From the IMG/VR virus record IMGVR_UViG_3300036770_007547, positions 124,001 to 188,000 of that record: a stretch of DNA of 64,000 bases. The stretch is one strand, 5' to 3'. The notes beneath the pieces are model-generated. The model saw nothing but the letters and a program-made list of their open reading frames with translations. It did not search any database and was not told the DNA's origin. Numbering within the stretch: position 1 is the first letter of the stretch; each line of letters starts with the position of its first letter. Made by a program: the position numbers and the translations under genes. Shown here piece by piece: positions 1 to 64,000 of this stretch.

Positions 1-209
1 GTCCAATTGGCTCCTAGATCAGCGCTGTAATATATGGTACCGGTGCCGCCGGGCTCGGCCGATTGTGCCATGGCAAACATGGCACCATCAGAGGTGATGT
101 CTAGTTGCCAACCGCCAGCTGGTGAACTGTTCAATGATCCTACTAGAACAAAGCCGCTGACTATGCCTGTGCCTGGACTATATCCTGCCAAAAGATTATA
201 GATGCTCAT
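1..209 (-). CDS. Partial CDS (runs off the left edge); BNR/Asp-box-containing beta-propeller-like virion protein
   Basis: ATG at 209 overlaps the upstream TAA (TAATG). Manual translation MSIYNLLAGYSPGTG...TIYYSADLGANW is open to the window edge. SxDxGxxW resembles an Asp-box. Confidence 0.6.
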   Translation of the reverse strand, partial: MSIYNLLAGYSPGTGIVSGFVLVGSLNSSPAGGWQLDITSDGAMFAMAQSAEPGGTGTIYYSADLGANW

Positions 210-3200
210 TAACTGAGCCCGCCGCCCGTGATCACAAAAGTGTTGGCGTCGGTACAAAACACTGTGGCCAATCCGTTTTGTGCCAGTGTGCGATTTCCTG
301 AGTTTGTGGTGCCCACTTGATACATGGTCACTCCTGCGTCTGAGATCAACAAAATGTTGCCTTCGCTGCGATTGAATATGGTCACGCTCTGTCCGGCCGA
401 AAACACGCCATTGGGCACCGTGATGTTGGCATTGCTGTTGATGTAGAGACCTGCATCGTTCAAGGTCAAGGTATAATCTTCGTTTTTAGTGGCTGCAGGA
501 ACTGTGCGCAAATCGCCTTTGCTGTCACTGACTGTGTTACCAGTGACTTGCGAGGCTGAAATGTTTCCTGCCGTGATGTTGCTAGTTGCAGCTATGGCAC
601 CTGTTGTGTTGAAGTTGGCAGCGTCTATGTTTCCTGTAAACACACCAATGCCACTGCCAATGTTGCCAATGTTCGCATTACCGGTCACAGTCAGTATACC
701 TGCAGTTGAAACATTGCCAGCAGAGATGTTTGCAGTGGCTTGTATCCCCAAGGTGGTGATCCAAGAGTTGCTGCTGTTGTCAAACAACCAGGTGGCATAT
801 TCTGAGCCCACCGGGCCTACTTTGATTCCTCCGCCGTCGGCCTGGCTGGCGTTGGCTGCATTGTTGGCGAGATTGAAGTCTTTGTCATTGATGGTGACTG
901 TGACTGAATCCACAGTGGTAGTGGTTCCGGTGACCTGCAGATTTCCGGCCACTATCACCAAACCGCTTGACCCTGCTGCGGCTGGATCAATTGTTATGGT
1001 GCCGTCGGCGCTGGTGATGCTGTCACTTGATATAGAGATATTTCCCACTGTGACTGTGTTGGCTTCAACCAAGTTGGCTGCCACATTGGTTGATGTGACA
1101 TTTCCGATCACCGAAGTAAAGTTTCCAAGGTTGGCGTTGACATTGACTGCGATAACAGTGTTTGAGTCAATGGTGGTGGCTTCAATCACTTCGGGCAGTG
1201 CTAGGTTGCCCGAACTGGCATCCAATGTGGTGTTTCCGATTTGTATCACATCGGGCAAAATTAGATTGCCGCCTGAAGCCGAGATGTTGGCCTCGCCCAA
1301 GAAAATTGTAGAATTTGATAGATAGAGATCTCGCCAGCGATTGGTGGCGTTTCCGAGGTCGTAAGTGATATCGCTGCTGGGTATCACATTGCCACTGATG
1401 TTGGCTAGATTGGGCGTTTCTGTGACACTGATACTGGTGGCAGCCTCCATCTCAGCCCATTGATTGGAATCTCCGTCGCTGAAATAGATGAATTGAACAC
1501 CTGTGGCAGTATCAATCCAAATGTCACCCTGACTGGGGCTGGCTGGGGCGGTGCCTGACACAGTGACATTGGCACCAAACTGTATGCCAGTGAGCTGGCT
1601 ACCATTACCAATAAAATAAGACGCGTCAACATTGGCTGTGGTAGTGATGTTGCCAGTGAGGCTGTTGAGATTTCCAGTATACGTGGGTAGATACGCGGCC
1701 ACGTTGGCATTGGAGTAGTTGCTCTCACCACCGCCACCTGCCGAGAATGCCTGGAACGCCTCCATTTCGGCCCATTGGCTCGTGACCCCATCATTGAAAT
1801 AGAGATATTGGATGGCAGTATCACTGTCAATCCATATGTCCCCGATCACAGCATTGGCTGGATATTCGCTCTGCACATAGACGTTGCCTACGTTGATTCC
1901 TGTGAGCTGGCTACCGTTGCCCAGGAAATAGTTGGCAGTGATGTTGCCGGTGGCTGATACCGCACCAAATTCACCGGTAGTGTTTCCTGCACTGTTTCCG
2001 GTGACTATAAACTCGGCGCCCTCGGGCCCGGTGAATGTGATCGAAGTACTGTTGGCCGATATCTGGGCTCCATCTCCCAGATAGATGGTGTTGCCCGAGA
2101 GATAGAGATCTCTCCAACGCAGATTGGTGTTTCCTAGATCATAGGTGATGTCCGCGGCTGGCAACAGATCGCTGCCGACCAAACCAACTTCGATGTTTCC
2201 AGTAACAGTCAGTGTATTGTTGTCAAACGTGAGGTTGGGCGAACTTGCGAGATTGCCCGAAGAGTTGAACTGTATCTCTCCGGTGTTGCCGCTGAGTGTG
2301 GTCTGTATTCCGGTCAGGAAGGCACCGTTGCCCAAAACATAGGCGCCACTGATGTTTCCCGAAGCTGTGATGTGCAAGTTGGCAGTTATGTTGGCGCCGG
2401 CTGTGATACCACCGCGACTCACAAAAAGTCCACCATACGTGGCTATGGGGCCATAATTGATGCTTTCGCCGGCCATCACTGTGATGGTTCCTAGATCTCC
2501 GGTGACATTAGCAGCTTGTGTGACTAGATCATAGTCAACCTCGCTGGGCTCGGCACTGATGATGACCTTGAGATTGGCTGGATCCGAAGAAATGTCAATG
2601 CCTGGTCCGCCCACGAGATTGAGATCGCCGGTGGTGTTGGCCGGCACACTGTTGGCTGTTTCGACATCACCGGGTATTTCTGCACCGGGTATGATGTTGT
2701 TGAAGGCCGAAGTAATGGTGAGACCGGTGAGGAATCTACCATTGGCCAAGATGTATTCGCTGGTGAGATTTCCATTGGCAGTGAGGCCAACTGAATCAAT
2801 GGTCACGATGTTGTTGCCGTTGACGTTGGCTTCGATGTTGCCGTTGGCGTTGACGATGCGCACCAAGCTGTTGCCATTGGCTATCAGCGTGGTGTCAATA
2901 CCGCTGAGGAATCGACCGTTGCCCAGCACAAAGTTGGCAGTGATGTTGCCATCAATTTCTACCAGCTCTGGTGATATGGTCATCACATTGGTGCCGGCCA
3001 CGTTGGCTATGATGTTGCCACCGTTGCTGATCACCTGTACCAAGCTGTTACCGTTGCTGATCAAAGTGGTGTCAATGCCGGTCAAGAGAGCACCGTTGCC
3101 CAAGAAGTAGTCGGCAGACACGTTTCCGGCCACGATGATTTCGTCGGTACTGAGTCCGTCATTGATCTCAACAAACGTGGAATCGTCGGATCTTATGGTG

Positions 3201-4147
3201 TTGACAAAGAGGTTGGTGGCAACAAGATTTCCGGGTGCGTTGGCCGATCCATCGTCGACTATCACCACTTCTTGACCATACAAACGTATGGTGCCATCAT
3301 AGCCCACGTAGTTGTTGGCAGTGACGTTGCCAAATGTGACCAGTCCTGTGGTATTGACTACAACAATGTTGGCTACGCCACCCACCGTGATGTTGGCCAC
3401 ACCGTCTGCTTCGGCCAAAGCCACGTTACTGGTGCCAAACTCGATGCGAGTACCTGCTGCCGCAGCGATGTTTGTGAGGCCGCTACCGTCACCAAAGAAG
3501 AAATTGGCTGTGACGTTGCCGGGGTTGACAAAAACGCCGGTGCCATCGATGTAAGTGAGCTTGCTGCTGGCCGCTAGATTTCCATTGACGTTGTACTGTA
3601 TCTGGCTGTTGCTGCCCGATGCTACCACAGCAATGTCCACGGTCTTGGTGGTGGCATTGCCGGTTATAGAAATGTTGTTGCTGGCCGTGATCGAAAGAGT
3701 GTCGCCCACGGTGTTGGCCAACACTGCGGTGCCATTGGCATAGATGTTGCCAAACGCATAGGCCGAATTCTGTTCAAATATCAGTTCAGTGACGCCCAGG
3801 ATTATGGGGTCGTTGGATACCAGTTTCCACTGCGTGTCTTTGTACACAGTGCCTTCGGTGACCATCACGATCATGCCGGCTTCGATCTCGCCATCCTCGT
3901 TGGCATCCGAACTGCGTACCCAGGTACCATTGCTTCCGGTGCCGGGTATCAGCACACGATAGATACCGTTTTGTTTTTTGTCGGTCTGGCCGTTTACCAG
4001 CACCCGATCGATGTCCAGCAAACTGACACCGTCGACCACCAATGGCGCGCCACCCGATAGGGTGACGTTGGTATCACTCAGGGCTCGTACGCTCTGTTTG
4101 TAGTCCAGATTTAAAATCTGTCCGGCGCGTATCTTGGTAAGACCCAC
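209..4147 (-). CDS. Long tail fibre/appendage-like structural protein (1312 aa)
   Basis: N-terminal KQSVRA...VDGV...DRVLV..Q...QNGIY domain common in phage fibre proteins. Many GNxTAxxFxGNGxxLTGI repeats, plus duplicated YDLGxxxxRWRDLYLS and GDIWIDxxT modules. Confidence 0.7.
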   Translation of the reverse strand: MGLTKIRAGQILNLDYKQSVRALSDTNVTLSGGAPLVVDGVSLLDIDRVLVNGQTDKKQNGIYRVLIPGTGSNGTWVRSSDANEDGEIEAGMIVMVTEGTVYKDTQWKLVSNDPIILGVTELIFEQNSAYAFGNIYANGTAVLANTVGDTLSITASNNISITGNATTKTVDIAVVASGSNSQIQYNVNGNLAASSKLTYIDGTGVFVNPGNVTANFFFGDGSGLTNIAAAAGTRIEFGTSNVALAEADGVANITVGGVANIVVVNTTGLVTFGNVTANNYVGYDGTIRLYGQEVVIVDDGSANAPGNLVATNLFVNTIRSDDSTFVEINDGLSTDEIIVAGNVSADYFLGNGALLTGIDTTLISNGNSLVQVISNGGNIIANVAGTNVMTISPELVEIDGNITANFVLGNGRFLSGIDTTLIANGNSLVRIVNANGNIEANVNGNNIVTIDSVGLTANGNLTSEYILANGRFLTGLTITSAFNNIIPGAEIPGDVETANSVPANTTGDLNLVGGPGIDISSDPANLKVIISAEPSEVDYDLVTQAANVTGDLGTITVMAGESINYGPIATYGGLFVSRGGITAGANITANLHITASGNISGAYVLGNGAFLTGIQTTLSGNTGEIQFNSSGNLASSPNLTFDNNTLTVTGNIEVGLVGSDLLPAADITYDLGNTNLRWRDLYLSGNTIYLGDGAQISANSTSITFTGPEGAEFIVTGNSAGNTTGEFGAVSATGNITANYFLGNGSQLTGINVGNVYVQSEYPANAVIGDIWIDSDTAIQYLYFNDGVTSQWAEMEAFQAFSAGGGGESNYSNANVAAYLPTYTGNLNSLTGNITTTANVDASYFIGNGSQLTGIQFGANVTVSGTAPASPSQGDIWIDTATGVQFIYFSDGDSNQWAEMEAATSISVTETPNLANISGNVIPSSDITYDLGNATNRWRDLYLSNSTIFLGEANISASGGNLILPDVIQIGNTTLDASSGNLALPEVIEATTIDSNTVIAVNVNANLGNFTSVIGNVTSTNVAANLVEANTVTVGNISISSDSITSADGTITIDPAAAGSSGLVIVAGNLQVTGTTTTVDSVTVTINDKDFNLANNAANASQADGGGIKVGPVGSEYATWLFDNSSNSWITTLGIQATANISAGNVSTAGILTVTGNANIGNIGSGIGVFTGNIDAANFNTTGAIAATSNITAGNISASQVTGNTVSDSKGDLRTVPAATKNEDYTLTLNDAGLYINSNANITVPNGVFSAGQSVTIFNRSEGNILLISDAGVTMYQVGTTNSGNRTLAQNGLATVFCTDANTFVITGGGLS

Positions 4148-4152
4148 GGGTG

Positions 4153-7140
4153 TTATCCTATTCTCATGAATTGAATTCTTGTCTTGGTATTTCCTGTACC
4201 GTACACTGTGACCGAGTTGTTGACTTGCCAGGTATAAGTGTCATTGGCCGCGACTGATATGATATCCGTGACGCTGTTCTTGAGCTGAGAGCCATTTGCT
4301 TGATTGTAACGATCGCCAGCCAATCCATTGATACCACCCCAGGCATCGGGATCAGCACTGACATTGTAGGCCACGTTGACTTGATACACACCGGCCTGGC
4401 TGAATGTGAACACACCGGTACCGTCCAAGGTACCAAAACTGCTGCCTTGGCTGAAATAGGGTGTGGTATTAAATGTCACGTTACCGGTACCGGTGACGTC
4501 GCTGTCTTTCTGGAAACCCAGCACACTGAACACAACAGTACCATTGTAGTAGTCGGCAGTGATGTTGCCCTGTGCTATCACATTGCCGGATATGTTGGTG
4601 TACTCGCCGGTGATGTCTACGTTGGCCACCAGTTCATCAACAGCAACGATGGCGTTGGCCGGAGTGTTCGAGATCCTGACCACGTCAGTGGTGGTGGTCA
4701 ACAAACGTGCATCAATGAAATCACTGGCTTCAGGCGGTTCAGTGAATGTCAGCACATTTCCAGACACTGAATAAGCAGTGGTGGGTATTTGTACCACACC
4801 GTTGATAGATACAATCACCGATGCAGTGGTAGCATCTTGGCTCAACACGAATGCCACCGTGGATCCGTCACCGTTGAACGAGTCTGCTGTGACAATGGTG
4901 ATGTCTTCTTTGGTTTGGTTCCAAGAGTCGTTGTCGTAGTATTCTAGGTCGTTGATGGTGGTGTTGAAACGTATCATACCTTGCACAGGACTGGCAGGTC
5001 TCTGTGCAGTGTTGCCCACTGGTAACAACAAAGAATCCGTGGTACCAATCTTTAAACTGGCGCCCGAAGTAACTGTGGCAGATCCAACGATGACTGCATC
5101 ACTGCCAGCATCAACCACCAGCATGTTGGCATTGTTGTCGCTGGCCACGCGGAAATCAACATCAGCACCGGCATTGTTTATGACAACTATGCCGTCGGTG
5201 CTGGTTATGTCATTGCCGCTGATCACGATGTTGCCAATGTTGGCCTGTGTGTTGGCCTGCACTATGTTGCCTATGATGTTGCCGCTGGCATCAATGTCTG
5301 AAGCTGTGACAAAACTGTTGGCATTGACGTTGGCTGCCAATACGTTGCCTGACGCCGTGACTGTGGCTGTGCTCACATCTGATGTGATCACTGCATTGTT
5401 GGCATTGACGTTGGCAGTGGCAGTGAGCGTGGTGGTTGTTACATTTGTGTTGGCATTGACGTTGGCGGCCAGGATATTGCCCGAAGCTGTGACTGTGGCT
5501 GTGCTCACATCTGATGTGATCACTGCATTGTTGGCATTGACGTTGGCAGTGGCAGTGAGCGTGGTGGTTGTTACATTTGTGTTGGCATTGAGATTGGCCA
5601 CCGTGACATTGCCTGACACATTGGCTGTTTCTAACCAAGCGTTGCCAGCTTCCAAAGTTCCATATTCAACGATGGTGACCACATCATTGGCCACCGTGAC
5701 GTTGCTGGCCAACACCATGTTTGCTGAACTGTTGATCCAGCCCATGAATGCTGCTTGTTGCTGCGTGTTGGTTGTGCTGTAATACACCAGTTCGGTGCCG
5801 CGATCTTTGCCATCATTGGTGGTCAAGACATTGCCGTTTGGACCGGTACCCAACATGATGATGGGATCTTCTACTCGCAAGTCATCGATGTTGATGTAGG
5901 TGAGATTGCCTTGTACTGTGAGGTTACCAGAGATCAAAGCATCGCCGGTTATGTCCAGTGTATTTCCGTACAATCCGCTGTTGGCAATCACGTTTGCAGC
6001 CGTGATGTTTCCTGATGCTACCACAGTGGTGGTATCAACCACACCGTTGGCGATGATATTTGCGGCAGTGACATTGCCAGTGGCCGAAACATAGCCCGTG
6101 ACTTCAATACCAGTCTCGCTGACTGCGGCTACCACATTACTGGTGTCGGTGCCACCCACCATGAGTTTGATGTAGGTACCGGTGGTTTCAGGATTGAGGA
6201 TTAGATTTCCACCATGATTGTGTAGGTATGAATCGTGGGCATAAAATCCCGGATAATCTACAGGATCATCGTATGTGCTGCTGTTGATACCAAGATTAAC
6301 ATAATAGTTGTCGTCGTCGCCATCATCAGCCGTAGCCACATAGTCTGTGGATGCTAGATTGCCTGCGTTGATGTTCTGGAAGTTGACTTGGCTGTAAGCG
6401 TTGACATTGCCACTAAACTGTACCACATGATCGCTGCCCAGCGGTGTGTAATTGGCCACACCGGCATAGAGAGCGTTGTTGCCAGTGGGGTCATCGCCCA
6501 AGAAAATACCTGTGAGACCTTGGAAGATAGAGTTGGGAGCGTCGATGTTGCCGCCGATGTAGATGTCGTTGGTGATGTTGGCAGCATTGGCTGTGATCAG
6601 CTCAGTGGCATTGATGTTGTTGCCATCGATGTTGGCGATGGCGATGAGATTGCCAGCAGATAGATTGCCGGTGACCGAAAAGTTTCCAAGTATATTACCA
6701 CTGAAGGTGATGTTGCCGGTGATGTTGGCATCCACTGCTGTGAGATTGGCCACACGGAGATCTGCATAGCTGTTGATGGTGACCGTGGTATTGGTGAGAT
6801 AGTCGGAGGTGTAGATCGTGGCAAATTCAGAATTGCTTTCGTCCCAGACAAACCCTATGTTGAGTTCGGTACCACGTGCACCAATGAATCCAATGTCAAG
6901 GCTGGGCGATCCAACTTGATCTTTGGCCAGGAGAATGATGGGATCTTCTACCACGAGATCGTGGCTGTCGATCGATGTCACATTGCCTTGTACAGTGAGA
7001 TTTCCGCTGACCGTAAGGTCGCTGCCGTACACGAGATTGTTGGCAATTTTCCCGGATGTGATCGAATAATCCAGCAGTTTTGCGGCTGCATTGACCGTCA
7101 GATCAGTGATCTGATTGTTTTTGATACGGGTAACCGCCAT
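4153..7140 (-). CDS. Fibre/appendage-like structural protein (995 aa)
   Basis: N/G/T/V-rich beta-repeat composition. GNLTVQG...VEDPII module occurs twice. C-terminal LPVG..AQRP...GMIRFNT and GDGSTxxF...NGVVQ domains. Confidence 0.65.
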   Translation of the reverse strand: MAVTRIKNNQITDLTVNAAAKLLDYSITSGKIANNLVYGSDLTVSGNLTVQGNVTSIDSHDLVVEDPIILLAKDQVGSPSLDIGFIGARGTELNIGFVWDESNSEFATIYTSDYLTNTTVTINSYADLRVANLTAVDANITGNITFSGNILGNFSVTGNLSAGNLIAIANIDGNNINATELITANAANITNDIYIGGNIDAPNSIFQGLTGIFLGDDPTGNNALYAGVANYTPLGSDHVVQFSGNVNAYSQVNFQNINAGNLASTDYVATADDGDDDNYYVNLGINSSTYDDPVDYPGFYAHDSYLHNHGGNLILNPETTGTYIKLMVGGTDTSNVVAAVSETGIEVTGYVSATGNVTAANIIANGVVDTTTVVASGNITAANVIANSGLYGNTLDITGDALISGNLTVQGNLTYINIDDLRVEDPIIMLGTGPNGNVLTTNDGKDRGTELVYYSTTNTQQQAAFMGWINSSANMVLASNVTVANDVVTIVEYGTLEAGNAWLETANVSGNVTVANLNANTNVTTTTLTATANVNANNAVITSDVSTATVTASGNILAANVNANTNVTTTTLTATANVNANNAVITSDVSTATVTASGNVLAANVNANSFVTASDIDASGNIIGNIVQANTQANIGNIVISGNDITSTDGIVVINNAGADVDFRVASDNNANMLVVDAGSDAVIVGSATVTSGASLKIGTTDSLLLPVGNTAQRPASPVQGMIRFNTTINDLEYYDNDSWNQTKEDITIVTADSFNGDGSTVAFVLSQDATTASVIVSINGVVQIPTTAYSVSGNVLTFTEPPEASDFIDARLLTTTTDVVRISNTPANAIVAVDELVANVDITGEYTNISGNVIAQGNITADYYNGTVVFSVLGFQKDSDVTGTGNVTFNTTPYFSQGSSFGTLDGTGVFTFSQAGVYQVNVAYNVSADPDAWGGINGLAGDRYNQANGSQLKNSVTDIISVAANDTYTWQVNNSVTVYGTGNTKTRIQFMRIG
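5357..5591. repeat. Intragenic tandem duplication, 132-bp period, 103 bp identical
   Basis: 5357-5459 is identical to 5489-5591 and encodes a 44-aa repeat (NANTNVTTTTLTATANVNANNAVITSDVSTATVT). Confidence 0.9.
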
Positions 7141-7163
7141 CCATGTTCTCCTAGTTCTCGGAG

Positions 7164-7170
7164 TATTTAT
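7164..7170 (-). promoter_or_regulatory. T4-like late promoter (ATAAATA)
   Basis: ATAAATA followed by a GGAG Shine-Dalgarno upstream of the ATG at 7140. Confidence 0.7.
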
Positions 7171-7193
7171 TCTTGCACGCTACCAAAAAAGCG

Positions 7194-7937
7194 TTACAAG
7201 AATCGGACGTCAATGATGTCAGTGGATAGCGGTACCTCTGCAAAAGTGATGCTGTTGCCAGTCACTGTATAGGCCACCGTGGGCAACTGCACCACACCGT
7301 TGACTGCCACCAACGTCGCTGCTGATGTGCTGTCACGGTCTAACGTAAACGTGTTTGCTACCCCATCCGGGGTGATAATCTGTCCGGTAACTCCTGATAC
7401 CACACTATCCCACTCGGTGCCATCATAAACTTCTAAACGCACGTCATCGGTGTTGAATCTCACTGTTCCCACCACCGGGGACGCTGGCCTTTGACTGGTA
7501 TCGCCCACGGGCAACACCAATCCCGAAGTGGTGTCTATGAAAACTTCGGAGTTGCTGGTGGGCTGCAAAGTAATATTTGCTGGACTGTATGTGGGGTATA
7601 TGGTGGTGTCATCGATACTGATGTTTCCCAAGCGATTGCCCACTGCACCGGCTTCAAAATCTACATAATATTTTGTGGCTGCATCACTGTTGGCCACTGG
7701 ATCAGACAAGTTGTTGATGTAGACGTTACCGGCATCCACGTTGCCGGAATAATAGATGGTGACATTGCCCGAGCGCACATTGCCAACAACATCAAAATCA
7801 GTGGTGGGAGTGCTGTTGAGTATACCGACGCGATTGTTTTGTACATCAAAATAGATGAGATTGCCCTGCACTGCGAGGTTGTCGCCGCGCACTAGATTGT
7901 CTTGCAGTATGTTGCCCGATATGCGATTGATTGCCAT
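7194..7937 (-). CDS. Virion structural protein, paralogous to the C-terminus of the 995-aa protein
   Basis: LVLPVGDTSQRPASPVVGTVRFNT and NGVVQLPTVAYTVTGNSITF motifs, plus a DAATKYYVD fibre motif. Confidence 0.65.
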   Translation of the reverse strand: MAINRISGNILQDNLVRGDNLAVQGNLIYFDVQNNRVGILNSTPTTDFDVVGNVRSGNVTIYYSGNVDAGNVYINNLSDPVANSDAATKYYVDFEAGAVGNRLGNISIDDTTIYPTYSPANITLQPTSNSEVFIDTTSGLVLPVGDTSQRPASPVVGTVRFNTDDVRLEVYDGTEWDSVVSGVTGQIITPDGVANTFTLDRDSTSAATLVAVNGVVQLPTVAYTVTGNSITFAEVPLSTDIIDVRFL

Positions 7938-7955
7938 GCTGGATCCCTGTCCAGA

Positions 7956-7962
7956 TATTTAT
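7956..7962 (-). promoter_or_regulatory. T4-like late promoter (ATAAATA)
   Basis: Overlaps the upstream TGA and lies 18 nt before the ATG at 7937. Confidence 0.65.
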
Positions 7963-8369
7963 CAGACGTCGATCAAGCGCGAGTGTATCACAGAGATAGG
8001 GTCACCGTCGGGCGGGGCTGAAGTAAACGTGATGTCGTATCCACCGTCCACTGTGTAAGCACTGGTGCTGTCTTGATAGATCGATCCCACAAACACCAAT
8101 ATAGCCGAAGCTGCGCTTTCTTGTATGCTCATGGTAAACACTGTGGTACTACCATCTCCGGTAAAGCTGTCGATGGTGTAAGTGACATCGTTGGCTGTGG
8201 TAATGGGTATAAAACTGGTACCGTTGAAGAATTCCAGCTTGGCTATGTCGGTGTTGAATCTAAACTGCCCAAACACCGGAGCCAACGGTCGCTCGGCAGC
8301 CGATCCACCGGGAACTACCACCGATGTCGAGCCAGATTCAAGTATGCGATTTTTGGTAAAATTGCCCAT
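7962..8369 (-). CDS. Small virion structural protein (same two-domain family)
   Basis: VPGGSAAERP...GQFRFNT and DSFTGDGSTTVF...ITFTSAP motifs. Confidence 0.65.
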   Translation of the reverse strand: MGNFTKNRILESGSTSVVVPGGSAAERPLAPVFGQFRFNTDIAKLEFFNGTSFIPITTANDVTYTIDSFTGDGSTTVFTMSIQESAASAILVFVGSIYQDSTSAYTVDGGYDITFTSAPPDGDPISVIHSRLIDV

Positions 8370-8686
8370 TAGATTGCGATCGAGCTCACTGTGACCGTGA
8401 TAGAGTTGGACACATTTGCTTCCACTTCCATGTAGTCGTCGCTGCCCAGCACCAACTTTTCCGTGTTCATCACATAGGTATCATGTGCTGTGACTTCAAG
8501 ATCGCTGTAAATGGTGTTGAGATCGCTGCCGCCCGAGCTGCCATCATCGGCAATGAGGTACACTTGCACTGTCACTGGATTGGCAGTGGTATTGCAAATG
8601 TACACGGTGGTGATAGCAGTGTCTTCGGCGGCACGGAAAACTTCGGTGCTGTCGGTTGTGGTGAGTCGTGTGTTGGTTATGGCCAT
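8369..8686 (-). CDS. Hypothetical small beta-rich virion protein (105 aa)
   Basis: ORF coupled to both neighbours in the late operon, with an AAGGA SD. Confidence 0.65.
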   Translation of the reverse strand: MAITNTRLTTTDSTEVFRAAEDTAITTVYICNTTANPVTVQVYLIADDGSSGGSDLNTIYSDLEVTAHDTYVMNTEKLVLGSDDYMEVEANVSNSITVTVSSIAI

Positions 8687-8695
8687 CTTGATTCC

Positions 8696-9382
8696 TTACA
8701 GTATGAGGCTGTAAACCACAGCCTTGCGTTTGCTTATCAATTCTTCGTTGCGTGCATCATCCAAAGCATAGAGTCCAGTCTCGCCAGCGCCCACTGTGTT
8801 GTGATACAGTGCCACCGAATTGGCCACAGCCGTGGGTGCTGCTCCTAGATTTCCAAACACAGCATGCCCTTGCAGTGCAAGCTGGTTGATACTCTTGTCA
8901 AACACTAGATTGGCCGATGCATCAAAGTTACCACCAGTGTTGAATTGTACTTGTGTGTTGGATCCCGCAGCGTTCCGTACCACGCTGCCAGTGACTAGAT
9001 TTCCCCAGGATCCACTGTTGCCGTAGACATTGGTGTCAATGCTGATCTGCCATTCGCCTGACAGATTGTCGTATCTCAATCCAGCAAAAGTGGTACTGGT
9101 TTTGTGCGTGAGTATGCCACTGTTGGATGCGTATGTTCCGGTGTTGGAACTGTTGAGCAAAATGAACGGGTCACGGATGTTGAGTTCTTCCACGTTGATG
9201 TACGTGACATTACCGCCAACGTTCAAGTTACCAGCGATGTCGACGTTGCCGATGCCACCATCGTTGGTGTTGATCTCTAGATTACCGCAGTTGATGATGA
9301 CGTTGCCGGTGTAGGTAACACCATCGGGTTCTAGAGTGTTTTCAATGGTGTAATCGCCATCAACTCGCTTGTAAGAAGCCAT
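8696..9382 (-). CDS. Fibre-like structural protein (228 aa)
   Basis: GNLNVGGNVTYINVEELNIRDPFILLN and GSNTQVQFN motifs are shared with the neighbouring fibre proteins. Confidence 0.65.
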   Translation of the reverse strand: MASYKRVDGDYTIENTLEPDGVTYTGNVIINCGNLEINTNDGGIGNVDIAGNLNVGGNVTYINVEELNIRDPFILLNSSNTGTYASNSGILTHKTSTTFAGLRYDNLSGEWQISIDTNVYGNSGSWGNLVTGSVVRNAAGSNTQVQFNTGGNFDASANLVFDKSINQLALQGHAVFGNLGAAPTAVANSVALYHNTVGAGETGLYALDDARNEELISKRKAVVYSLIL

Positions 9383-9967
9383 TTATAGATCCTTTCCAGT
9401 ATTTATACGTTCCAAAAAAGACTCGATTGGCAGATGAGAGATGTTTGATACACGATCCAGATCTAGATGTCGTGCTGTGGTAGGACCTTGCACACGCACA
9501 AATTCTCGATCTGGAAAATCATTGGCCACACGCACCAACTGGCGTATCCAGTTTCCGGTGTAAGTTGGTGCGGCACCTTGTGGTTTGTAGTTGTCGGTAC
9601 CAGCATACAAATTGTTGAACTTGCCGTCTTGGTTGGGCCCAAGATCAAATCCCAAGAGATAGATGCGTCGATGACGATCTTGCGCAGCTATGGCCACAGC
9701 GATGGGGCCTGAACTGAATCCAAAATAGGGTTTTGGCACTGGCTCAGCTCCGAGATCGGGCAAGGGGCGTCGTGTGTAAAATCTATTTTCTCGACTGTAT
9801 CCACTTTCTTGTATGACTCGGGCGATGGGGTGATCTGTGGCTATCAGGGCTGTGACTCGATGTGTGCGATACAAGGCGTTGCACCCATACACCCGGCCAA
9901 GAGTCATGAGATGGTCAATGTCGATGTTTTCACGGCTCACGCCGTTGCCTAACACAAATGCTGTCAT
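9383..9967 (-). CDS. Maf/DUF115-like (GT42/GT29-type Rossmann fold) glycosyltransferase-like protein
   Basis: AFVLGNGxS, YGCNALYR, FSSGPIA and IYLLGFD motifs are typical of this superfamily. Confidence 0.6.
   Translation of the reverse strand: MTAFVLGNGVSRENIDIDHLMTLGRVYGCNALYRTHRVTALIATDHPIARVIQESGYSRENRFYTRRPLPDLGAEPVPKPYFGFSSGPIAVAIAAQDRHRRIYLLGFDLGPNQDGKFNNLYAGTDNYKPQGAAPTYTGNWIRQLVRVANDFPDREFVRVQGPTTARHLDLDRVSNISHLPIESFLERINTGKDL
9400..9407 (-). promoter_or_regulatory. T4 late promoter, perfect TATAAATA
   Basis: Exact consensus 17 nt upstream of the ATG at 9382. Confidence 0.75.
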
Positions 9968-9999
9968 AGAAAATCCTCCCTGTATGTAGCAGGGAGGAT
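9968..9999 (-). terminator. Hairpin terminator / RBS-sequestering stem
   Basis: 10-bp perfect stem ATCCTCCCTG-N7-CAGGGAGGAT followed by TTTCT and then the ATG. Confidence 0.6.
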
Positions 10000-10015
10000 C
10001 CAGAGCACAACAGAA

Positions 10016-10552
10016 TTAACTGCTTTGTTCGACTCGAGCCAGCGTCACTGTGCCGTTGTTGGCAGCACCAGATTTGATGGCTGTTTCACCTTCAACACCC
10101 TGGAAGAAGTTGAGGAACCAACGATTGTTGTTCCAATCAACACCCCATTTGTTGGTGATGCGCTTGAGACGGATCGCGGTAGAATCACCGGTGTAAACAG
10201 TGATGGTCATGCTGCCCGAAGTGAGTGCGCTGTCGGCCTCATCACTGAGTGTGCAGACTCCAGATGCGCCATTAGTGGGATCGTACACCAAGAACTTGCG
10301 GCTGCCTTTGGCACGAAGGATGTATCCATCTTGTTCGTCTTGGCCAGCGATGTAAACTCGAACGCCGATGGTAGGGAAGTTGGAAGTACCGCCATTGGCA
10401 GTAGTGGTAGTGAGCTGGTCACCGCCCACCACACCATAAAACTCGGCCGAATCCAGACCATCTGGTGTCACTGGGTTGGTAAGAGTGCTGACTTGCGGGA
10501 AACCAATGTCTTTGGTTGTGTTTGCTTTTTGGATTTTGAGAGGACGTCCCAT
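10016..10552 (-). CDS. Hypothetical virion protein downstream of the capsid gene (MGRPLKI..., 178 aa)
   Basis: AGGAG SD favours the ATG at 10552 over the ORF-track start at 10579. Confidence 0.7.
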   Translation of the reverse strand: MGRPLKIQKANTTKDIGFPQVSTLTNPVTPDGLDSAEFYGVVGGDQLTTTTANGGTSNFPTIGVRVYIAGQDEQDGYILRAKGSRKFLVYDPTNGASGVCTLSDEADSALTSGSMTITVYTGDSTAIRLKRITNKWGVDWNNNRWFLNFFQGVEGETAIKSGAANNGTVTLARVEQSS

Positions 10553-10560
10553 TTTGTTTT

Positions 10561-10634
10561 CTCCTATAAAGAAGTCCAATGTGGGTTCTAGCCACTACGC
10601 GGCGGGTTAGACCGCATAAGACGCCGATTGCGTC
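10561..10634 (-). ncRNA. Putative structured cis-regulatory 5' leader (four hairpins)
   Basis: Stems GACGC/GCGTC, TATGCGG/CCGCGTA, GTGG/CCAC and CTTCT/AGGAG lie between a late promoter and the start codon. Confidence 0.55.
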
Positions 10635-10639
10635 ACAAG

Positions 10640-10646
10640 TATTTAT
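10640..10646 (-). promoter_or_regulatory. T4-like late promoter (ATAAATA)
   Basis: Lies immediately 5' of the structured leader. Confidence 0.7.
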
Positions 10647-10648
10647 GT

Positions 10649-11248
10649 CTAAGGGGAGATCTGCCAGCTCTTGCTGTAGGTATAGACCCAGACTGGTCGT
10701 GTGATAGTGTTGCTTTGATACAGTCGATTGCTGTTGTCTGTTGATGTGGTTTCGGTCATGTGTGCGTAGAATCTATGACTGGTAAAAGTATCCTGTGCAC
10801 CACCATCAACATCTGCACCTTGTATCACATAGGTAGCACGATTGGTAAAGAATGTACCCCAATAGTCGCGATTGCCAAGATCGGTATGAGTATGGCCTCC
10901 GTAATCAATGCCCGTGCTGTTAAAACTGTTGGAGTTTTGTTGTCGCACGATCTGCCAGTTGCCAGTGATGACGATTCGACAGCGACTGGCAGGGTAGAAA
11001 ACCGAATCTTCGCCCACATAGTCGGTGAGCTGATTTCCAATCACGGCTATGGACCAGTTCGTGGCCTCTACACGCAATGCGCCACCGTCGTCGGGTTTGG
11101 GATGTGTGAGACTTAGTCCAAACGTGGCTTGATCGTTATAGCCTGCCTGGCTGAAATTCCACAGTCCTTGTTCAACAACGGTTAGGCCGTTTGTGACTGT
11201 GAGCTCGGCAGTACCTGATAGGCTGTCTGGTGCAAAGAAACTAGGCAT
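10649..11248 (-). CDS. Hypothetical protein (199 aa), possibly virion-associated
   Basis: Start moved to the ATG at 11248, downstream of the gp23 terminator and 4 nt after TTAAATA. Confidence 0.6.
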   Translation of the reverse strand: MPSFFAPDSLSGTAELTVTNGLTVVEQGLWNFSQAGYNDQATFGLSLTHPKPDDGGALRVEATNWSIAVIGNQLTDYVGEDSVFYPASRCRIVITGNWQIVRQQNSNSFNSTGIDYGGHTHTDLGNRDYWGTFFTNRATYVIQGADVDGGAQDTFTSHRFYAHMTETTSTDNSNRLYQSNTITRPVWVYTYSKSWQISP

Positions 11249-11265
11249 ACTATATTTAAGCCAAC

Positions 11266-11291
11266 AAAAAAGCCCCTTGCGGGGCTTTTTT
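11266..11291 (-). terminator. Rho-independent terminator after the major capsid gene
   Basis: AAAAAAGCCCC-GCAA-GGGGCTTTTTT on the minus strand, with a GNRA loop and symmetric A/T tails. Confidence 0.9.
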
Positions 11292-11312
11292 GATTTGAGT
11301 GTTGCTCTCTGA

Positions 11313-12530
11313 TTAGGAGAACGACAGGTTCGAAACAGCGATCTCACCAACATAGTCGCCTGCGTTACCGAAGGACGAAGCTGTGTTTGTAAGCTCGATG
11401 TAACCGTAGCGAGTCATAAAGCTCACGACGGGTTCGAACGTTGTGGGATCCAGCACAACACCCGAGCTCATCAGGGGGATGTAGGGGCAGTAGAATGCCG
11501 CTGCATCAGCCTCGGACGAACCTTTGTAACCAACCAGCACAGGAGTGCTGTCAGAAGCGTAGGAGTCAACAAACACACGCATAGCGCCGTTCAGTGTTCC
11601 AACGAACTTGGTGTTGGTGGGTGCTTCGAAAGTACCTTCTGTGGTACGAGCGAAAGCAGAAGTTGTTGCGGACTGGAGCACAGTCAGCGAAGCAGGCGAC
11701 ACAACCGCCCAGTTACCAGCACCGCGACGTGTGCGCTGTGCAATCAGGTTGGCAACACGATTGATGAGAACAGCAAGAGCAGCATGCTCGTCACCAACGA
11801 ATGTAGCTGTACCAGAAACGGTAGCTTGGTTGTATGTGAACTCGGTCTGGGCCAGGCTGCGGAGGGACAGGAGGATCTCCTGATCGATTTCAGCAGTGAT
11901 TTCCTGAGCCAGCGCGGCCATGATTTCTGCCTCAACGTCAATGCCGTGCATGGCTTGTGCGTCTTGAGCAGCTTCAAATGTCCAGCGAGCTTGCAGCTTA
12001 CGAGTTTTGGCTTCAACTGCTTGCTTGAGGATCTGCACAGAGATCTGACGACCACCGTTGCCCTCGAGTGTTGCAGTGGGAGAACCAGCATAGCCTTGAG
12101 CAGCAGTCTGGGTCGTGGCAGCGTTAGAAGCACCACGAGCGCCGGCCGAGTAGGCTGTAGCGATCTTGAAGGGGCTGAGTGCCTCTTCACCAGCAACCAC
12201 AGAAGTAGCGGCTGCGGTTTGATCGGTCATTGTAGAAGCATAACGCACACGCAGAGTGTGGATCTGTCCAACAGGACCGGTCATGGGCTGCACACCAACG
12301 ATCTCGTTAGCGATCACAGTGGGCATAACCCGTCGAATCACTGGCAGAATCACACGATTCAGCGTAGCGATATTACCAGACACGGTAGAACCCGAGCTGG
12401 CATTCTCTTTCAGGTACTTACGAGTGTTTTCGAGGATCACACCCATGGTGTTGCGACGGCTTCCTTTGAGGCCTTCCATGAGGGCATCTTTGGTCTCGTC
12501 CCAACGGCTTTCAAGTAGTTCTTGTGACAT
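11313..12530 (-). CDS. gp23: Major capsid protein (T4 gp23 family)
   Basis: VGVQPMTGPVGQI, VEAKTRKLQARWTFEAAQD...HGIDVEAE, FYCPYIPL and FMTRYG motifs. Confidence 0.97.
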   Translation of the reverse strand: MSQELLESRWDETKDALMEGLKGSRRNTMGVILENTRKYLKENASSGSTVSGNIATLNRVILPVIRRVMPTVIANEIVGVQPMTGPVGQIHTLRVRYASTMTDQTAAATSVVAGEEALSPFKIATAYSAGARGASNAATTQTAAQGYAGSPTATLEGNGGRQISVQILKQAVEAKTRKLQARWTFEAAQDAQAMHGIDVEAEIMAALAQEITAEIDQEILLSLRSLAQTEFTYNQATVSGTATFVGDEHAALAVLINRVANLIAQRTRRGAGNWAVVSPASLTVLQSATTSAFARTTEGTFEAPTNTKFVGTLNGAMRVFVDSYASDSTPVLVGYKGSSEADAAAFYCPYIPLMSSGVVLDPTTFEPVVSFMTRYGYIELTNTASSFGNAGDYVGEIAVSNLSFS

Positions 12531-12554
12531 TACTGTCTCCTTTTTACTTTGAAC

Positions 12555-13646
12555 TTATAGACCAGCCAGGCGCTTGATCGCGATCACATTGCTGCGATCA
12601 TCGTCCTGGGGCGCGGCTGGCACGGTTTTATCACCAGTTACTTCTCTAACACTTTCTGAGATCACCTTTCGAGCTTTCACAGAAGTTTCAGCAAGTACGG
12701 CTGGTAGATACTTTTCATATGCGTTCTTGAGACGAGACGTCTGAACGCTTTCCAAGAGATCTTTCATGATCACACGTTTTTCCTCGTTGAGAGGACTCAG
12801 CAATTCTTCCATTACTGCCTGGCGTTGATTGCTTTCGCGGATCTGTTTGATCTCATGTTCTTTGCTCTCGACAAGAGCTTGTTTGCTCTCGGCAAGTTTC
12901 ACGGCTTCTTCAAGTTTCTTGTTCTTTTCCGCAACAAGTTGATTCAGCTCACGGATACGACGATTCTCTTTGAGATGCGTACCGCTGAATTCAGCTGCAA
13001 AAGCTTCAAAGATACGACGACCGAAGTTGTTCTGGCGAGCAGATTCGACGTCTTCTTTGAGTTGAACAAGTTCTTGTTTGAGATGGCTGGTAACGGCCTT
13101 GTTGATCCTTTGGGCACTTTCAGACACAAAACGTGTCTTGAGTGATTCAAGTTTGTCACGGGCTTCGGCAACCAGACGCACTCGTGTTTCCACGAGATCG
13201 CGCTTGTCTTGCTGAAATTCCATGATTTCTTCGGCCAGGGCCTTGACAACGAACTTTTCGAGTTTGGCGATTGATTCGTTGTGTACCTTGCGGTCTTTGC
13301 GGAGCTCTCCGAGCTCTTCGGCCAGTTTTGATACCATGAAGTTGTCAAACTTGCTTGCTGACTCTTTCATGGTTTTCTGGAACCGTACTCGATCTTCGGC
13401 CAGGGCTTTTTTCTCTTCGGCCAGGGCTTGGATCTCGTTGCCGAGACCATCTGTTACCATGCGATCTAGGGCTTCCACCATGACTGCTTTGTCGTGCTCA
13501 TAGCGTTGGGCGAATTCCTCTCGGAGTTCGGCACGCACCTGCTCACGTGCTTCCACCAGCTTTTGTTCCCAAGCTTCGTTGAGTTCTTGGCTGACTTCTT
13601 CAGTGATTAGGCCGCTATCGATTAATGGTTTGATTGCATCAAACAT
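12555..13646 (-). CDS. gp22: Prohead core scaffold protein (gp22-like)
   Basis: Glu/Lys-rich coiled coil between the protease and capsid genes, with an RRIFEAF motif. Confidence 0.85.
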   Translation of the reverse strand: MFDAIKPLIDSGLITEEVSQELNEAWEQKLVEAREQVRAELREEFAQRYEHDKAVMVEALDRMVTDGLGNEIQALAEEKKALAEDRVRFQKTMKESASKFDNFMVSKLAEELGELRKDRKVHNESIAKLEKFVVKALAEEIMEFQQDKRDLVETRVRLVAEARDKLESLKTRFVSESAQRINKAVTSHLKQELVQLKEDVESARQNNFGRRIFEAFAAEFSGTHLKENRRIRELNQLVAEKNKKLEEAVKLAESKQALVESKEHEIKQIRESNQRQAVMEELLSPLNEEKRVIMKDLLESVQTSRLKNAYEKYLPAVLAETSVKARKVISESVREVTGDKTVPAAPQDDDRSNVIAIKRLAGL

Positions 13647-13655
13647 CGATTTCTC

Positions 13656-14276
13656 CTAGATTTTGAGATCGCGAATGAGGCGTTTAACTTCCTCTTTCAC
13701 ATATCTCTGTACTTTGTTGTCCTTGCCTGCGTCCCGAGCCATATCCAAAACACGATGTCCATGACGCATGTTCATGAGACCTTCGTATATGGCTTTTGGA
13801 TAAGCGTTGGGTGCGCTGGGTTGGGCAACCACATCAACAGTGACTATTTCAAAGTCACTGACATGTCCGTTGTCACCTACGTTGCCGCTACCACGACTGC
13901 TGACGCCAAGTTTGACTCCGCTGTCTAGCATGCAACGCACTAAATTTCCCATGGGTGTGGGCAGTATCTTGAGTTTACCAAATCCGTTAGGGCCGTCCAT
14001 CCACATGTTCATGATCATGTGACTCACACGATCAAGATTGATTTTGAGATCATCGGGGTGATCGACTTCGCCCAGGACGCTGTGTCCTGTAGAGATTTGT
14101 TCGTTGAGAGTGTTTACGGCTCGCTCAATTTCATTCACGGGATACACACGCTCGTTGGCGTTTTTGACGCCGCCTTGGATGCATATGCCCTTCATGTAAA
14201 GATCCTTACCTTCGGTGCCTTCCAGTACCATCTGGGCAGCATCAAAGGTAAGGTGTTCTTTTAGGTAAAGAGCCAT
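13656..14276 (-). CDS. gp21: Prohead core protease (gp21)
   Basis: NANERVYP, GEVDHP, LDRVSH, TPMG, LGVSSRGSG and DVVAQPSAPNAY motifs. Confidence 0.95.
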   Translation of the reverse strand: MALYLKEHLTFDAAQMVLEGTEGKDLYMKGICIQGGVKNANERVYPVNEIERAVNTLNEQISTGHSVLGEVDHPDDLKINLDRVSHMIMNMWMDGPNGFGKLKILPTPMGNLVRCMLDSGVKLGVSSRGSGNVGDNGHVSDFEIVTVDVVAQPSAPNAYPKAIYEGLMNMRHGHRVLDMARDAGKDNKVQRYVKEEVKRLIRDLKI

Positions 14277-14287
14277 TTACCCTATCC

Positions 14288-15073
14288 TCACTGCACTACT
14301 GACTTGGTGTTCACACCAGTGGCCTGGGCCAGGTGTGGTTTTACCGCGGGCTTGACGTTGGGCTTGGTGGTACCACCCATGTCTTGAGCCTTGGGCGCAG
14401 GACGACCATTTTCTTCGCCGCCCACTTCTTTCACGGGTTTGGCAACAGCACCGCGACTGCCGCTGTTGGCAGCTACCACGGCCTTTTTGTTGATTCCACC
14501 CTCTTCGCTGGTGACTGGCTTGGGAGCAGATTTGAGATCTACGTTCTCCATCATGCCCTCGGTTTCAAATTCGTCGTCGACCACTTCTTCGCTGTCCATG
14601 TCAACATCGATGTCATCGCCGCCCATGTCTGCGGTGTCATCCATGTCCACTTCGCCGGCATCGCCGCCGCCCATGAGCTCTTCAAATTCGGCCATGAGTT
14701 CGTCCAGCTTGTCTTCGAGATCGACCACACGGTCTTCGAGTTCTTCGTCGCCGCCAACGTCGTCGTGATGATCGTCTTCGTCTTCTTCGGCTTCCATGGA
14801 AATTCCGGTCTCTTCGGCTTCTACATCATCGATGAGATCGTCGGCTTGATCACCACCCATGGCAGTTTCGTCCATGTCGTGCATGCCTTCTTCCATCTTG
14901 TCTTTTTCTTCTTCGTCGTGATCTTCGGCCTCGTCAACTTCTTCGGCTTCTTCTTGCATCATCTCTTCGTAGATCTGACGGCTTTTTTCTACGACGATGT
15001 CATGGAAAAGCTCGCGAGCTTTGGCATCTTCGTCGTTGATCACGTATTCGATCAGTTGTTCAAATTTATTCAT
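14288..15073 (-). CDS. Highly acidic prohead core protein (positional gp67/68 analogue)
   Basis: Asp/Glu-rich ORF between the portal and protease genes. GGAGG SD before the ATG at 15073. Confidence 0.65.
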   Translation of the reverse strand: MNKFEQLIEYVINDEDAKARELFHDIVVEKSRQIYEEMMQEEAEEVDEAEDHDEEEKDKMEEGMHDMDETAMGGDQADDLIDDVEAEETGISMEAEEDEDDHHDDVGGDEELEDRVVDLEDKLDELMAEFEELMGGGDAGEVDMDDTADMGGDDIDVDMDSEEVVDDEFETEGMMENVDLKSAPKPVTSEEGGINKKAVVAANSGSRGAVAKPVKEVGGEENGRPAPKAQDMGGTTKPNVKPAVKPHLAQATGVNTKSVVQ

Positions 15074-15180
15074 GTCTTCCTCCAAAAGGTGAATGGCTCT
15101 GTCAAGATATTTAATATCTTGTCAAAAAAAGCGTGGTTATTGGAGTCTTTTTTGTGATAAATGACGGATTTTTTACGAAA

Positions 15181-15399
15181 TCACGTCATTGGCTGCGCCG
15201 GGGGTGCATACTGTGTCTGCACTTTTTTGAGCTTTTCCTTGAACTCGTACTGCCGCACATCGTTGAGGCGCCGCAATTGATTGATCTGTCTCAGGGTAAG
15301 TTTGGTTTTGCGGAGATCTCCCAGCCGTGGTTGGCTGTTGTCATTTTTGATGTCTTGATAGGCTTTTGGAGGTTTTGAATAAAGCTCGTTGAGTATCAT
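15181..15399 (-). CDS. Small basic head-module protein (72 aa, MILNELY...RKTKLTLRQINQLR)
   Basis: Start placed at ATG 15399, downstream of the portal stop and a TATAAATA. Confidence 0.7.
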   Translation of the reverse strand: MILNELYSKPPKAYQDIKNDNSQPRLGDLRKTKLTLRQINQLRRLNDVRQYEFKEKLKKVQTQYAPPAQPMT

Positions 15400-15406
15400 G
15401 ATCGAG

Positions 15407-15414
15407 TATTTATA
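15407..15414 (-). promoter_or_regulatory. T4 late promoter TATAAATA containing the portal stop codon
   Basis: Exact consensus. The TAA of gp20 lies inside it. Confidence 0.75.
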
Positions 15415-17191
15415 CTGTGGGGGCAGCGCCCGCGGCCGGGGGTGCCGCTGCTCCAGCAGCTGGTTGCTGTCCGGGTGCCATTTCTGCGCCGCCCAGGTCG
15501 GCTCCCAGGTCGGGAGTACCAAGTTCTTGACCGGTGTTGATATCGCTTTCAAGATCCGAAGGTGTTATGCCCACGCTGCGGAGATCGGTGCCTGCCACTG
15601 TGGGTGCATCGGGTTTGGCCCGTTCTTCGTGCCAGAGTTCTTCGTTCTCGCGGATCTCATCTTCGCTGAGTCCAAGATAGCGTTTGAGCAGGAAACGCTT
15701 GCTGAGATAGGGAACTGCATCTAGACTACCAAAAGTGTTGACACGAGTGGTGTCCAGCTCGGCTTCGCGATAGCTGGCAAAGTTTTGTGGAGGATTGAAG
15801 TTGACATTGAACAATCCGGAATCAATGTTGAATCCACGCCAGCGCAGGAACATCTTGAACTCGTCGTCCAACTTTTCTATGATCAATCGCTGCAAACGTT
15901 CACAGTATTGGTTGAATCGGTATTCCTGAATCAGGGCAGTGCCTAGACGTCCATCACTGTAGGTACGGTCGCTGTCGTCGGGCCCGGTGGGTAGATAACT
16001 GGATGGCACACGCAGCGCCCGGATCATCTTGTTGTTGAAGTACTTGAGATCGTCAATCTCACCGAGATTGCTGCCGCCCGGCAACACTTCAACGGATGAC
16101 CCACGCCCATCAGCAGTTTGCGGAAAGAAGTAGTCTTCGTTGATGCTGAGCGGATTGTAGCTGCTGTCCATGATGTTGTTGCCACCGCCGGTGTTGCTGG
16201 GTATGCGACGCTGATGTATCTCGTTTTTCACTCGCTCCACAAAAGCCATGGCCATGTGTGATGGCATGTTGCCCACGTCGATCTTGAACACCCGGCGCTC
16301 TGGAGCACGGGCCACACGATAGATCAACACCGAATCTTCCAAGAGTTCTTTTTGCTTGAACACACGGAATATGGTTTCCAGTATGCTTTGTCCAAACGGC
16401 CAGTAGAAATCCAAACCTTCGGTGAGGCTGAGGTGTACGATGTGTTTGGCATCCAACACAGCCTCGTTCATGGCTGCGGCAAATCTAGTCTGTCCAGTGC
16501 CTACACCACCCGCCGAACTGTTGGGCACAGTGTAGTTCTGTGGTGCGGTATAGCCTAGCGTGGGCGGATTGCTCTGATAGTCGGTGGTGGTCTTGGCAGC
16601 TACCGTGAGATTCTGGAAGTTGGGATTGATGTCGCGGACCACGTATTGCTCGGGACGTTTGCCTTCGCTCTCGTTCACGATCACACGAGCCACTTTGGTC
16701 ATGTCAACCCAGTACAGCTCAAAAGTCTCGGGATCACGCACAAATACCTGATCACCATACTTGAGGGTGTTGCGGAAGATGCGGAAGATGCGCTGATCCA
16801 GCTTGTTGAGTTTGACCCACTGCTGTAATTGTTGTTTGATGATCTTGACTTCGTTGTCAGTAGGATCATCGTTGTAGGTCACACGAAAAGGTACCTGATC
16901 GCCGTCTTCTTTTTGTGTGCTGAATTCGGCCAGGATGTCGAGACAGGCATTGATCTCGCTGTCGCAGTCCATTTGCTCGTATTGATTGTAGCGTTCGATA
17001 CGATTGGGGTGGCCCGAATACACCTCGGGCAAACGGCTGGCATAGTTGCGATAAACGATTTCAGCATGATTGGTTAATGGATCACGCCCATCATTGCGTC
17101 CGTAACCGGGCAGCCCGTCTTCACCGCGACCCGATAGTGGACTGAGTTGACCGCCAGTGTTTGCGACTTTAAAGTATTTTTTCCATGCCAT
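15410..17191 (-). CDS. gp20: Portal vertex protein (gp20)
   Basis: LLEDSVLIYRVARAPERRVFKIDVGNMP, EDYFFP and LPGGSNLGEIDDLKYF motifs. Confidence 0.97.
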   Translation of the reverse strand: MAWKKYFKVANTGGQLSPLSGRGEDGLPGYGRNDGRDPLTNHAEIVYRNYASRLPEVYSGHPNRIERYNQYEQMDCDSEINACLDILAEFSTQKEDGDQVPFRVTYNDDPTDNEVKIIKQQLQQWVKLNKLDQRIFRIFRNTLKYGDQVFVRDPETFELYWVDMTKVARVIVNESEGKRPEQYVVRDINPNFQNLTVAAKTTTDYQSNPPTLGYTAPQNYTVPNSSAGGVGTGQTRFAAAMNEAVLDAKHIVHLSLTEGLDFYWPFGQSILETIFRVFKQKELLEDSVLIYRVARAPERRVFKIDVGNMPSHMAMAFVERVKNEIHQRRIPSNTGGGNNIMDSSYNPLSINEDYFFPQTADGRGSSVEVLPGGSNLGEIDDLKYFNNKMIRALRVPSSYLPTGPDDSDRTYSDGRLGTALIQEYRFNQYCERLQRLIIEKLDDEFKMFLRWRGFNIDSGLFNVNFNPPQNFASYREAELDTTRVNTFGSLDAVPYLSKRFLLKRYLGLSEDEIRENEELWHEERAKPDAPTVAGTDLRSVGITPSDLESDINTGQELGTPDLGADLGGAEMAPGQQPAAGAAAPPAAGAAPTV

Positions 17192-17205
17192 GATCAGTTA
17201 CTTAC

Positions 17206-20200
17206 CTAGTTAGCTTGTGCTTGCAGCAACTTCTCCACGGTGCGATTGTTGTCGCGCTGTAGTCCCACAAGATTTTCCAATTGCCGCACAAGATCGCTCA
17301 TGTTCTGCATCTCGACCGGTATTGGCGATGTGTTGCGTAGATTACCGGCAGGCCCCAACAACGATGAAGGTTCAGTTTCGGGAATTTCGGGTTTATTGGG
17401 TGTAGTTGTGTCGGTGTCCAGGCTTGCGTTCACTGTGGTGATGCGATTTTGTATTTCTGCCATTGCTTGTGGCACAAATTTATCAAAACCTCCAATGCTG
17501 TCACCAAACAAACCCATGCCTGAGATAGCTTCTTGACTTTTCTGATTGAACTGACCCATGCCTGTGCCGAGTCGATCAAATCCAAGACCCATGCCTTTGC
17601 TGAGTTCGGCTATGCCACGCTGCTGTGCTTCGTATTGCTCTCGAGTGGCCTTGCGACCATTCACGGTGTACTCTACTCGTTCAGTGGCAGCTTGTTTTTC
17701 AGCCAATCTCAGTTGATCTATGGCTTTTTTGCTGTCACCAAACAGTGTGTCCCAGATGCGATCAAAGAATCCTGGCTTGGCCGTGGGCGGCTCAGCCTTG
17801 TCAGTGCGCTGACCAAAAGTGGCAAATCCCTGTCCAAGGATACGTTTGAGTTCACCAAAAGGATCGTTGACAAATCTCATGGGTATGGATTTGCCTTGCA
17901 AAGGTATCACAGCTTCGGGACCGGCTTCACCTGCGATGCTGGGGCCTTGGGTGATGCCGCCCTTGGCCATGAAATTTTGGCTCAGTTGTTCTAGAGTTTG
18001 CAAAGGTTTGGCTTGGGTAGCGGCTGCCACATCAAGTCCACGATTCACAGCTTCCTGGGTGGACTGGGACAGGATCTCAGCCATCCGTTGCACTTCGGCA
18101 CGGAAACTTTGGCTGTCATTGCGTGATGTCTCAACGATCTCGCTTCTGGTCAGCAGTTTGAGTGTGCCATCAAGCCGTGAGATCTTTTTGATGAGAGCAT
18201 CATTGTCAAGACCTTTGATGTCCACTGGTATGCGCCGGCCATCAGGCAAGGGCACAAAGGCTTCGTTCTGGCCGGCCTCGGCGGCAGTGACCTGCACACC
18301 GCCTGGGCGGGCTGGTATCACCCCACCGTCACGCATGTAAATGTGCGGTGGATCACCAAAGCTGGCACCCCACTTGAATCCGTACTTGTTCAACAAACCC
18401 GACTGTGCCAGGAACGAAGCTTCGTTGGAATTGATGTCAACCGCCATGCCTTGCTGATGTTTGCTCATGCCAGGTGCAGCACGTGGTCTACCACCCGAGT
18501 TGATTCTCGCTTGTTCTTCCACGCTGCGGTAAGCTGAATTGATGCTGAGCACTCGGCCAGTGAGTTGCTGATACTCCGCGCCCATGTTGATCATGGCCTG
18601 CTGCACCGCGGGATTTAATTTTTCAAAATGGTTTTCGCTGCCGGTTCCAGATCCAAATCGGAACAGATCCTGCACACTTGATCCCACCGAAGGTGCTCCT
18701 CCACCACTGGCTCGCGGTATCTGAGCCTGTCCGCCTTTGGGAGCCGGCACAGCTGGCGCGGTGGCTGATCTTGTGCCCACATTGCCAGTAGCGGGAGCGG
18801 ATCTTTGCATGGCTCCCGCGGCCTGTGCAGGTTTGGCAAAATTCTGTTGGGCTTGTATCGTGGCAGATGCCAGTGCCTGCTGTTTTTCCTGTTCGGTGAC
18901 GCGAGCAAACAGTCCCTTGCTCTGACGCAGTATCTTGAGTTTCTGCTCAAACAGTTCCGTGCGTCTTTCCACGTATTTGCGATAGTTTTCGTTGTCTTTT
19001 TGGGCAAACTCAGCATCGTCAAACACATAGTCAAGGGATTTCTTGATCTCGTCGATCTCTTGCTGGCGGATAGCCGCCAAAGCATCGGCTTGATTTGATC
19101 GTTCGCCGGTCAGTTTTTGCCACCAAGACAAATCTTGGTCCACACGTGTCTGGGCTAGATCGCTGGCATCTTTGGCTGTGCGAGCTTGCTGTTGCTCGTG
19201 TTGAATCTGTATCTTGCGCTGGGCTGCGCCAGCACGATTGGCACGTTCGTAGAACTCGTTCCGTGCCTGTTCCTCGGCGGCCTGCTGGATGCGCATGCGC
19301 TCGAATTGCGCTTGATTCGGGCGCATTTTTTCCAAGCGACCTTGTTCGGTGCGTAGCATCTCCCGGCGAAGTTCGTTGATTCGTGATTGATACTGCTGAA
19401 ACCCTTCGCGATCGTTTTCGGCGAACGTCGCGTTGCTCCAGGTGGCCTCTTCGGTCACGCGAGTGCCACGTGTGATGGCTTTTTGTGATTCCAGTTGCTT
19501 GGCAGCTTGATCCACGGCCTGTGCTGCAAGTCCCGTTTGCTGCTGTTTGTTGCTCCAGAGGCGATCCCACCAAGATGCTTCTTTTTGGGCCTGTTCTATG
19601 GCCTGTTGTGTTGCTTGTTTCCGTGCATCGGTTTGTTTTTTCTCGCTGTCACCGGTGCCGCTCTCTTGCTTGTTGTTGCGTTGTTTTTTGTTGTCGACCA
19701 AGCCATAGTCAATGAGACCAAAGTAGCCGGCTGCGCCGCCCAGGGCCGCACCAATACCAGCACCTATGGCTGTCCCAACACCCGGAATGATGCTGCCTAT
19801 GGCAGCACCGGCTGTGCCCAGTGTGGTGGCCCCGGCTGCTGCGCCAACCTTTCCAGTTAGAGCGCCGGTCTTTTCGTCGGTGATTCCGCCCAGGGTGCCT
19901 GATTTTTGCAACACCGACGCATCGCTCAGCGTGGGTATGTCCATGCCAGTTTCTTTGGCCACGTGGCGTATGAAATCGTTGAGTGCGCCGGTGAATTGAT
20001 TCACAGCCTCAGCGGCTGCTGGCATGGCTGCAAACGCAAATGTATCCATCTGACGTGCCAGCTGATCCATGCTCTTCTGCGCATCCACAGTGCTGTCGGT
20101 CAAAGGATCGGTACCTTTGCGCATCTGAGCTTCTTGCTCGTTGGCCAGTCGCACCTGACCGTCAATGATCCGGGCGTTGACTAGATCGCTTTTCTGTGCA

Positions 20201-21858
20201 TAATTGGTCATGACACCGGCCGAGTCGCCCGTGGCTTTGGCGAGATCTCGGCTGGTCTGCATGTTGCGGGACGTGGCTTCTTGCAGTTCTTTGAAGGCCT
20301 GTATCTGATCAATGTGTCCGGCCTTGAGACGATTCATGATGTCCACCGATGCACCACCGGTGTCCACAAACAGTTTTTGTGCTGCTTCGGTGTTGACAAA
20401 TCCCGCTGCTACATCACGGAATCCTTGCCCCATCTCAGGTGCGGCCTTGCTGACCATGGTCTGGAAGTCCAGCATGGCCTTGGCTTCTTTTTCTCGGCCC
20501 TGGGCCACCATCTCGTCGTACTGAGCACGGAATCTAGCTTCGCCCAATGCAGCATCTTGCTGGGATTGGATTTCTTTGCGCTGCATGCCAGTGAGCTTGC
20601 TGAGTTGATCCAGCTCCTTGGCATACTGCATGGCACCTTGTGTGAGCTGTGCGTTGGTCTTGCGCTGGGAAAGACCCAGTCTGGTCTGTTGTGTTACAAA
20701 AGCACCAGCAGTGTCGCTGATGTCGCTGGCACTGAAGCCCAGGCGACGCAGTTGATCACCAAGATCGCTGCGAGTGATGTCGCCCACAAACTTGGAAAAT
20801 CGTTTGGCGCCCTCGCCCACGGTGCCACCAAATCGTGCCAGGGCCGAGGAATTTTCAGCCACAGCACGCTTGTAATCGTCGAGACTGACACCGCTTTCAA
20901 TGAACTGGCGTTGCAGTTCGGTCATGCCACCTGCGGTCAGCGCACCAACTGAACTGACATCACGGAACGCTTCTGCGGCTTTTTGCAGGCGGTCCAACAC
21001 AAACTTGGAACCTTCGGCGGCCAACTGTAGCGACCCCGAAAGAACAGTGCCCAATATGGGTATGCTTTCCAGCATCTTGCCCAAGGACTGGACCACGCCA
21101 TCGATCACGCCGTTGAACTGTGTGAATCCTTTGGTGCTGTCGCCTATCGACAGCAGGCCTTTGCCCAGGCCAACCATGGTCTTGCTGGCGCTTTCTGCGG
21201 CCGATTGCACACGGAGCATCGCCATCTGCACTGCCATCGCGGTCTGGGCATTCTTGGCCAAGCTCGGGCCCAAACGGCTCTTGATGATCATGTCGCCGAA
21301 ACGACCCAGGCGAGATTCTAAGCTGCTGTACTGGTCGATCTGCTTGATGCGTTCCTTGGCCAGCATCTGGCCATAATTGCGTTCATAGCCGATCTTTTCA
21401 TACTGATCTCTGAGTTCGGCTTGCAGAGCTTTCCAACGTTCGGCCTGTAGCTCTTCGGCCTTGCGCTTTTCATAGGCCGCACGTTCCTCGGCGCTCATGC
21501 GAGCCGTGCGAGCAGCATCTTGCTGGGCCTGTGCTAAAGACGCTGCCGAATCAGCGGCTTCCTGATCGGCTTTGGCTTTTTCGATCGAAGCATCGATCTC
21601 GTCTTTGACAGCGTCTGTGGCACGATCCACGGCCTTGACGAAATCTTGCAGTTCTCGATCGGCTTTGGCGCGTGTGACTGTGTCTTTCTTGATCTGGCTG
21701 CCCAAGCGTGCCAGCGCCTGCACTATGCGTTCGGTGCCACGATCAAATTTGCGAGCCGAGTCCTGGCCCGAGGCACCGGTGGTGCCCATTCTGCGAGCCA
21801 CTTGGACAAATTCTTTGAGCTGTGTTACTAGTTCGTCAATGTCATATTGATCGGCCAT
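17206..21858 (-). CDS. Tape-measure-like protein with a peptidase M15 (Zn D-Ala-D-Ala/L-Ala-D-Glu peptidase-type) domain
   Basis: Long Ala/Gln-rich helical ORF with a Gly-Ala hydrophobic stretch, SAYRS..EQ, SKH..GMAVD and DPPH motifs, and two GG...GEAGPEAVIPL-type motifs. Confidence 0.75.
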   Translation of the reverse strand: MADQYDIDELVTQLKEFVQVARRMGTTGASGQDSARKFDRGTERIVQALARLGSQIKKDTVTRAKADRELQDFVKAVDRATDAVKDEIDASIEKAKADQEAADSAASLAQAQQDAARTARMSAEERAAYEKRKAEELQAERWKALQAELRDQYEKIGYERNYGQMLAKERIKQIDQYSSLESRLGRFGDMIIKSRLGPSLAKNAQTAMAVQMAMLRVQSAAESASKTMVGLGKGLLSIGDSTKGFTQFNGVIDGVVQSLGKMLESIPILGTVLSGSLQLAAEGSKFVLDRLQKAAEAFRDVSSVGALTAGGMTELQRQFIESGVSLDDYKRAVAENSSALARFGGTVGEGAKRFSKFVGDITRSDLGDQLRRLGFSASDISDTAGAFVTQQTRLGLSQRKTNAQLTQGAMQYAKELDQLSKLTGMQRKEIQSQQDAALGEARFRAQYDEMVAQGREKEAKAMLDFQTMVSKAAPEMGQGFRDVAAGFVNTEAAQKLFVDTGGASVDIMNRLKAGHIDQIQAFKELQEATSRNMQTSRDLAKATGDSAGVMTNYAQKSDLVNARIIDGQVRLANEQEAQMRKGTDPLTDSTVDAQKSMDQLARQMDTFAFAAMPAAAEAVNQFTGALNDFIRHVAKETGMDIPTLSDASVLQKSGTLGGITDEKTGALTGKVGAAAGATTLGTAGAAIGSIIPGVGTAIGAGIGAALGGAAGYFGLIDYGLVDNKKQRNNKQESGTGDSEKKQTDARKQATQQAIEQAQKEASWWDRLWSNKQQQTGLAAQAVDQAAKQLESQKAITRGTRVTEEATWSNATFAENDREGFQQYQSRINELRREMLRTEQGRLEKMRPNQAQFERMRIQQAAEEQARNEFYERANRAGAAQRKIQIQHEQQQARTAKDASDLAQTRVDQDLSWWQKLTGERSNQADALAAIRQQEIDEIKKSLDYVFDDAEFAQKDNENYRKYVERRTELFEQKLKILRQSKGLFARVTEQEKQQALASATIQAQQNFAKPAQAAGAMQRSAPATGNVGTRSATAPAVPAPKGGQAQIPRASGGGAPSVGSSVQDLFRFGSGTGSENHFEKLNPAVQQAMINMGAEYQQLTGRVLSINSAYRSVEEQARINSGGRPRAAPGMSKHQQGMAVDINSNEASFLAQSGLLNKYGFKWGASFGDPPHIYMRDGGVIPARPGGVQVTAAEAGQNEAFVPLPDGRRIPVDIKGLDNDALIKKISRLDGTLKLLTRSEIVETSRNDSQSFRAEVQRMAEILSQSTQEAVNRGLDVAAATQAKPLQTLEQLSQNFMAKGGITQGPSIAGEAGPEAVIPLQGKSIPMRFVNDPFGELKRILGQGFATFGQRTDKAEPPTAKPGFFDRIWDTLFGDSKKAIDQLRLAEKQAATERVEYTVNGRKATREQYEAQQRGIAELSKGMGLGFDRLGTGMGQFNQKSQEAISGMGLFGDSIGGFDKFVPQAMAEIQNRITTVNASLDTDTTTPNKPEIPETEPSSLLGPAGNLRNTSPIPVEMQNMSDLVRQLENLVGLQRDNNRTVEKLLQAQAN

Positions 21859-21871
21859 GGTTTTCTGCGCC

Positions 21872-21898
21872 TATAAATAACTGCATCTAGATATTTAT
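21872..21898. promoter_or_regulatory. Face-to-face late promoters serving divergent genes
   Basis: TATAAATA on + at 21872-21879 and ATAAATA on - at 21892-21898. Confidence 0.75.
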
Positions 21899-21911
21899 TA
21901 GCGAGGATCCC

Positions 21912-22748
21912 ATGGAAACCAATCCCTTACGCCAGTATTTCCGGCAACCCGCCATCTATGTAAAATTGCCATCTGGCGGCAAATACTACCCCAAAGACAG
22001 CCTGGAGGTCACCGAAAACGGAGAGTATCCGGTGCTGCCCATGACCACCATGGACGAGATCACTTACCGTACACCAGATGCCTTGTTCAACGGCACTGCT
22101 TCGGTGAATGTGATCCAGAGCTGTGTGCCCAACATCAAAAATGCCTGGCACATGCCCAGCATGGACATTGACACTGTGCTGATAGCCATACGCATAGCCA
22201 GTTATGGTCATGAACTCAAACTGGACACCCAGTGCACCAAGTGTGCCAGCATCAACACGTTTGGCGTGGACTTGCGCACAGTGATGGAACGCATGCGTGC
22301 TCCGGACTACAGCCAGACCCAGACCCTGGGTGACCTCGAAATCTATTTCAAACCCATGGATTATCGGCAGATCAATGACAACAACATGATGCAGTTTGAA
22401 GACCAAAAGATGCTGCAAATGCTACAAGATGCCAACGTCAACGACGAGGACAAGCTGCGTCAAGTCGGTGATGTGCTGCGGAAAATCACCAGCATGACCA
22501 CACGGGCCTTGGCACAAAACATTGCCATGATCAAGACTCCCCAGGCCACAGTGACCGAGATCGAGTGGATCTCCGATTGGCTGGAAAACTGCGATCGTAG
22601 CACGTTTTCCAGCATACGCGATCACATCATCAACACCAAGCAGCAGGGCGAGCTACAGCCGCTGAAGATACAGTGCCCAGACTGCCAGAACGAGTACGAG
22701 CAACCATTCACCTTGGACATGGCAAATTTTTTCGCGGACGCCTCCTGA
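21912..22748 (+). CDS. Baseplate hub/tail assembly chaperone (gp26-like)
   Basis: YVKLPSGG, PMTTMDE, DIDTVLIAIRIASYG, two CxxC motifs and a C-terminal NFF. Confidence 0.8.
   Translation: METNPLRQYFRQPAIYVKLPSGGKYYPKDSLEVTENGEYPVLPMTTMDEITYRTPDALFNGTASVNVIQSCVPNIKNAWHMPSMDIDTVLIAIRIASYGHELKLDTQCTKCASINTFGVDLRTVMERMRAPDYSQTQTLGDLEIYFKPMDYRQINDNNMMQFEDQKMLQMLQDANVNDEDKLRQVGDVLRKITSMTTRALAQNIAMIKTPQATVTEIEWISDWLENCDRSTFSSIRDHIINTKQQGELQPLKIQCPDCQNEYEQPFTLDMANFFADAS
22724..22733 (+). other. Putative -1 ribosomal frameshift slippery site (A AAT TTT / T TTT TTC)
   Basis: Two overlapping in-frame X XXY YYZ heptamers 4-5 codons before the stop. The -1 frame is open to 22963. Confidence 0.7.
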
Positions 22749-22963
22749 CCCTAGATGCTGACCGCATCACCAAATGGATTGATCAGATGGAAAAGGAGGC
22801 CAAGATCATCCGCGCCGAAACTCTCAAAATGTGCTGGCACATGCGTGGTGGTCTCAGCTACACCGAGGCCATGAATCTCAGCCAGGGCGAACGCGACGAG
22901 ATCGCTACCATGATCAAAGATCATCTGGAAACCACCAAGAAAAGCGGATTACCTTACTTTTAA
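22724..22963 (+). CDS. gp51-like C-terminal chaperone module, probably expressed as a frameshift extension
   Basis: -1 frame KFFRGRLL...CWHMRGGLSYTEAMNLSQGER. The TAA overlaps the next ATG. An independent start at ATG 22787 is possible. Confidence 0.65.
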   Translation, partial: KFFRGRLLTLDADRITKWIDQMEKEAKIIRAETLKMCWHMRGGLSYTEAMNLSQGERDEIATMIKDHLETTKKSGLPYF

Positions 22964-23466
22964 TGGATCAAGTGCAGGCCAGAATTGATGTCACGAACTG
23001 GATCACTGGATTCGTGGAAAAACCTTCGCCGTTGTTGAATGGATGGCCGCCGTGTCCCTATGCTCGGCAGGCCCGGCTAGAGAATCGCGTGGATATACGC
23101 ATGGGATCTCACCCCTATCACGATCTCGAGCAGCTGGCAACACAGGGCTTGGGCGATCTAGACGTGGTGGTGCTGGTGTACGATCCCGGTCAATTTGATC
23201 TGCTCACGTTCCGCAAACACTGGCAATCGGCACAGCAACATCTGCATGCCCGTGGCCTTTTGGTGCTGGAAGATCATCCCAGCGAGCCCGAGATGGTGCG
23301 CGGAGTTTGCATGAATCAAGGCACCTGGGCTTTGTTGTTTGTGCAGGACCTCAAGCGGCTCAACGATGCTGCCCAGCAGCTGGCCACCAAAGGTTACTAT
23401 CACAATTGGCCGCGCGAGTATCTCAACGATCTGTTCCAAGGTCGTGCAGATCCAACACAGACTTGA
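22963..23466 (+). CDS. DUF1415-like protein (167 aa)
   Basis: TAATG-coupled start. W..GFVE...PCPYA and EDHP motifs resemble the DUF1415 CPFA/FHP motifs. Confidence 0.5.
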   Translation: MDQVQARIDVTNWITGFVEKPSPLLNGWPPCPYARQARLENRVDIRMGSHPYHDLEQLATQGLGDLDVVVLVYDPGQFDLLTFRKHWQSAQQHLHARGLLVLEDHPSEPEMVRGVCMNQGTWALLFVQDLKRLNDAAQQLATKGYYHNWPREYLNDLFQGRADPTQT

Positions 23467-24109
23467 TACGGCTGTCTCGATCACACAACCACTGGTAGTG
23501 TTCAACGTCGTTGCTCCAGGCCGATCCGGTCCACCATTCAAATCCGGCCACACGACTCTTGTAGCGATTCACACGTTCGTAGCCGGGTCCCATGTACACC
23601 CAACGATAGCCGTGCCGACGAGCCCAGGCCAATTCGTGTTCCAGTGTTCGCAGGCCCAGTTTTAGATCGGGCTCGCGATAGTCCCAGGCAAACAGCACAG
23701 TTTCGATGGACCAAGGCGAATAGGGTCTCAGCTTGCTCCAGGCCACGAGATCGCCGCGCCAATCACGATAACCCATGTACACATCATTGGCCAGATCATC
23801 GTTGACTTCAAAGTACTTGCGGAATCCTCGATGCAGGCAGTAGGCCGAGTAGATGTGATCCAATTCGGTGCGCGGTACTGGATCCAGTATCTCGGCATCC
23901 GGCATGATGTCGTAGGTGATGGCGCTGAGATCACAGCGAGTGCTGCGACTCTGATACCATCGCGGCTGTCCTTGATGAGCAGTGGCCAGCCAGCCTAGAT
24001 TGATGGCCTCTTCGTGTTCGTGTGGTTGTACATCTGTGAGCTCGGCGCGATAGTGATAGACTTCGCCTTTTTCCACCAGACCAAAACTGTGATCAAACGT
24101 GAGATTCAT
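23423..24109 (-). CDS. Aminoacyl-tRNA-protein transferase-like protein (ATE1/Bpt family, GNAT fold)
   Basis: GW near the N-terminus, and LGLRTLEHELAWARRHGYRWVYMG.GY....RYK..V.GFE matches the ATE C-terminal signature LG....E...A...G....YLG......YK. Confidence 0.7.
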   Translation of the reverse strand: MNLTFDHSFGLVEKGEVYHYRAELTDVQPHEHEEAINLGWLATAHQGQPRWYQSRSTRCDLSAITYDIMPDAEILDPVPRTELDHIYSAYCLHRGFRKYFEVNDDLANDVYMGYRDWRGDLVAWSKLRPYSPWSIETVLFAWDYREPDLKLGLRTLEHELAWARRHGYRWVYMGPGYERVNRYKSRVAGFEWWTGSAWSNDVEHYQWLCDRDSRIKSVLDLHDLGTDR

Positions 24110-24146
24110 CGTAAGTAATTATCTATAGACATAAAGGTACAGCAAA

Positions 24147-24479
24147 ATGGACATCTATCATGTATGGGCCGACAAGCAAGAAGGCATCTCTGACACCGAA
24201 TGGGTGACAAACATGCGAGCATTTTTTGATCATCTAGTCAGCGAAGCACGCATGGAAAGCTATCGCATCACACGATGCAAGATGGGATTCCGCAGCATCG
24301 CGGACTTGCCGGAATGGCATATCATGATGGAATTTCGTGACATGGCACAACTCGAGCAGTGCTTTCAACGAGTAGCTCCACGCGAAGGTGAACTCGAAGA
24401 CAAGCATCGCAGTTTCAATCAGTTCGTGTCAGGAAATATCCAGCATGCGTTGTTCCGGGATTGGCCCGATCAGTTATGA
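24147..24479 (+). CDS. DUF6614-like protein (110 aa, probable ferredoxin-like alpha/beta barrel)
   Basis: YHVW, YRITRCKMGF, EWHIMME...QLE..F and LFRDWPD pattern, recalled from this family. Confidence 0.55.
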   Translation: MDIYHVWADKQEGISDTEWVTNMRAFFDHLVSEARMESYRITRCKMGFRSIADLPEWHIMMEFRDMAQLEQCFQRVAPREGELEDKHRSFNQFVSGNIQHALFRDWPDQL

Positions 24480-24553
24480 GATCTACTGCGTAGATCTATC
24501 GATTTCGCTGCGCTCATCGATGTTTTTTTTATTGGACCGAGCGCAGCGAGTTC
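24478..24553. other. ssDNA hairpin cluster with two inverted GAGCGCAGCGA (primosome-assembly-site-like) motifs; may also terminate transcription
   Basis: AGATCTAC-N3-GTAGATCT; ATCGAT-[motif]-ATCGAT on -; GGAC-[motif]-GTTC on +; T8 run between the two copies. Confidence 0.5.
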
Positions 24554-24554
24554 A

Positions 24555-24929
24555 GCGTATCATCCAGATGCAACGGTCACACTTAGCCCGTTGCCGGGCC
24601 AAGAAAAAACTGAGGCATCATCCGAGTGCATCACAGTCACACAGCGTTAGAGCTACGAACAGACTTGTTCACGTAGGCGGTTGTCCGGTACCTACTCACT
24701 CCGTCTTATCACAACGGCAACACAGGTGTCGTACGCTGTCACGACGCATGTGCCTGGGGTTTCGCTCCCCTCATTGGGCCTTTTGTATCCTTTTCAAACA
24801 ACCAAACGGCAGGTCTTTGCCATCGTCATCCCGGGGGGTAGTGGTTGAGTGCCCACTGGTGCGGTGGGTCTTCCATCCCTGCGACTCGGGGTCCAGGTCT
24901 AGGGCACAAGAAATTGGCCTGTGCGAGCC
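24555..24929 (-). ncRNA. Putative large structured non-coding RNA (~370 nt) with a pseudoknot
   Basis: About ten consecutive stems, G-U pairs and a GCAA tetraloop that favour the minus strand, and a 7-bp loop-to-distal complementarity. This is the only long gene-free stretch in the window. Confidence 0.65.
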
Positions 24930-25364
24930 TTAACTACCTAGTTTGCCTTTGATGTGTGATCCATGTACTCGAACCTGTATGTGACCATTGTAGTATTCGT
25001 CTGATTCCAGTACTCGTCGTGCAAATTGTTCGCGTGCTTCGATGTAACTACATTCGGCCTTGGACCTACAGTAGTACAAGATTTCGCGTTGGAAATTTTC
25101 GGTGCCCAGTCGTTCCACGTCTTGATTGAGTTCGTCGTTGCTGCCGTAATAGGTCTGCCAGTCTGAATCGATTTTGTTGCTTATGCGTTTGCGTTTTTTG
25201 TTGCCATTCTTGAGTTTGACCACACGATACGTGGTTTTCTTGAACTTGCTGAGTTTTTTGCCTATGTATTTGCGCCCTGACACTAGATTCGTGATGAGAT
25301 AAACGAAGCCCACATACTCTTCGCCGATGTGTTCCACCACATTTGATTCGAACAGCCAGGTCAT
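24930..25364 (-). CDS. Single-domain GIY-YIG nuclease (T4 endonuclease II-like)
   Basis: GFVYLITN...KYIGKK, YYGS, F.REIL, E and YYN motifs. 144 aa, with no separate DNA-binding domain. Confidence 0.85.
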   Translation of the reverse strand: MTWLFESNVVEHIGEEYVGFVYLITNLVSGRKYIGKKLSKFKKTTYRVVKLKNGNKKRKRISNKIDSDWQTYYGSNDELNQDVERLGTENFQREILYYCRSKAECSYIEAREQFARRVLESDEYYNGHIQVRVHGSHIKGKLGS

Positions 25365-25403
25365 GTTGCGTAGTTAGCTGTGTCACTGATTGATGGTCAA
25401 ATT

Positions 25404-26450
25404 CTACCATTCTGTGGTGTGCTCCTGATCTTTTAATTTTGCTCGTGTGCATTTGCTCCTGCATTCATGGCTGTCAAATTCCAGGAACTCCGTGGACCAA
25501 AACTCGTCGTTTTTGATGTCGGTGAGATTCCTCTGCCAGAGATCAAATCGGCTGGCACGATCATGCCAGACTTGATTGTGATCGTAACGGTTGGCAGTCC
25601 AACAGCAGGGATATATCTGTCCTCGGCTGTTTAAAAACACGCCTTTGTTGCCGATCAAGCAGATGCCCGAATAGGGCGTGTTGCTTTCCAACTGCTGTGC
25701 TCGCTGCCAAAACAATGTTTTTATGTCTTGGCCCGGCCTTGATCTCCGAGTAAGGCGCACATGATTGCGTTCGAATCGATGTCCATCGGGCACTAGGCCC
25801 GGTTGGGTAGGCTCCAGCAGATCTATGCTACCATACTGTTCGGGATATTTACTACCAAATTTGGTGCTACGAGTGAGCTGATAAAGGTCAAACCCCAACT
25901 GCTGTGCCAGGCTTTGCTGCTGGCCCAAATGATATTCATTGAATCTAAATGCGATGCTGTCCCACACTCGATAAGTGCTGGTGTTCACTGATGCAAACGC
26001 TGTGATGCCTGCGATGATGCTGTCCCAGTCCGAGTTCACGCGATATTGCTGATTGCTGTCTTGATCCCAACCATCCAGGCTCCAGTGTACCTCGTCGTGT
26101 TCGCCCAGCACATGCCCCAGATATTGCCACCAGTCTGGTGGTTTGTAACTGCCATTGGTGATGATGGTGATGGCCACTGTGGGATTCAGGGTCTTGAACC
26201 ATACACAGATGTCCACGAGATCGCGACAGTAGATGGGATCTCCGTCGTTGCCGCAGAACGTGATCTTTTTCAGTTCCTGCACATGCTCGGCGCCAAACTG
26301 GCGTTGGAAAAACGCCAAAGTGAGTTGTCGATTCAAGAGACTGTCGGGCAATTCGGCCCTGGGACATCTCGGGCATTTCAATGCGCATATCGAACTGGGT
26401 TCGATATGCCAGTGATCCCATTTCAGCACAGCTTTTCCTCTCGCTGCCAT
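25404..26450 (-). CDS. Radical SAM protein with a Twitch/SPASM-like C-terminal domain
   Basis: CALKCPRC, CGNDGDP, ITNG, SLDG and YPCCW...C...C motifs. The true start may be GTG 26429. Confidence 0.9.
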   Translation of the reverse strand: MAARGKAVLKWDHWHIEPSSICALKCPRCPRAELPDSLLNRQLTLAFFQRQFGAEHVQELKKITFCGNDGDPIYCRDLVDICVWFKTLNPTVAITIITNGSYKPPDWWQYLGHVLGEHDEVHWSLDGWDQDSNQQYRVNSDWDSIIAGITAFASVNTSTYRVWDSIAFRFNEYHLGQQQSLAQQLGFDLYQLTRSTKFGSKYPEQYGSIDLLEPTQPGLVPDGHRFERNHVRLTRRSRPGQDIKTLFWQRAQQLESNTPYSGICLIGNKGVFLNSRGQIYPCCWTANRYDHNQVWHDRASRFDLWQRNLTDIKNDEFWSTEFLEFDSHECRSKCTRAKLKDQEHTTEW

Positions 26451-27319
26451 TGATCTTGGAAAGCAGTGACATCATGATCGGTGCCACAAGTGCTCAAGCA
26501 AGTTGGTTCGGGGCTGTTGGTATTCCACGACGCTTGCACAGCATCAAAGTCTGTGACATAGTTTTTCAGTCGATTGCCCAGCCAGCAACAGGGATGTATG
26601 CGTCCGCGACAATCCATGTAAAGGCTCTGCTCGTTCAAGGCATGGCATCGTATCTGTTTTTTTCCCGAGCGTGGCTGCGCCCAGTTCACCGGAGCTTCAA
26701 GCCCCGACAGCATGGGCCTCCGAGACACCTTGGCTCGGAACCAACTGAACCCCATGAGGCGCGCGAGATCTCGGCATTCATCGACTTGATGTTGATTGTG
26801 CTTGAACACCAGCATGTCCCAATGCGCTCGTCCACCGCCCGAAATAAATGCTTCCACGTTGGCGATCACTCGACGCCATTCCACACCGCGACGATACACA
26901 GCATTGGTGTCGTCCAGTCCGTCGATGCTGAACACCACGTAATCTTGTTCGCGGTTCATGATACGACCCAGCTCGTACCACCAAAACGTGCCTTGCACAC
27001 CACCATTGGTGTTCATGCCCAGCGTGATGGTGGGATTCTTTTGCCGGAACCAACGATAGATGGCCTGCGTGTTCATGCCCGCTGCGGGATCTCCGTAGTT
27101 TCCACACATGAACATCTTGTCCAGACCCGATATGAATTCGTCGTTGAATTGGGCAGCGATCTGTTCCACACGCAGATGATGGTGCCTGCGCCGATCAAAA
27201 TCAGCGTCGGTTTCTCGACTGCATTGAGCACAGCGTGCCTGGCACACGTCGGTGGGCTCGAGGTGCAGTACTCGTATGTTACGTGATGTCCACGTCGGTG
27301 TTGTAGCTGGTGAATCCAC
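26423..27319 (-). CDS. Radical SAM protein with a Twitch/SPASM-like C-terminal domain (paralogue)
   Basis: CQARCAQC, CGNYGDP, NTNG, FSIDG and HPCCW...C...C motifs. Start codon uncertain. Confidence 0.9.
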   Translation of the reverse strand: MDSPATTPTWTSRNIRVLHLEPTDVCQARCAQCSRETDADFDRRRHHHLRVEQIAAQFNDEFISGLDKMFMCGNYGDPAAGMNTQAIYRWFRQKNPTITLGMNTNGGVQGTFWWYELGRIMNREQDYVVFSIDGLDDTNAVYRRGVEWRRVIANVEAFISGGGRAHWDMLVFKHNQHQVDECRDLARLMGFSWFRAKVSRRPMLSGLEAPVNWAQPRSGKKQIRCHALNEQSLYMDCRGRIHPCCWLGNRLKNYVTDFDAVQASWNTNSPEPTCLSTCGTDHDVTAFQDQWQREEKLC

Positions 27320-29042
27320 CTTCTTTGATCACTTTCAAAATGTTTTCCACACGTCCGGCCAGCTCGTCTCGATGACTCACCAACCAAACCGATTTGTTGC
27401 GATCACGCACCATCTTTTTCAAGAGTGCGAGACTGTTTTCCACGCCCTGGGTGTCCATGCCCGAATCAATGAGCTCGTCGATGAACAGCACATTGATGGG
27501 ATGATACAAGCTCTCCCAGACATCGCGAAAGGCCCACGACATTGACAGTATCAATCTGTTGCGTTCACCACGGCTGAGATTGTCAAAGTCTAGGTCACGT
27601 CCCAGTTCAGTGATCTCCACAGTGAGATCGTTCTGGAATATCACTTGATGTGGCAGTCCGATGCGATCTAGGTAATGTGTGAGGCGACTGTTGAGATAAC
27701 TGAGATTCTGTTCAATGATCTTCTTGCGTATGAACGAATCCTTGTTGGTCAGTAGTTTGAGCAAGAAGTCTTGGTGTTCGTGCAATCTAGACAGCTCGTT
27801 GATGACATCGTATGTGACTTCCTGCAGTGCCTGATTTCGCATGTCGTCGATCTGTTCTTGATACGGGTCAACATCGCTCTGCCGACTCACGAGATCTTTG
27901 CGCAAGGTGTCAAGACTGTTTTTGTGATTCAAGGCCTGCTCGATGTCGTCGTAGAACACCGTGGGGGCTGTACCCAACTCGCCCAGGTCATCGATCTCAT
28001 TGAGATGTTCTATTCGCTGTGTTTCGTTGGCCAAGAGTTGTAAGGCGATCTCTTGCAAGTTCTTCTGCTTCTCTGCCAGAATCTCGTCTTGCTTGCTGTC
28101 ATGCAGTTCTTGTCCGCAGGCATGACAACGATGTTCTCGCAGCGCATCTATGTCGCGTTGCAGTTTGCTTTGATCCTTTTCCAACTTTGAGTCATCCTGA
28201 TCGATCTGCCGGATCCACTTCTGGTGCTCGTCGATCTGTTTTTTCTGGCTGTGATAGAGTTCGAGATCTCGGTGCGCCTGCACTTCGGCTTCGATGTCGA
28301 TGTGTTCCAATCCGTCGATGGCCTGGATCAAGGCATCGCAGTCTTCTTGCTGTTTCTTGATCCACAGACTCTGGCGCTTTTCCAAACTGATGATCTGTTC
28401 TTCGATCCTTCGATTGGCTTCTTGCACGGCACGGATGCGCATCTCTTCCTGCGAGATGGCGTCCTTGGTGGCGCGGTTCAACTCTTTGATGCGTTCCGCA
28501 CGCTCGCTCAATAGCGTGATGCCCAAGAGTTGCTCGATGATGGCACGCTGATCGTTGGCCTTGAGGCTGAGGAACGGCTCGGTATAAGTGTTGAGTGCCA
28601 GGATATGTCGGAACATGTCGTGGCTCATGCCCAAGAGAGATTCGATGGCTTCCTGGGTCTCGCGACTGTCGCCCTGTGCGTCATCGGTCACAGACTGCTC
28701 TTGATCATTGACATAGAACTTCAGCACATTGGGTTTGCGACCGCGCTCGACTCGATAGCTCTGTCCGTTGACCGCAAAGTCAAGGCTCACCAACATGTTT
28801 TTGTTGTTGGTCTTGTTGATGAGATTGTCTCTGCGTATGTTTGTCAGCGCCTGTCCGTACAAGGCATAACTGAGAGCATTGATGATGGTGGTCTTACCGG
28901 TGCCGTTACGACTACCGTCGCCGCCGAGGTCGAGATTTTCGCCCAACACAAGAGTGAGGTCGCTGCGATCAAAATCCACGGCCTGTGTGGCATTGCCCAC
29001 GCTCATGAAATTTTTGACAGTGAGTTTGGCTATCTTGATCAT
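27279..29042 (-). CDS. gp46: Recombination endonuclease ATPase subunit (gp46; SbcC/Rad50-like)
   Basis: KNFMSVG, Walker A NGTGKTT, CHAC zinc hook, LSRGE signature, FIDE Walker B and VSH motifs. Confidence 0.95.
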   Translation of the reverse strand: MIKIAKLTVKNFMSVGNATQAVDFDRSDLTLVLGENLDLGGDGSRNGTGKTTIINALSYALYGQALTNIRRDNLINKTNNKNMLVSLDFAVNGQSYRVERGRKPNVLKFYVNDQEQSVTDDAQGDSRETQEAIESLLGMSHDMFRHILALNTYTEPFLSLKANDQRAIIEQLLGITLLSERAERIKELNRATKDAISQEEMRIRAVQEANRRIEEQIISLEKRQSLWIKKQQEDCDALIQAIDGLEHIDIEAEVQAHRDLELYHSQKKQIDEHQKWIRQIDQDDSKLEKDQSKLQRDIDALREHRCHACGQELHDSKQDEILAEKQKNLQEIALQLLANETQRIEHLNEIDDLGELGTAPTVFYDDIEQALNHKNSLDTLRKDLVSRQSDVDPYQEQIDDMRNQALQEVTYDVINELSRLHEHQDFLLKLLTNKDSFIRKKIIEQNLSYLNSRLTHYLDRIGLPHQVIFQNDLTVEITELGRDLDFDNLSRGERNRLILSMSWAFRDVWESLYHPINVLFIDELIDSGMDTQGVENSLALLKKMVRDRNKSVWLVSHRDELAGRVENILKVIKEGGFTSYNTDVDIT

Positions 29043-29086
29043 TGTTTAGTTTAACACGTTTGATGTCAGCATCGCTAGCGATCTGA

Positions 29087-30283
29087 TCAACGCAGTCCCT
29101 GCCGCAGATGATCGCTTTGTTGCTGTTGGAATTTCGAGAAAAAGTGTCGATGATTGTGTTCGATGATGGGTTTCATGTCCTGATAGGCTGCCTGTAGCTG
29201 CTCGGGAGTGCGAGCGGACCAGATCTCCAGCACGTCCATGATTTTTTCGGCTCGAGCCTCGATGTCAGTTTCGAGATCGTAACTTTCGTCCCAGAAGTCA
29301 TGGAAAGTGCGGAATCCAAGATCTCGCAGCATCGAAAGCACTCCGGCACTGCCGAATATCACGAACGGTCTTTGATTGACCACGGGTCGTAGAGTCACAC
29401 GAGTGATGAATGGCCTTGGCAGATTTACCGCGGTCTCAAGCCCCACGTAGATCAATGCGCTGGACATTTCCGGAGAACTCATGTAAGCACTGGCCGCCAC
29501 AGCCTCGGGTGGATCGGGTTGGTGTTCGGGCCATCGATACTGAGACACAGTGCCAAAAGCACGCACACAGCTTTGATGCGCGGGTTCACGTATCACGATC
29601 TCGGGACTGCTGCGAGTGAACGGCGATGCAGTCAAGAAATAACAAGGTGCTGGCTCGATGTCGGCGTCGCGTGTTTGCTGCAGGATCGGACCTTGGTTGC
29701 TGTAACTGATGTATCCGGATCGTTGCAATTGACGAGCATGCAGTCGGCTCATGAAATAGGTACGGTGGAATCTACGCAAACGACTCTGGCAGATAAACGG
29801 CCATTCGATGTTTTGATCCTGCATGGCTATGTTTTTGTAGCCCATGTCGTAGTCCTCGTACCGGTGCCATGGCCGCGGCGGAGTCAAACAGGAGCCCATC
29901 AGCGACGACGAAATCACGGGCATGGGTTGATCACACACCAGCCGCTGAGCCACACGCTCGGCATAGGCATCATAGTCCGGCAAGTTGGTGACCAAGCGCA
30001 CGAAAAAATTGCTGATGTCCAGTTCTCGCAGTATCAATTGGAGATTGTACAAGGTAAACGGCACGGCAGTGTCATCGATCCAGAAATCTAGATCGTCGTG
30101 TTCAAACACCAAACGTTCGTGTGGTTCAAATCTCACAGCATCGCCTTCGAATCGCTGATCTAGATAGTTTTTGAGATCCCAGTACAGCCGTGACATGTCG
30201 CGATCGTAGGATGCCAGGCTGTAGAAACAGCTGATCTTGACATGGTCTCCGGCTAGATGCTGTAGATATTCAAGTGTGAGCAT
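29087..30283 (-). CDS. Hypothetical glycosyltransferase-like protein (398 aa)
   Basis: R..RFHR and ET.......IT..T.RP.....PF...G....L..LR..GF.TF..FWDESYD resemble a GT-B-like C-terminal motif. Confidence 0.5.
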   Translation of the reverse strand: MLTLEYLQHLAGDHVKISCFYSLASYDRDMSRLYWDLKNYLDQRFEGDAVRFEPHERLVFEHDDLDFWIDDTAVPFTLYNLQLILRELDISNFFVRLVTNLPDYDAYAERVAQRLVCDQPMPVISSSLMGSCLTPPRPWHRYEDYDMGYKNIAMQDQNIEWPFICQSRLRRFHRTYFMSRLHARQLQRSGYISYSNQGPILQQTRDADIEPAPCYFLTASPFTRSSPEIVIREPAHQSCVRAFGTVSQYRWPEHQPDPPEAVAASAYMSSPEMSSALIYVGLETAVNLPRPFITRVTLRPVVNQRPFVIFGSAGVLSMLRDLGFRTFHDFWDESYDLETDIEARAEKIMDVLEIWSARTPEQLQAAYQDMKPIIEHNHRHFFSKFQQQQSDHLRQGLR

Positions 30284-30284
30284 G

Positions 30285-31301
30285 CTAGAGTGTTTGGTAG
30301 ATCTTCAACAACAAGTTCTTGTCATAGGAATTGGATTCGATGCGCGAGATCTGATCGGTGACGATTTGATCCACGCTTTCGAATCTCACGTCTCCAGGCG
30401 CGAGATCTTCTTCCAGGGCCGATTGCTTGTTGGGTATCAAGGCCATCTCCCGGAGATTGTATTCGTTCACAAACTTTTCTTTGATGTAGTTGGCTTCCTC
30501 GTAGCTGATCTCGATGTCCAGTTTCACACGCACATGCATTTTTTTGCGCAGCACATCGCTGGCATGATCAATGACATGGCTGAGATCCCAGACATTGTAC
30601 AAGGGTTGGTCAGGCCAGGCATGGAACTCGGGGTCAGATCCCCACTCCAAGATCATCATTCCACGTTGATCATCGCCGGCATCGGCAAAGTTGTGCGGGA
30701 AACAGTTTCCGATATAGTTGATGTTGTTTTTCTTTTGTCGGAGATGGAAGTGTCCGGAAAAAACATCACCAAACCCGGAGAAATGCTCGTTCTTGAGTGC
30801 ACCATGGTCTGGCATCTCCACCATGGCATTCATCTTGAAATGCGGCAGTTCGAAATGACCAAACATGTATCTCGCCGACATCTTCTGTATTTTCTTGTGA
30901 TCATCGCCCACCAGCCACGGAGCAATGATGACATCGCCCGCTTGGAACCAGTCGTTGCAGATGTGTATGTTGGGCAGGTGTCGAGCCCACTCCACGCCAG
31001 TGATGTCGCGTTTGTCTCGATAGTAAAGATCGTGATTGCCAGGGATGAAGTAGAATTGGTCAAACGCCGCTGACAATTTTTCCAGGGCACGCAGCGAAAA
31101 TTGCAGGGTCTGTAGATTGATCGATGCACGATGATTGTGCCAGTCGCCCAGGAACATGCCGGTTTCGCAGTTGTTCTCTTTGGCTGTGGCGATGAACCAA
31201 TCTATGAATTGATCACAGTCCTGATTGTGTAGGATGCTGTTGCTTTTGAGACCCCAGTGTATGTCAGTGCATACCGCGGCACGTTGAAATAGATTGGCCA
31301 T
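30285..31301 (-). CDS. gp47: Recombination endonuclease nuclease subunit (gp47; SbcD/Mre11-like)
   Basis: Metallophosphoesterase motifs DIHWG, LGD, GNHD, GHFE and SGHFH. Confidence 0.95.
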   Translation of the reverse strand: MANLFQRAAVCTDIHWGLKSNSILHNQDCDQFIDWFIATAKENNCETGMFLGDWHNHRASINLQTLQFSLRALEKLSAAFDQFYFIPGNHDLYYRDKRDITGVEWARHLPNIHICNDWFQAGDVIIAPWLVGDDHKKIQKMSARYMFGHFELPHFKMNAMVEMPDHGALKNEHFSGFGDVFSGHFHLRQKKNNINYIGNCFPHNFADAGDDQRGMMILEWGSDPEFHAWPDQPLYNVWDLSHVIDHASDVLRKKMHVRVKLDIEISYEEANYIKEKFVNEYNLREMALIPNKQSALEEDLAPGDVRFESVDQIVTDQISRIESNSYDKNLLLKIYQTL

Positions 31302-31304
31302 TGA

Positions 31305-32183
31305 TCAGTCTTCGCTGGCCGCGACTTGTTGATACTTGCGATCGGCATCGGCGTATTGCCGACTCCAACTGGGGTTGAGTCCGTTCATTTCCAAGATGTC
31401 GTCCCTGATGTTTTGGTTTTTCTTTTCGATGTTGAGTATGCGAGTAAACGAATTGGTTATGGCTGCTGTGTAGTATGCAAATGGATTTTGCGACTTTGAC
31501 TCGTCGAATTGCAAGCCGATCTGGCTAAGTTGCAACAAGGCCTGTCCACGCATTTCTTCGTTGTAGGTGTAACCCCTCCAGTTCGATCGCGTGGCATAGC
31601 GTTCACACAGTTTCATGAACATTTCGGCCAGCCGCCGGGTCATGGCGCCGTGTTCGCGGCAATAGCATCCGGTTTCGAGATCGCCCTGCCAGTGGCTCTT
31701 GCCCACTAGATAAGGAACACGATGTTCGTTGACACGATAGTGGAAAAACGGAGGAAAGTTCACTCGCACATGAGTGGGATCGACCATGATGTCCGGCACC
31801 AGTTCTTCGGCATCGGTGTCCTCTTCTTCTTCGATGCCCAGTATGTTTTCCAGAGTGCGTTTTTTCTGTGCCACTTTGGGCTGTTTTTTTGGTGCTTGTG
31901 GAATGTGTTCCCAGGTCATGATCCGGAACACAAGGTCAGTGTTGGGTATGTTCTTTTCGTTGACCTCGCTTCCGGACTCTTTGGTGAGTCGAGCTGCGCG
32001 ATTCCTGCGAGCTTCGGCTATGGTCCTCTGGTTGATCTTGGTCACTGCGGGCAATATGATATCGTATTGATGATCTCGCGCAGGATCAAGGAAACTACAG
32101 TAGGTATTCTTGCTTAGGTGTATTTCGCGTAGTATGTCGCGATTGTTGAGATAGTTGACTTTGGTTGTGGTTGGTAAGGACAA
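31305..32183 (-). CDS. gp55: Late transcription sigma factor (gp55)
   Basis: NYLNN, NWRGYTY.EEM and FD..KS.NPFAYYT motifs. TTG start with an AGGAG SD. Sits upstream of gp47/gp46 as in T4. Confidence 0.88.
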   Translation of the reverse strand: MSLPTTTKVNYLNNRDILREIHLSKNTYCSFLDPARDHQYDIILPAVTKINQRTIAEARRNRAARLTKESGSEVNEKNIPNTDLVFRIMTWEHIPQAPKKQPKVAQKKRTLENILGIEEEEDTDAEELVPDIMVDPTHVRVNFPPFFHYRVNEHRVPYLVGKSHWQGDLETGCYCREHGAMTRRLAEMFMKLCERYATRSNWRGYTYNEEMRGQALLQLSQIGLQFDESKSQNPFAYYTAAITNSFTRILNIEKKNQNIRDDILEMNGLNPSWSRQYADADRKYQQVAASED

Positions 32184-32201
32184 GCTGGTTCTCCTGTTGT
32201 A

Positions 32202-32234
32202 TATTTATTTTAACACAGATCTTGGGTTTGTCAA
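32202..32234 (-). promoter_or_regulatory. Sigma70-type promoter overlapping a late promoter for gp55
   Basis: TTGACA-N16-TAAAAT with an extended TG, running directly into ATAAATA. Confidence 0.6.
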
Positions 32235-32263
32235 CCTGATAAACTGTGCCGTTTTTGGGTACC

Positions 32264-32270
32264 ATAAATA
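32264..32270 (+). promoter_or_regulatory. Late promoter for the baseplate operon
   Basis: ATAAATA followed by an AGGA SD and the ATG at 32288. Confidence 0.7.
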
Positions 32271-32287
32271 ACATATAGGAAATCATC

Positions 32288-34237
32288 ATGGCCACGTTGC
32301 TCGAACAACTCATAGAACGCCAAAAACGCGAGATCGCCGAACTAGAAGCCCGGGTAACTGTTCTCGACGGTCGTGCCAACCAAGCCGGTGCTGCCTATCG
32401 CGAAGCACGGCGCAGATACAACGAGGCCGCGGCCAATCCCAGCACCACCCCCGAGCAGCTCCGGGTCCTGGCCGCCACGCGAGATCGGCTTGACCAGGAA
32501 CGCCAAGATGCCTATGCCGAGCAAGAAGCTGCGGTAGATCGACTGGAACGTCTGCGAGACGCCCTGCGCAACAACGAACTACAACTGCAGAATGACACCG
32601 GCGTTGCCACACAGCCCATAGCACCTCCAAGCGGAAGTGTACCAGCTAGTCAGTCACCCCTAGTGGGCGATGACGGCATCAATGACACTCCCACAACAGC
32701 ACCGGTCACTGCCACGAGCACAGTGGTCGTGAGCACAGTTACCGAAACACCGCCACCGGTGATCGGCGATCCCGATGTGCGAGACACCACTACGGTGCTG
32801 CCACCAGACACGCAAGTCACAGACCAACCCGCTGCGATAGCAACAACAACATCGGAAACAGTGACAGGACCAGCACGGACATCAGCGACCCCTCCTGGCG
32901 GAGATTATGCCGAGGCATTTGACGCAGAAACAGGTACCTACGGTGTGTATGATGTCAACACCAACGAATTCGTCGCGACCGGACTGACCAAACAAGAAGC
33001 CACTGCACAGGCCGAAGCTGCCAGTCAAGGCGACCCCGTGGCACGCGAACCTGAATTGACTGGCAGCATCGACACACCAGCCACTTCCGGCACTGAAGTA
33101 GTGGATTCTTACGAAAGCCGCTACGACACCGAATCGGGCACATACGGTGTCTATGATTCCAAGACCGGTCAATTCGTGGAAACCGGACTCACTCGCGAGG
33201 ATGCCGAACAACAAGCAGCACTGGACAACGATGCAGCACTGGGCTTTGAAAACGATCCTTTTGCTGCCGACGAAGAAGATCTAGAACTGGTGTACGAACC
33301 CGATGCTGTGGACGAGGATGACCCGGCTGCAGTGGCGCAGGTCGATCCCGACCTGGAAAGCGATGGCGGTGATGTGTTTGACGAGGATGATCCCGACGGC
33401 AGCGCAGTGATACAAGCCCTCAAAGACAACGCACAGCAGCAGGCATCCATCAACGAAGACATCGGCCAACAGCAAAACACCGACTGGCGTGTGCGGCTCA
33501 GCCTGGCCCAGGGCGCAGACTATCTGTACCGCGATCCCGACATCAATTCATCGGGCATACTCTGGCCACTGAGAAAAACCAATGGTGTGATATTCCCTTA
33601 CACTCCCACCATCACCACCGAATATGGTGCCAATTACAGCAATTATGATCTTACCCACAGCAATTTCCGTGGTTATTTTTATCAGAGCAGCTATGTTGAT
33701 GCAGTGACCATCACGGCCAAGTTCACGGCCCAGGACACCAACGAAGCCAACTATCTCTTGGCCGTGATACATTTTTTCCGTTCAGTGACAAAGATGTTCT
33801 ATGGACAAGACACCAATCGTGGCGTACCGCCTCCCTTGGTGTTCCTGCACGGCTTCGGTGAATTCCAATTCAACAATGCACCTTGTGTGGTCAAGAGTTT
33901 TGCCTACAATCTGCCCGATGATGTGGATTATATCCGAGCCCGCACTGTGAATCAAGCCAATGCAGTGAATCTGGTGTCGCGACGCGATCAAAGCTATCTT
34001 CCTGTGAACTCGGCTGAATTCATCAATGCCAGGCTCACTGGTTCCGGACTGCCGGTGGGCGGCGAAGTATACAGACCGGCACCACCCAATCTTGGTACCT
34101 CTACTCCCACCTATGTTCCCACCAAGATCGACTTTACCATCACGTTGTTGCCGGTGCAGTCGCGAGCCCAGGTCAGTCAGCAGTTCAGTCTCAAAGAATA
34201 CGCCAACGGTGATCTCATACGCAAAGGATTCTGGTAA
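32288..34237 (+). CDS. Tail-tube-like baseplate protein (gp48/gp54-like) with a long N-terminal extension
   Basis: C-terminal domain FPYTP...ITAKF..Q...HFFRS.TK...PPPLVFL.G.G....N.PCVVKSF. First gene of the baseplate operon. Confidence 0.65.
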   Translation: MATLLEQLIERQKREIAELEARVTVLDGRANQAGAAYREARRRYNEAAANPSTTPEQLRVLAATRDRLDQERQDAYAEQEAAVDRLERLRDALRNNELQLQNDTGVATQPIAPPSGSVPASQSPLVGDDGINDTPTTAPVTATSTVVVSTVTETPPPVIGDPDVRDTTTVLPPDTQVTDQPAAIATTTSETVTGPARTSATPPGGDYAEAFDAETGTYGVYDVNTNEFVATGLTKQEATAQAEAASQGDPVAREPELTGSIDTPATSGTEVVDSYESRYDTESGTYGVYDSKTGQFVETGLTREDAEQQAALDNDAALGFENDPFAADEEDLELVYEPDAVDEDDPAAVAQVDPDLESDGGDVFDEDDPDGSAVIQALKDNAQQQASINEDIGQQQNTDWRVRLSLAQGADYLYRDPDINSSGILWPLRKTNGVIFPYTPTITTEYGANYSNYDLTHSNFRGYFYQSSYVDAVTITAKFTAQDTNEANYLLAVIHFFRSVTKMFYGQDTNRGVPPPLVFLHGFGEFQFNNAPCVVKSFAYNLPDDVDYIRARTVNQANAVNLVSRRDQSYLPVNSAEFINARLTGSGLPVGGEVYRPAPPNLGTSTPTYVPTKIDFTITLLPVQSRAQVSQQFSLKEYANGDLIRKGFW

Positions 34238-34536
34238 TGGCAAATTACACCAGCATCAGCCCCTATTTTACCACCAACTACAGCCAGTTTTATCTTGATG
34301 TCATGGCCAATCGTGCCATACCCAGGGAATCCGACGATGTCTATTTTGAAATAACACAAACCTATCGATATCGTCCCGATCTCCTGGCGTTTGACCTCTA
34401 TCAACAGCCTGGTCTGTGGTGGGTGTTTTACCAGCGCAATCCCAATACCTTGATGACTCCGCCCTGGGATTTTGACGTGGGAGTCAGTATCTACCTGCCA
34501 AAGATAAGCACACTAAGATCGAGTCTGGGGTTTTAA
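34237..34536 (+). CDS. gp53: Baseplate wedge subunit (gp53-like, LysM-like)
   Basis: YRPDLLAFDLY....LWWVF...N motif and position. Confidence 0.8.
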   Translation: MANYTSISPYFTTNYSQFYLDVMANRAIPRESDDVYFEITQTYRYRPDLLAFDLYQQPGLWWVFYQRNPNTLMTPPWDFDVGVSIYLPKISTLRSSLGF

Positions 34537-34539
34537 CAC

Positions 34540-37092
34540 ATGGCTGATGTTTCCAAACTCAGCGCCCGACGAGCGCAGCTCATTGACCAGATATCAAATC
34601 TCGCAGCCGAAATCGAAAGCCTGCGGCGAGCCCTGCGTGATTTACAGAGCCGCTTGTCTGTAACACCAGACGAAACCAATCGCCAGCGCATACAACGCAC
34701 CATCAACGACATCAATGCTCGTTTACAGGAACGCACGGCCCAAGAATCGAGATTGAAGCAAGAACTGGATTCGGTGAATCAACAAATTTCAGTGGCAGCC
34801 AAATCCACACAAGGTCCAGTGGTCAGTGCTGGTACTGTGGTGCGCGAGGGACAGGCAGCTCGCGACGACGGGGCTGGCATCGCAAATCCATCACCCACGG
34901 TGGCCTCGGCCGCCGGTCCCGGCATCAGCAACGCCCAACCGTTCCAACCCAATCCCACCGAAGGCATCAATGCACAGACGCGCCCCATCTCTGCCACGCA
35001 GCAGATACCACCGCCTACCGCGCCTGATCCCATACCCAGCCAATGGGAGGCCGAGGGATTTGATGACCCCACAGCCACATCAGTTGATGCCAATCAAACA
35101 CCGCAGAGACCAACCCCAACACAGCAGCGCGGCACCGGTAGTCCAAGCGACGATGCAGTGCAACCGGCCACGCCCACATCCACAGTGGATTCTGCCGGAT
35201 CCAGTTTGGTCAGTCGGTTTGATCGTGCCATCGTACCACAAGACAATGTGCTAGACAAATATGCCAGTTACACCTATAGCCTCAGCATCTACATCATGAG
35301 TCCTCAAGCCTATTCACAAATGCTGAGTAGCAAGCGTAAAACACTGAATGGGTCCAACCTATTGATACAAAGCGGTGGTGCTCCCATCACAGGACGCAAT
35401 CAAGAATTTCCCCTGGACTTTTACATCGATGACATGGAAATGGAACAAGTCATGCCCGGACGCGGCACACACATGGCTCACAATGTCACCAAAATGAAGT
35501 TTCGTATATTTGAGCCCAATGGCATTTCATTGCTGCCTAGGCTGTATGCCGCTGCCAAAAAATACGTGGCCAACACAGCCACCACTGGTCAGACCGATCC
35601 CGGAGAAAATCCCTCCACAGTGAAATCCAGCAATGCCAATCAAAACTATGCCGCGCAAAACTATCTCATGGTGATACGTTTTTATGGCTACGATGATCAA
35701 GGCAACATCATAACCGATCCCACTAGCTACGATGCAGCGCAACGCACCGATGCCAATGCCATCGTGGAAAAGTTCATACCATTCCAATTCACCAACATAC
35801 GATTCAAGATCGCCAACAAGATCACCGAGTACGATTGTGAATGCGTGTGTCCGCAAAATCAAGTGGCCATGGGACAAGGTCGCGGCGTGATCCCTTTCAA
35901 CATCGAGCTCACGGCCACCACATTGAAAAATCTATTGGGAGCCACGGTGCTCAACAATTCGGCACAGGATCCCGGAGCCAACGCACGCGATCAAAACACC
36001 ACTGCTGGTGCTCCCGAGAAAGCCAACTCAGCACCAAGTCCCACGTTGGTGACTGGCCTGGCCGAGGCATTGAATCGATTCCAAGACGAATTGGTGGCCA
36101 AGGGTGTGTACACCAAACCGGATCGATACAAGTTCGTGATCAGTCATTCCGAACTGGCCGAGTCATCGGTGGTGCCGCCCGGTCCCGTCGACAAGAAACT
36201 CACACCCAACGTGACCCCAAACACCGCGGGACAAGCCAAAGACCCCGACCAACAAAGCGTGAACAACAATGCCAAAACATCGTCGAGCACGGCTGGACAA
36301 AGCATCATGCAGTTCCTCAACATGGCAGTGCAAAGAACCGAGTTCATAACCAATCAGCAAACCAAACTCAAGACCAAGGACGAAAATGGCAATCCCAAAG
36401 AGCTGCCAGCAGCATCGGCATCGTCGGCCATGGCCTGGTTTCGCGTGGGCGTGCAAGCCAAGCCCATTGGTGATGTCATAGATCCCAAGCGCGGTGACTA
36501 TCCCTACGAGATCACATACGAGATCGCGCCGTTTGGAATCAATGACATGAAAAGCGAATATTTTCCGGGTGGAAAATTCCGAGGCACACAAAAACGCTAT
36601 GCCTATTGGTTTTCGGGAGAAAACACACAGATATTGGATTTTGAACAGGATTTCAACTATCTCTACTACATCACTGTGACCGGCAGCCAGAAAGATCCTT
36701 CACAAAACACTGCCAGTTATCGCGAAGTCGAGCGCAGGATCTATGCAGCAGCCAGCCCGGAATCCACGCAAGGTGCTGAAAATGGTGTGTTTGATCCCGT
36801 GGCCACTGCCGCTGACTATCTCTACAGTCCCAGTGACTTTGCCAAAACACGCATGACCATACTGGGAGATCCGGCTTGGATCGCCCAAGGCGAAGTATGG
36901 TCGGGCATACGTGGACTCACCAACAACAGTTCGTCATCGGGACAAGATGCCTACTTTGATGCATTCTTGTCGGATGGCACCATAAATTTTGACAGCCAGG
37001 AAGCACTGTTTGAGCTCAGCTGGAATCTGCCCGAAGACTACAATCTGTACACCGGTCTCATGGGCATACAAGGTGACAGGACCAATCGATAA
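34540..37092 (+). CDS. Baseplate hub protein (gp27-like), N-terminal/major part
   Basis: Lies between gp53 and gp5. NVLDKYASYTY, FEPNG.SL, K.Y.YWFSGEN..ILDF and ILGDP.WI motifs. Confidence 0.6.
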   Translation: MADVSKLSARRAQLIDQISNLAAEIESLRRALRDLQSRLSVTPDETNRQRIQRTINDINARLQERTAQESRLKQELDSVNQQISVAAKSTQGPVVSAGTVVREGQAARDDGAGIANPSPTVASAAGPGISNAQPFQPNPTEGINAQTRPISATQQIPPPTAPDPIPSQWEAEGFDDPTATSVDANQTPQRPTPTQQRGTGSPSDDAVQPATPTSTVDSAGSSLVSRFDRAIVPQDNVLDKYASYTYSLSIYIMSPQAYSQMLSSKRKTLNGSNLLIQSGGAPITGRNQEFPLDFYIDDMEMEQVMPGRGTHMAHNVTKMKFRIFEPNGISLLPRLYAAAKKYVANTATTGQTDPGENPSTVKSSNANQNYAAQNYLMVIRFYGYDDQGNIITDPTSYDAAQRTDANAIVEKFIPFQFTNIRFKIANKITEYDCECVCPQNQVAMGQGRGVIPFNIELTATTLKNLLGATVLNNSAQDPGANARDQNTTAGAPEKANSAPSPTLVTGLAEALNRFQDELVAKGVYTKPDRYKFVISHSELAESSVVPPGPVDKKLTPNVTPNTAGQAKDPDQQSVNNNAKTSSSTAGQSIMQFLNMAVQRTEFITNQQTKLKTKDENGNPKELPAASASSAMAWFRVGVQAKPIGDVIDPKRGDYPYEITYEIAPFGINDMKSEYFPGGKFRGTQKRYAYWFSGENTQILDFEQDFNYLYYITVTGSQKDPSQNTASYREVERRIYAAASPESTQGAENGVFDPVATAADYLYSPSDFAKTRMTILGDPAWIAQGEVWSGIRGLTNNSSSSGQDAYFDAFLSDGTINFDSQEALFELSWNLPEDYNLYTGLMGIQGDRTNR

Positions 37093-38552
37093 TGTCGGTC
37101 AATGAATTATTGATAGAGATAAGGAAACTGCAAGACCAAAAGCAGACACTGTCTGCCGAAGTCAATTCGGCCACCCAAGCTGCATTGGAGGCCTATGATC
37201 GTGTCAAGGCATCCTACAACGATCGCAACGATCCACCTTACAACGCCGACGGACAAAACTTCGCTGACAAGCAAGCCTACACCAATTATCTGCGCTCGCG
37301 TTACAACACGGCCATGTATCAACGACGGGTGTTGCAGAATCAACTCAATGATGTGACACGACAGATATCGCAGCTAGAACAACAGATCAACGAGACCCGT
37401 ACCGATCAAGGCACCGGGGTCACTGCGTTGACTCTCAGAAACGGTGACGTGGTGGCAGTGTCCAGCCAAAGCCAGATCGAAAATCTCCTGGATCAAGGTC
37501 GTATCAGTGAGGCTCAGGCCGAAACCGCGAGATCGGCATTGACCGAGTCCCAACGCGGCCAACCCGTGGCCAAGGCCCGCGCCGATCAAGGACCGGGCAC
37601 AGTGTCAGCTGGCGAGATCGTGCTCGAAGATTCGCGAGCACGCGGAGAAAGTGCCACATATCAGGCTCCACCATTGCCGCAAGGATCGTCACAGCCCATA
37701 AACGAGGAAACGCTGGGAGAAAGCAATGCTGTTCCCAGCGTGTTGCCCCAGCCAACTCCGTTGTCTCCGCCAGCTGCATTGCCACCAGGCGGAGATCCTG
37801 ATCTAGCGGCCCAGGCCAGACCCGAACCTTCGGTGACCACCAGCTCGGGTGTGGACAGCCTAGAAACTTACTTGCCATCAAGCACCACAGTCAACTACAT
37901 TTACAAGGCCACGCTGTGTGTGAGCAAATTCAGCAAAGGGCGATTCACGCAGGATCTAGAAGGCGTGTTGTTGACTTTTCCCGGACAAGACATCGGCAAA
38001 GACACCGGTACTTTCCAGACTTCGGCCACGGTCGACTCTGCAAGAGAGTCACAAACACCCAATGCCACGAACAATCGTGCGGGCACTGGCACACAGGCCA
38101 ATCCTCAGACCACCAGCGTGGGTTCCAGCAACGGTATCAGCTATCAAGGCACGCCCACGGGTACCACCCAAGGCGTGGTCAAACCAGCCGCTGTGGATGC
38201 GTCGCAGAGCGGCGATCCAACTGCCACTCGTGGATCGATCAACCCACGCACGCTGGCCCCAGCAGCCACAGCCACACCGCCCACCAGTGACAGCCAACCC
38301 GTGGGCTTACAAGCACCACCGGCGGTGGGCACCAACAGCGCCGATGTGTCTATACAGGTATTCTTGACCAACGGCAGCGTGAGAACCGCGACCACGGAAG
38401 CACAGATACAAGAACTTTTTATACAAGGTCAGATAACTGCCCTCGAGCGAACACAGGCCATAAATGGCCTGCAGATCAAACAACGATCGGCGCAGAGTTC
38501 CAGCACAAACACAGTACCACAACGAATAGTAAAGGACGACAATGGCGGATAA
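37092..38552 (+). CDS. Baseplate-associated protein carrying the probable terminal strands of the hub domain
   Basis: TAATG-coupled. Coiled-coil N-terminus, low-complexity body and an internal YKAT..VSKFSKGRFTQDLEG motif. Confidence 0.55.
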   Translation: MSVNELLIEIRKLQDQKQTLSAEVNSATQAALEAYDRVKASYNDRNDPPYNADGQNFADKQAYTNYLRSRYNTAMYQRRVLQNQLNDVTRQISQLEQQINETRTDQGTGVTALTLRNGDVVAVSSQSQIENLLDQGRISEAQAETARSALTESQRGQPVAKARADQGPGTVSAGEIVLEDSRARGESATYQAPPLPQGSSQPINEETLGESNAVPSVLPQPTPLSPPAALPPGGDPDLAAQARPEPSVTTSSGVDSLETYLPSSTTVNYIYKATLCVSKFSKGRFTQDLEGVLLTFPGQDIGKDTGTFQTSATVDSARESQTPNATNNRAGTGTQANPQTTSVGSSNGISYQGTPTGTTQGVVKPAAVDASQSGDPTATRGSINPRTLAPAATATPPTSDSQPVGLQAPPAVGTNSADVSIQVFLTNGSVRTATTEAQIQELFIQGQITALERTQAINGLQIKQRSAQSSSTNTVPQRIVKDDNGG

Positions 38553-41244
38553 CATCATTCGCACCAAAGGACGTGGTGCCAGTTACAAGTTTGACAAAGG
38601 CGGTGTTCCCGCCGAATTTGGTCCCTATATTGGTGTGATCAAAAACAACATCGATCCCACGAGATCGGGTCGTTTGCAGGTGTACATCGAACAATTGGGC
38701 GGCAACAATCCTGATGATCCCAGTCTGTGGAGAACCGTGAGCTATTGCCCGCCTTTCTATGGTGTGACTCCCAGGAACAACGCCACAGGCAGTGCTGGTA
38801 CCGGTACCTACAAAGGCAATCAGCAGAGTTACGGCATGTGGTTCACTCCGCCCGACCTCGGCGTGCAAGTGATATGCTTTTTCGTGGCCGGAGATCCCAA
38901 TCAAGGCTATTGGTTGGCCTGTGTGCCTGATCCAGGTGTCACCCACATGATCCCGGCCATTGGTGCCAGCCGTAACTATATCACCAAAAACAGTCAGCAA
39001 GAAACTGAGATATCTGCTGCCGATGCAAAACAAATGCCGGTGGTAGAAATCAATCAGGACAATCCGGGTCTTGAAGAGAGTCCAAGATTTTTTGATCAAG
39101 AAAAACCCATACACGATTATGTTTACACAGTGTTGTTGAACCAAGGGTTGTTGGGTGACTATATCCGTGGTCCCATATCAAGCTCGGCACAACGCGAAAG
39201 TCCCAGCTCGGTGTTTGGGATGAGCAGTCCCGGACGACCCATCTACCAAGGTGTGAGCGGCATACAAAGCGAAGAAGAAGTGCTGGCCAAGGTGCAGTCG
39301 GGTGCCATCAAGATCGAAGATGTCAAGATTGAAGGACGACGTGGTGGACACAGCATCATCATGGACGATGGTGATCTGCGCGGTCGCGACAATCTCATAC
39401 GCATACGCACAGCCAAGGGACATCAGATCACCATGAGCGATGAAGCTGATTGTCTCTACATCATCGCAGCCAATGGTCAGACCTGGATCGAGCTGGGCAG
39501 CGAGGGAACTGTGGACGTGTATTCCACCAATTCAGTGAACGTGCGCAGCCAAGGTGAGATCAATCTCCATGCTGACAAAAACATCAACATCAATGCCGGT
39601 GAAAATCTCAACATCCGTGCCAAAAACATGCAGGTTGAGACCAAAGAAACATTGAACATGTCGGCCAGCACCGATTTCACTCTTTACAGCAAAACCAAAC
39701 TGGGCGTCAAAAGCGATGGTGGCATCAACCTGGATGCCAAGACCGGTGGCTGGAAAGCATCGGGTGGTCTCAAACTGCGCGGCAGCCGTATCGACCTCAA
39801 TGGAGGCAGCGCACCGGAATCTGTGACTGCTCCCAAGGTGTTGGTGGAATACAAGTTGGACGACACCAAGTTTGTGGCCGGCACCGGATGGCAAAAACAA
39901 GAAGGCACACTGGAAACCATAGTTCCGCGTGCGCCCACACACGAACCTTATCCCTATCACAATCGCGGCGTGCCCGTGGAAGTTGACCTGTCAGCATCGG
40001 CAAGTTCGCCACCGTCGCCGAGTGTGAGCCAGGCCCTGGGCACAGCATCTTCACAGGTACCATCGACCACGATCAATGCCGCAGATGTTCTCAGCACACC
40101 ACCGGCCAGTGTTGGTATCGGCAGCTTGGACAAATCACAAGTGAGTGGGCTGTTGGCCCAATCCAAGGCCATCACCAATCAAAACAGCAGTGTGTTCAGC
40201 ATCGACAAAGGCATCGGCGAATATGGACTGCAACCCGTGCAACTGGAATCCGCGGGCTATCTCAAACCCGGCACCATGCAACAGGCCTTGGCTGCAGTAC
40301 CATCGGCACCCACAGCCGCTGACATAGCCGAAGCCAATCGTCTCACCGGACTGGGACTCAATTATACCCCACAACAAGTGGCACAACAGCGCACGGTGCA
40401 GGAAATATTGTCTGCTCCCACGTCCTGGACTGGAAAGAGCGGAGTCAGCAGCTTCTCGTCGTTGTTGGGCGACAGCAATCTACAAAATCAAGTACAGCAA
40501 GGTCTATTGCAAAACAGCCTCTCTGGTCTGCAAACATCGGGCTTGGCCAAGGGCACAGAAAGTGCATCGGTGCTGGCACCATTGTTGGCAGTGGCATCAA
40601 AATTTGGAATAGCAAACACATCGTCGTTTGTGAAGGGTGTGGCCGCTCCAGACATCAACAGTGCCATGTCATCGTTGACTCGCAACTCTCAGTTTACCAC
40701 TTCTTTTATCACAGACAAGTTGGGCGCATTCACATCTTTGAGTCGGCGAGCAGCATCGGTGACCAATACTGTGAACCGAGCAGCGGTGGACTCAGCATTG
40801 ACAGCCAGCCTAGGCGATCCAAAAATCCCGGCTCCCAGTTACAAACCACAGGTACGCAAGGAAGATCAGCCGTCTCAGTTCCAAGATCAACGCGACTCGT
40901 TCCAAGACAAAGTAGATGAAGCATCGATATTTTTCAGCGGAGTCAAGACTCAGCTAGATGCTCTCTATGATTCGGCACAGGCCCTTAGATCCAGCGACAA
41001 CATCAGTGCATCCCAAGTCGACGCACTTGAAAGCCGTCTCACCTCAGTGCGCAATCTTTACAACAACAACCGGGAAAAATATCTGCAGCCCATACAAGAC
41101 GCAGTGAATTCGGCCCCCATCGAACTCCGCGATGAATTCAACAGCCAATATCTCGGTTACACGCGGCAAATACGCATATTACAGGGATTGGTGGCCAGCG
41201 TGCGCGAGATCATAGCTGAACTACGGGCAAGACAGACCACATAA
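38542..41244 (+). CDS. gp5: Baseplate central spike (gp5/VgrG-like)
   Basis: OB-fold DPTRSGRLQV...W...PPDLGVQV.C.F, GH.I.MDD / RTAKGH beta-helix repeats and PTHEPY..H motif. Confidence 0.85.
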   Translation: MADNIIRTKGRGASYKFDKGGVPAEFGPYIGVIKNNIDPTRSGRLQVYIEQLGGNNPDDPSLWRTVSYCPPFYGVTPRNNATGSAGTGTYKGNQQSYGMWFTPPDLGVQVICFFVAGDPNQGYWLACVPDPGVTHMIPAIGASRNYITKNSQQETEISAADAKQMPVVEINQDNPGLEESPRFFDQEKPIHDYVYTVLLNQGLLGDYIRGPISSSAQRESPSSVFGMSSPGRPIYQGVSGIQSEEEVLAKVQSGAIKIEDVKIEGRRGGHSIIMDDGDLRGRDNLIRIRTAKGHQITMSDEADCLYIIAANGQTWIELGSEGTVDVYSTNSVNVRSQGEINLHADKNININAGENLNIRAKNMQVETKETLNMSASTDFTLYSKTKLGVKSDGGINLDAKTGGWKASGGLKLRGSRIDLNGGSAPESVTAPKVLVEYKLDDTKFVAGTGWQKQEGTLETIVPRAPTHEPYPYHNRGVPVEVDLSASASSPPSPSVSQALGTASSQVPSTTINAADVLSTPPASVGIGSLDKSQVSGLLAQSKAITNQNSSVFSIDKGIGEYGLQPVQLESAGYLKPGTMQQALAAVPSAPTAADIAEANRLTGLGLNYTPQQVAQQRTVQEILSAPTSWTGKSGVSSFSSLLGDSNLQNQVQQGLLQNSLSGLQTSGLAKGTESASVLAPLLAVASKFGIANTSSFVKGVAAPDINSAMSSLTRNSQFTTSFITDKLGAFTSLSRRAASVTNTVNRAAVDSALTASLGDPKIPAPSYKPQVRKEDQPSQFQDQRDSFQDKVDEASIFFSGVKTQLDALYDSAQALRSSDNISASQVDALESRLTSVRNLYNNNREKYLQPIQDAVNSAPIELRDEFNSQYLGYTRQIRILQGLVASVREIIAELRARQTT

Positions 41245-41247
41245 ATA
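41241..41247 (+). promoter_or_regulatory. Late promoter containing the gp5 stop codon
   Basis: ATAAATA lies 4 nt before the gp25 ATG. Confidence 0.65.
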
Positions 41248-41251
41248 GTGC

Positions 41252-41626
41252 ATGCCTACGTTTATCGGTTTCAACACCATCAATCAATACAAAAAATTCA
41301 CGCTCACTGACTTTGACTTGGTCAAGAGAGATCTTTCCAACGCTTTGAACATACAGCAAGGTGAGATTCCCGGGAGACCGCAATACGGCACCACCATATG
41401 GAGCTACATTTTTGAAAACCAAAGTCCCGAGACCAATCAAGCCATACTGCAAGAATTGCAACGAGTGATCGAGCTTGATCCTCGCATCTTTGTCAGCAAC
41501 GCTCGGGTATATCCTCAGCAAAATGGGGTGCTAATCGAACTCGAAGTCACAGTGGCACCCACGACCACACCACAACTGTTGCAACTGTTTTTTGATCAGC
41601 AGACACGACAAGCCATCGCTATCTAA
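41252..41626 (+). CDS. gp25: Baseplate wedge subunit (gp25)
   Basis: LVKRDL.N....GE...P.YG......IFE...DPR motif. Confidence 0.9.
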   Translation: MPTFIGFNTINQYKKFTLTDFDLVKRDLSNALNIQQGEIPGRPQYGTTIWSYIFENQSPETNQAILQELQRVIELDPRIFVSNARVYPQQNGVLIELEVTVAPTTTPQLLQLFFDQQTRQAIAI

Positions 41627-41648
41627 AACTGTGTAGTTTATAGCGTCG

Positions 41649-41655
41649 ATAAATA
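41649..41655 (+). promoter_or_regulatory. Late promoter upstream of gp6
   Basis: ATAAATA lies 20 nt before the ATG. Confidence 0.65.
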
Positions 41656-41675
41656 TCGGATACACAGGTAAAGAC

Positions 41676-44600
41676 ATGGCCAAGACCACAAGACAGACCG
41701 CGATATTTGGTGTAGAGGATTGGAAAAGACTCTACCAGACCTATCGCGAAGCCGATTTCCAGAGCTACGATTTCGAGACTCTGCGCAAGAGCTTCGTTGA
41801 TTATCTGCGTTTGTACTATCCCGAAAGCTTCAACGACTACATCGAAAGCAGCGAATTCATTGCCTTGCTGGATGTGATGGCGTTCATGGGACAGGCCCTG
41901 GCCTTCCGCAACGATCTCAATGCACGTGAAAACTTCCTAGACACCGCCGAGCGCCGAGACAGCGTGGTGAGACTGGCCAATCTCGTGGGTTATACACCCA
42001 AGCGCAACGTGCCAGCCGAAGGCTACATCAAGATCATGAGTGTGAGCACCTCGGAAAGCATCACCGATTTCAACGGAGTCAATCTCAGCAACGTGACCAT
42101 AGACTGGGATGATCCTGCCAACCCCAATTGGCTTGAACAGTTTACTACGGTGGTAAACGCGGCCCTGGTGGACAGTCAAAAGTACGGGCGTCCCGGAAAT
42201 CGCCAAACCATACAGGGCGTGGACACCGATGAATACACCATCAATCTGGTCCCGGGATTCTTGCCAGTGATCCCTTATGTGTCCATCGTTGACGGTGTCA
42301 GCATGCCATTTGAAGTGGTCAGTGCCACCAGTACCGGAAAAAATTTCATTTACGAGCCTGCACCACAACCGTCAGGCGCATTCAACATGCTGTATCGCAA
42401 CGACGGCCAAGGGTTTGGCAGCAACGACACTGGGTTCTTCTTTTTGTTCAAGCAAGGCGTGTTGCAAAATCAAGACTTCAATCTCGCCGAAGCTTTGCCC
42501 AACCGAGTGGTCAACATCAACATCGAAGGTTGTAATCAAAACGATCATTGGCTGTTCAAGCTCGATGATGTGGGCAGCATTGAAAGCGAATGGCAGTACG
42601 TGGACAATGTTTTTGCTGGTGCCACCGAACAGCTGGCGCCGGATCAGCGCAAATTCTACACCATCACCAGCCGCACCAATGATCAGATCTCGCTGAGATT
42701 CGGTGACGGTGTGTTCAGCAGCATACCCGTGGGTATCTTCCGTGCCTATGTGCGTGCATCAAATGGATTGGAATACATCATCAATCCCGAAGAGATGCAA
42801 AACATACTGTTGCCCATCAGCTACATCAGTCGTCGTGGTCGCTTGGAAACCATTACATTCACTTGCAGCGTGATGTCGCCGGTCACAAATGCTCAAGCCC
42901 GCGAAAGCATCGCTGAAATCAAGCAGCGTGCCCCGGCCCGTTACTACACGCAGAATCGTATGGTCAACGGCGAGGACTACAACAATTTTCCATTTACACA
43001 ATTCAACTCGATCATCAAGAGCAAGGCTGTGGCTCGCAGTTCTATTGGAACCAGCCGCTACGTAGATCTCACCGACATCACTGGCAAATATTCCAGCACC
43101 AATATATTTGGCAGTGATGGCATGATCTATCGAGAAAATACACTGCCTTCAGTGGAGTTTACCTGGCTCAATCGCAACGACATCGTTGACACCATCAAGA
43201 ATTCTGTGGAACCGTTGATCAGCAGCCGAGGCATGCTGCAATTTTACTATCAGAATTTCCCAAGACCTTCTCTGTCTGTGCTCAATGCCGGGTGGCAGCA
43301 AAGCACCACATTGGTGAACGAGACCACGGGATTTTTCTATCAAGGCAACAGCACGAGACCGCTGCCTATAGGTCCTTACACCAGCAACAATGCGCAATAC
43401 GTGACTGTGGGCAGTCTAGTAAAGTTTGTTCCGCCTTCGGGCTACTTCTTTGATGCCAACAATCGACTGCGTGCTGGAACACCCACACGTGCCGATGAAA
43501 AATTGGTGGTCTGGGCCACAGTGACCAACGTGGTGCTTGAAGGGACCAATCAAGGTCTGGGCAACCTACCCAATGGTGTAGGTCCAGTCACGCTCAACAA
43601 CTTTGTGCCCACGGGCGCTCTAGCCGAATTGGTGATTCCCAAGTTCTCCATAGATCTTCCCGACAGCCTCGAGCAACAGATGATCCAACAGATCGAACTG
43701 TATCGTAATTTTGCCATTGGATACGACAATCTCAACAGCACTTGGTATCTCATCATTTCCAGCAATCTCAACGAAAATGCTGTGTTCAGCCGTACCTATG
43801 CAAAAAACACCCAGGGTCTCAATCTAGATGCATCCTGGTTGGTGCAATTTACCACCGACGGTGTCACATACACTGTGAACAGTCGCAGCCTTGACTACAA
43901 ATTTGCCTCGGTGTTGCAGACACGATTCTTCTACGCAGGATCCGGACAAGTCTATGACAACAAGACCGGCAGCGTGATCAACGATTTCGTCAATGTGCTC
44001 AAGGTCAATGCCCTGCCCGACAGCAATCTCCCATTGCCCACCGACATCGTCATGGACATCATTGGACAGCCGTTGCAAAGCGATGGTTTTGTCAACGACT
44101 ACGAAGTGGTGATCAGCTACAAAGACAGTGACGCAGATGGTGTGGCCGACGATCCTGATTTCTTTGAAACCATAGTGGCTCCCAATGTCAGTCCGGCCAA
44201 CAAACTGGTGTTCTTCCAGCAGGTCACTGACTTTGACAATCTCGAACGCTACCTGCCTTTGACTCCCGGCGAAGTCAACAGCGGATTTGACACTGTGCAA
44301 GACATTGAGCTGGTAAAGGCCGAGTTCATCAACGGGCAAATATTTTATGCACGCACCCAAAACACGTTCTGGGAACTCAAGATCGAACTGATCAATGGAT
44401 TGATCACACGCACTTTGGTACCTCGTTTGGATTTCCTGGCACGCATTGGGCGCGGCGATCTCGCTTTCCAATACCGCCACAACAGTCCATTGACCAATGT
44501 GATTGATCCCGGAACCACGAACATCATTGATCTTTACTTGGTCACCGACAGCTACTACACACAGTATCAAAACTACATCAAAGACACCACTGGTTCCGTG

Positions 44601-45191
44601 CCCGAGCCAGCACCGCCCACCATCTCGGACCTTACTGCGGCCTACAACACACTCAACGAATACAAGATGGTGTCAGACAACATCGTTCTCAATTCAGTGA
44701 CGTTCAAGCCTTTGTTTGGTGCCAAGGCAGCCACCGAGCTGCGCGGTATCATCAAAGTGGTGCGTGCCCAAAACACCGTGGCTTCGGACAGTGAAATCAA
44801 GAGCCAGGTCATATCAAACATCAACAACTATTTCACCATCGACAAATGGGACTTTGGCGACAGCTTTTTCTTCTCGGAACTGGCAGCATATTTGCACGAG
44901 CGCCTGGGCTCCATCATCAGTTCAGTGGTGCTGGTGCCATTGAATCCGCTCAAAACTTTTGGAGACTTGTACGAAATACGTTCAGCGCCCAACGAAATTT
45001 TCGTCAGCGCAGCCACAGTCAGCGATGTGGAAGTCATTGATGCTCTCACACAAACCAACATCCGTAGTCAGACCAGCGTGGCTGGTTTGTATCCGGTAAG
45101 TACATTGGGATCACCGTCACAGACGGTGGGTCAAGCTGGAACCACACCGTTGGTGACTGGTAACAGCGGAACAGATTACGGGACTATTTGA
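41676..45191 (+). CDS. gp6: Baseplate wedge subunit (gp6)
   Basis: DFETLR, ENFLDTAERRDSV..LA...GY.P, FGDG.F and ESI.EIK..AP.....QNR.V..EDY motifs. Confidence 0.9.
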   Translation: MAKTTRQTAIFGVEDWKRLYQTYREADFQSYDFETLRKSFVDYLRLYYPESFNDYIESSEFIALLDVMAFMGQALAFRNDLNARENFLDTAERRDSVVRLANLVGYTPKRNVPAEGYIKIMSVSTSESITDFNGVNLSNVTIDWDDPANPNWLEQFTTVVNAALVDSQKYGRPGNRQTIQGVDTDEYTINLVPGFLPVIPYVSIVDGVSMPFEVVSATSTGKNFIYEPAPQPSGAFNMLYRNDGQGFGSNDTGFFFLFKQGVLQNQDFNLAEALPNRVVNINIEGCNQNDHWLFKLDDVGSIESEWQYVDNVFAGATEQLAPDQRKFYTITSRTNDQISLRFGDGVFSSIPVGIFRAYVRASNGLEYIINPEEMQNILLPISYISRRGRLETITFTCSVMSPVTNAQARESIAEIKQRAPARYYTQNRMVNGEDYNNFPFTQFNSIIKSKAVARSSIGTSRYVDLTDITGKYSSTNIFGSDGMIYRENTLPSVEFTWLNRNDIVDTIKNSVEPLISSRGMLQFYYQNFPRPSLSVLNAGWQQSTTLVNETTGFFYQGNSTRPLPIGPYTSNNAQYVTVGSLVKFVPPSGYFFDANNRLRAGTPTRADEKLVVWATVTNVVLEGTNQGLGNLPNGVGPVTLNNFVPTGALAELVIPKFSIDLPDSLEQQMIQQIELYRNFAIGYDNLNSTWYLIISSNLNENAVFSRTYAKNTQGLNLDASWLVQFTTDGVTYTVNSRSLDYKFASVLQTRFFYAGSGQVYDNKTGSVINDFVNVLKVNALPDSNLPLPTDIVMDIIGQPLQSDGFVNDYEVVISYKDSDADGVADDPDFFETIVAPNVSPANKLVFFQQVTDFDNLERYLPLTPGEVNSGFDTVQDIELVKAEFINGQIFYARTQNTFWELKIELINGLITRTLVPRLDFLARIGRGDLAFQYRHNSPLTNVIDPGTTNIIDLYLVTDSYYTQYQNYIKDTTGSVPEPAPPTISDLTAAYNTLNEYKMVSDNIVLNSVTFKPLFGAKAATELRGIIKVVRAQNTVASDSEIKSQVISNINNYFTIDKWDFGDSFFFSELAAYLHERLGSIISSVVLVPLNPLKTFGDLYEIRSAPNEIFVSAATVSDVEVIDALTQTNIRSQTSVAGLYPVSTLGSPSQTVGQAGTTPLVTGNSGTDYGTI

Positions 45192-48100
45192 TGGCCAAGC
45201 GCAGGACCATAGACTTACTTCCTGAGATTTTCCAGACAGACACCAATCGTCAGTTCCTGTCGGCCACCTTGGATCAGATGATCCAAGAGCCCAGCGTACA
45301 ACGAATACAAGGTTATGTGGGACGTCGCATCGGTCCAGGAGTGATACCCAGCGATCCATATGTCAACGAGCCCACCAAATCTCGCACCGATTACCAGCTC
45401 GAGCCCGGTGTCATATTCCTCAAACCCGACACCTCCACTGCCACTGACACCATCACCTATCCCGGCATGTTGGATGCTCTGCGATTGGACAACGGAATCA
45501 CGGTTCGCCAGGATCGCATGTTCGAGAATCAGTACTACGCCTATGATCCCTTTGTAGATCTCGACAAGTTCAGCAACTACAGCCAGTACTTTTGGTTGAG
45601 CGAAGGGCCCGATGCGGTCGATGTCAGCAGCACTGCCATCCCCATCACCGATGATTTCACAGTCACACGCGGCAGCAACGACTACACTTTTTCAGGAGTG
45701 GCCGGCGAAAATCCCATATTGACCCTGGCACGTGGCGGAACCTATAATTTTGCGGTAAATCAAAACGGTCACAACTTTTGGATCCAAACAGCACCGGGAG
45801 TGAACGGTGTGAATCCCGACTTCCCCAATCTCAGTACTCGAGATGTGCTGGGCGTGATCAACAACGGCGAAGACAACGGCACAGTGCAGTTCAACGTGCC
45901 CTACAAAGACGCACAGAATTTCTACTATGGTCTCAACACCATGGAGCCTGTGGATCTCTTGGGTCAGGGATTCAAGTTCAACGAGATCAACAACATCTAT
46001 GTCAACGATTTCTTGGCCAAGCATCCCCAGGGCATCGACGGTATCACCGAACTCAACGGACTCACCATTGTTTTCCCCAGTCGCATCGGCGATGCCGATG
46101 ATGGCGGTTGGCGCATAGACACACAGTTTGATCCACTGGTGCGTACCACGCCCGATCGTATTGGCACCTACTTCAGCTATGATCTAGTCACGAGAACCGT
46201 GGCCGATCGCACGTCAGAGACTCGCAGCTTTGACTTGGTCACACGCACCGTGCCCAATCAAGTGGTGCAAGAAGTGGGATTCGATGCCACAGTGCTACCG
46301 TTTGACGAGCAGCCATTTGGAGCCACCACCAATGTCGAGACCGGCGTACCTGATCCCTTGGATGGCACACCCGGCACATTTGACTTTGATCCCGAGGACA
46401 GCAGCACCGATGATTGGGGCTTTGACGCTCCTGAAATCGAAGTCACTGCCGGTCCCACCGATCCCTTGGATGGCACACCGGGCACGTTTGACGTCAGTGG
46501 ATTTGAAGAGCCCCAGGTCCTGTCAGTATCGGGTCCACCCGATCCACTGGACGGTGCCGACGGTAGCTATGACAGCCTACCCTATGATCAAGACACCGAC
46601 ATCGTGTTGCGAGCACAGCGTTACAGCGTGTGGCAGATACAGTATGTCGAGGATGCCGACGGCGAATACTACATGACACTGCGCAGCGTGGCACAGATAC
46701 CCAATCTGTCGCGTTTCCGCATCAGCTACGGTGCCGAATACAGCAGCACCGAATGGTGGAAAGATGGTTCAGGATTCTTGGATCGTGTTCCGCCCTTGAG
46801 TGCCGTGCTAGATGAGCTGTGGTATCAGGATTCCACCAATCCCGATATTTTTGGATTGATACGCTTGGTGGATGTGGCCGATGCCAACCCCATCAATGTC
46901 GACGACATAGTGGGGCAGACCAAATACACCAGTCCCAATGGTGTGATATTCACCAATGGACTCAAGATTAAGTTTCGAGGTCCCACCAATCCAGTTGAAT
47001 ATCAAAATCAAGAATTCTATGTAGAAGGTGTGGGCACTGGTCCAGGCAACGAACTCAAAGTGGGATTCGTTGATGGCGAAGCCTACTTTGGGCCGTTCCA
47101 TGTGTTTGAGAATCGACGCATGACCGGTGCCGAACACAGCGACGAGGTGTTGCAGCAGTACATCTATGACACGCTGGAGGAAAGCATAGCCGCCGCTGGA
47201 TCGGCTGGTCCGTTGTTGGCCACCCTAGGAACCGATCCCCAGCCCGGAGTGATCAAGAACAACGGCATCAAATTGATACCGGTCACAGACATGGTCACTC
47301 CTGAGACTTACACTCTCAACGAACCCGTGCCCTACAGCGACTTTGGATTTGATGTTGGCAACTTTGATGCCACGCTGAATGCTCCGTTGTTGCCTGACTA
47401 TATCACCATGAGTCGAGCAAGTCCGGATCAGAACCCCTGGAGTCGCAGCAATCGATGGTTCCACAAAGATGTGATCGCTTACAGCGCCGAGCTCAACAAT
47501 TCAGTACCAGTCTATGACAACGAGTATCGAGCGCAACGTCCCATTATCGAATTCCGTGCCGGACTCAAGCTCTGGAATTTTGGTTCGCAGTCACAGGGAC
47601 AAGTCAATGTGATCGATTTCCTGGAAACTGATGCTCTCAGCAACATCAATGGGCAGATCGGTTATGGCTATGATGGATACGAATTCGTGGAAGGCACCCG
47701 TGTGGTGTTTGCGTCGGACCGAGATCGAGAAGTTCGCAATCGGATCTATCGTGTCACGTTTGTTGACAGCAACGATGACGGCAATTCTCTGATAAGGCTG
47801 GTGGCCGAACCCAATGGCATAGCACAAGCCAATCAAACTTTGGTGTGTTTGAACGGTGTCCAACAACAAGGACAGGCATTCTGGTTTGACGGAAACAATT
47901 GGATACTGGGGCAACAAAAAACATCCATCAACCAGTCTCTGTTGTTTGATGTGTTTGATTCCGACGGTATCAGTTTTGGAAATCAAACTCGTTATCCCAG
48001 CAACACGTTTGTGGGCAATCGACTGTTTGGATATCGGCGCGACGAAACTGCCACAGTGGACTCGGTGCTGGGCTTTGGACTGACCTATCAAAACATCGAA

Positions 48101-51100
48101 AACATCGGCGACATCGTGTTTGAAAATTTCCTGTACACAGAAAATTTCCTCTACATCGAAGACAACGCCAGTATTGAAAAATCCGTGGGCGATGGCTATG
48201 TGCGGCAGTACCTAGATCGTGTGAGTTTCCTCAATCAGATCGGATGGCAACCTGCCCAGGCCGAAAGCCGCAGCCGCCAGGTGTTTAGATTCAATTTCAC
48301 TGGTGCTGATCTCGTGTTGGATGTGCCGGTGTTGTTGGATTACACATATTCTTCCACGCAGATGTTCGTGGAAGGTGTGTTCTATGACACTGATCGATAC
48401 ACAGTATCGATACAAGGTGAAACCACACGCATCAGCTTTGTGGATGCACCTCCCGTGGGCAGCTTGATCGAACTCCAGGTCATCAGTGATTTTGCCAGCG
48501 AGTTGGCATACTATCAAATCCCAATCAATCTCGAAAACAACCCGCTCAATCTCGACAGCACTCGGTTTACCTTGGGCGGATTGCGCAATCACTACGACAG
48601 CATCGGGCAGAATCTCAGGGATCTAGAAGGACCGATCAACGGTGCCAACAACAGTCGCGACCTCGGCAACATACTTCGATATGGTACCAGCATCGTTCAG
48701 ATGAGCGCACCCATGATACTCCCCGGCGTGTTTTTGCGCAAGCCCGAGTATGATGTGTTTGCATCCATCGAATACAACAGCCGCGAGTACATCAAGTACA
48801 AGACACAGTTGCTGGATCTCGCAGCCAAAGGGGATTATGTCAATCTCACTCCCACTGAGATACTAGACAACGCAGTCGAAGAAATCACGCTGGGAAAGAC
48901 CGAATCCTTCCCGTTCTACTGGAGTGACATGTTGCCGTCGGGCGATACCTTCACTCGTTTGCTTTATACAGTGTCGCCCATTACCACCAATGTGTTTGAT
49001 ACCACAAGAATTTTTGACTTGAACAGCTCCAACTTCCAAGGCGTTCTTGTGTTCTTGAACGGGCGCATACTCACACGCAACTACGATTATCTAGTGCCCA
49101 ACGATCGTGCAGTGGTCGAACTCTTGATCCCATTGGCCATCGGTGATGTCATTGAGATACGCGAGTATGACACCACTTATGGCAGCTATGTACCAAACAC
49201 GCCCACCAAGATGGGTTTGTATCCAGCCTTCAAGCCCGAGATATTCATAGACACCAGTTATGCCGAACCAACTGCTATGATACGCGGTCACGACGGTTCA
49301 TTGACTGTGGCATTTGGTGATTTTCGTGACGATGTCTTGTTGCAGTTTGAAACCAGGATTTTCAACAACATCAAGATCAATACTCCGGTTCCGCTAAAAG
49401 ATGTTGATGTGATCCCCGGACAGTTCCGGGACACCGGATACAGCCTGGCCGAAATCAATTCTATATTGCTGCCTGACTTTTTGTCATGGGTGGGGTACAA
49501 CGGTCTCAATGCCAACGAACAAACATACATCGGCACCGATGAGTTTACCTACAATTACAGTCAATCCGGCAATCGACTCACTGGTGAACCATTGCTGGGT
49601 GCCTGGCGAGGAATCTATGATTATTTCTTTGATACCTCGGCGCCCACCACACGTCCTTGGGAAATGCTGGGATTCAGCCAACGACCCGACTGGTGGGAAT
49701 CGGTTTACGGCCCTGCGCCCTATACCTCGGGCAACTTGGTGTTGTGGCGAGATCTCGAACGAGGATACATCGCCGATCCCAACGATCCAAGATTTGATGC
49801 TCGCTATGCCCGACCCGGTTTGACATCGGTGATACCAGCCGGCACCGAGGGACAACTCTTGAGTCCTTTGGGCAGCGTGGTTGGAAAATTTGACAAAAAC
49901 AGTTTCCGACGCAGTTGGGTGTTTGGAGACAACGGCCCGGTGGAATATGCTTGGCGTACCAGCTCGAGCTGGCCGTTCGCTGTGATGCGCTTGCTGGCGC
50001 TCACCAAACCAGCCAAGTTTTTTGGACTGTTTGTGGATCGCGATCGTTATGCCTATGACAGCAATCTCGAACAGTATCTTTGGAACGAAAGATATCGTCT
50101 CGATCCCGCAGACATAGCACCGTTGTACGGCAACGGAGTCAGTCGTGCCAGCTACATCAACTGGATCATTGACTACAATCAACAGACTGGTGCAGACAGC
50201 ACCACCAATCTCACAGTAGATCTCGCCAACTTGGATGTGAGATTGTGTTGGAGGTTGGCTGGATTCACATCCAAGACTCTGCTCAAAGTGTTTACAGAGC
50301 GCTCCACTCCGCGCGGTGACAACCGTAGCTTGATGCTACCAGACGAAAGCTATCAACTGTTGCTGTATCAGAACGAAACCACCGAAGAAGTGGCCTACAG
50401 CAGCGTGATGGTACAGGTGTCCGATCAGGGCTGGACCGTGCTGGGCTACAATTTGCAAAAATCTTATTTTGAAATTCTCACCAGCAATCCAGCCGGTACG
50501 TTCCGGACCATAGAAGCTGCCGGCACTACGGTGCGTGTGCCCGATGAATACACCGACATCGTGACACGAGTACCTTACGGATATACATTCACTAGTCGTG
50601 CTGCGGTGTGTGATTTCTTGTTGAGTTATGGTAGATTCTTGGGTGATCGAGGATTCCGATTCACCACCCAAGAAAATGGCTATACCATGGATTGGTTCCA
50701 GATGGCCAACGAATTCTTGTACTGGAGCAACCAAGGATGGGGCACCGGCAGCGTGATCAATCTCAACCCTGGTGCCAACCTCCTGGAGTTCCAGCGCAGC
50801 GGCGAAGTAGTAGAAAGCGTCACTCCGTTCCGTCCCTACAGCATCGTACTGAATCAAGCACGACAGCCCATGGCAGCGTCTGACTTGGTGTTTGATCGCA
50901 TCGAAGATCAATTCCGTATACGGAATCTCAGCGCAGTCAGCACCATAAACTTTGCCAATGTGCGACTGACCACTTACGAGCACATGATCGTGCTCAACAA
51001 CACCAGCATATTTGACGAATTGATCTACGATCCCAGCACCGGCAATCGTCAGAGTCGCATCCTGGTTTCGGGTTACAAGAGCGCCGACTGGGACGGCACT

Positions 51101-54100
51101 GTGAATGCTCCTGGATTTGTGTTCAACATCAGCAACGTGCCCGAATGGCAGAGCAATCGCAAGTACACCAAAGGTGAGATCGTGCTGTTCAAAGACGAGT
51201 ACTGGTCTGCTTCGACTATAATACAGCCCACCGAGACCTTTGACTACAGCAAATGGATCAAGAGCGACTATGCCGAGATCCAACGCGGGCTGTTGCCCAA
51301 TGCTGCTTTGAGCAGCGACGAACTGTCCAACTCTTATGACATTTATTCAGCGAATCTAGAACAAGAAGTTGACTTGTTCAGCTACGGACTCATTGGATTC
51401 AGACCACGTGCTTACATGCAGTTCTTGGATCTCAATGATGTCAGCCAGGTCAATCTCTATCGACAGTTCCTTGACAGCAAAGGCACACGCATCAGCACTG
51501 GTGTGTTCAACGAAGCTGACCTTGGTAAAGAAATAGCTCGCTACGACATCTATGAATACTGGGCCATGCTCCGCAACAGCTACGGGGCCACTGCCAATCG
51601 CAGCTACTTTGAACTCTTGTTGAACGAAGGCAATCTGCAAAGCAATCCCAGCACCATACAAGTGGTACAGACAGTGGTCACTGACAGCGTGGCTGATCAG
51701 ATAGTGACTGTGGATTCAATATGGAAAAGCAGCTACAAAATCACATCGCCGTCGATATTGCCCACCACGCTTTCTGCAGTTCGTCCCGACCAAGCACTGC
51801 CCAGCGCAGGATATGTCAATCTCGAAGACGTGGACATCACAGTGTTCAGCCTCGAAAACAATGTAGATCCTGACATCATCAATCAAATCAACGTGGGCAC
51901 CACGGTATGGGTAGCCAATGTCAATGTCTATGATTGGAACATCTATCGCACAGAAAAAGTAGATGCAGCAGTGACACGAGTGTCTGACAATCTAAACGGC
52001 ACCAGCACAGTGACGTTTGATCGAGCTCACGATCTCGAGGTTGGCGACACACTGATCATCAAGTATTTCAACGACGATGTCAATGGTTTCTATGTGGTAC
52101 GAGGCACTCCGACATTGACCACTCTCACCATTGATTATGCATTTGATGGCAATGTTACCACGCTGACTGGAACCGGTCTTGGGCTGACCTTGTCAAGCTC
52201 GCGGGTGTCAGAACCCAGTCGTATCGCCCAGCTGCCCTATGCCACTCAGTTGTTTCCAGGAGTGCGAGCCTGGGTTGACACCAATCGTGACAATCGTTGG
52301 ACAGTGTTGCAAAAGACCGAGCCCTTTACAGCGCAGGTGCCCCTCGCCCCCAGCGTGCCGGTGCGATACGAAAACTTTGGAGCATCGATCAGCCAGGGAC
52401 TTTACAATCTCAGTGCGTTGATCGGGGCTCCGGGATACAATCCTCTTGATCTAGCCGCAGCACCGGGTGCAGTCTACAACTATGTTCGCAACGAAGAAGA
52501 CGAATTCGAACAGCGCAGCGTCACCGAGCTCAATGCCATTGGTGTGCAAGGTTACGGAAACGCCATCGATGTGGGCAATCAGAACTGGGCCGTGGCCGGA
52601 GCCAGCGCCAGCAACAACAACATGGGCTATGTGACCACGGTGTATGTGGCACCTGGCACCGAAGATTTCCGACTCAAACAACTGTTGGTACCGCCCGATC
52701 AAGATTTTGGTGATCTAGAGTTTGGATACTCGGTGACCATGAGTCTCGACGAACAGTGGGTTTACATCGGTGCCCCGGGAAAAAACAAAGTTTATGCCTA
52801 CACTCGAGTGGATCAACAGCCGCAGACTGTGAGCTACAACACCGACGGCGCTGCTAAAACGTTCAATTACAGCAACCATCTCGTGGTCAACAGCAATGAT
52901 CCTAGACAGATCGTTGTGTTGTACAATGACCAAGAGCTGGAGTACGCAACCAGTTGGACCGTGGACAGCAGCAATGTGATCCTCACGTTCACACCACCGG
53001 CCGGACATGTTGTAACACTGAGCCGGCGAACCATACAACAGCTGGATCGAGCAGTATCTACCGATCTAATCCCCACCAATATCGTGGGTTCGGGTTCGGG
53101 TGCTAGATTCACATGTGTGACCCAGCGTGGTGAATATCAAATCACTGCCACATCTGCAGGCATCGGATATGCAGTTGGTGATGTTCTCAGCATCGATCAA
53201 GACGACATCGACACCCGGGACGCACCAGCACCGGCCGCAGTGACCACAGCCTACACCGGAGGTAGTGGCACAACAGTGAATGTCACCAGCACCACCGGCA
53301 TTGGCGTGGGCATGACCATCAGCGGCACAGGATTTGAAAGCGCACAGTATGTCACCGAAGTGGTGGACTCGACCACCATCACGACAAATCTAGCCCCAGA
53401 TAGCACACCGTCAGGCAATCTAGTGTTTAGCCACAATGCATTGTTGGTGATCACTGCCGTGGGACAAGAAACCTATGAAGGTGACGGCAGCACAACAACA
53501 TTCAGTATACTAGGTCGTTATACCACCACAACCGAAGTGTACGTGAACTCGGTGCAACAGACATTGGGCGTGGACTACAACTTCAGCGACGACTATTCCA
53601 GCGTGATTTTTGTCACCGCACCGCTGTACGGTGATGCCATTGTGATCGACTTTGGCACACTAGAATCATTTACCACCAACGGACACGGTGTGGCCGACCA
53701 AGCCAATTTCTCCATCGATGACTACTTGGCCACAGCCACTGACCTCTACAGTTTCTTGATCACAGTCAATGATCAAGTCTATCGGCCACATCTAGACTAC
53801 GATCTCAACACAGACAGCTCGTTGGATCCTCCCGAACTGATATTCAACACTGTACCGGCCATAGGATCCAGTATCACTGTGAGCACCGACAGCCATTTCA
53901 AATACGTGAACACTATCTCTGTGTCTGGTTTGGATGAGAACGCACGATTTGGTCACAGTGTGACCTGCAACACCAATGGATCGGTGTTGATAGTCGGTGC
54001 GCCTAACCAAAGCGCTGATCAAGGGCGTGCCTACATATTCGATCGATCGGTACAGAGGTTCCTGGTCACCGATCCCACCGATCAAGTGTTTAGCACTGTG

Positions 54101-57100
54101 CGTGATCTAGAAGTTCCAGGCAACATCAGTGTCAGTGTCAATGGTAGATTTTTGTTGCCTGATACATTGAACATTGGCGGTCAGTTTTCGGTTGATGTGT
54201 CAAATCCTGCCAACCAAACCGTGACTTTGGATTACACACTCAATCTCGGTGACACAGTCGAGATCAACACCAATCAATTTGTGTTGGTAGAAACCGTGTC
54301 AGCCACACAATCAGCTGAAAAACCACAGTATGGATATCTAGTGGATCAGTGTATCAACGATTGCAGTCTTTACATCAGTGCACCACGAGACAGCTACGAG
54401 ATCAGCAATGGTGGCAGCGTTGAATTCTTGCGCAACCAAGCCCGCATATACGGTACCATCACCACAGATGTAGCCAATCCAGTTCTCACCATCGGCGATT
54501 ACATACGCATCAACAATTATTTTGTGGAAGTCACTGGTGCCACAGTGAGCGATCTCGCCGATGACATCAATGCTGCTGCCATACCCAATGCAGTGGCCGC
54601 TGTCACACCGGATCTAGAATTTGCCGGCGATGGCGGTACCAAGATATTCAGCATAGGCAGCATTTATTCTGATGCCACCAGTTACACCACCGTGGTATAT
54701 CTCGACGATGTTTTGCAAACCGAAGGCGTAGACTACACCTACGATGCCGACAACGAAAACATAGTGTTTGTGGTGGCTCCCATCATCACTTCGACTGTGC
54801 GTGTGGTGTCCGGGCGACTGACAATATCGGCCAAAAATATATCAGCAGCGCCCGAGTTAGACAAACTCAAGGTGTCACCGGGCACAGGATCTGTGTTCAC
54901 AGATCTTGGAATAGAAACTTATGTGTATCAACAAACTGTGCGGCCACCGGTCAAGCAAGCATTTGCTGGATTCGGTGAAAGTATGTTTGTCAGCGACGAC
55001 ACCAGCACGCTGATCATTGGTGCTCCCAACGGTAGCACCATACTTGACACCAACTTTGATGATGGCAACACAGTGTTTGACAGCGACGGTACCAACTTTA
55101 TCGATCCCATCGAGCAGAGTGGTGCTGTTTATTCCTACGATTTCTTGGACTCGGCTAACCCATCCATCACCAACCCAGGTCAACTGATTTTTGGGCAACA
55201 GTTCGTGATAGAAGGTCTACAGTCACTGGATCGTTTTGGAGCATCGGTGGACCTGACCACGGGCACACTGTTGATCGGCGCCCCGGGCTACGATCTCGAG
55301 GACAGCGCATTGAGCGATTTTGGCCGTATAGCCCAGTTCCGCAACCTAGAAGATCAGCCGGCCTGGTTCCCGTTGAGACAGCAACAGCCCGTGGTCGATG
55401 TCAATCTCTTGAACACCATATTCATGTACGATCGTGCCAGTGGACAGCCCAGACAATACTTTGATTTCTTGGATCCCTTGCAAGGACGTTTGCTGGGTGC
55501 CGTGCAACAAAACATCGACTACATTGGTGCTGTGGATCCGGCTTTCTACAACCAAGGTGCTGTCAACAATCAAGGCAGCCGCTGGGGACAACAGCAAGTG
55601 GGACGGGTATGGTGGAACACTGCAAACGCTAGATTCATCGATCCCAACCAAGACGATATCATATATGCCAGCCGACGCTGGGCCCAGCTCTTCCCGGGCA
55701 GCACAGTGGATGTTTATCAATGGGTAGTTAGTCCGGTGCCTCCCGCGCAGTATGCTGGAACCGGCACAGTGTTCAGCACACAGAGTTATGTGGTCAGCTC
55801 GTCTATCAACGAACAGGGATTCCTGCAGACACAGTACTACTTCTGGGTCACTGGTATCAGCACCATCGATCGAGATGCCGGAAAGACCTTGAGCATCGAC
55901 ACTGTGCGACGCTACATTGAAAATCCAAGAGCCAGCGGCATCAGTTACATCGCTCCGTTGTCGGCATCGACCCTGGCCATCTACAACGGCAAAAACTATA
56001 TTTCTGCCGAAGACACTGTGTTGCACGTCGAGTTCGACAAAGAACTCAACAACAGTGTGGTACACCAAGAATATCATCTGATCGCTGAAGATCGCAGCGA
56101 TGGCTTCTTGACACCGGTGTTGTACCGCAAGTTCCTGGACAGCATAAGCGGTGCCGACACGTTTGGTAATCAAGTTCCAGATCCTTTCTTGAGCCCCAGT
56201 GAAAGATACGGCATACAGTTCCGTCCGAGACAGAGCTTTTTTGCCAACCGCTTCCTGGCACTGAAAAACTATATCACTCAGACCAACTCGGTGTTGGCAC
56301 GAGTGCCCGTTGCCGAACAACGACGTTTTAGGCTGCTTGCCAGTTTTGATCCCACTCCGCCCGCTAGTTCGGGGCTGTGGAACCTAGAAGTGGCCACATA
56401 CGATGAATTGCTGTATCAGGATCTACGCCAGGTATCCATGGGATATCGTTATCTAGTGGACACTGATCGCACCAACAATGGTCTCTGGACCATATACGAA
56501 GTGGTACCGGGACTGACGCCCAGCGGCAAAGACCTGCAGATCAAGTTGGTGCAAAACTATGACACACGCAAATACTGGACTCGAGTGCCCTGGTATCGTC
56601 CCGGTTACGATCCATTGAGTCGTATCTTTACCACTGTGCCCAATGTGGCCAGCCTGGATACCCTCACAGTGCCCGAAGGCACCAGCGTCAAAGTCGAAGC
56701 CAACCTCGATGCCAAGTGGGAGATCTATCTCCTAGAATCTGGCAGTTGGAACCGCGTGGCCGTGGAAGACGGTACCATACAGATCAGCAACAGTCTATGG
56801 AACTATGGCATTGGAAACTTTGGTTTTGACCGTGAAGTGTTTGATGCACAGTACTTTGACCAGGCTCCGTTGATTGAAACACGCAATGTGATAGAAGGAA
56901 TCAACCAAGAACTGTTCATAGACGATCTTGCCATCGAGCGCAATCGTCTCTTGATCATGATCTTCAATTTCATCCTCAGCGAGCAAGAAGCTCCCGAGTG
57001 GCTCACCAAGACCAGTCTCATCGACGTGGATCACATCGTGCGAGATCTCGTACCGTTCCAGAACTATCGCCGAGACAATCAAGACTTTATCCAGGACTAC

Positions 57101-60100
57101 ATCGAAGAAGTCAAGCCCTATCACACACAGATCAAAGAATTCAATCTCAAGTATCAGGGCGCAGATGTCTATCAAGGCACCACCACAGACTTTGATGTAC
57201 CGGCCTACTGGGATCAGACCGAACAGTTGTTCGTGAGTCCGGTGTTGGACAATACCGGAACACTGAGCCCCACCAGCAGCACTCCCAGCACCAGTGAGAT
57301 ATGGCAAACATCGCCTTGGGATCAATGGTATTCAAATTATCTACTCGGCATCGAAGAAGTCACTGTGCTGGATGGAGGATCTGGATACAACCTAGCCCCC
57401 GAGGTCATAGTCACCGGAGATTGCCAACGACAGGCTGTGATGCGTGCTCGCATCAACAGTGCTGGTCGAGTGGTCGATGTTGTTGTCCTGGATCCAGGCC
57501 AAGGATATCTCACCACAGCGACCATCACGTTCACGGGTGGCAATGGATCTGGCGCCAAAGCTGTGGCCTTGATGAACAACAGCATGGTGCGAGGTATAAC
57601 CACAAACATCAAGTACGATCGCTACGAATATCAGACATCGATACTGACATGGACCGCAGGCGTCACTTATGCACCGGGCAGCCGAGTTCGCTACGATGAT
57701 CGTGTATGGACCAATTCTACCACAATCACCAGCTCTGAGTTTGATCCCACGCAGTGGACCTTGGTGGCAGCAGCTGATCTCAGTGGTGTGGATCGCACCA
57801 TGGGATTCTATGTCCCAACCCCGACCACTCCGGGACTTGATCTTGCTCAGCTGATCACCGGAGTCGAGTATCCTGGCGTGCAAGTGGATGCTCCCGATTT
57901 CGATCAAGACACTGGTTTTGACCGTGGTAGATTTGACATCAATCCCTATGACAACATCAGCATCGACGAGACCGGACAAACCACGTATGATGTGGCCATA
58001 CTTGATGCCATCTATGAAAGCCAGTTTGATGATCCCTTCTTGGGCACACGCCCGTCGGACATCAACGTGGACGGCGGTGCATTCGTTGACACATACTCCA
58101 GTCATGCACCCGAAGAACTTGTGCCCGGCGCCAGTTTCGACACTCTAGACATGCGAGTGTATACCACTGCTGGTGATGATTGGGCCCAGGACGGTCATGG
58201 ATTCCCCATCGCCAGTCGCAATTTTATATTTGACAGCACCGAAGTCGAACTGTCGTTCTCGGGCGCTCTGCCATACCCTGTGGGTGTAGCAGTCTACAAC
58301 GCCACCAAGCGAGTCCAACTCAATCAAGGATTTGATTACACAGTTGATTGGGCCAACTTTACTGTGACCATACTTGACAACGCCGATGACAACAACATTT
58401 TGACCATCAATGTGTACGGTATTGGCGGTGGCAATCAGATACTCACCGAATCCTATCTTGGAACCGACAGTGGTGGCACACTGATATTCCCGGTCCAGAC
58501 CAGCGTGATCGATGAACTTGTTGTGTTCGTCAACGGCGACAATGTCACTGATTTCACCTACGAGCAGTTCAATGTGGCTGACACCAAGATCATATTCAAT
58601 GACAGCACTCTTTATGGTCCCAACGACCGCATCATAGTTTGTGCTCTTGGTGTATCTCCTTTGCGTGTTGGCACATCCTGGAGCACACCAGTAACCGAAT
58701 ATGTGGTATCAGATGGCAGCATTGGATTCACACTCAGCGAGAGCATGTCTGGTACCAATCCAGCCAACCTCATAGTCAACAAAAACGGCGTGCGTGCCCG
58801 CCCACCACAGTCGGCCCGATACATCGGCGACAATACCACAGTCACTTACGATCTGCCACCGCCCGAAGGCTACAGCCAGATCGCTATGGCCGACAACGAT
58901 GTCAGTGTTTATGTAGACAATCAACCATTGATACTGGGCGTGGATTTCGTGCTAGATCCACTAGACGACAGCACCCTATTGCGTACTGTGACCCTGACTG
59001 ATGTGCCCGCAGCCGGTGCACAGATATTGATATCTGTGCGCACTGCCGCACAATACTGGGTGGTTGGAAACACCATCACGTTCCAATCCCGACAAGGTCT
59101 GGTGCCCGTCGAGGGCGACATCATCAGCATAACTTCGTTCAACGACACTGCTTATCAAGACATACTCACACAGGTATTTGTGGGCCCGGTAACACAGTCG
59201 TTTGGATTGGCACAGGCATTTGATGAGCGGCCATTCGACGAGGGCAACATCACCGATGATCCGGGATCTTATGATTATTCATCGGGCAGTGATATATTGA
59301 GCAATCGATTCCCGTTGGGATTTGACATCACAGATTCCAATCGTTTGATAGTCACTTTGGACGGACGTTATCTGCAGCCCGATCGTGGTTACACCATCGA
59401 CGGACAGGTTTTGGTGATTTCTGGACCCACCATCAACGCATCACAGACTGTTACTTGCACCAGCTTTACCATGAAGACTGTGCCCGCTCCGGTGGCATTC
59501 CGTATCTTCCAAGACATGCGTGGTGCACAACGGTTTTATCGCATAACCCCCAGTGCCAGCACCCGGCTCGCTCAGCCGCTCACAGCCACAGCTGATGTGA
59601 TCTATGTGGACGATGTTACCAAACTCGATGACACCAATCCAGTTCGTGGTGTCCTAGGCACCATAACCATCAACGGTGAGCGCTTGCTGTATCGTTACAG
59701 AAATGTGGAAACCAACTCTGTGAGCGGACTGCGTCGAGGAACAGCTGGTACCGGAGCAGCCAATCATGCAGTTGACAGCTGGGTCTATGACATAGGTCGG
59801 GGCAATCTGCTCCCGGCTTTCTATCAAGACACCATATTCCAGCAAGATTTCCTGGCCAACGGCACCAATCGAAGATTTGTCACAGAAGGCATCAATCTCA
59901 ATAGCCTGACTCCCGAGTTTTTCGACCAGGCCGTGCAGATTTATGTGGGCGGATTCTTGCAGACATCGGGCTACTATTTCTTGAGCCAGAGTCCCATCGC
60001 AGTGGAATTTGATGTTGCGCCCCCAGCGGGCTATCAAGTCACTGTGATCGTGAGACAAGGACAAGAATTCTACGAACCCGGACTAGAAAGCACCCTGCAA

Positions 60101-60148
60101 GATTCGGGATCTCTGGCCTCGGTGTTTTTGGCCAGCAATCGCACGTGA
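45191..60148 (+). CDS. Giant baseplate wedge/structural protein (~4985 aa; positional gp7 analogue)
   Basis: Follows gp6 with a TGATG overlap. N-terminal LLPEIFQT, FG-GAP-like propeller repeats (FGxSV...IGAP), GDGxTxxF domains, EVKPYHT and GGSGY..AP repeats. Confidence 0.75.
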   Translation: MAKRRTIDLLPEIFQTDTNRQFLSATLDQMIQEPSVQRIQGYVGRRIGPGVIPSDPYVNEPTKSRTDYQLEPGVIFLKPDTSTATDTITYPGMLDALRLDNGITVRQDRMFENQYYAYDPFVDLDKFSNYSQYFWLSEGPDAVDVSSTAIPITDDFTVTRGSNDYTFSGVAGENPILTLARGGTYNFAVNQNGHNFWIQTAPGVNGVNPDFPNLSTRDVLGVINNGEDNGTVQFNVPYKDAQNFYYGLNTMEPVDLLGQGFKFNEINNIYVNDFLAKHPQGIDGITELNGLTIVFPSRIGDADDGGWRIDTQFDPLVRTTPDRIGTYFSYDLVTRTVADRTSETRSFDLVTRTVPNQVVQEVGFDATVLPFDEQPFGATTNVETGVPDPLDGTPGTFDFDPEDSSTDDWGFDAPEIEVTAGPTDPLDGTPGTFDVSGFEEPQVLSVSGPPDPLDGADGSYDSLPYDQDTDIVLRAQRYSVWQIQYVEDADGEYYMTLRSVAQIPNLSRFRISYGAEYSSTEWWKDGSGFLDRVPPLSAVLDELWYQDSTNPDIFGLIRLVDVADANPINVDDIVGQTKYTSPNGVIFTNGLKIKFRGPTNPVEYQNQEFYVEGVGTGPGNELKVGFVDGEAYFGPFHVFENRRMTGAEHSDEVLQQYIYDTLEESIAAAGSAGPLLATLGTDPQPGVIKNNGIKLIPVTDMVTPETYTLNEPVPYSDFGFDVGNFDATLNAPLLPDYITMSRASPDQNPWSRSNRWFHKDVIAYSAELNNSVPVYDNEYRAQRPIIEFRAGLKLWNFGSQSQGQVNVIDFLETDALSNINGQIGYGYDGYEFVEGTRVVFASDRDREVRNRIYRVTFVDSNDDGNSLIRLVAEPNGIAQANQTLVCLNGVQQQGQAFWFDGNNWILGQQKTSINQSLLFDVFDSDGISFGNQTRYPSNTFVGNRLFGYRRDETATVDSVLGFGLTYQNIENIGDIVFENFLYTENFLYIEDNASIEKSVGDGYVRQYLDRVSFLNQIGWQPAQAESRSRQVFRFNFTGADLVLDVPVLLDYTYSSTQMFVEGVFYDTDRYTVSIQGETTRISFVDAPPVGSLIELQVISDFASELAYYQIPINLENNPLNLDSTRFTLGGLRNHYDSIGQNLRDLEGPINGANNSRDLGNILRYGTSIVQMSAPMILPGVFLRKPEYDVFASIEYNSREYIKYKTQLLDLAAKGDYVNLTPTEILDNAVEEITLGKTESFPFYWSDMLPSGDTFTRLLYTVSPITTNVFDTTRIFDLNSSNFQGVLVFLNGRILTRNYDYLVPNDRAVVELLIPLAIGDVIEIREYDTTYGSYVPNTPTKMGLYPAFKPEIFIDTSYAEPTAMIRGHDGSLTVAFGDFRDDVLLQFETRIFNNIKINTPVPLKDVDVIPGQFRDTGYSLAEINSILLPDFLSWVGYNGLNANEQTYIGTDEFTYNYSQSGNRLTGEPLLGAWRGIYDYFFDTSAPTTRPWEMLGFSQRPDWWESVYGPAPYTSGNLVLWRDLERGYIADPNDPRFDARYARPGLTSVIPAGTEGQLLSPLGSVVGKFDKNSFRRSWVFGDNGPVEYAWRTSSSWPFAVMRLLALTKPAKFFGLFVDRDRYAYDSNLEQYLWNERYRLDPADIAPLYGNGVSRASYINWIIDYNQQTGADSTTNLTVDLANLDVRLCWRLAGFTSKTLLKVFTERSTPRGDNRSLMLPDESYQLLLYQNETTEEVAYSSVMVQVSDQGWTVLGYNLQKSYFEILTSNPAGTFRTIEAAGTTVRVPDEYTDIVTRVPYGYTFTSRAAVCDFLLSYGRFLGDRGFRFTTQENGYTMDWFQMANEFLYWSNQGWGTGSVINLNPGANLLEFQRSGEVVESVTPFRPYSIVLNQARQPMAASDLVFDRIEDQFRIRNLSAVSTINFANVRLTTYEHMIVLNNTSIFDELIYDPSTGNRQSRILVSGYKSADWDGTVNAPGFVFNISNVPEWQSNRKYTKGEIVLFKDEYWSASTIIQPTETFDYSKWIKSDYAEIQRGLLPNAALSSDELSNSYDIYSANLEQEVDLFSYGLIGFRPRAYMQFLDLNDVSQVNLYRQFLDSKGTRISTGVFNEADLGKEIARYDIYEYWAMLRNSYGATANRSYFELLLNEGNLQSNPSTIQVVQTVVTDSVADQIVTVDSIWKSSYKITSPSILPTTLSAVRPDQALPSAGYVNLEDVDITVFSLENNVDPDIINQINVGTTVWVANVNVYDWNIYRTEKVDAAVTRVSDNLNGTSTVTFDRAHDLEVGDTLIIKYFNDDVNGFYVVRGTPTLTTLTIDYAFDGNVTTLTGTGLGLTLSSSRVSEPSRIAQLPYATQLFPGVRAWVDTNRDNRWTVLQKTEPFTAQVPLAPSVPVRYENFGASISQGLYNLSALIGAPGYNPLDLAAAPGAVYNYVRNEEDEFEQRSVTELNAIGVQGYGNAIDVGNQNWAVAGASASNNNMGYVTTVYVAPGTEDFRLKQLLVPPDQDFGDLEFGYSVTMSLDEQWVYIGAPGKNKVYAYTRVDQQPQTVSYNTDGAAKTFNYSNHLVVNSNDPRQIVVLYNDQELEYATSWTVDSSNVILTFTPPAGHVVTLSRRTIQQLDRAVSTDLIPTNIVGSGSGARFTCVTQRGEYQITATSAGIGYAVGDVLSIDQDDIDTRDAPAPAAVTTAYTGGSGTTVNVTSTTGIGVGMTISGTGFESAQYVTEVVDSTTITTNLAPDSTPSGNLVFSHNALLVITAVGQETYEGDGSTTTFSILGRYTTTTEVYVNSVQQTLGVDYNFSDDYSSVIFVTAPLYGDAIVIDFGTLESFTTNGHGVADQANFSIDDYLATATDLYSFLITVNDQVYRPHLDYDLNTDSSLDPPELIFNTVPAIGSSITVSTDSHFKYVNTISVSGLDENARFGHSVTCNTNGSVLIVGAPNQSADQGRAYIFDRSVQRFLVTDPTDQVFSTVRDLEVPGNISVSVNGRFLLPDTLNIGGQFSVDVSNPANQTVTLDYTLNLGDTVEINTNQFVLVETVSATQSAEKPQYGYLVDQCINDCSLYISAPRDSYEISNGGSVEFLRNQARIYGTITTDVANPVLTIGDYIRINNYFVEVTGATVSDLADDINAAAIPNAVAAVTPDLEFAGDGGTKIFSIGSIYSDATSYTTVVYLDDVLQTEGVDYTYDADNENIVFVVAPIITSTVRVVSGRLTISAKNISAAPELDKLKVSPGTGSVFTDLGIETYVYQQTVRPPVKQAFAGFGESMFVSDDTSTLIIGAPNGSTILDTNFDDGNTVFDSDGTNFIDPIEQSGAVYSYDFLDSANPSITNPGQLIFGQQFVIEGLQSLDRFGASVDLTTGTLLIGAPGYDLEDSALSDFGRIAQFRNLEDQPAWFPLRQQQPVVDVNLLNTIFMYDRASGQPRQYFDFLDPLQGRLLGAVQQNIDYIGAVDPAFYNQGAVNNQGSRWGQQQVGRVWWNTANARFIDPNQDDIIYASRRWAQLFPGSTVDVYQWVVSPVPPAQYAGTGTVFSTQSYVVSSSINEQGFLQTQYYFWVTGISTIDRDAGKTLSIDTVRRYIENPRASGISYIAPLSASTLAIYNGKNYISAEDTVLHVEFDKELNNSVVHQEYHLIAEDRSDGFLTPVLYRKFLDSISGADTFGNQVPDPFLSPSERYGIQFRPRQSFFANRFLALKNYITQTNSVLARVPVAEQRRFRLLASFDPTPPASSGLWNLEVATYDELLYQDLRQVSMGYRYLVDTDRTNNGLWTIYEVVPGLTPSGKDLQIKLVQNYDTRKYWTRVPWYRPGYDPLSRIFTTVPNVASLDTLTVPEGTSVKVEANLDAKWEIYLLESGSWNRVAVEDGTIQISNSLWNYGIGNFGFDREVFDAQYFDQAPLIETRNVIEGINQELFIDDLAIERNRLLIMIFNFILSEQEAPEWLTKTSLIDVDHIVRDLVPFQNYRRDNQDFIQDYIEEVKPYHTQIKEFNLKYQGADVYQGTTTDFDVPAYWDQTEQLFVSPVLDNTGTLSPTSSTPSTSEIWQTSPWDQWYSNYLLGIEEVTVLDGGSGYNLAPEVIVTGDCQRQAVMRARINSAGRVVDVVVLDPGQGYLTTATITFTGGNGSGAKAVALMNNSMVRGITTNIKYDRYEYQTSILTWTAGVTYAPGSRVRYDDRVWTNSTTITSSEFDPTQWTLVAAADLSGVDRTMGFYVPTPTTPGLDLAQLITGVEYPGVQVDAPDFDQDTGFDRGRFDINPYDNISIDETGQTTYDVAILDAIYESQFDDPFLGTRPSDINVDGGAFVDTYSSHAPEELVPGASFDTLDMRVYTTAGDDWAQDGHGFPIASRNFIFDSTEVELSFSGALPYPVGVAVYNATKRVQLNQGFDYTVDWANFTVTILDNADDNNILTINVYGIGGGNQILTESYLGTDSGGTLIFPVQTSVIDELVVFVNGDNVTDFTYEQFNVADTKIIFNDSTLYGPNDRIIVCALGVSPLRVGTSWSTPVTEYVVSDGSIGFTLSESMSGTNPANLIVNKNGVRARPPQSARYIGDNTTVTYDLPPPEGYSQIAMADNDVSVYVDNQPLILGVDFVLDPLDDSTLLRTVTLTDVPAAGAQILISVRTAAQYWVVGNTITFQSRQGLVPVEGDIISITSFNDTAYQDILTQVFVGPVTQSFGLAQAFDERPFDEGNITDDPGSYDYSSGSDILSNRFPLGFDITDSNRLIVTLDGRYLQPDRGYTIDGQVLVISGPTINASQTVTCTSFTMKTVPAPVAFRIFQDMRGAQRFYRITPSASTRLAQPLTATADVIYVDDVTKLDDTNPVRGVLGTITINGERLLYRYRNVETNSVSGLRRGTAGTGAANHAVDSWVYDIGRGNLLPAFYQDTIFQQDFLANGTNRRFVTEGINLNSLTPEFFDQAVQIYVGGFLQTSGYYFLSQSPIAVEFDVAPPAGYQVTVIVRQGQEFYEPGLESTLQDSGSLASVFLASNRT

Positions 60149-60155
60149 TAAATAG

Positions 60156-60326
60156 ATGATGCAAAATGAAACCAAAGATACCAAGCCCGAGCCGGTTGCC
60201 CAGCAATCTCAGCCAAAGACTGTGCGTCCCGGGCGCCCCGATGACTGGGGAGCCATACACATCGATGGCGTGGTACGCATTTTCGATCCGAACACACAAG
60301 AAACCATAGTGAAGACACGCACATGA
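60156..60326 (+). CDS. Small protein (56 aa) resembling the N-terminus of the next gene
   Basis: Manual translation MMQNETK...IHIDGVVRIFDPNTQETIVKTRT. Preceded by ATAAATA (60148-60154) and has an ATGA overlap with the next gene. Confidence 0.7.
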   Translation: MMQNETKDTKPEPVAQQSQPKTVRPGRPDDWGAIHIDGVVRIFDPNTQETIVKTRT

Positions 60327-60925
60327 TTACCATGCCTGTATCAGTCGAGGGGTTTTTAAAGATATACGACCCCAACAATCGCGAAGTCTTTGTAGACAAG
60401 CGCAATGCCATACATTACGAAAACATGAGTATCGCGCTGGCACAGAGCTTGGCCAATAAAAATCTCGGCTACATCTATGCCATGGCCTTTGGTAACGGCG
60501 GCAGTGCCGTGGATCAGACCGGCGTGATCACATATCTCCCGCCCAACACAGTGGGGCAGAACGCCAATCTCTACAACCAGACATACCTCAAAGTGGTAGA
60601 TGACAACAGCTCGGCCAACACCGATCCGAGTCGCAACAAACTCACTGTGTTGCACACAGCAGGAACAGTGTACACGGACATTTTGGTAAGTTGTTTGCTT
60701 GATTACGGTGAACCCGCAGGACAGCAGGCATTTGATAATAGCACCAATTTCAATGGTGAATTCGTTTTTGACGAGTTGGGGTTGAAAGGCTGGGAAGGGT
60801 CGTCCAGTGAGCTTTTGTTGCTCACGCACGTGATTTTCCACCCGGTACAGAAGAGCTTAAACCGTCAGATACAGATTGACTACACAGTGCGCATTCAAAC
60901 TCTAACGAACTTGAGTGCGACATAA
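60323..60925 (+). CDS. Baseplate/virion structural protein (200 aa)
   Basis: MAFGNGG and FDELGL...LLTHVIF.PV.K...R.I.I.Y motifs are typical of fibre-attachment domains. Confidence 0.65.
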   Translation: MITMPVSVEGFLKIYDPNNREVFVDKRNAIHYENMSIALAQSLANKNLGYIYAMAFGNGGSAVDQTGVITYLPPNTVGQNANLYNQTYLKVVDDNSSANTDPSRNKLTVLHTAGTVYTDILVSCLLDYGEPAGQQAFDNSTNFNGEFVFDELGLKGWEGSSSELLLLTHVIFHPVQKSLNRQIQIDYTVRIQTLTNLSAT

Positions 60926-60980
60926 ATATGTGTAGTTAAACTGATGGTAAATATCTTTTACAAGGTAAGGTGACACAAGC

Positions 60981-62684
60981 ATGGCATATACGATTAACTT
61001 AACAGATGGCAGTATTTTTGCTACCATCGCCGACGGTACAATCAATACCAGCTCAAGCATGGTGCTTGTTGGTAAGAACTACGCTGGATACGGCGAGTTC
61101 CTCGACGAGAACTTTATACATCTGCTAGAGAATGGTGCTAACACCACTCCCCCTGGAGCTCCGCTCACTGGACAGTTGTGGTGGGACAAAACCAACAACG
61201 TGATGAAGGTCTATAACGGCACCACGTTCAAGGTTATTTCAGCGTCAACTGCTGCGGCCACACAGCCTACTTCAAACGTGGCTGGTGACCTTTGGTTTGA
61301 CACCGTCAATCAACAGCTCAAAGTCTACAACGGCGCCAACTTTATCCTGGTAGGACCAGCCAGCTCGGCCGGTGAGGGAACGTCAGGTGCGATCGTCACC
61401 ACAATCACTGACAACCTCGCAGTCGATCACGTGGTGATCCAGCTGTATGTGCAGAACGTGTTGGTGGGTTTGATCAGCAAAGACCCCACATTTACACCGG
61501 TTCCCGCTATCTCGGGTTTTGCCACAGTGAGTCCTGGAATCCAGTTGTCGACCACTGTTTCCAGCGTGTTGTTCCGCGGAACTGCCACCAATAGCCAGAC
61601 CTTGGACAGCCTAAACAGCACACAATTTTTGCGCAGCGACACCAACGATACCACGTCAGGCACCCTGGGCATTCTCAACGACACTGGTTTCACAGTGGGT
61701 CTAGACCAAGATGCCAAGATATCGGTCAACACCATTACTTCTGAAATCACATTACAGAACCAAACACAAGATGCCAACCTCAGCCTCAAGGTCAATGACG
61801 GTGGTGCAGTGACCACAGTGTTTTTTGCCAATGGCGCCACTGGTGAGGTCAGCATCCCCACCACAGTCACAGCCACCGGCAACGTCACCGCACCTTACTT
61901 TATTGGTAACGTGATCGGTGGTATTTCGGGCAACATCGGTGCTCCAGGTAACACCACACAAGTGATCTACAATGACACCGGGCTCCTGGCAGCTTCGTCG
62001 AGCTTCACGTTCAACAGCAGCACCAATGCTCTCACAGTGGCCGGCAATATTTCCGGCGGCAACCTTTATGCGTCTGGTGGTATCACCAGCACAGAGAGCT
62101 TGGTCAAAATCGGTGGCAACGGTGTTGGAAACATTGGTCAGAGCACCAACACGTTCAACACAGTGTTTTCGGCCAATGGTGTGTTTACCGCAGCTTCGGT
62201 TGAATCCATCACCAAGACCGGTGCCAACGGTATCGGAAACATCGGATCTAGTACCAGCGTGTTCAACACAGTGTTCGCTAAAGCTACTTCAGCACAGTAC
62301 GCTGACGTGGCCGAGCGTTTTGCTGCCGACGAAGTGTTGGAAGCTGGAACCGTGGTCGAGCTTGGTGGTCCAGCAGAGATCACTCGCTCCACCGAAGAAC
62401 TCAGTGAAAGCGTGTTTGGCGTGATATCAACTCGTGCGGCCTATCTCATGAACTCGGCAGCAGGCGACGATGAAACCCACCCACCAGTGGCTATGACAGG
62501 TCGAGTACCGGTCAAAGTCAAAGGCACGGTGCAAAAAGGTGATCGCTTGGTGTCAGCCGGCGAGGGTATGGCTCGAGCAGCTAAACGCGGCGAAGCCACA
62601 CCGTTTAACACGATTGGTCGAGCTCTTGAAGACAAAACCACAAACGATATCGGAATGGTAGAGGCCATCGTTACTATAAAATAA
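60981..62684 (+). CDS. Baseplate-anchored fibre protein with a C-terminal intramolecular chaperone/autocleavage domain
   Basis: LVGKNYAGYGE..ENF, GQLW.D and GDLW.D repeats. C-terminal YADVAE...GTVV...GVIS...GRVPVKV.G...KGD (peptidase G2/S74-like). Confidence 0.75.
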   Translation: MAYTINLTDGSIFATIADGTINTSSSMVLVGKNYAGYGEFLDENFIHLLENGANTTPPGAPLTGQLWWDKTNNVMKVYNGTTFKVISASTAAATQPTSNVAGDLWFDTVNQQLKVYNGANFILVGPASSAGEGTSGAIVTTITDNLAVDHVVIQLYVQNVLVGLISKDPTFTPVPAISGFATVSPGIQLSTTVSSVLFRGTATNSQTLDSLNSTQFLRSDTNDTTSGTLGILNDTGFTVGLDQDAKISVNTITSEITLQNQTQDANLSLKVNDGGAVTTVFFANGATGEVSIPTTVTATGNVTAPYFIGNVIGGISGNIGAPGNTTQVIYNDTGLLAASSSFTFNSSTNALTVAGNISGGNLYASGGITSTESLVKIGGNGVGNIGQSTNTFNTVFSANGVFTAASVESITKTGANGIGNIGSSTSVFNTVFAKATSAQYADVAERFAADEVLEAGTVVELGGPAEITRSTEELSESVFGVISTRAAYLMNSAAGDDETHPPVAMTGRVPVKVKGTVQKGDRLVSAGEGMARAAKRGEATPFNTIGRALEDKTTNDIGMVEAIVTIK

Positions 62685-62699
62685 TTAGGACAAAGTAGC

Positions 62700-63683
62700 A
62701 TGACTTATTCTAGCCAGCAGTTAATTGAAGCCGCAGACTACAACGGATTTGTGTCCACCAACGCACAGAACATGAATGGGTTGTTGGGCACAGGTTCTAG
62801 TGATCGTGGTCTTGGACAGACCACATTGAGCACGGTAGCGGCCGAAGAACTAGTCACTGCTACACAATGGGCCACTCTCGTGAACTCTGTAGACAATCTT
62901 GCAGCACATCAGGGCACCACGATAACTGCCAGATCCGCACCGGTAACTGGTAACACCATTGAAATCTTGGCCAACCTAGGTACCGACATCACCAGTCTAG
63001 ACACCAATCGTGGCTGGGCCAACGTGGTTGGTACCACCATCAACACTTTCAGTGGCACCACTTCAAAAACCACCGACACTGGTTCCGGTACATCTGCTTG
63101 GACCATAACCTTTACACACACCATCACTTTTGCCAGTGCCAATGCTGCTAGATACTTTTTCAACGCTGGTGGTCGCATCAAATGGGAAACGTCCAAGACA
63201 TCCACGGGGCAGCAAGCTGACACCGAGTGGAATGATCTAGCCAATACCCTGGTGGGCGACATTTACATCACAGGTGGTGTCACTACACAGAACATCGTTG
63301 GTACCAACTATACTGGCACCACCAAAGTTGGCGGAACCGGCACACCCAACGTGTTGTTGACTGGCACGGGATGGTACGATCTCACCACCAGTGACACACT
63401 GATCTATCGCCAATATGCTGATACTGCCCCCTATACCGGTCAGTACATAGCCATCAATGCCAAAACAGCAGCATCGGGCACTCAATTGGTGTTGACCACT
63501 ACTTGGGTGGATCCGGGCGGTGGCACCTTCAACACCAGCGTGATAACTGGCGGTACAGCCACCAGCAGTCCGTTTACTACATTTGGTACTGCTCCAGCCA
63601 CAGTGGTTACCGTGATTCCTGCTGGCACCACTTATATCACCAATACTTGGGGTACACCCAGCATAGCAGCCTCGGTGGCCTGA
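62700..63683 (+). CDS. Thr/Gly-rich virion structural protein (327 aa)
   Basis: I.A.DYN, G.GQ and ARYFFNAGG motifs, with an AGGA SD. Confidence 0.65.
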   Translation: MTYSSQQLIEAADYNGFVSTNAQNMNGLLGTGSSDRGLGQTTLSTVAAEELVTATQWATLVNSVDNLAAHQGTTITARSAPVTGNTIEILANLGTDITSLDTNRGWANVVGTTINTFSGTTSKTTDTGSGTSAWTITFTHTITFASANAARYFFNAGGRIKWETSKTSTGQQADTEWNDLANTLVGDIYITGGVTTQNIVGTNYTGTTKVGGTGTPNVLLTGTGWYDLTTSDTLIYRQYADTAPYTGQYIAINAKTAASGTQLVLTTTWVDPGGGTFNTSVITGGTATSSPFTTFGTAPATVVTVIPAGTTYITNTWGTPSIAASVA

Positions 63684-63688
63684 TTGGC

Positions 63689-63718
63689 TTGACAATCTGC
63701 CCCGGCATCTAGTACAAT
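63689..63718 (+). promoter_or_regulatory. Sigma70-type early promoter
   Basis: TTGACA-N18-TACAAT, with the ATG 6 nt downstream. Confidence 0.7.
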
Positions 63719-63724
63719 AACTAG

Positions 63725-64000
63725 ATGAATCCCGAAGACATCGTTGCTTTATCCCGCAGCAGATTCGATCATGAATCTGCTCGCCGGGTGCTCAAAGAAA
63801 AATATCAAGCCAAACTTGTGTTTGCACATGCCGGCGGTATGTGGCAAGCTGGTCCAGAATTGCAGACCACTTTGCTGACTTGTCCAGAACCCGAAGCCGT
63901 GATACTAGATCTCTATGAAACACCGGTAAAAATCAATGTCCAGGATCTTATGACCAAAAGCCAAGAGCGTTGGCAAGAACAAATGACGGCTTGGCTGATC
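63725..64000 (+). CDS. Partial hypothetical protein (MNPEDIVALSRSRFDHE...)
   Basis: Frame is open from ATG 63725 to the window end. Confidence 0.7.
   Translation, partial: MNPEDIVALSRSRFDHESARRVLKEKYQAKLVFAHAGGMWQAGPELQTTLLTCPEPEAVILDLYETPVKINVQDLMTKSQERWQEQMTAWLI

What the first reader, a model, noticed from the sequence alone, without database searches (positions are those of the whole stretch)
24555..24929. Large pseudoknotted non-coding RNA directly downstream of a stand-alone GIY-YIG nuclease
Seen: this is the only long gene-free stretch in the window, and it begins at the nuclease stop codon. On the minus strand it reads as back-to-back stems: GCACAGG/CTTGTGC, CCTG-GAC/GTC-CAGG, CCCAC/GTGGG, a CAACCA/TGGTTG multiloop enclosing ATGGCA/TGCCGT, GGGG/CCCC, GCACA..GTCGT/ACGAC..TGTGT, CCGTT/GACGG, GTAGG..CGG-ACAA-CCG..CCTAC, GAACA/TGTTC and CTTGGCCCG-GCAA-CGGGCTAAG. 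The loop ACAGCGT (24733-24739) is perfectly complementary to ACGCTGT (24641-24647), suggesting a long-range pseudoknot. G-U wobbles and the GNRA loop favour the minus strand, which is also the nuclease strand. Inference: a functional RNA that I cannot assign to a known family. It could be a partner/guide RNA for the nuclease (by analogy with HEARO/omegaRNA-IscB), a replication primer RNA, or a ribozyme.
Basis: partly seen in the sequence, partly recalled or inferred. Interest (0 to 1): 0.9.

Follow-up and report, generated by a model that had tools for sequence, protein, structure and literature searches.

The report
Large phage RNA extending Polynucleobacter-1 motif
The gene-free stretch is a real, roughly 385-base folded non-coding RNA whose first third is a catalogued orphan motif (Polynucleobacter-1), whose remaining two thirds (a pseudoknot and two always-identical 7-base boxes) are not in the Rfam model or the one paper found, and which does not depend on the neighbouring nuclease.

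Summary
The strand is minus, and the overlapping + strand ORF is not coding.

The 5' 134 nt (24796-24929) is Rfam RF01718, Polynucleobacter-1 RNA (111 bits). Its position downstream of PSSM2_218-like genes, which is this GIY-YIG family, was noted in 2010. So the RNA is not unassignable.

What the Rfam model and the one paper found do not describe:
- The conserved RNA runs about 240 nt further.
- The 3' domain is the shared core of three classes: phage type 1, a phage type 2 with a different 5' domain, and a bacterial-island type.
- The 3' domain carries two boxes, A-CUC-N7 and A-UCU-N7. The seven variable bases are identical in 153 of 154 phage RNAs and 96 of 116 bacterial RNAs. They changed together at least 31 times.

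The nuclease is not an obligate partner:
- Its homologues in cultured phages lack the RNA.
- Bacterial copies of the RNA lack the nuclease.
- One phage has an unrelated PD-(D/E)XK nuclease in its place.
- Unrelated genes are sometimes inserted between nuclease and RNA.

Function is unknown. The best guess is a trans-acting RNA that carries a sequence address.

The parts
24930..25364 (-). GIY-YIG nuclease gene (144 aa, catalytic domain only). It is a neighbour of the RNA, not an obligate part of it.
   Evidence: Pfam PF19835 SegE_GIY-YIG, E 3.9e-32, covering residues 3-129. Homologue of P-SSM2 PSSM2_218.
24930..24938 (-). Conserved leader motif (window GGUAGUUAA; consensus CAGUWAA) directly 5' of the RNA. 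It contains the stop codon of whatever ORF lies upstream.
   Evidence: Present upstream of the RNA whether the preceding gene is the GIY-YIG gene, the PD-(D/E)XK gene or an inserted accessory gene.
24796..24929 (-). 5' domain, equal to the Rfam Polynucleobacter-1 RNA. Helices: P1 24920-24924/24904-24908; P2 24891-24897/24878-24885; P3 24864-24868/24852-24856; P4 24842-24847/24799-24804, which encloses a 2-bp CC/GG hairpin and P5 24819-24824/24805-24810.
   Evidence: cmscan RF01718 111.3 bits, E 2.6e-23, model positions 1-141. Covariation.
24756..24795 (-). Conserved UUUGAAA / A-rich linker and a small covarying hairpin, P6 (GGGG-AGCGAAA-CCCC).
   Evidence: Conservation. P6 pair types GC/UA/CG/AU.
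24720..24753 (-). Pseudoknot stem 1: a hairpin that varies in sequence but keeps its pairing. Its loop is 24733-24739.
   Evidence: 9 of 9 tested pairs show double compensatory changes; 90% canonical against 20-65% when the partner is slid.
24641..24647 (-). 3' arm of pseudoknot stem 2, pairing with loop 24733-24739.
   Evidence: 7 of 7 pairs with double changes; 98% canonical.
24650..24717 (-). Three-way junction enclosed by the pseudoknot. P8 24713-24716/24702-24705. P9 24698-24701/24650-24653. P10 24691-24695/24673-24677 with tip 24685-24687/24678-24680 and loop ACAA. The lineage-specific hairpin 24657-24670 also lies here.
   Evidence: The P10 tip is nearly invariant in both phage RNA types.
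24617..24627 (-). Box R1: A-CUC followed by 7 variable bases (GGAUGAU in the window). It is preceded by a GUGUGAC box at 24636-24642.
   Evidence: The 7 bases equal those of R2 in 153 of 154 phage RNAs, across 10 heptamer types. Mutual information with R2 equals the full entropy.
24582..24603 (-). Terminal hairpin P11 (9 bp, loop GCAA) between the two boxes.
   Evidence: Covariation.
24559..24569 (-). Box R2: A-UCU followed by the same 7 bases. It is preceded by a second GUGUGAC box at 24576-24582. This is the likely 3' end region of the conserved RNA.
   Evidence: blastn conservation falls off near 24550.
24505..24549 (.). 11-bp inverted repeat with an A8/T8-containing loop, between the RNA and the convergent DUF6614 gene. 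In relatives a small covarying hairpin (NNC-UUC-GNN) sits here. It is possibly a two-way transcription stop.
   Evidence: Read. The covarying small hairpins are visible. The consensus terminator scan did not call it.
24388..24933 (+). Antisense ORF of 181 aa. It is not a gene.
   Evidence: No family hit.

Best explanation
SHOWN.
- This is a genuine structured non-coding RNA gene of about 385 nt on the minus strand (about 24555-24938).
- It has three parts: (i) a 5' multi-helix domain that is the Rfam Polynucleobacter-1 motif; (ii) a central H-type pseudoknot enclosing a three-way junction; (iii) a 3' domain in which a hairpin is flanked by two boxes, A-CUC-N7 and A-UCU-N7, whose seven variable bases are kept identical.
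- The RNA is a self-contained module of mobile elements. The same 3' core occurs in T4-like freshwater phages with either of two unrelated 5' domains, and in bacterial genomic islands. No protein is shared between the phage and bacterial settings.
- In the phage clade it sits at a fixed place: the last element of the leftward SbcD/SbcC-like (gp47/gp46-type) gene string, just before the convergent junction.

INFERRED.
- It is made by read-through from that gene string and trimmed at the conserved CAGUWAA leader, because no promoter-like site lies between the nuclease gene and the RNA.
- It acts in trans. The two boxes are inferred to be single-stranded and to act as its specificity element, reading the same short sequence twice, most simply by base pairing with a nucleic acid that is not encoded nearby. 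The large folded body serves as scaffold.
- The GIY-YIG gene is a neighbour, not an obligate partner: either a fixed, homing-type nuclease gene parked beside a conserved RNA gene or, at most, one of several interchangeable effectors.
For: Family membership.

Extent of conservation to about 24550: (parts A and B are contiguous in 169 loci).

Covariation of 13 helices and both pseudoknot stems.

Non-coding.

Twin boxes:
- Identical in 153 of 154 phage RNAs.
- At least 31 joint changes on a tree built from the rest of the RNA.
- Same rule in 12 of 12 type-2 phage RNAs.
- Identical in 96 of 116 bacterial-type RNAs, with 6 of 7 bases matching in 16 more and at least 14 box types.

Independence from the nuclease:
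- Homologues in Melnitz (51% identity), a Variovorax phage and P-SSM2 have no RNA.
- Bacterial RF01718 hits of 84-104 bits, including one on a 747-kb Polynucleobacter contig, have no GIY-YIG gene.
- No protein is shared between the two contexts.
- 0.7-1.8 kb of unrelated genes is inserted between nuclease and RNA in 11 loci.
- L195 has a PDDEXK_15 nuclease in place of the GIY-YIG gene.
- Nuclease residues do not follow box position 1 in 11 independent contrasts.

Fixed synteny downstream of the SbcC-like gene.

No promoter-like site between nuclease and RNA. Conserved leader.
Against: - There is no transcript evidence of any kind. The strand, ends and processing are inferred from covariation and G-U pairs only.
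- No partner for the boxes was found: not inside the RNA, not within 3 kb, not in the 64-kb window.
- Pairing with a U-rich partner would tolerate the commonest change (G to A) without requiring both boxes to change, so simple pairing does not fully explain the strict identity.
- 117 of 119 RNA-bearing phage loci found by a DNA pattern alone carry the GIY-YIG gene upstream on the same strand. A working relationship within this clade therefore cannot be excluded.
- That the boxes are single-stranded is assumed: no consensus pairing covers them, but accessibility was not tested.
Confidence: 0.5

Rival explanations
1. Homing-endonuclease neighbourhood. The GIY-YIG gene is a free-standing, homing-type nuclease gene that lodged next to a highly conserved RNA gene and uses that conserved DNA as its cutting site in genomes that lack it. 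T4 SegB does this in the tRNA gene cluster (from my knowledge of the T4 literature; not checked here). On this view the RNA's own job has nothing to do with the nuclease.
For: - The SegE-type GIY-YIG domain, with weak hits to homing endonuclease families.
- A non-homologous nuclease (PDDEXK_15) occupies exactly the same slot, ending 11 nt before the RNA, in L195.
- The upstream ORFs always end inside the conserved RNA leader.
- The slot also accepts other inserted genes.
Against: - The gene is nearly fixed (117 of 119 loci), intact, and evolves along with the phage. It is not sporadic, as homing genes usually are.
- It has no DNA-binding domain (144 aa; the Pfam domain covers residues 3-129).
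- The same family is a widespread conserved gene of cyanophages with no RNA beside it.
- No empty site was found.
Confidence: 0.25
2. The RNA is a guide or adaptor that gives sequence address to small, catalytic-domain-only DNA enzymes encoded next to it: GIY-YIG or PD-(D/E)XK nucleases in phages, and a roughly 189-aa tyrosine recombinase in bacterial islands. The two identical 7-base boxes pair with the two DNA strands or the two DNA partners.
For: - All three adjacent enzymes are bare catalytic domains: GIY-YIG residues 3-129 of 144; PDDEXK_15 residues 5-141 of 171; the recombinase aligns only to the C-terminal half of Xer-type models.
- A nuclease of a different fold sits in the same slot.
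- The recombinase lies on the same strand about 0.5 kb downstream of the RNA in 43 of about 65 bacterial loci that have enough flanking sequence.
- The boxes behave like a programmable code.
- From memory: seven bases is the usual length of a tyrosine-recombinase crossover region, and that region must match between the two partners.
Against: - The nuclease family works without any such RNA in hundreds of cultured phages.
- Unrelated genes separate nuclease and RNA in 11 loci.
- Nuclease residues do not co-vary with the boxes.
- No matching DNA site was found.
- From memory: small Fim-type recombinases bind DNA unaided.
- The protein most tightly linked in bacteria is DUF6641, not the recombinase.
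- No published precedent for an RNA-guided GIY-YIG enzyme was found.
Confidence: 0.12
3. A DNA-level or cis-acting element. The boxes are recombination cores or iterons (a replication or packaging signal), or the fold is merely a 3' end stabiliser or terminator of the operon.
For: - Direct repeats flanking a hairpin resemble origin or recombination sites.
- The element sits at the 3' end of an operon, at a convergent junction.
Against: - Thirteen helices with G-U pairs that read correctly on one strand only, and a 134-nt domain shared with free-standing bacterial RNA genes, are far more than a terminator or a duplex DNA site needs.
- The boxes are only 47-61 nt apart. From memory, that is too close for excision by a tyrosine recombinase.
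- The phages have no recombinase or Rep-like gene nearby.
Confidence: 0.08
4. A decoy or antidote RNA. The bacterial islands use the RNA in a defence or exclusion module, and the phages carry a copy to neutralise it, in the way some phages carry mimics of type III antitoxin RNAs (from memory).
For: - The same RNA core is found in phages and in bacterial mobile islands of the same freshwater habitats, with no shared proteins.
- The box sequences diversify fast.
Against: - No neighbour matches a known defence family.
- Phage box types (RNAURAW) and bacterial box types (mostly A/G-N-C-R-A-A-A) do not overlap.
- Hosts are unknown.
Confidence: 0.08
5. The region encodes protein: the 181-aa + strand ORF, or a small minus-strand ORF that ends at the UGA inside box R2.
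For: - The ORF 24388-24933 is open in the window.
- A 23-codon minus-strand frame from an AUG just before R1 ends at the R2 UGA in the window.
Against: - Only 1 of 123 homologues has any open frame across the region, and there is no codon periodicity.
- The R1-R2 spacing modulo 3 is 56/34/32, and 37 of 122 homologues have a stop two codons upstream.
- No family hits.
Confidence: 0.01

Closest known systems
Polynucleobacter-1 RNA motif (Rfam RF01718; Weinberg et al. 2010, PMC2864571)
   Same: The window's 24796-24929 matches the whole 141-position model at 111 bits. The helices are the same, the habitat is the same (fresh water, Burkholderiales), and the published position downstream of PSSM2_218-like genes is the same.
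   Different: - The published motif and the Rfam model stop at about 141 nt, and the function is unknown.
- Here the conserved RNA continues for about 240 nt more (pseudoknot, junction, twin-box domain).
- The 3' part, not the Rfam part, is the shared core: a second phage class has it with a different 5' domain.
- The 2010 paper found no example in a sequenced phage. Here it lies in a T4-like phage genome window.
HEARO / omega RNA with IscB, and TnpB guide RNAs
   Same: A large structured RNA encoded beside a small nuclease gene in a mobile element.
   Different: - No Rfam match to those families.
- The nuclease is GIY-YIG, not RuvC/HNH.
- RNA and protein occur without each other.
- There is no long variable guide segment at an RNA end, only two internal 7-base boxes.
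IS110-family bridge RNA (comparison from memory)
   Same: A structured RNA with two separate short programmable segments, thought of as reading two DNA partners. The bacterial version here sits near a recombinase.
   Different: - No DEDD/IS110 recombinase.
- The two segments here are identical to each other, rather than specifying two different sites.
- There is no evidence of any DNA partner.
T4 SegB and the tRNA / small stable RNA gene cluster (from memory)
   Same: A GIY-YIG Seg-type gene sitting among conserved structured RNA genes of a T4-like phage.
   Different: The gene here is nearly fixed and lacks a DNA-binding domain. The RNA is not a tRNA: ARAGORN found none in the window.
Large orphan bacterial and phage RNAs (GOLLD, ROOL, OLE, raiA; from memory)
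   Same: Several hundred nucleotides, many covarying helices and pseudoknots, frequent in phages and prophages, function unknown.
   Different: No sequence or structure match. None of those is known to me to carry twin identical variable boxes.
Satellite phage P4 immunity RNA with its seqA/seqC repeats (from memory)
   Same: Two direct repeats flanking a stable hairpin RNA in one transcript, varying in step because of a pairing requirement.
   Different: In P4 the hairpin carries the complementary sequence. Here no complement exists in the RNA or nearby.

Membership tests
Polynucleobacter-1 RNA (RF01718) | Covariance-model score at or above the curated gathering score (37 bits) over the full model | tested here: met
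   111.3 bits, E 2.6e-23, model positions 1-141, not truncated.
Polynucleobacter-1 RNA (RF01718) | The model's helices are kept by compensatory changes in relatives | tested here: met
   P1-P5 are 91-100% canonical, with 3-5 pairs per helix showing double changes.
Polynucleobacter-1 RNA (RF01718) | Published context: downstream of genes related to P-SSM2 PSSM2_218 | tested here: met
   tblastn of the window's nuclease hits PSSM2_218 at 34.5% identity, E 1e-12. Paper text.
Guide RNA of an RNA-guided nuclease (omega RNA / HEARO type) | Match to the RNA family, and a RuvC-type partner (IscB/TnpB) | tested here: not met
   No such Rfam hit, even at E up to 10. The neighbour is GIY-YIG.
Guide RNA of an RNA-guided nuclease (omega RNA / HEARO type) | RNA and nuclease co-occur as an obligate pair | tested here: not met
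   The nuclease occurs without the RNA in cultured phages. The RNA occurs without the nuclease in bacteria and in L195.
Guide RNA of an RNA-guided nuclease (omega RNA / HEARO type) | A variable segment complementary to a DNA target | tested here: inconclusive
   Variable 7-base boxes exist, but no complementary site was found in the window or within 3 kb. Host genomes are unknown.
Group I intron carrying a GIY-YIG homing endonuclease | Intron core RNA on both sides of the ORF, interrupting a host gene | tested here: not met
   No intron family hit. Only 39 nt separate the nuclease start from the upstream gene's stop, and no split gene is present.
Free-standing Seg-type homing endonuclease | GIY-YIG catalytic domain | tested here: met
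   PF19835, E 3.9e-32.
Free-standing Seg-type homing endonuclease | C-terminal DNA-binding domain, and a sporadic presence among close relatives | tested here: not met
   144 aa with the domain covering residues 3-129. Present in 117 of 119 RNA-bearing loci.
Free-standing Seg-type homing endonuclease | Cuts the allele that lacks the gene and drives its own inheritance | not testable with these tools
   Needs enzyme assays and mixed infections.
tRNA / tmRNA / RNase P / 6S and other housekeeping RNAs | Detection by ARAGORN or Rfam models | tested here: not met
   No tRNA or tmRNA in the window. No Rfam hit other than RF01718 in the region.

The most novel reading that the evidence does not exclude
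The twin 7-base boxes are a programmable address. The RNA is then the shared guide or bridge of a previously unrecognised class of RNA-directed DNA enzymes, built from bare catalytic domains that can be exchanged: GIY-YIG or PD-(D/E)XK nuclease in T4-like phages, and a roughly 189-aa tyrosine recombinase in bacterial islands. The identity of the two boxes would reflect the need to read the same core on two strands or on two DNA partners.
Probability: 0.12. Interest if true: 0.95.

Novelty: new variant of a known kind. Interest (0 to 1): 0.66.

Why it matters
Polynucleobacter-1 has sat in Rfam since 2010 as a 141-nt orphan motif. The data here make three points.

1. It is one interchangeable 5' domain of a much larger RNA (about 385 nt in phages, about 430 nt or more in bacteria). 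That places it among the few large, complex-folded RNAs of unknown function, a class that has repeatedly yielded new biochemistry.

2. The RNA is carried both by abundant uncultured T4-like freshwater phages and by integrative islands of freshwater bacteria.

3. It contains a short code written twice, which has been rewritten dozens of times with both copies always changing together. This gives a concrete experimental handle: change one box, both boxes, or swap box types. It also makes the question 'what does this RNA recognise?' directly testable.

For annotation, it removes a spurious 181-aa ORF. It also argues against reading the adjacent nuclease as RNA-guided on the basis of adjacency alone.

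Tried and rejected
- Thermodynamic support. The MFE z-scores are unremarkable on both strands, so I relied on covariation.
- Coding reading of the + strand ORF and of a small minus-strand ORF ending in box R2: rejected.
- A helix between the spacers just 5' of R1 and R2, seen by eye in some lineages. The longest complementary runs are no better than shuffles (mean 3.45 against 3.48).
- An internal partner for the boxes. No column of the RNA shares information with box positions except the other box.
- A complementary or third copy of the boxes within 3 kb in phage loci or within 5 kb in bacterial loci. The apparent peaks were either coding sequence of the DUF6614 and nuclease genes in related lineages or invariant hairpins that merely resemble the commonest box type.
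- Co-variation of nuclease residues with box positions. None was found for position 1; the test is underpowered for the other positions.
- Similarity searches of the RNA against cultured phage records and against plasmids: no match.
- PDB sequence search with the nuclease: nothing useful.
- Defence-system models for the neighbours: nothing beyond a homing-endonuclease model for the nuclease.
- Promoter and terminator consensus scans around the RNA: no promoter-like site, and only an internal hairpin called as a terminator.
- Literature. There is only the 2010 description of the motif, nothing on DUF6641, and no RNA-guided GIY-YIG precedent.
- I did not use the count of structure pairs, because it needs a 552-character structure string typed into the call. 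Equivalent counts with slid-partner controls were computed.
Full report
WHAT IS THERE. The window is part of a T4-like phage. It carries SbcD-like and SbcC-like genes (the gp47/gp46 type) at 30285-31301 and 27279-29042, a baseplate hub gene at 21912-22748, and other structural genes. On the minus strand the SbcC-like gene is followed by two radical-SAM genes and then a 144-aa GIY-YIG gene (24930-25364; Pfam SegE_GIY-YIG, E 3.9e-32). From the other side a DUF6614 gene (24147-24479) converges on it. The 450 nt between them has no credible gene.

I collected 199 related loci from viral contigs: 80 through the nuclease protein and 119 through a short DNA pattern taken from the RNA itself. I aligned 101, 123 and 77 distinct RNAs.
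- RNAalifold on the 77-sequence alignment predicts 63 pairs, 39 of them with compensatory double changes.
- A helix-by-helix count with slid-partner controls gives 89-100% canonical pairing for 12 of the 13 well-registered helices, against 0-80% (mostly 20-55%) when the 3' partner is slid by one or two columns.
- The hairpin 24741-24753/24720-24732 varies almost freely in sequence yet keeps its pairing (9 of 9 tested pairs with double changes).
- Its loop, 24733-24739, pairs with 24641-24647 (7 of 7 pairs with double changes, 98% canonical).
- Fixed G-U pairs confirm the minus strand.
- Two qualifications. The GAACA/UGUUC stem is a lineage-specific insert. And the single sequence folds no better than shuffled versions, so the case rests on comparison.

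IT IS NOT CODING. Of 123 distinct homologues only the window has an open frame across the region. Column variability is flat over the three phases (0.229, 0.240, 0.230). Only 60 of 1491 indels are multiples of three. A 23-codon minus-strand frame that ends at the UGA in box R2 is not conserved either.

PART OF IT IS ALREADY KNOWN. Rfam matches 24796-24929 to RF01718, Polynucleobacter-1 RNA, over the whole model at 111.3 bits against a threshold of 37. Nothing else in Rfam matches the rest of the region, even at E up to 10. The only paper found that mentions the motif is Weinberg et al. 2010. [quoted passage not shown] PSSM2_218 is indeed a homologue of the window's nuclease.

WHAT IS NOT IN THE CATALOGUE.
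1. Conservation continues to about 24555, which is 240 nt beyond the Rfam model. The two parts are contiguous in 169 loci.
2. A second class of phage RNA (12 distinct examples, such as L010 and L044) has no RF01718 domain at the gathering threshold. It has a different, equally conserved 5' and central part, joined to the same GGUACCGG-N-CAACCGCC hairpin and the same 3' domain.
3. Full-length RF01718 hits of 84-104 bits occur on bacterial contigs, including a 747-kb Polynucleobacter contig. These have no GIY-YIG gene but have their own conserved 3' extension of about 290 nt, ending in the same arrangement. A metagenome scan with a pattern from that extension gave 120 more loci. The 3' domain is therefore the common core, and RF01718 is one of at least two alternative 5' domains.

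THE TWIN BOXES. The terminal hairpin (24582-24603) is flanked by two boxes: R1 at 24617-24627 (A, CUC, then GGAUGAU) and R2 at 24559-24569 (A, UCU, then GGAUGAU). Each is preceded by GUGUGAC.
- Across 154 phage RNAs ten different heptamers occur, yet R1 and R2 carry the same one in 153.
- The information shared between corresponding positions equals their full entropy, and no other column of the RNA shares information with them.
- On a tree built from the rest of the RNA the heptamer changed at least 31 times (position 1 alone at least 18 times), always in both boxes.
- The bacterial RNAs obey the same rule with other heptamers (GAA-CUC-N7 and GAA-UCU-N7): identical in 96 of 116, 6 of 7 bases matching in 16, and at least 14 types.
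- The CUC/UCU difference is constant everywhere.
- I found no complementary or third copy in the RNA, within 3-5 kb, or in the window.
- I found no helix that would bring the boxes together and no reading frame that would explain them.
This is the most unexpected feature, and I cannot explain it. Strict identity, kept through many changes with almost no intermediates, implies that both boxes are read by the same sequence-specific partner, or that one is somehow copied from the other.

THE NUCLEASE IS NOT AN OBLIGATE PARTNER.
For a link:
- 117 of the 119 loci found by the RNA pattern alone have the GIY-YIG gene upstream on the same strand, usually ending inside a conserved leader (CAGUWAA) a few bases before the RNA.
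Against an obligate link:
- The family is present in 534 cultured-phage records, mostly cyanophages. The closest ones (Melnitz 51% identity, a Variovorax phage 40%, P-SSM2) have no such RNA.
- The bacterial RNAs have no such gene, and no protein at all is shared between the two contexts.
- In 11 phage loci 0.7-1.8 kb of unrelated genes lies between nuclease and RNA.
- Five loci have the nuclease with no detectable RNA within the available flank.
- In 11 independent contrasts no nuclease residue follows box position 1.
- In L195 the slot is filled by a PD-(D/E)XK nuclease (PF24608, E 1e-25) that ends 11 nt before the RNA.
This last fact can be read two ways. Nuclease genes of different folds may be parking beside a conserved RNA gene, which is the classic behaviour of homing endonuclease genes. 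Or the RNA may work with interchangeable small DNA enzymes.

THE BACTERIAL CONTEXT. In bacteria the RNA is a free-standing gene. A DUF6641-like protein is transcribed divergently from it in 74 loci. A roughly 189-aa tyrosine recombinase that aligns only to the catalytic half of Xer-type models lies on the same strand about 0.5 kb downstream in 43 of about 65 loci with enough flanking sequence. All of this sits inside an integrative island that also carries a 420-aa integrase, an AAA protein and others.

THE MODULE IS NOT HOPPING. In the phage clade the module always follows the SbcC-like gene, with a variable set of accessory genes in between, and faces the baseplate-hub block.

MOST LIKELY MECHANISM, AND HOW SURE I AM. 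Shown: a three-domain structured RNA, a member of RF01718 by its 5' domain, self-contained, and shared by phages and bacterial islands. Inferred: it is transcribed as the tail of the leftward operon, since no promoter-like site lies in between, and is trimmed at the conserved leader. It then acts in trans, with the folded body as scaffold and the two boxes, which I assume to be exposed, as its specificity element, most simply by pairing twice with the same short sequence. I hold the identity claims at above 0.9 and the mechanistic part at about one in three. The main rivals are listed with the results that would refute them: a homing-type nuclease neighbourhood with an unrelated RNA function; an RNA that addresses interchangeable bare catalytic domains; a DNA-level or cis element; and a decoy.

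VERDICT. The feature is real and well observed. The claim of an unassignable RNA and the nuclease-guide reading are not upheld. But the RNA is much larger and stranger than its catalogue entry. I rate it a new variant of a known kind, with interest about 0.66.

Noticed in passing
window 10550-10635 (-): A second catalogued orphan RNA: Rfam RF02980, freshwater-2 (73.6 bits against a threshold of 49.9). It ends in a ribosome-binding site and AUG, so it is probably a 5' leader of the minus-strand gene that starts at about 10552.
   Followed up: no
L010, L013, L021, L032, L044, L045, L059, L074, L020, L034, L040, L052 (about 215 nt before to 185 nt after the nhmmer hit listed): A second class of phage RNA. 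It has no RF01718 domain but a different conserved 5' and central part of about 250 nt, fused to the same P10 hairpin and twin-box 3' domain. It includes a box type not seen in class 1 (AGAUCAA).
   Followed up: partly
L195 4127-4642 (+), RNA from 4653: A PD-(D/E)XK nuclease (PF24608) occupies the slot that the GIY-YIG gene holds everywhere else, directly upstream of the RNA and downstream of the SbcC-like gene.
   Followed up: partly
L209 4266-7711 and the 120 metagenome loci L213-L332: A conserved bacterial island module around the RNA: a divergent DUF6641-like protein; a catalytic-domain-only tyrosine recombinase of about 189 aa on the RNA's strand; proteins of 276 aa and 264 aa; an AAA protein of 229 aa; and a 420-aa integrase. 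None matches a known defence family.
   Followed up: partly
L209 about 6500-6600 (-) and equivalent places 40-100 nt after box R2 in bacterial-type loci: An invariant hairpin (GUGAUGAGCGA..AGCGAAAUCAC) whose letters recall a hammerhead core, followed by a second conserved hairpin. Rfam gives no hit there, so the bacterial RNA may be about 100 nt longer still.
   Followed up: no
L007, L033, L053, L077, L092, L100, L106, L137, L160, L164, L168 (between the nuclease stop and the RNA): The junction between nuclease gene and RNA is a hotspot for accessory genes: a recurring family of about 340 aa with no known domain; proteins of 265-281 aa starting M..(L/I)VF(S/A/T)GCS; and a B12-binding radical-SAM protein with a 151-aa partner. 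Every inserted ORF ends in the same leader motif before the RNA.
   Followed up: partly
window 25404-27319 (-): Two tandem radical-SAM-like genes (348 and 298 aa) lie between the SbcC-like gene and the nuclease. Their number varies from none to two among related phages.
   Followed up: no
window 45188-60148 (+): A single ORF of 4986 aa in the structural region. It was not examined.
   Followed up: no
window 24505-24549: An 11-bp inverted repeat with a 23-nt loop containing A8 (T8 on the + strand), between the RNA and the convergent DUF6614 gene. Relatives have a small covarying hairpin at this place. The consensus scan does not call it a terminator.
   Followed up: no
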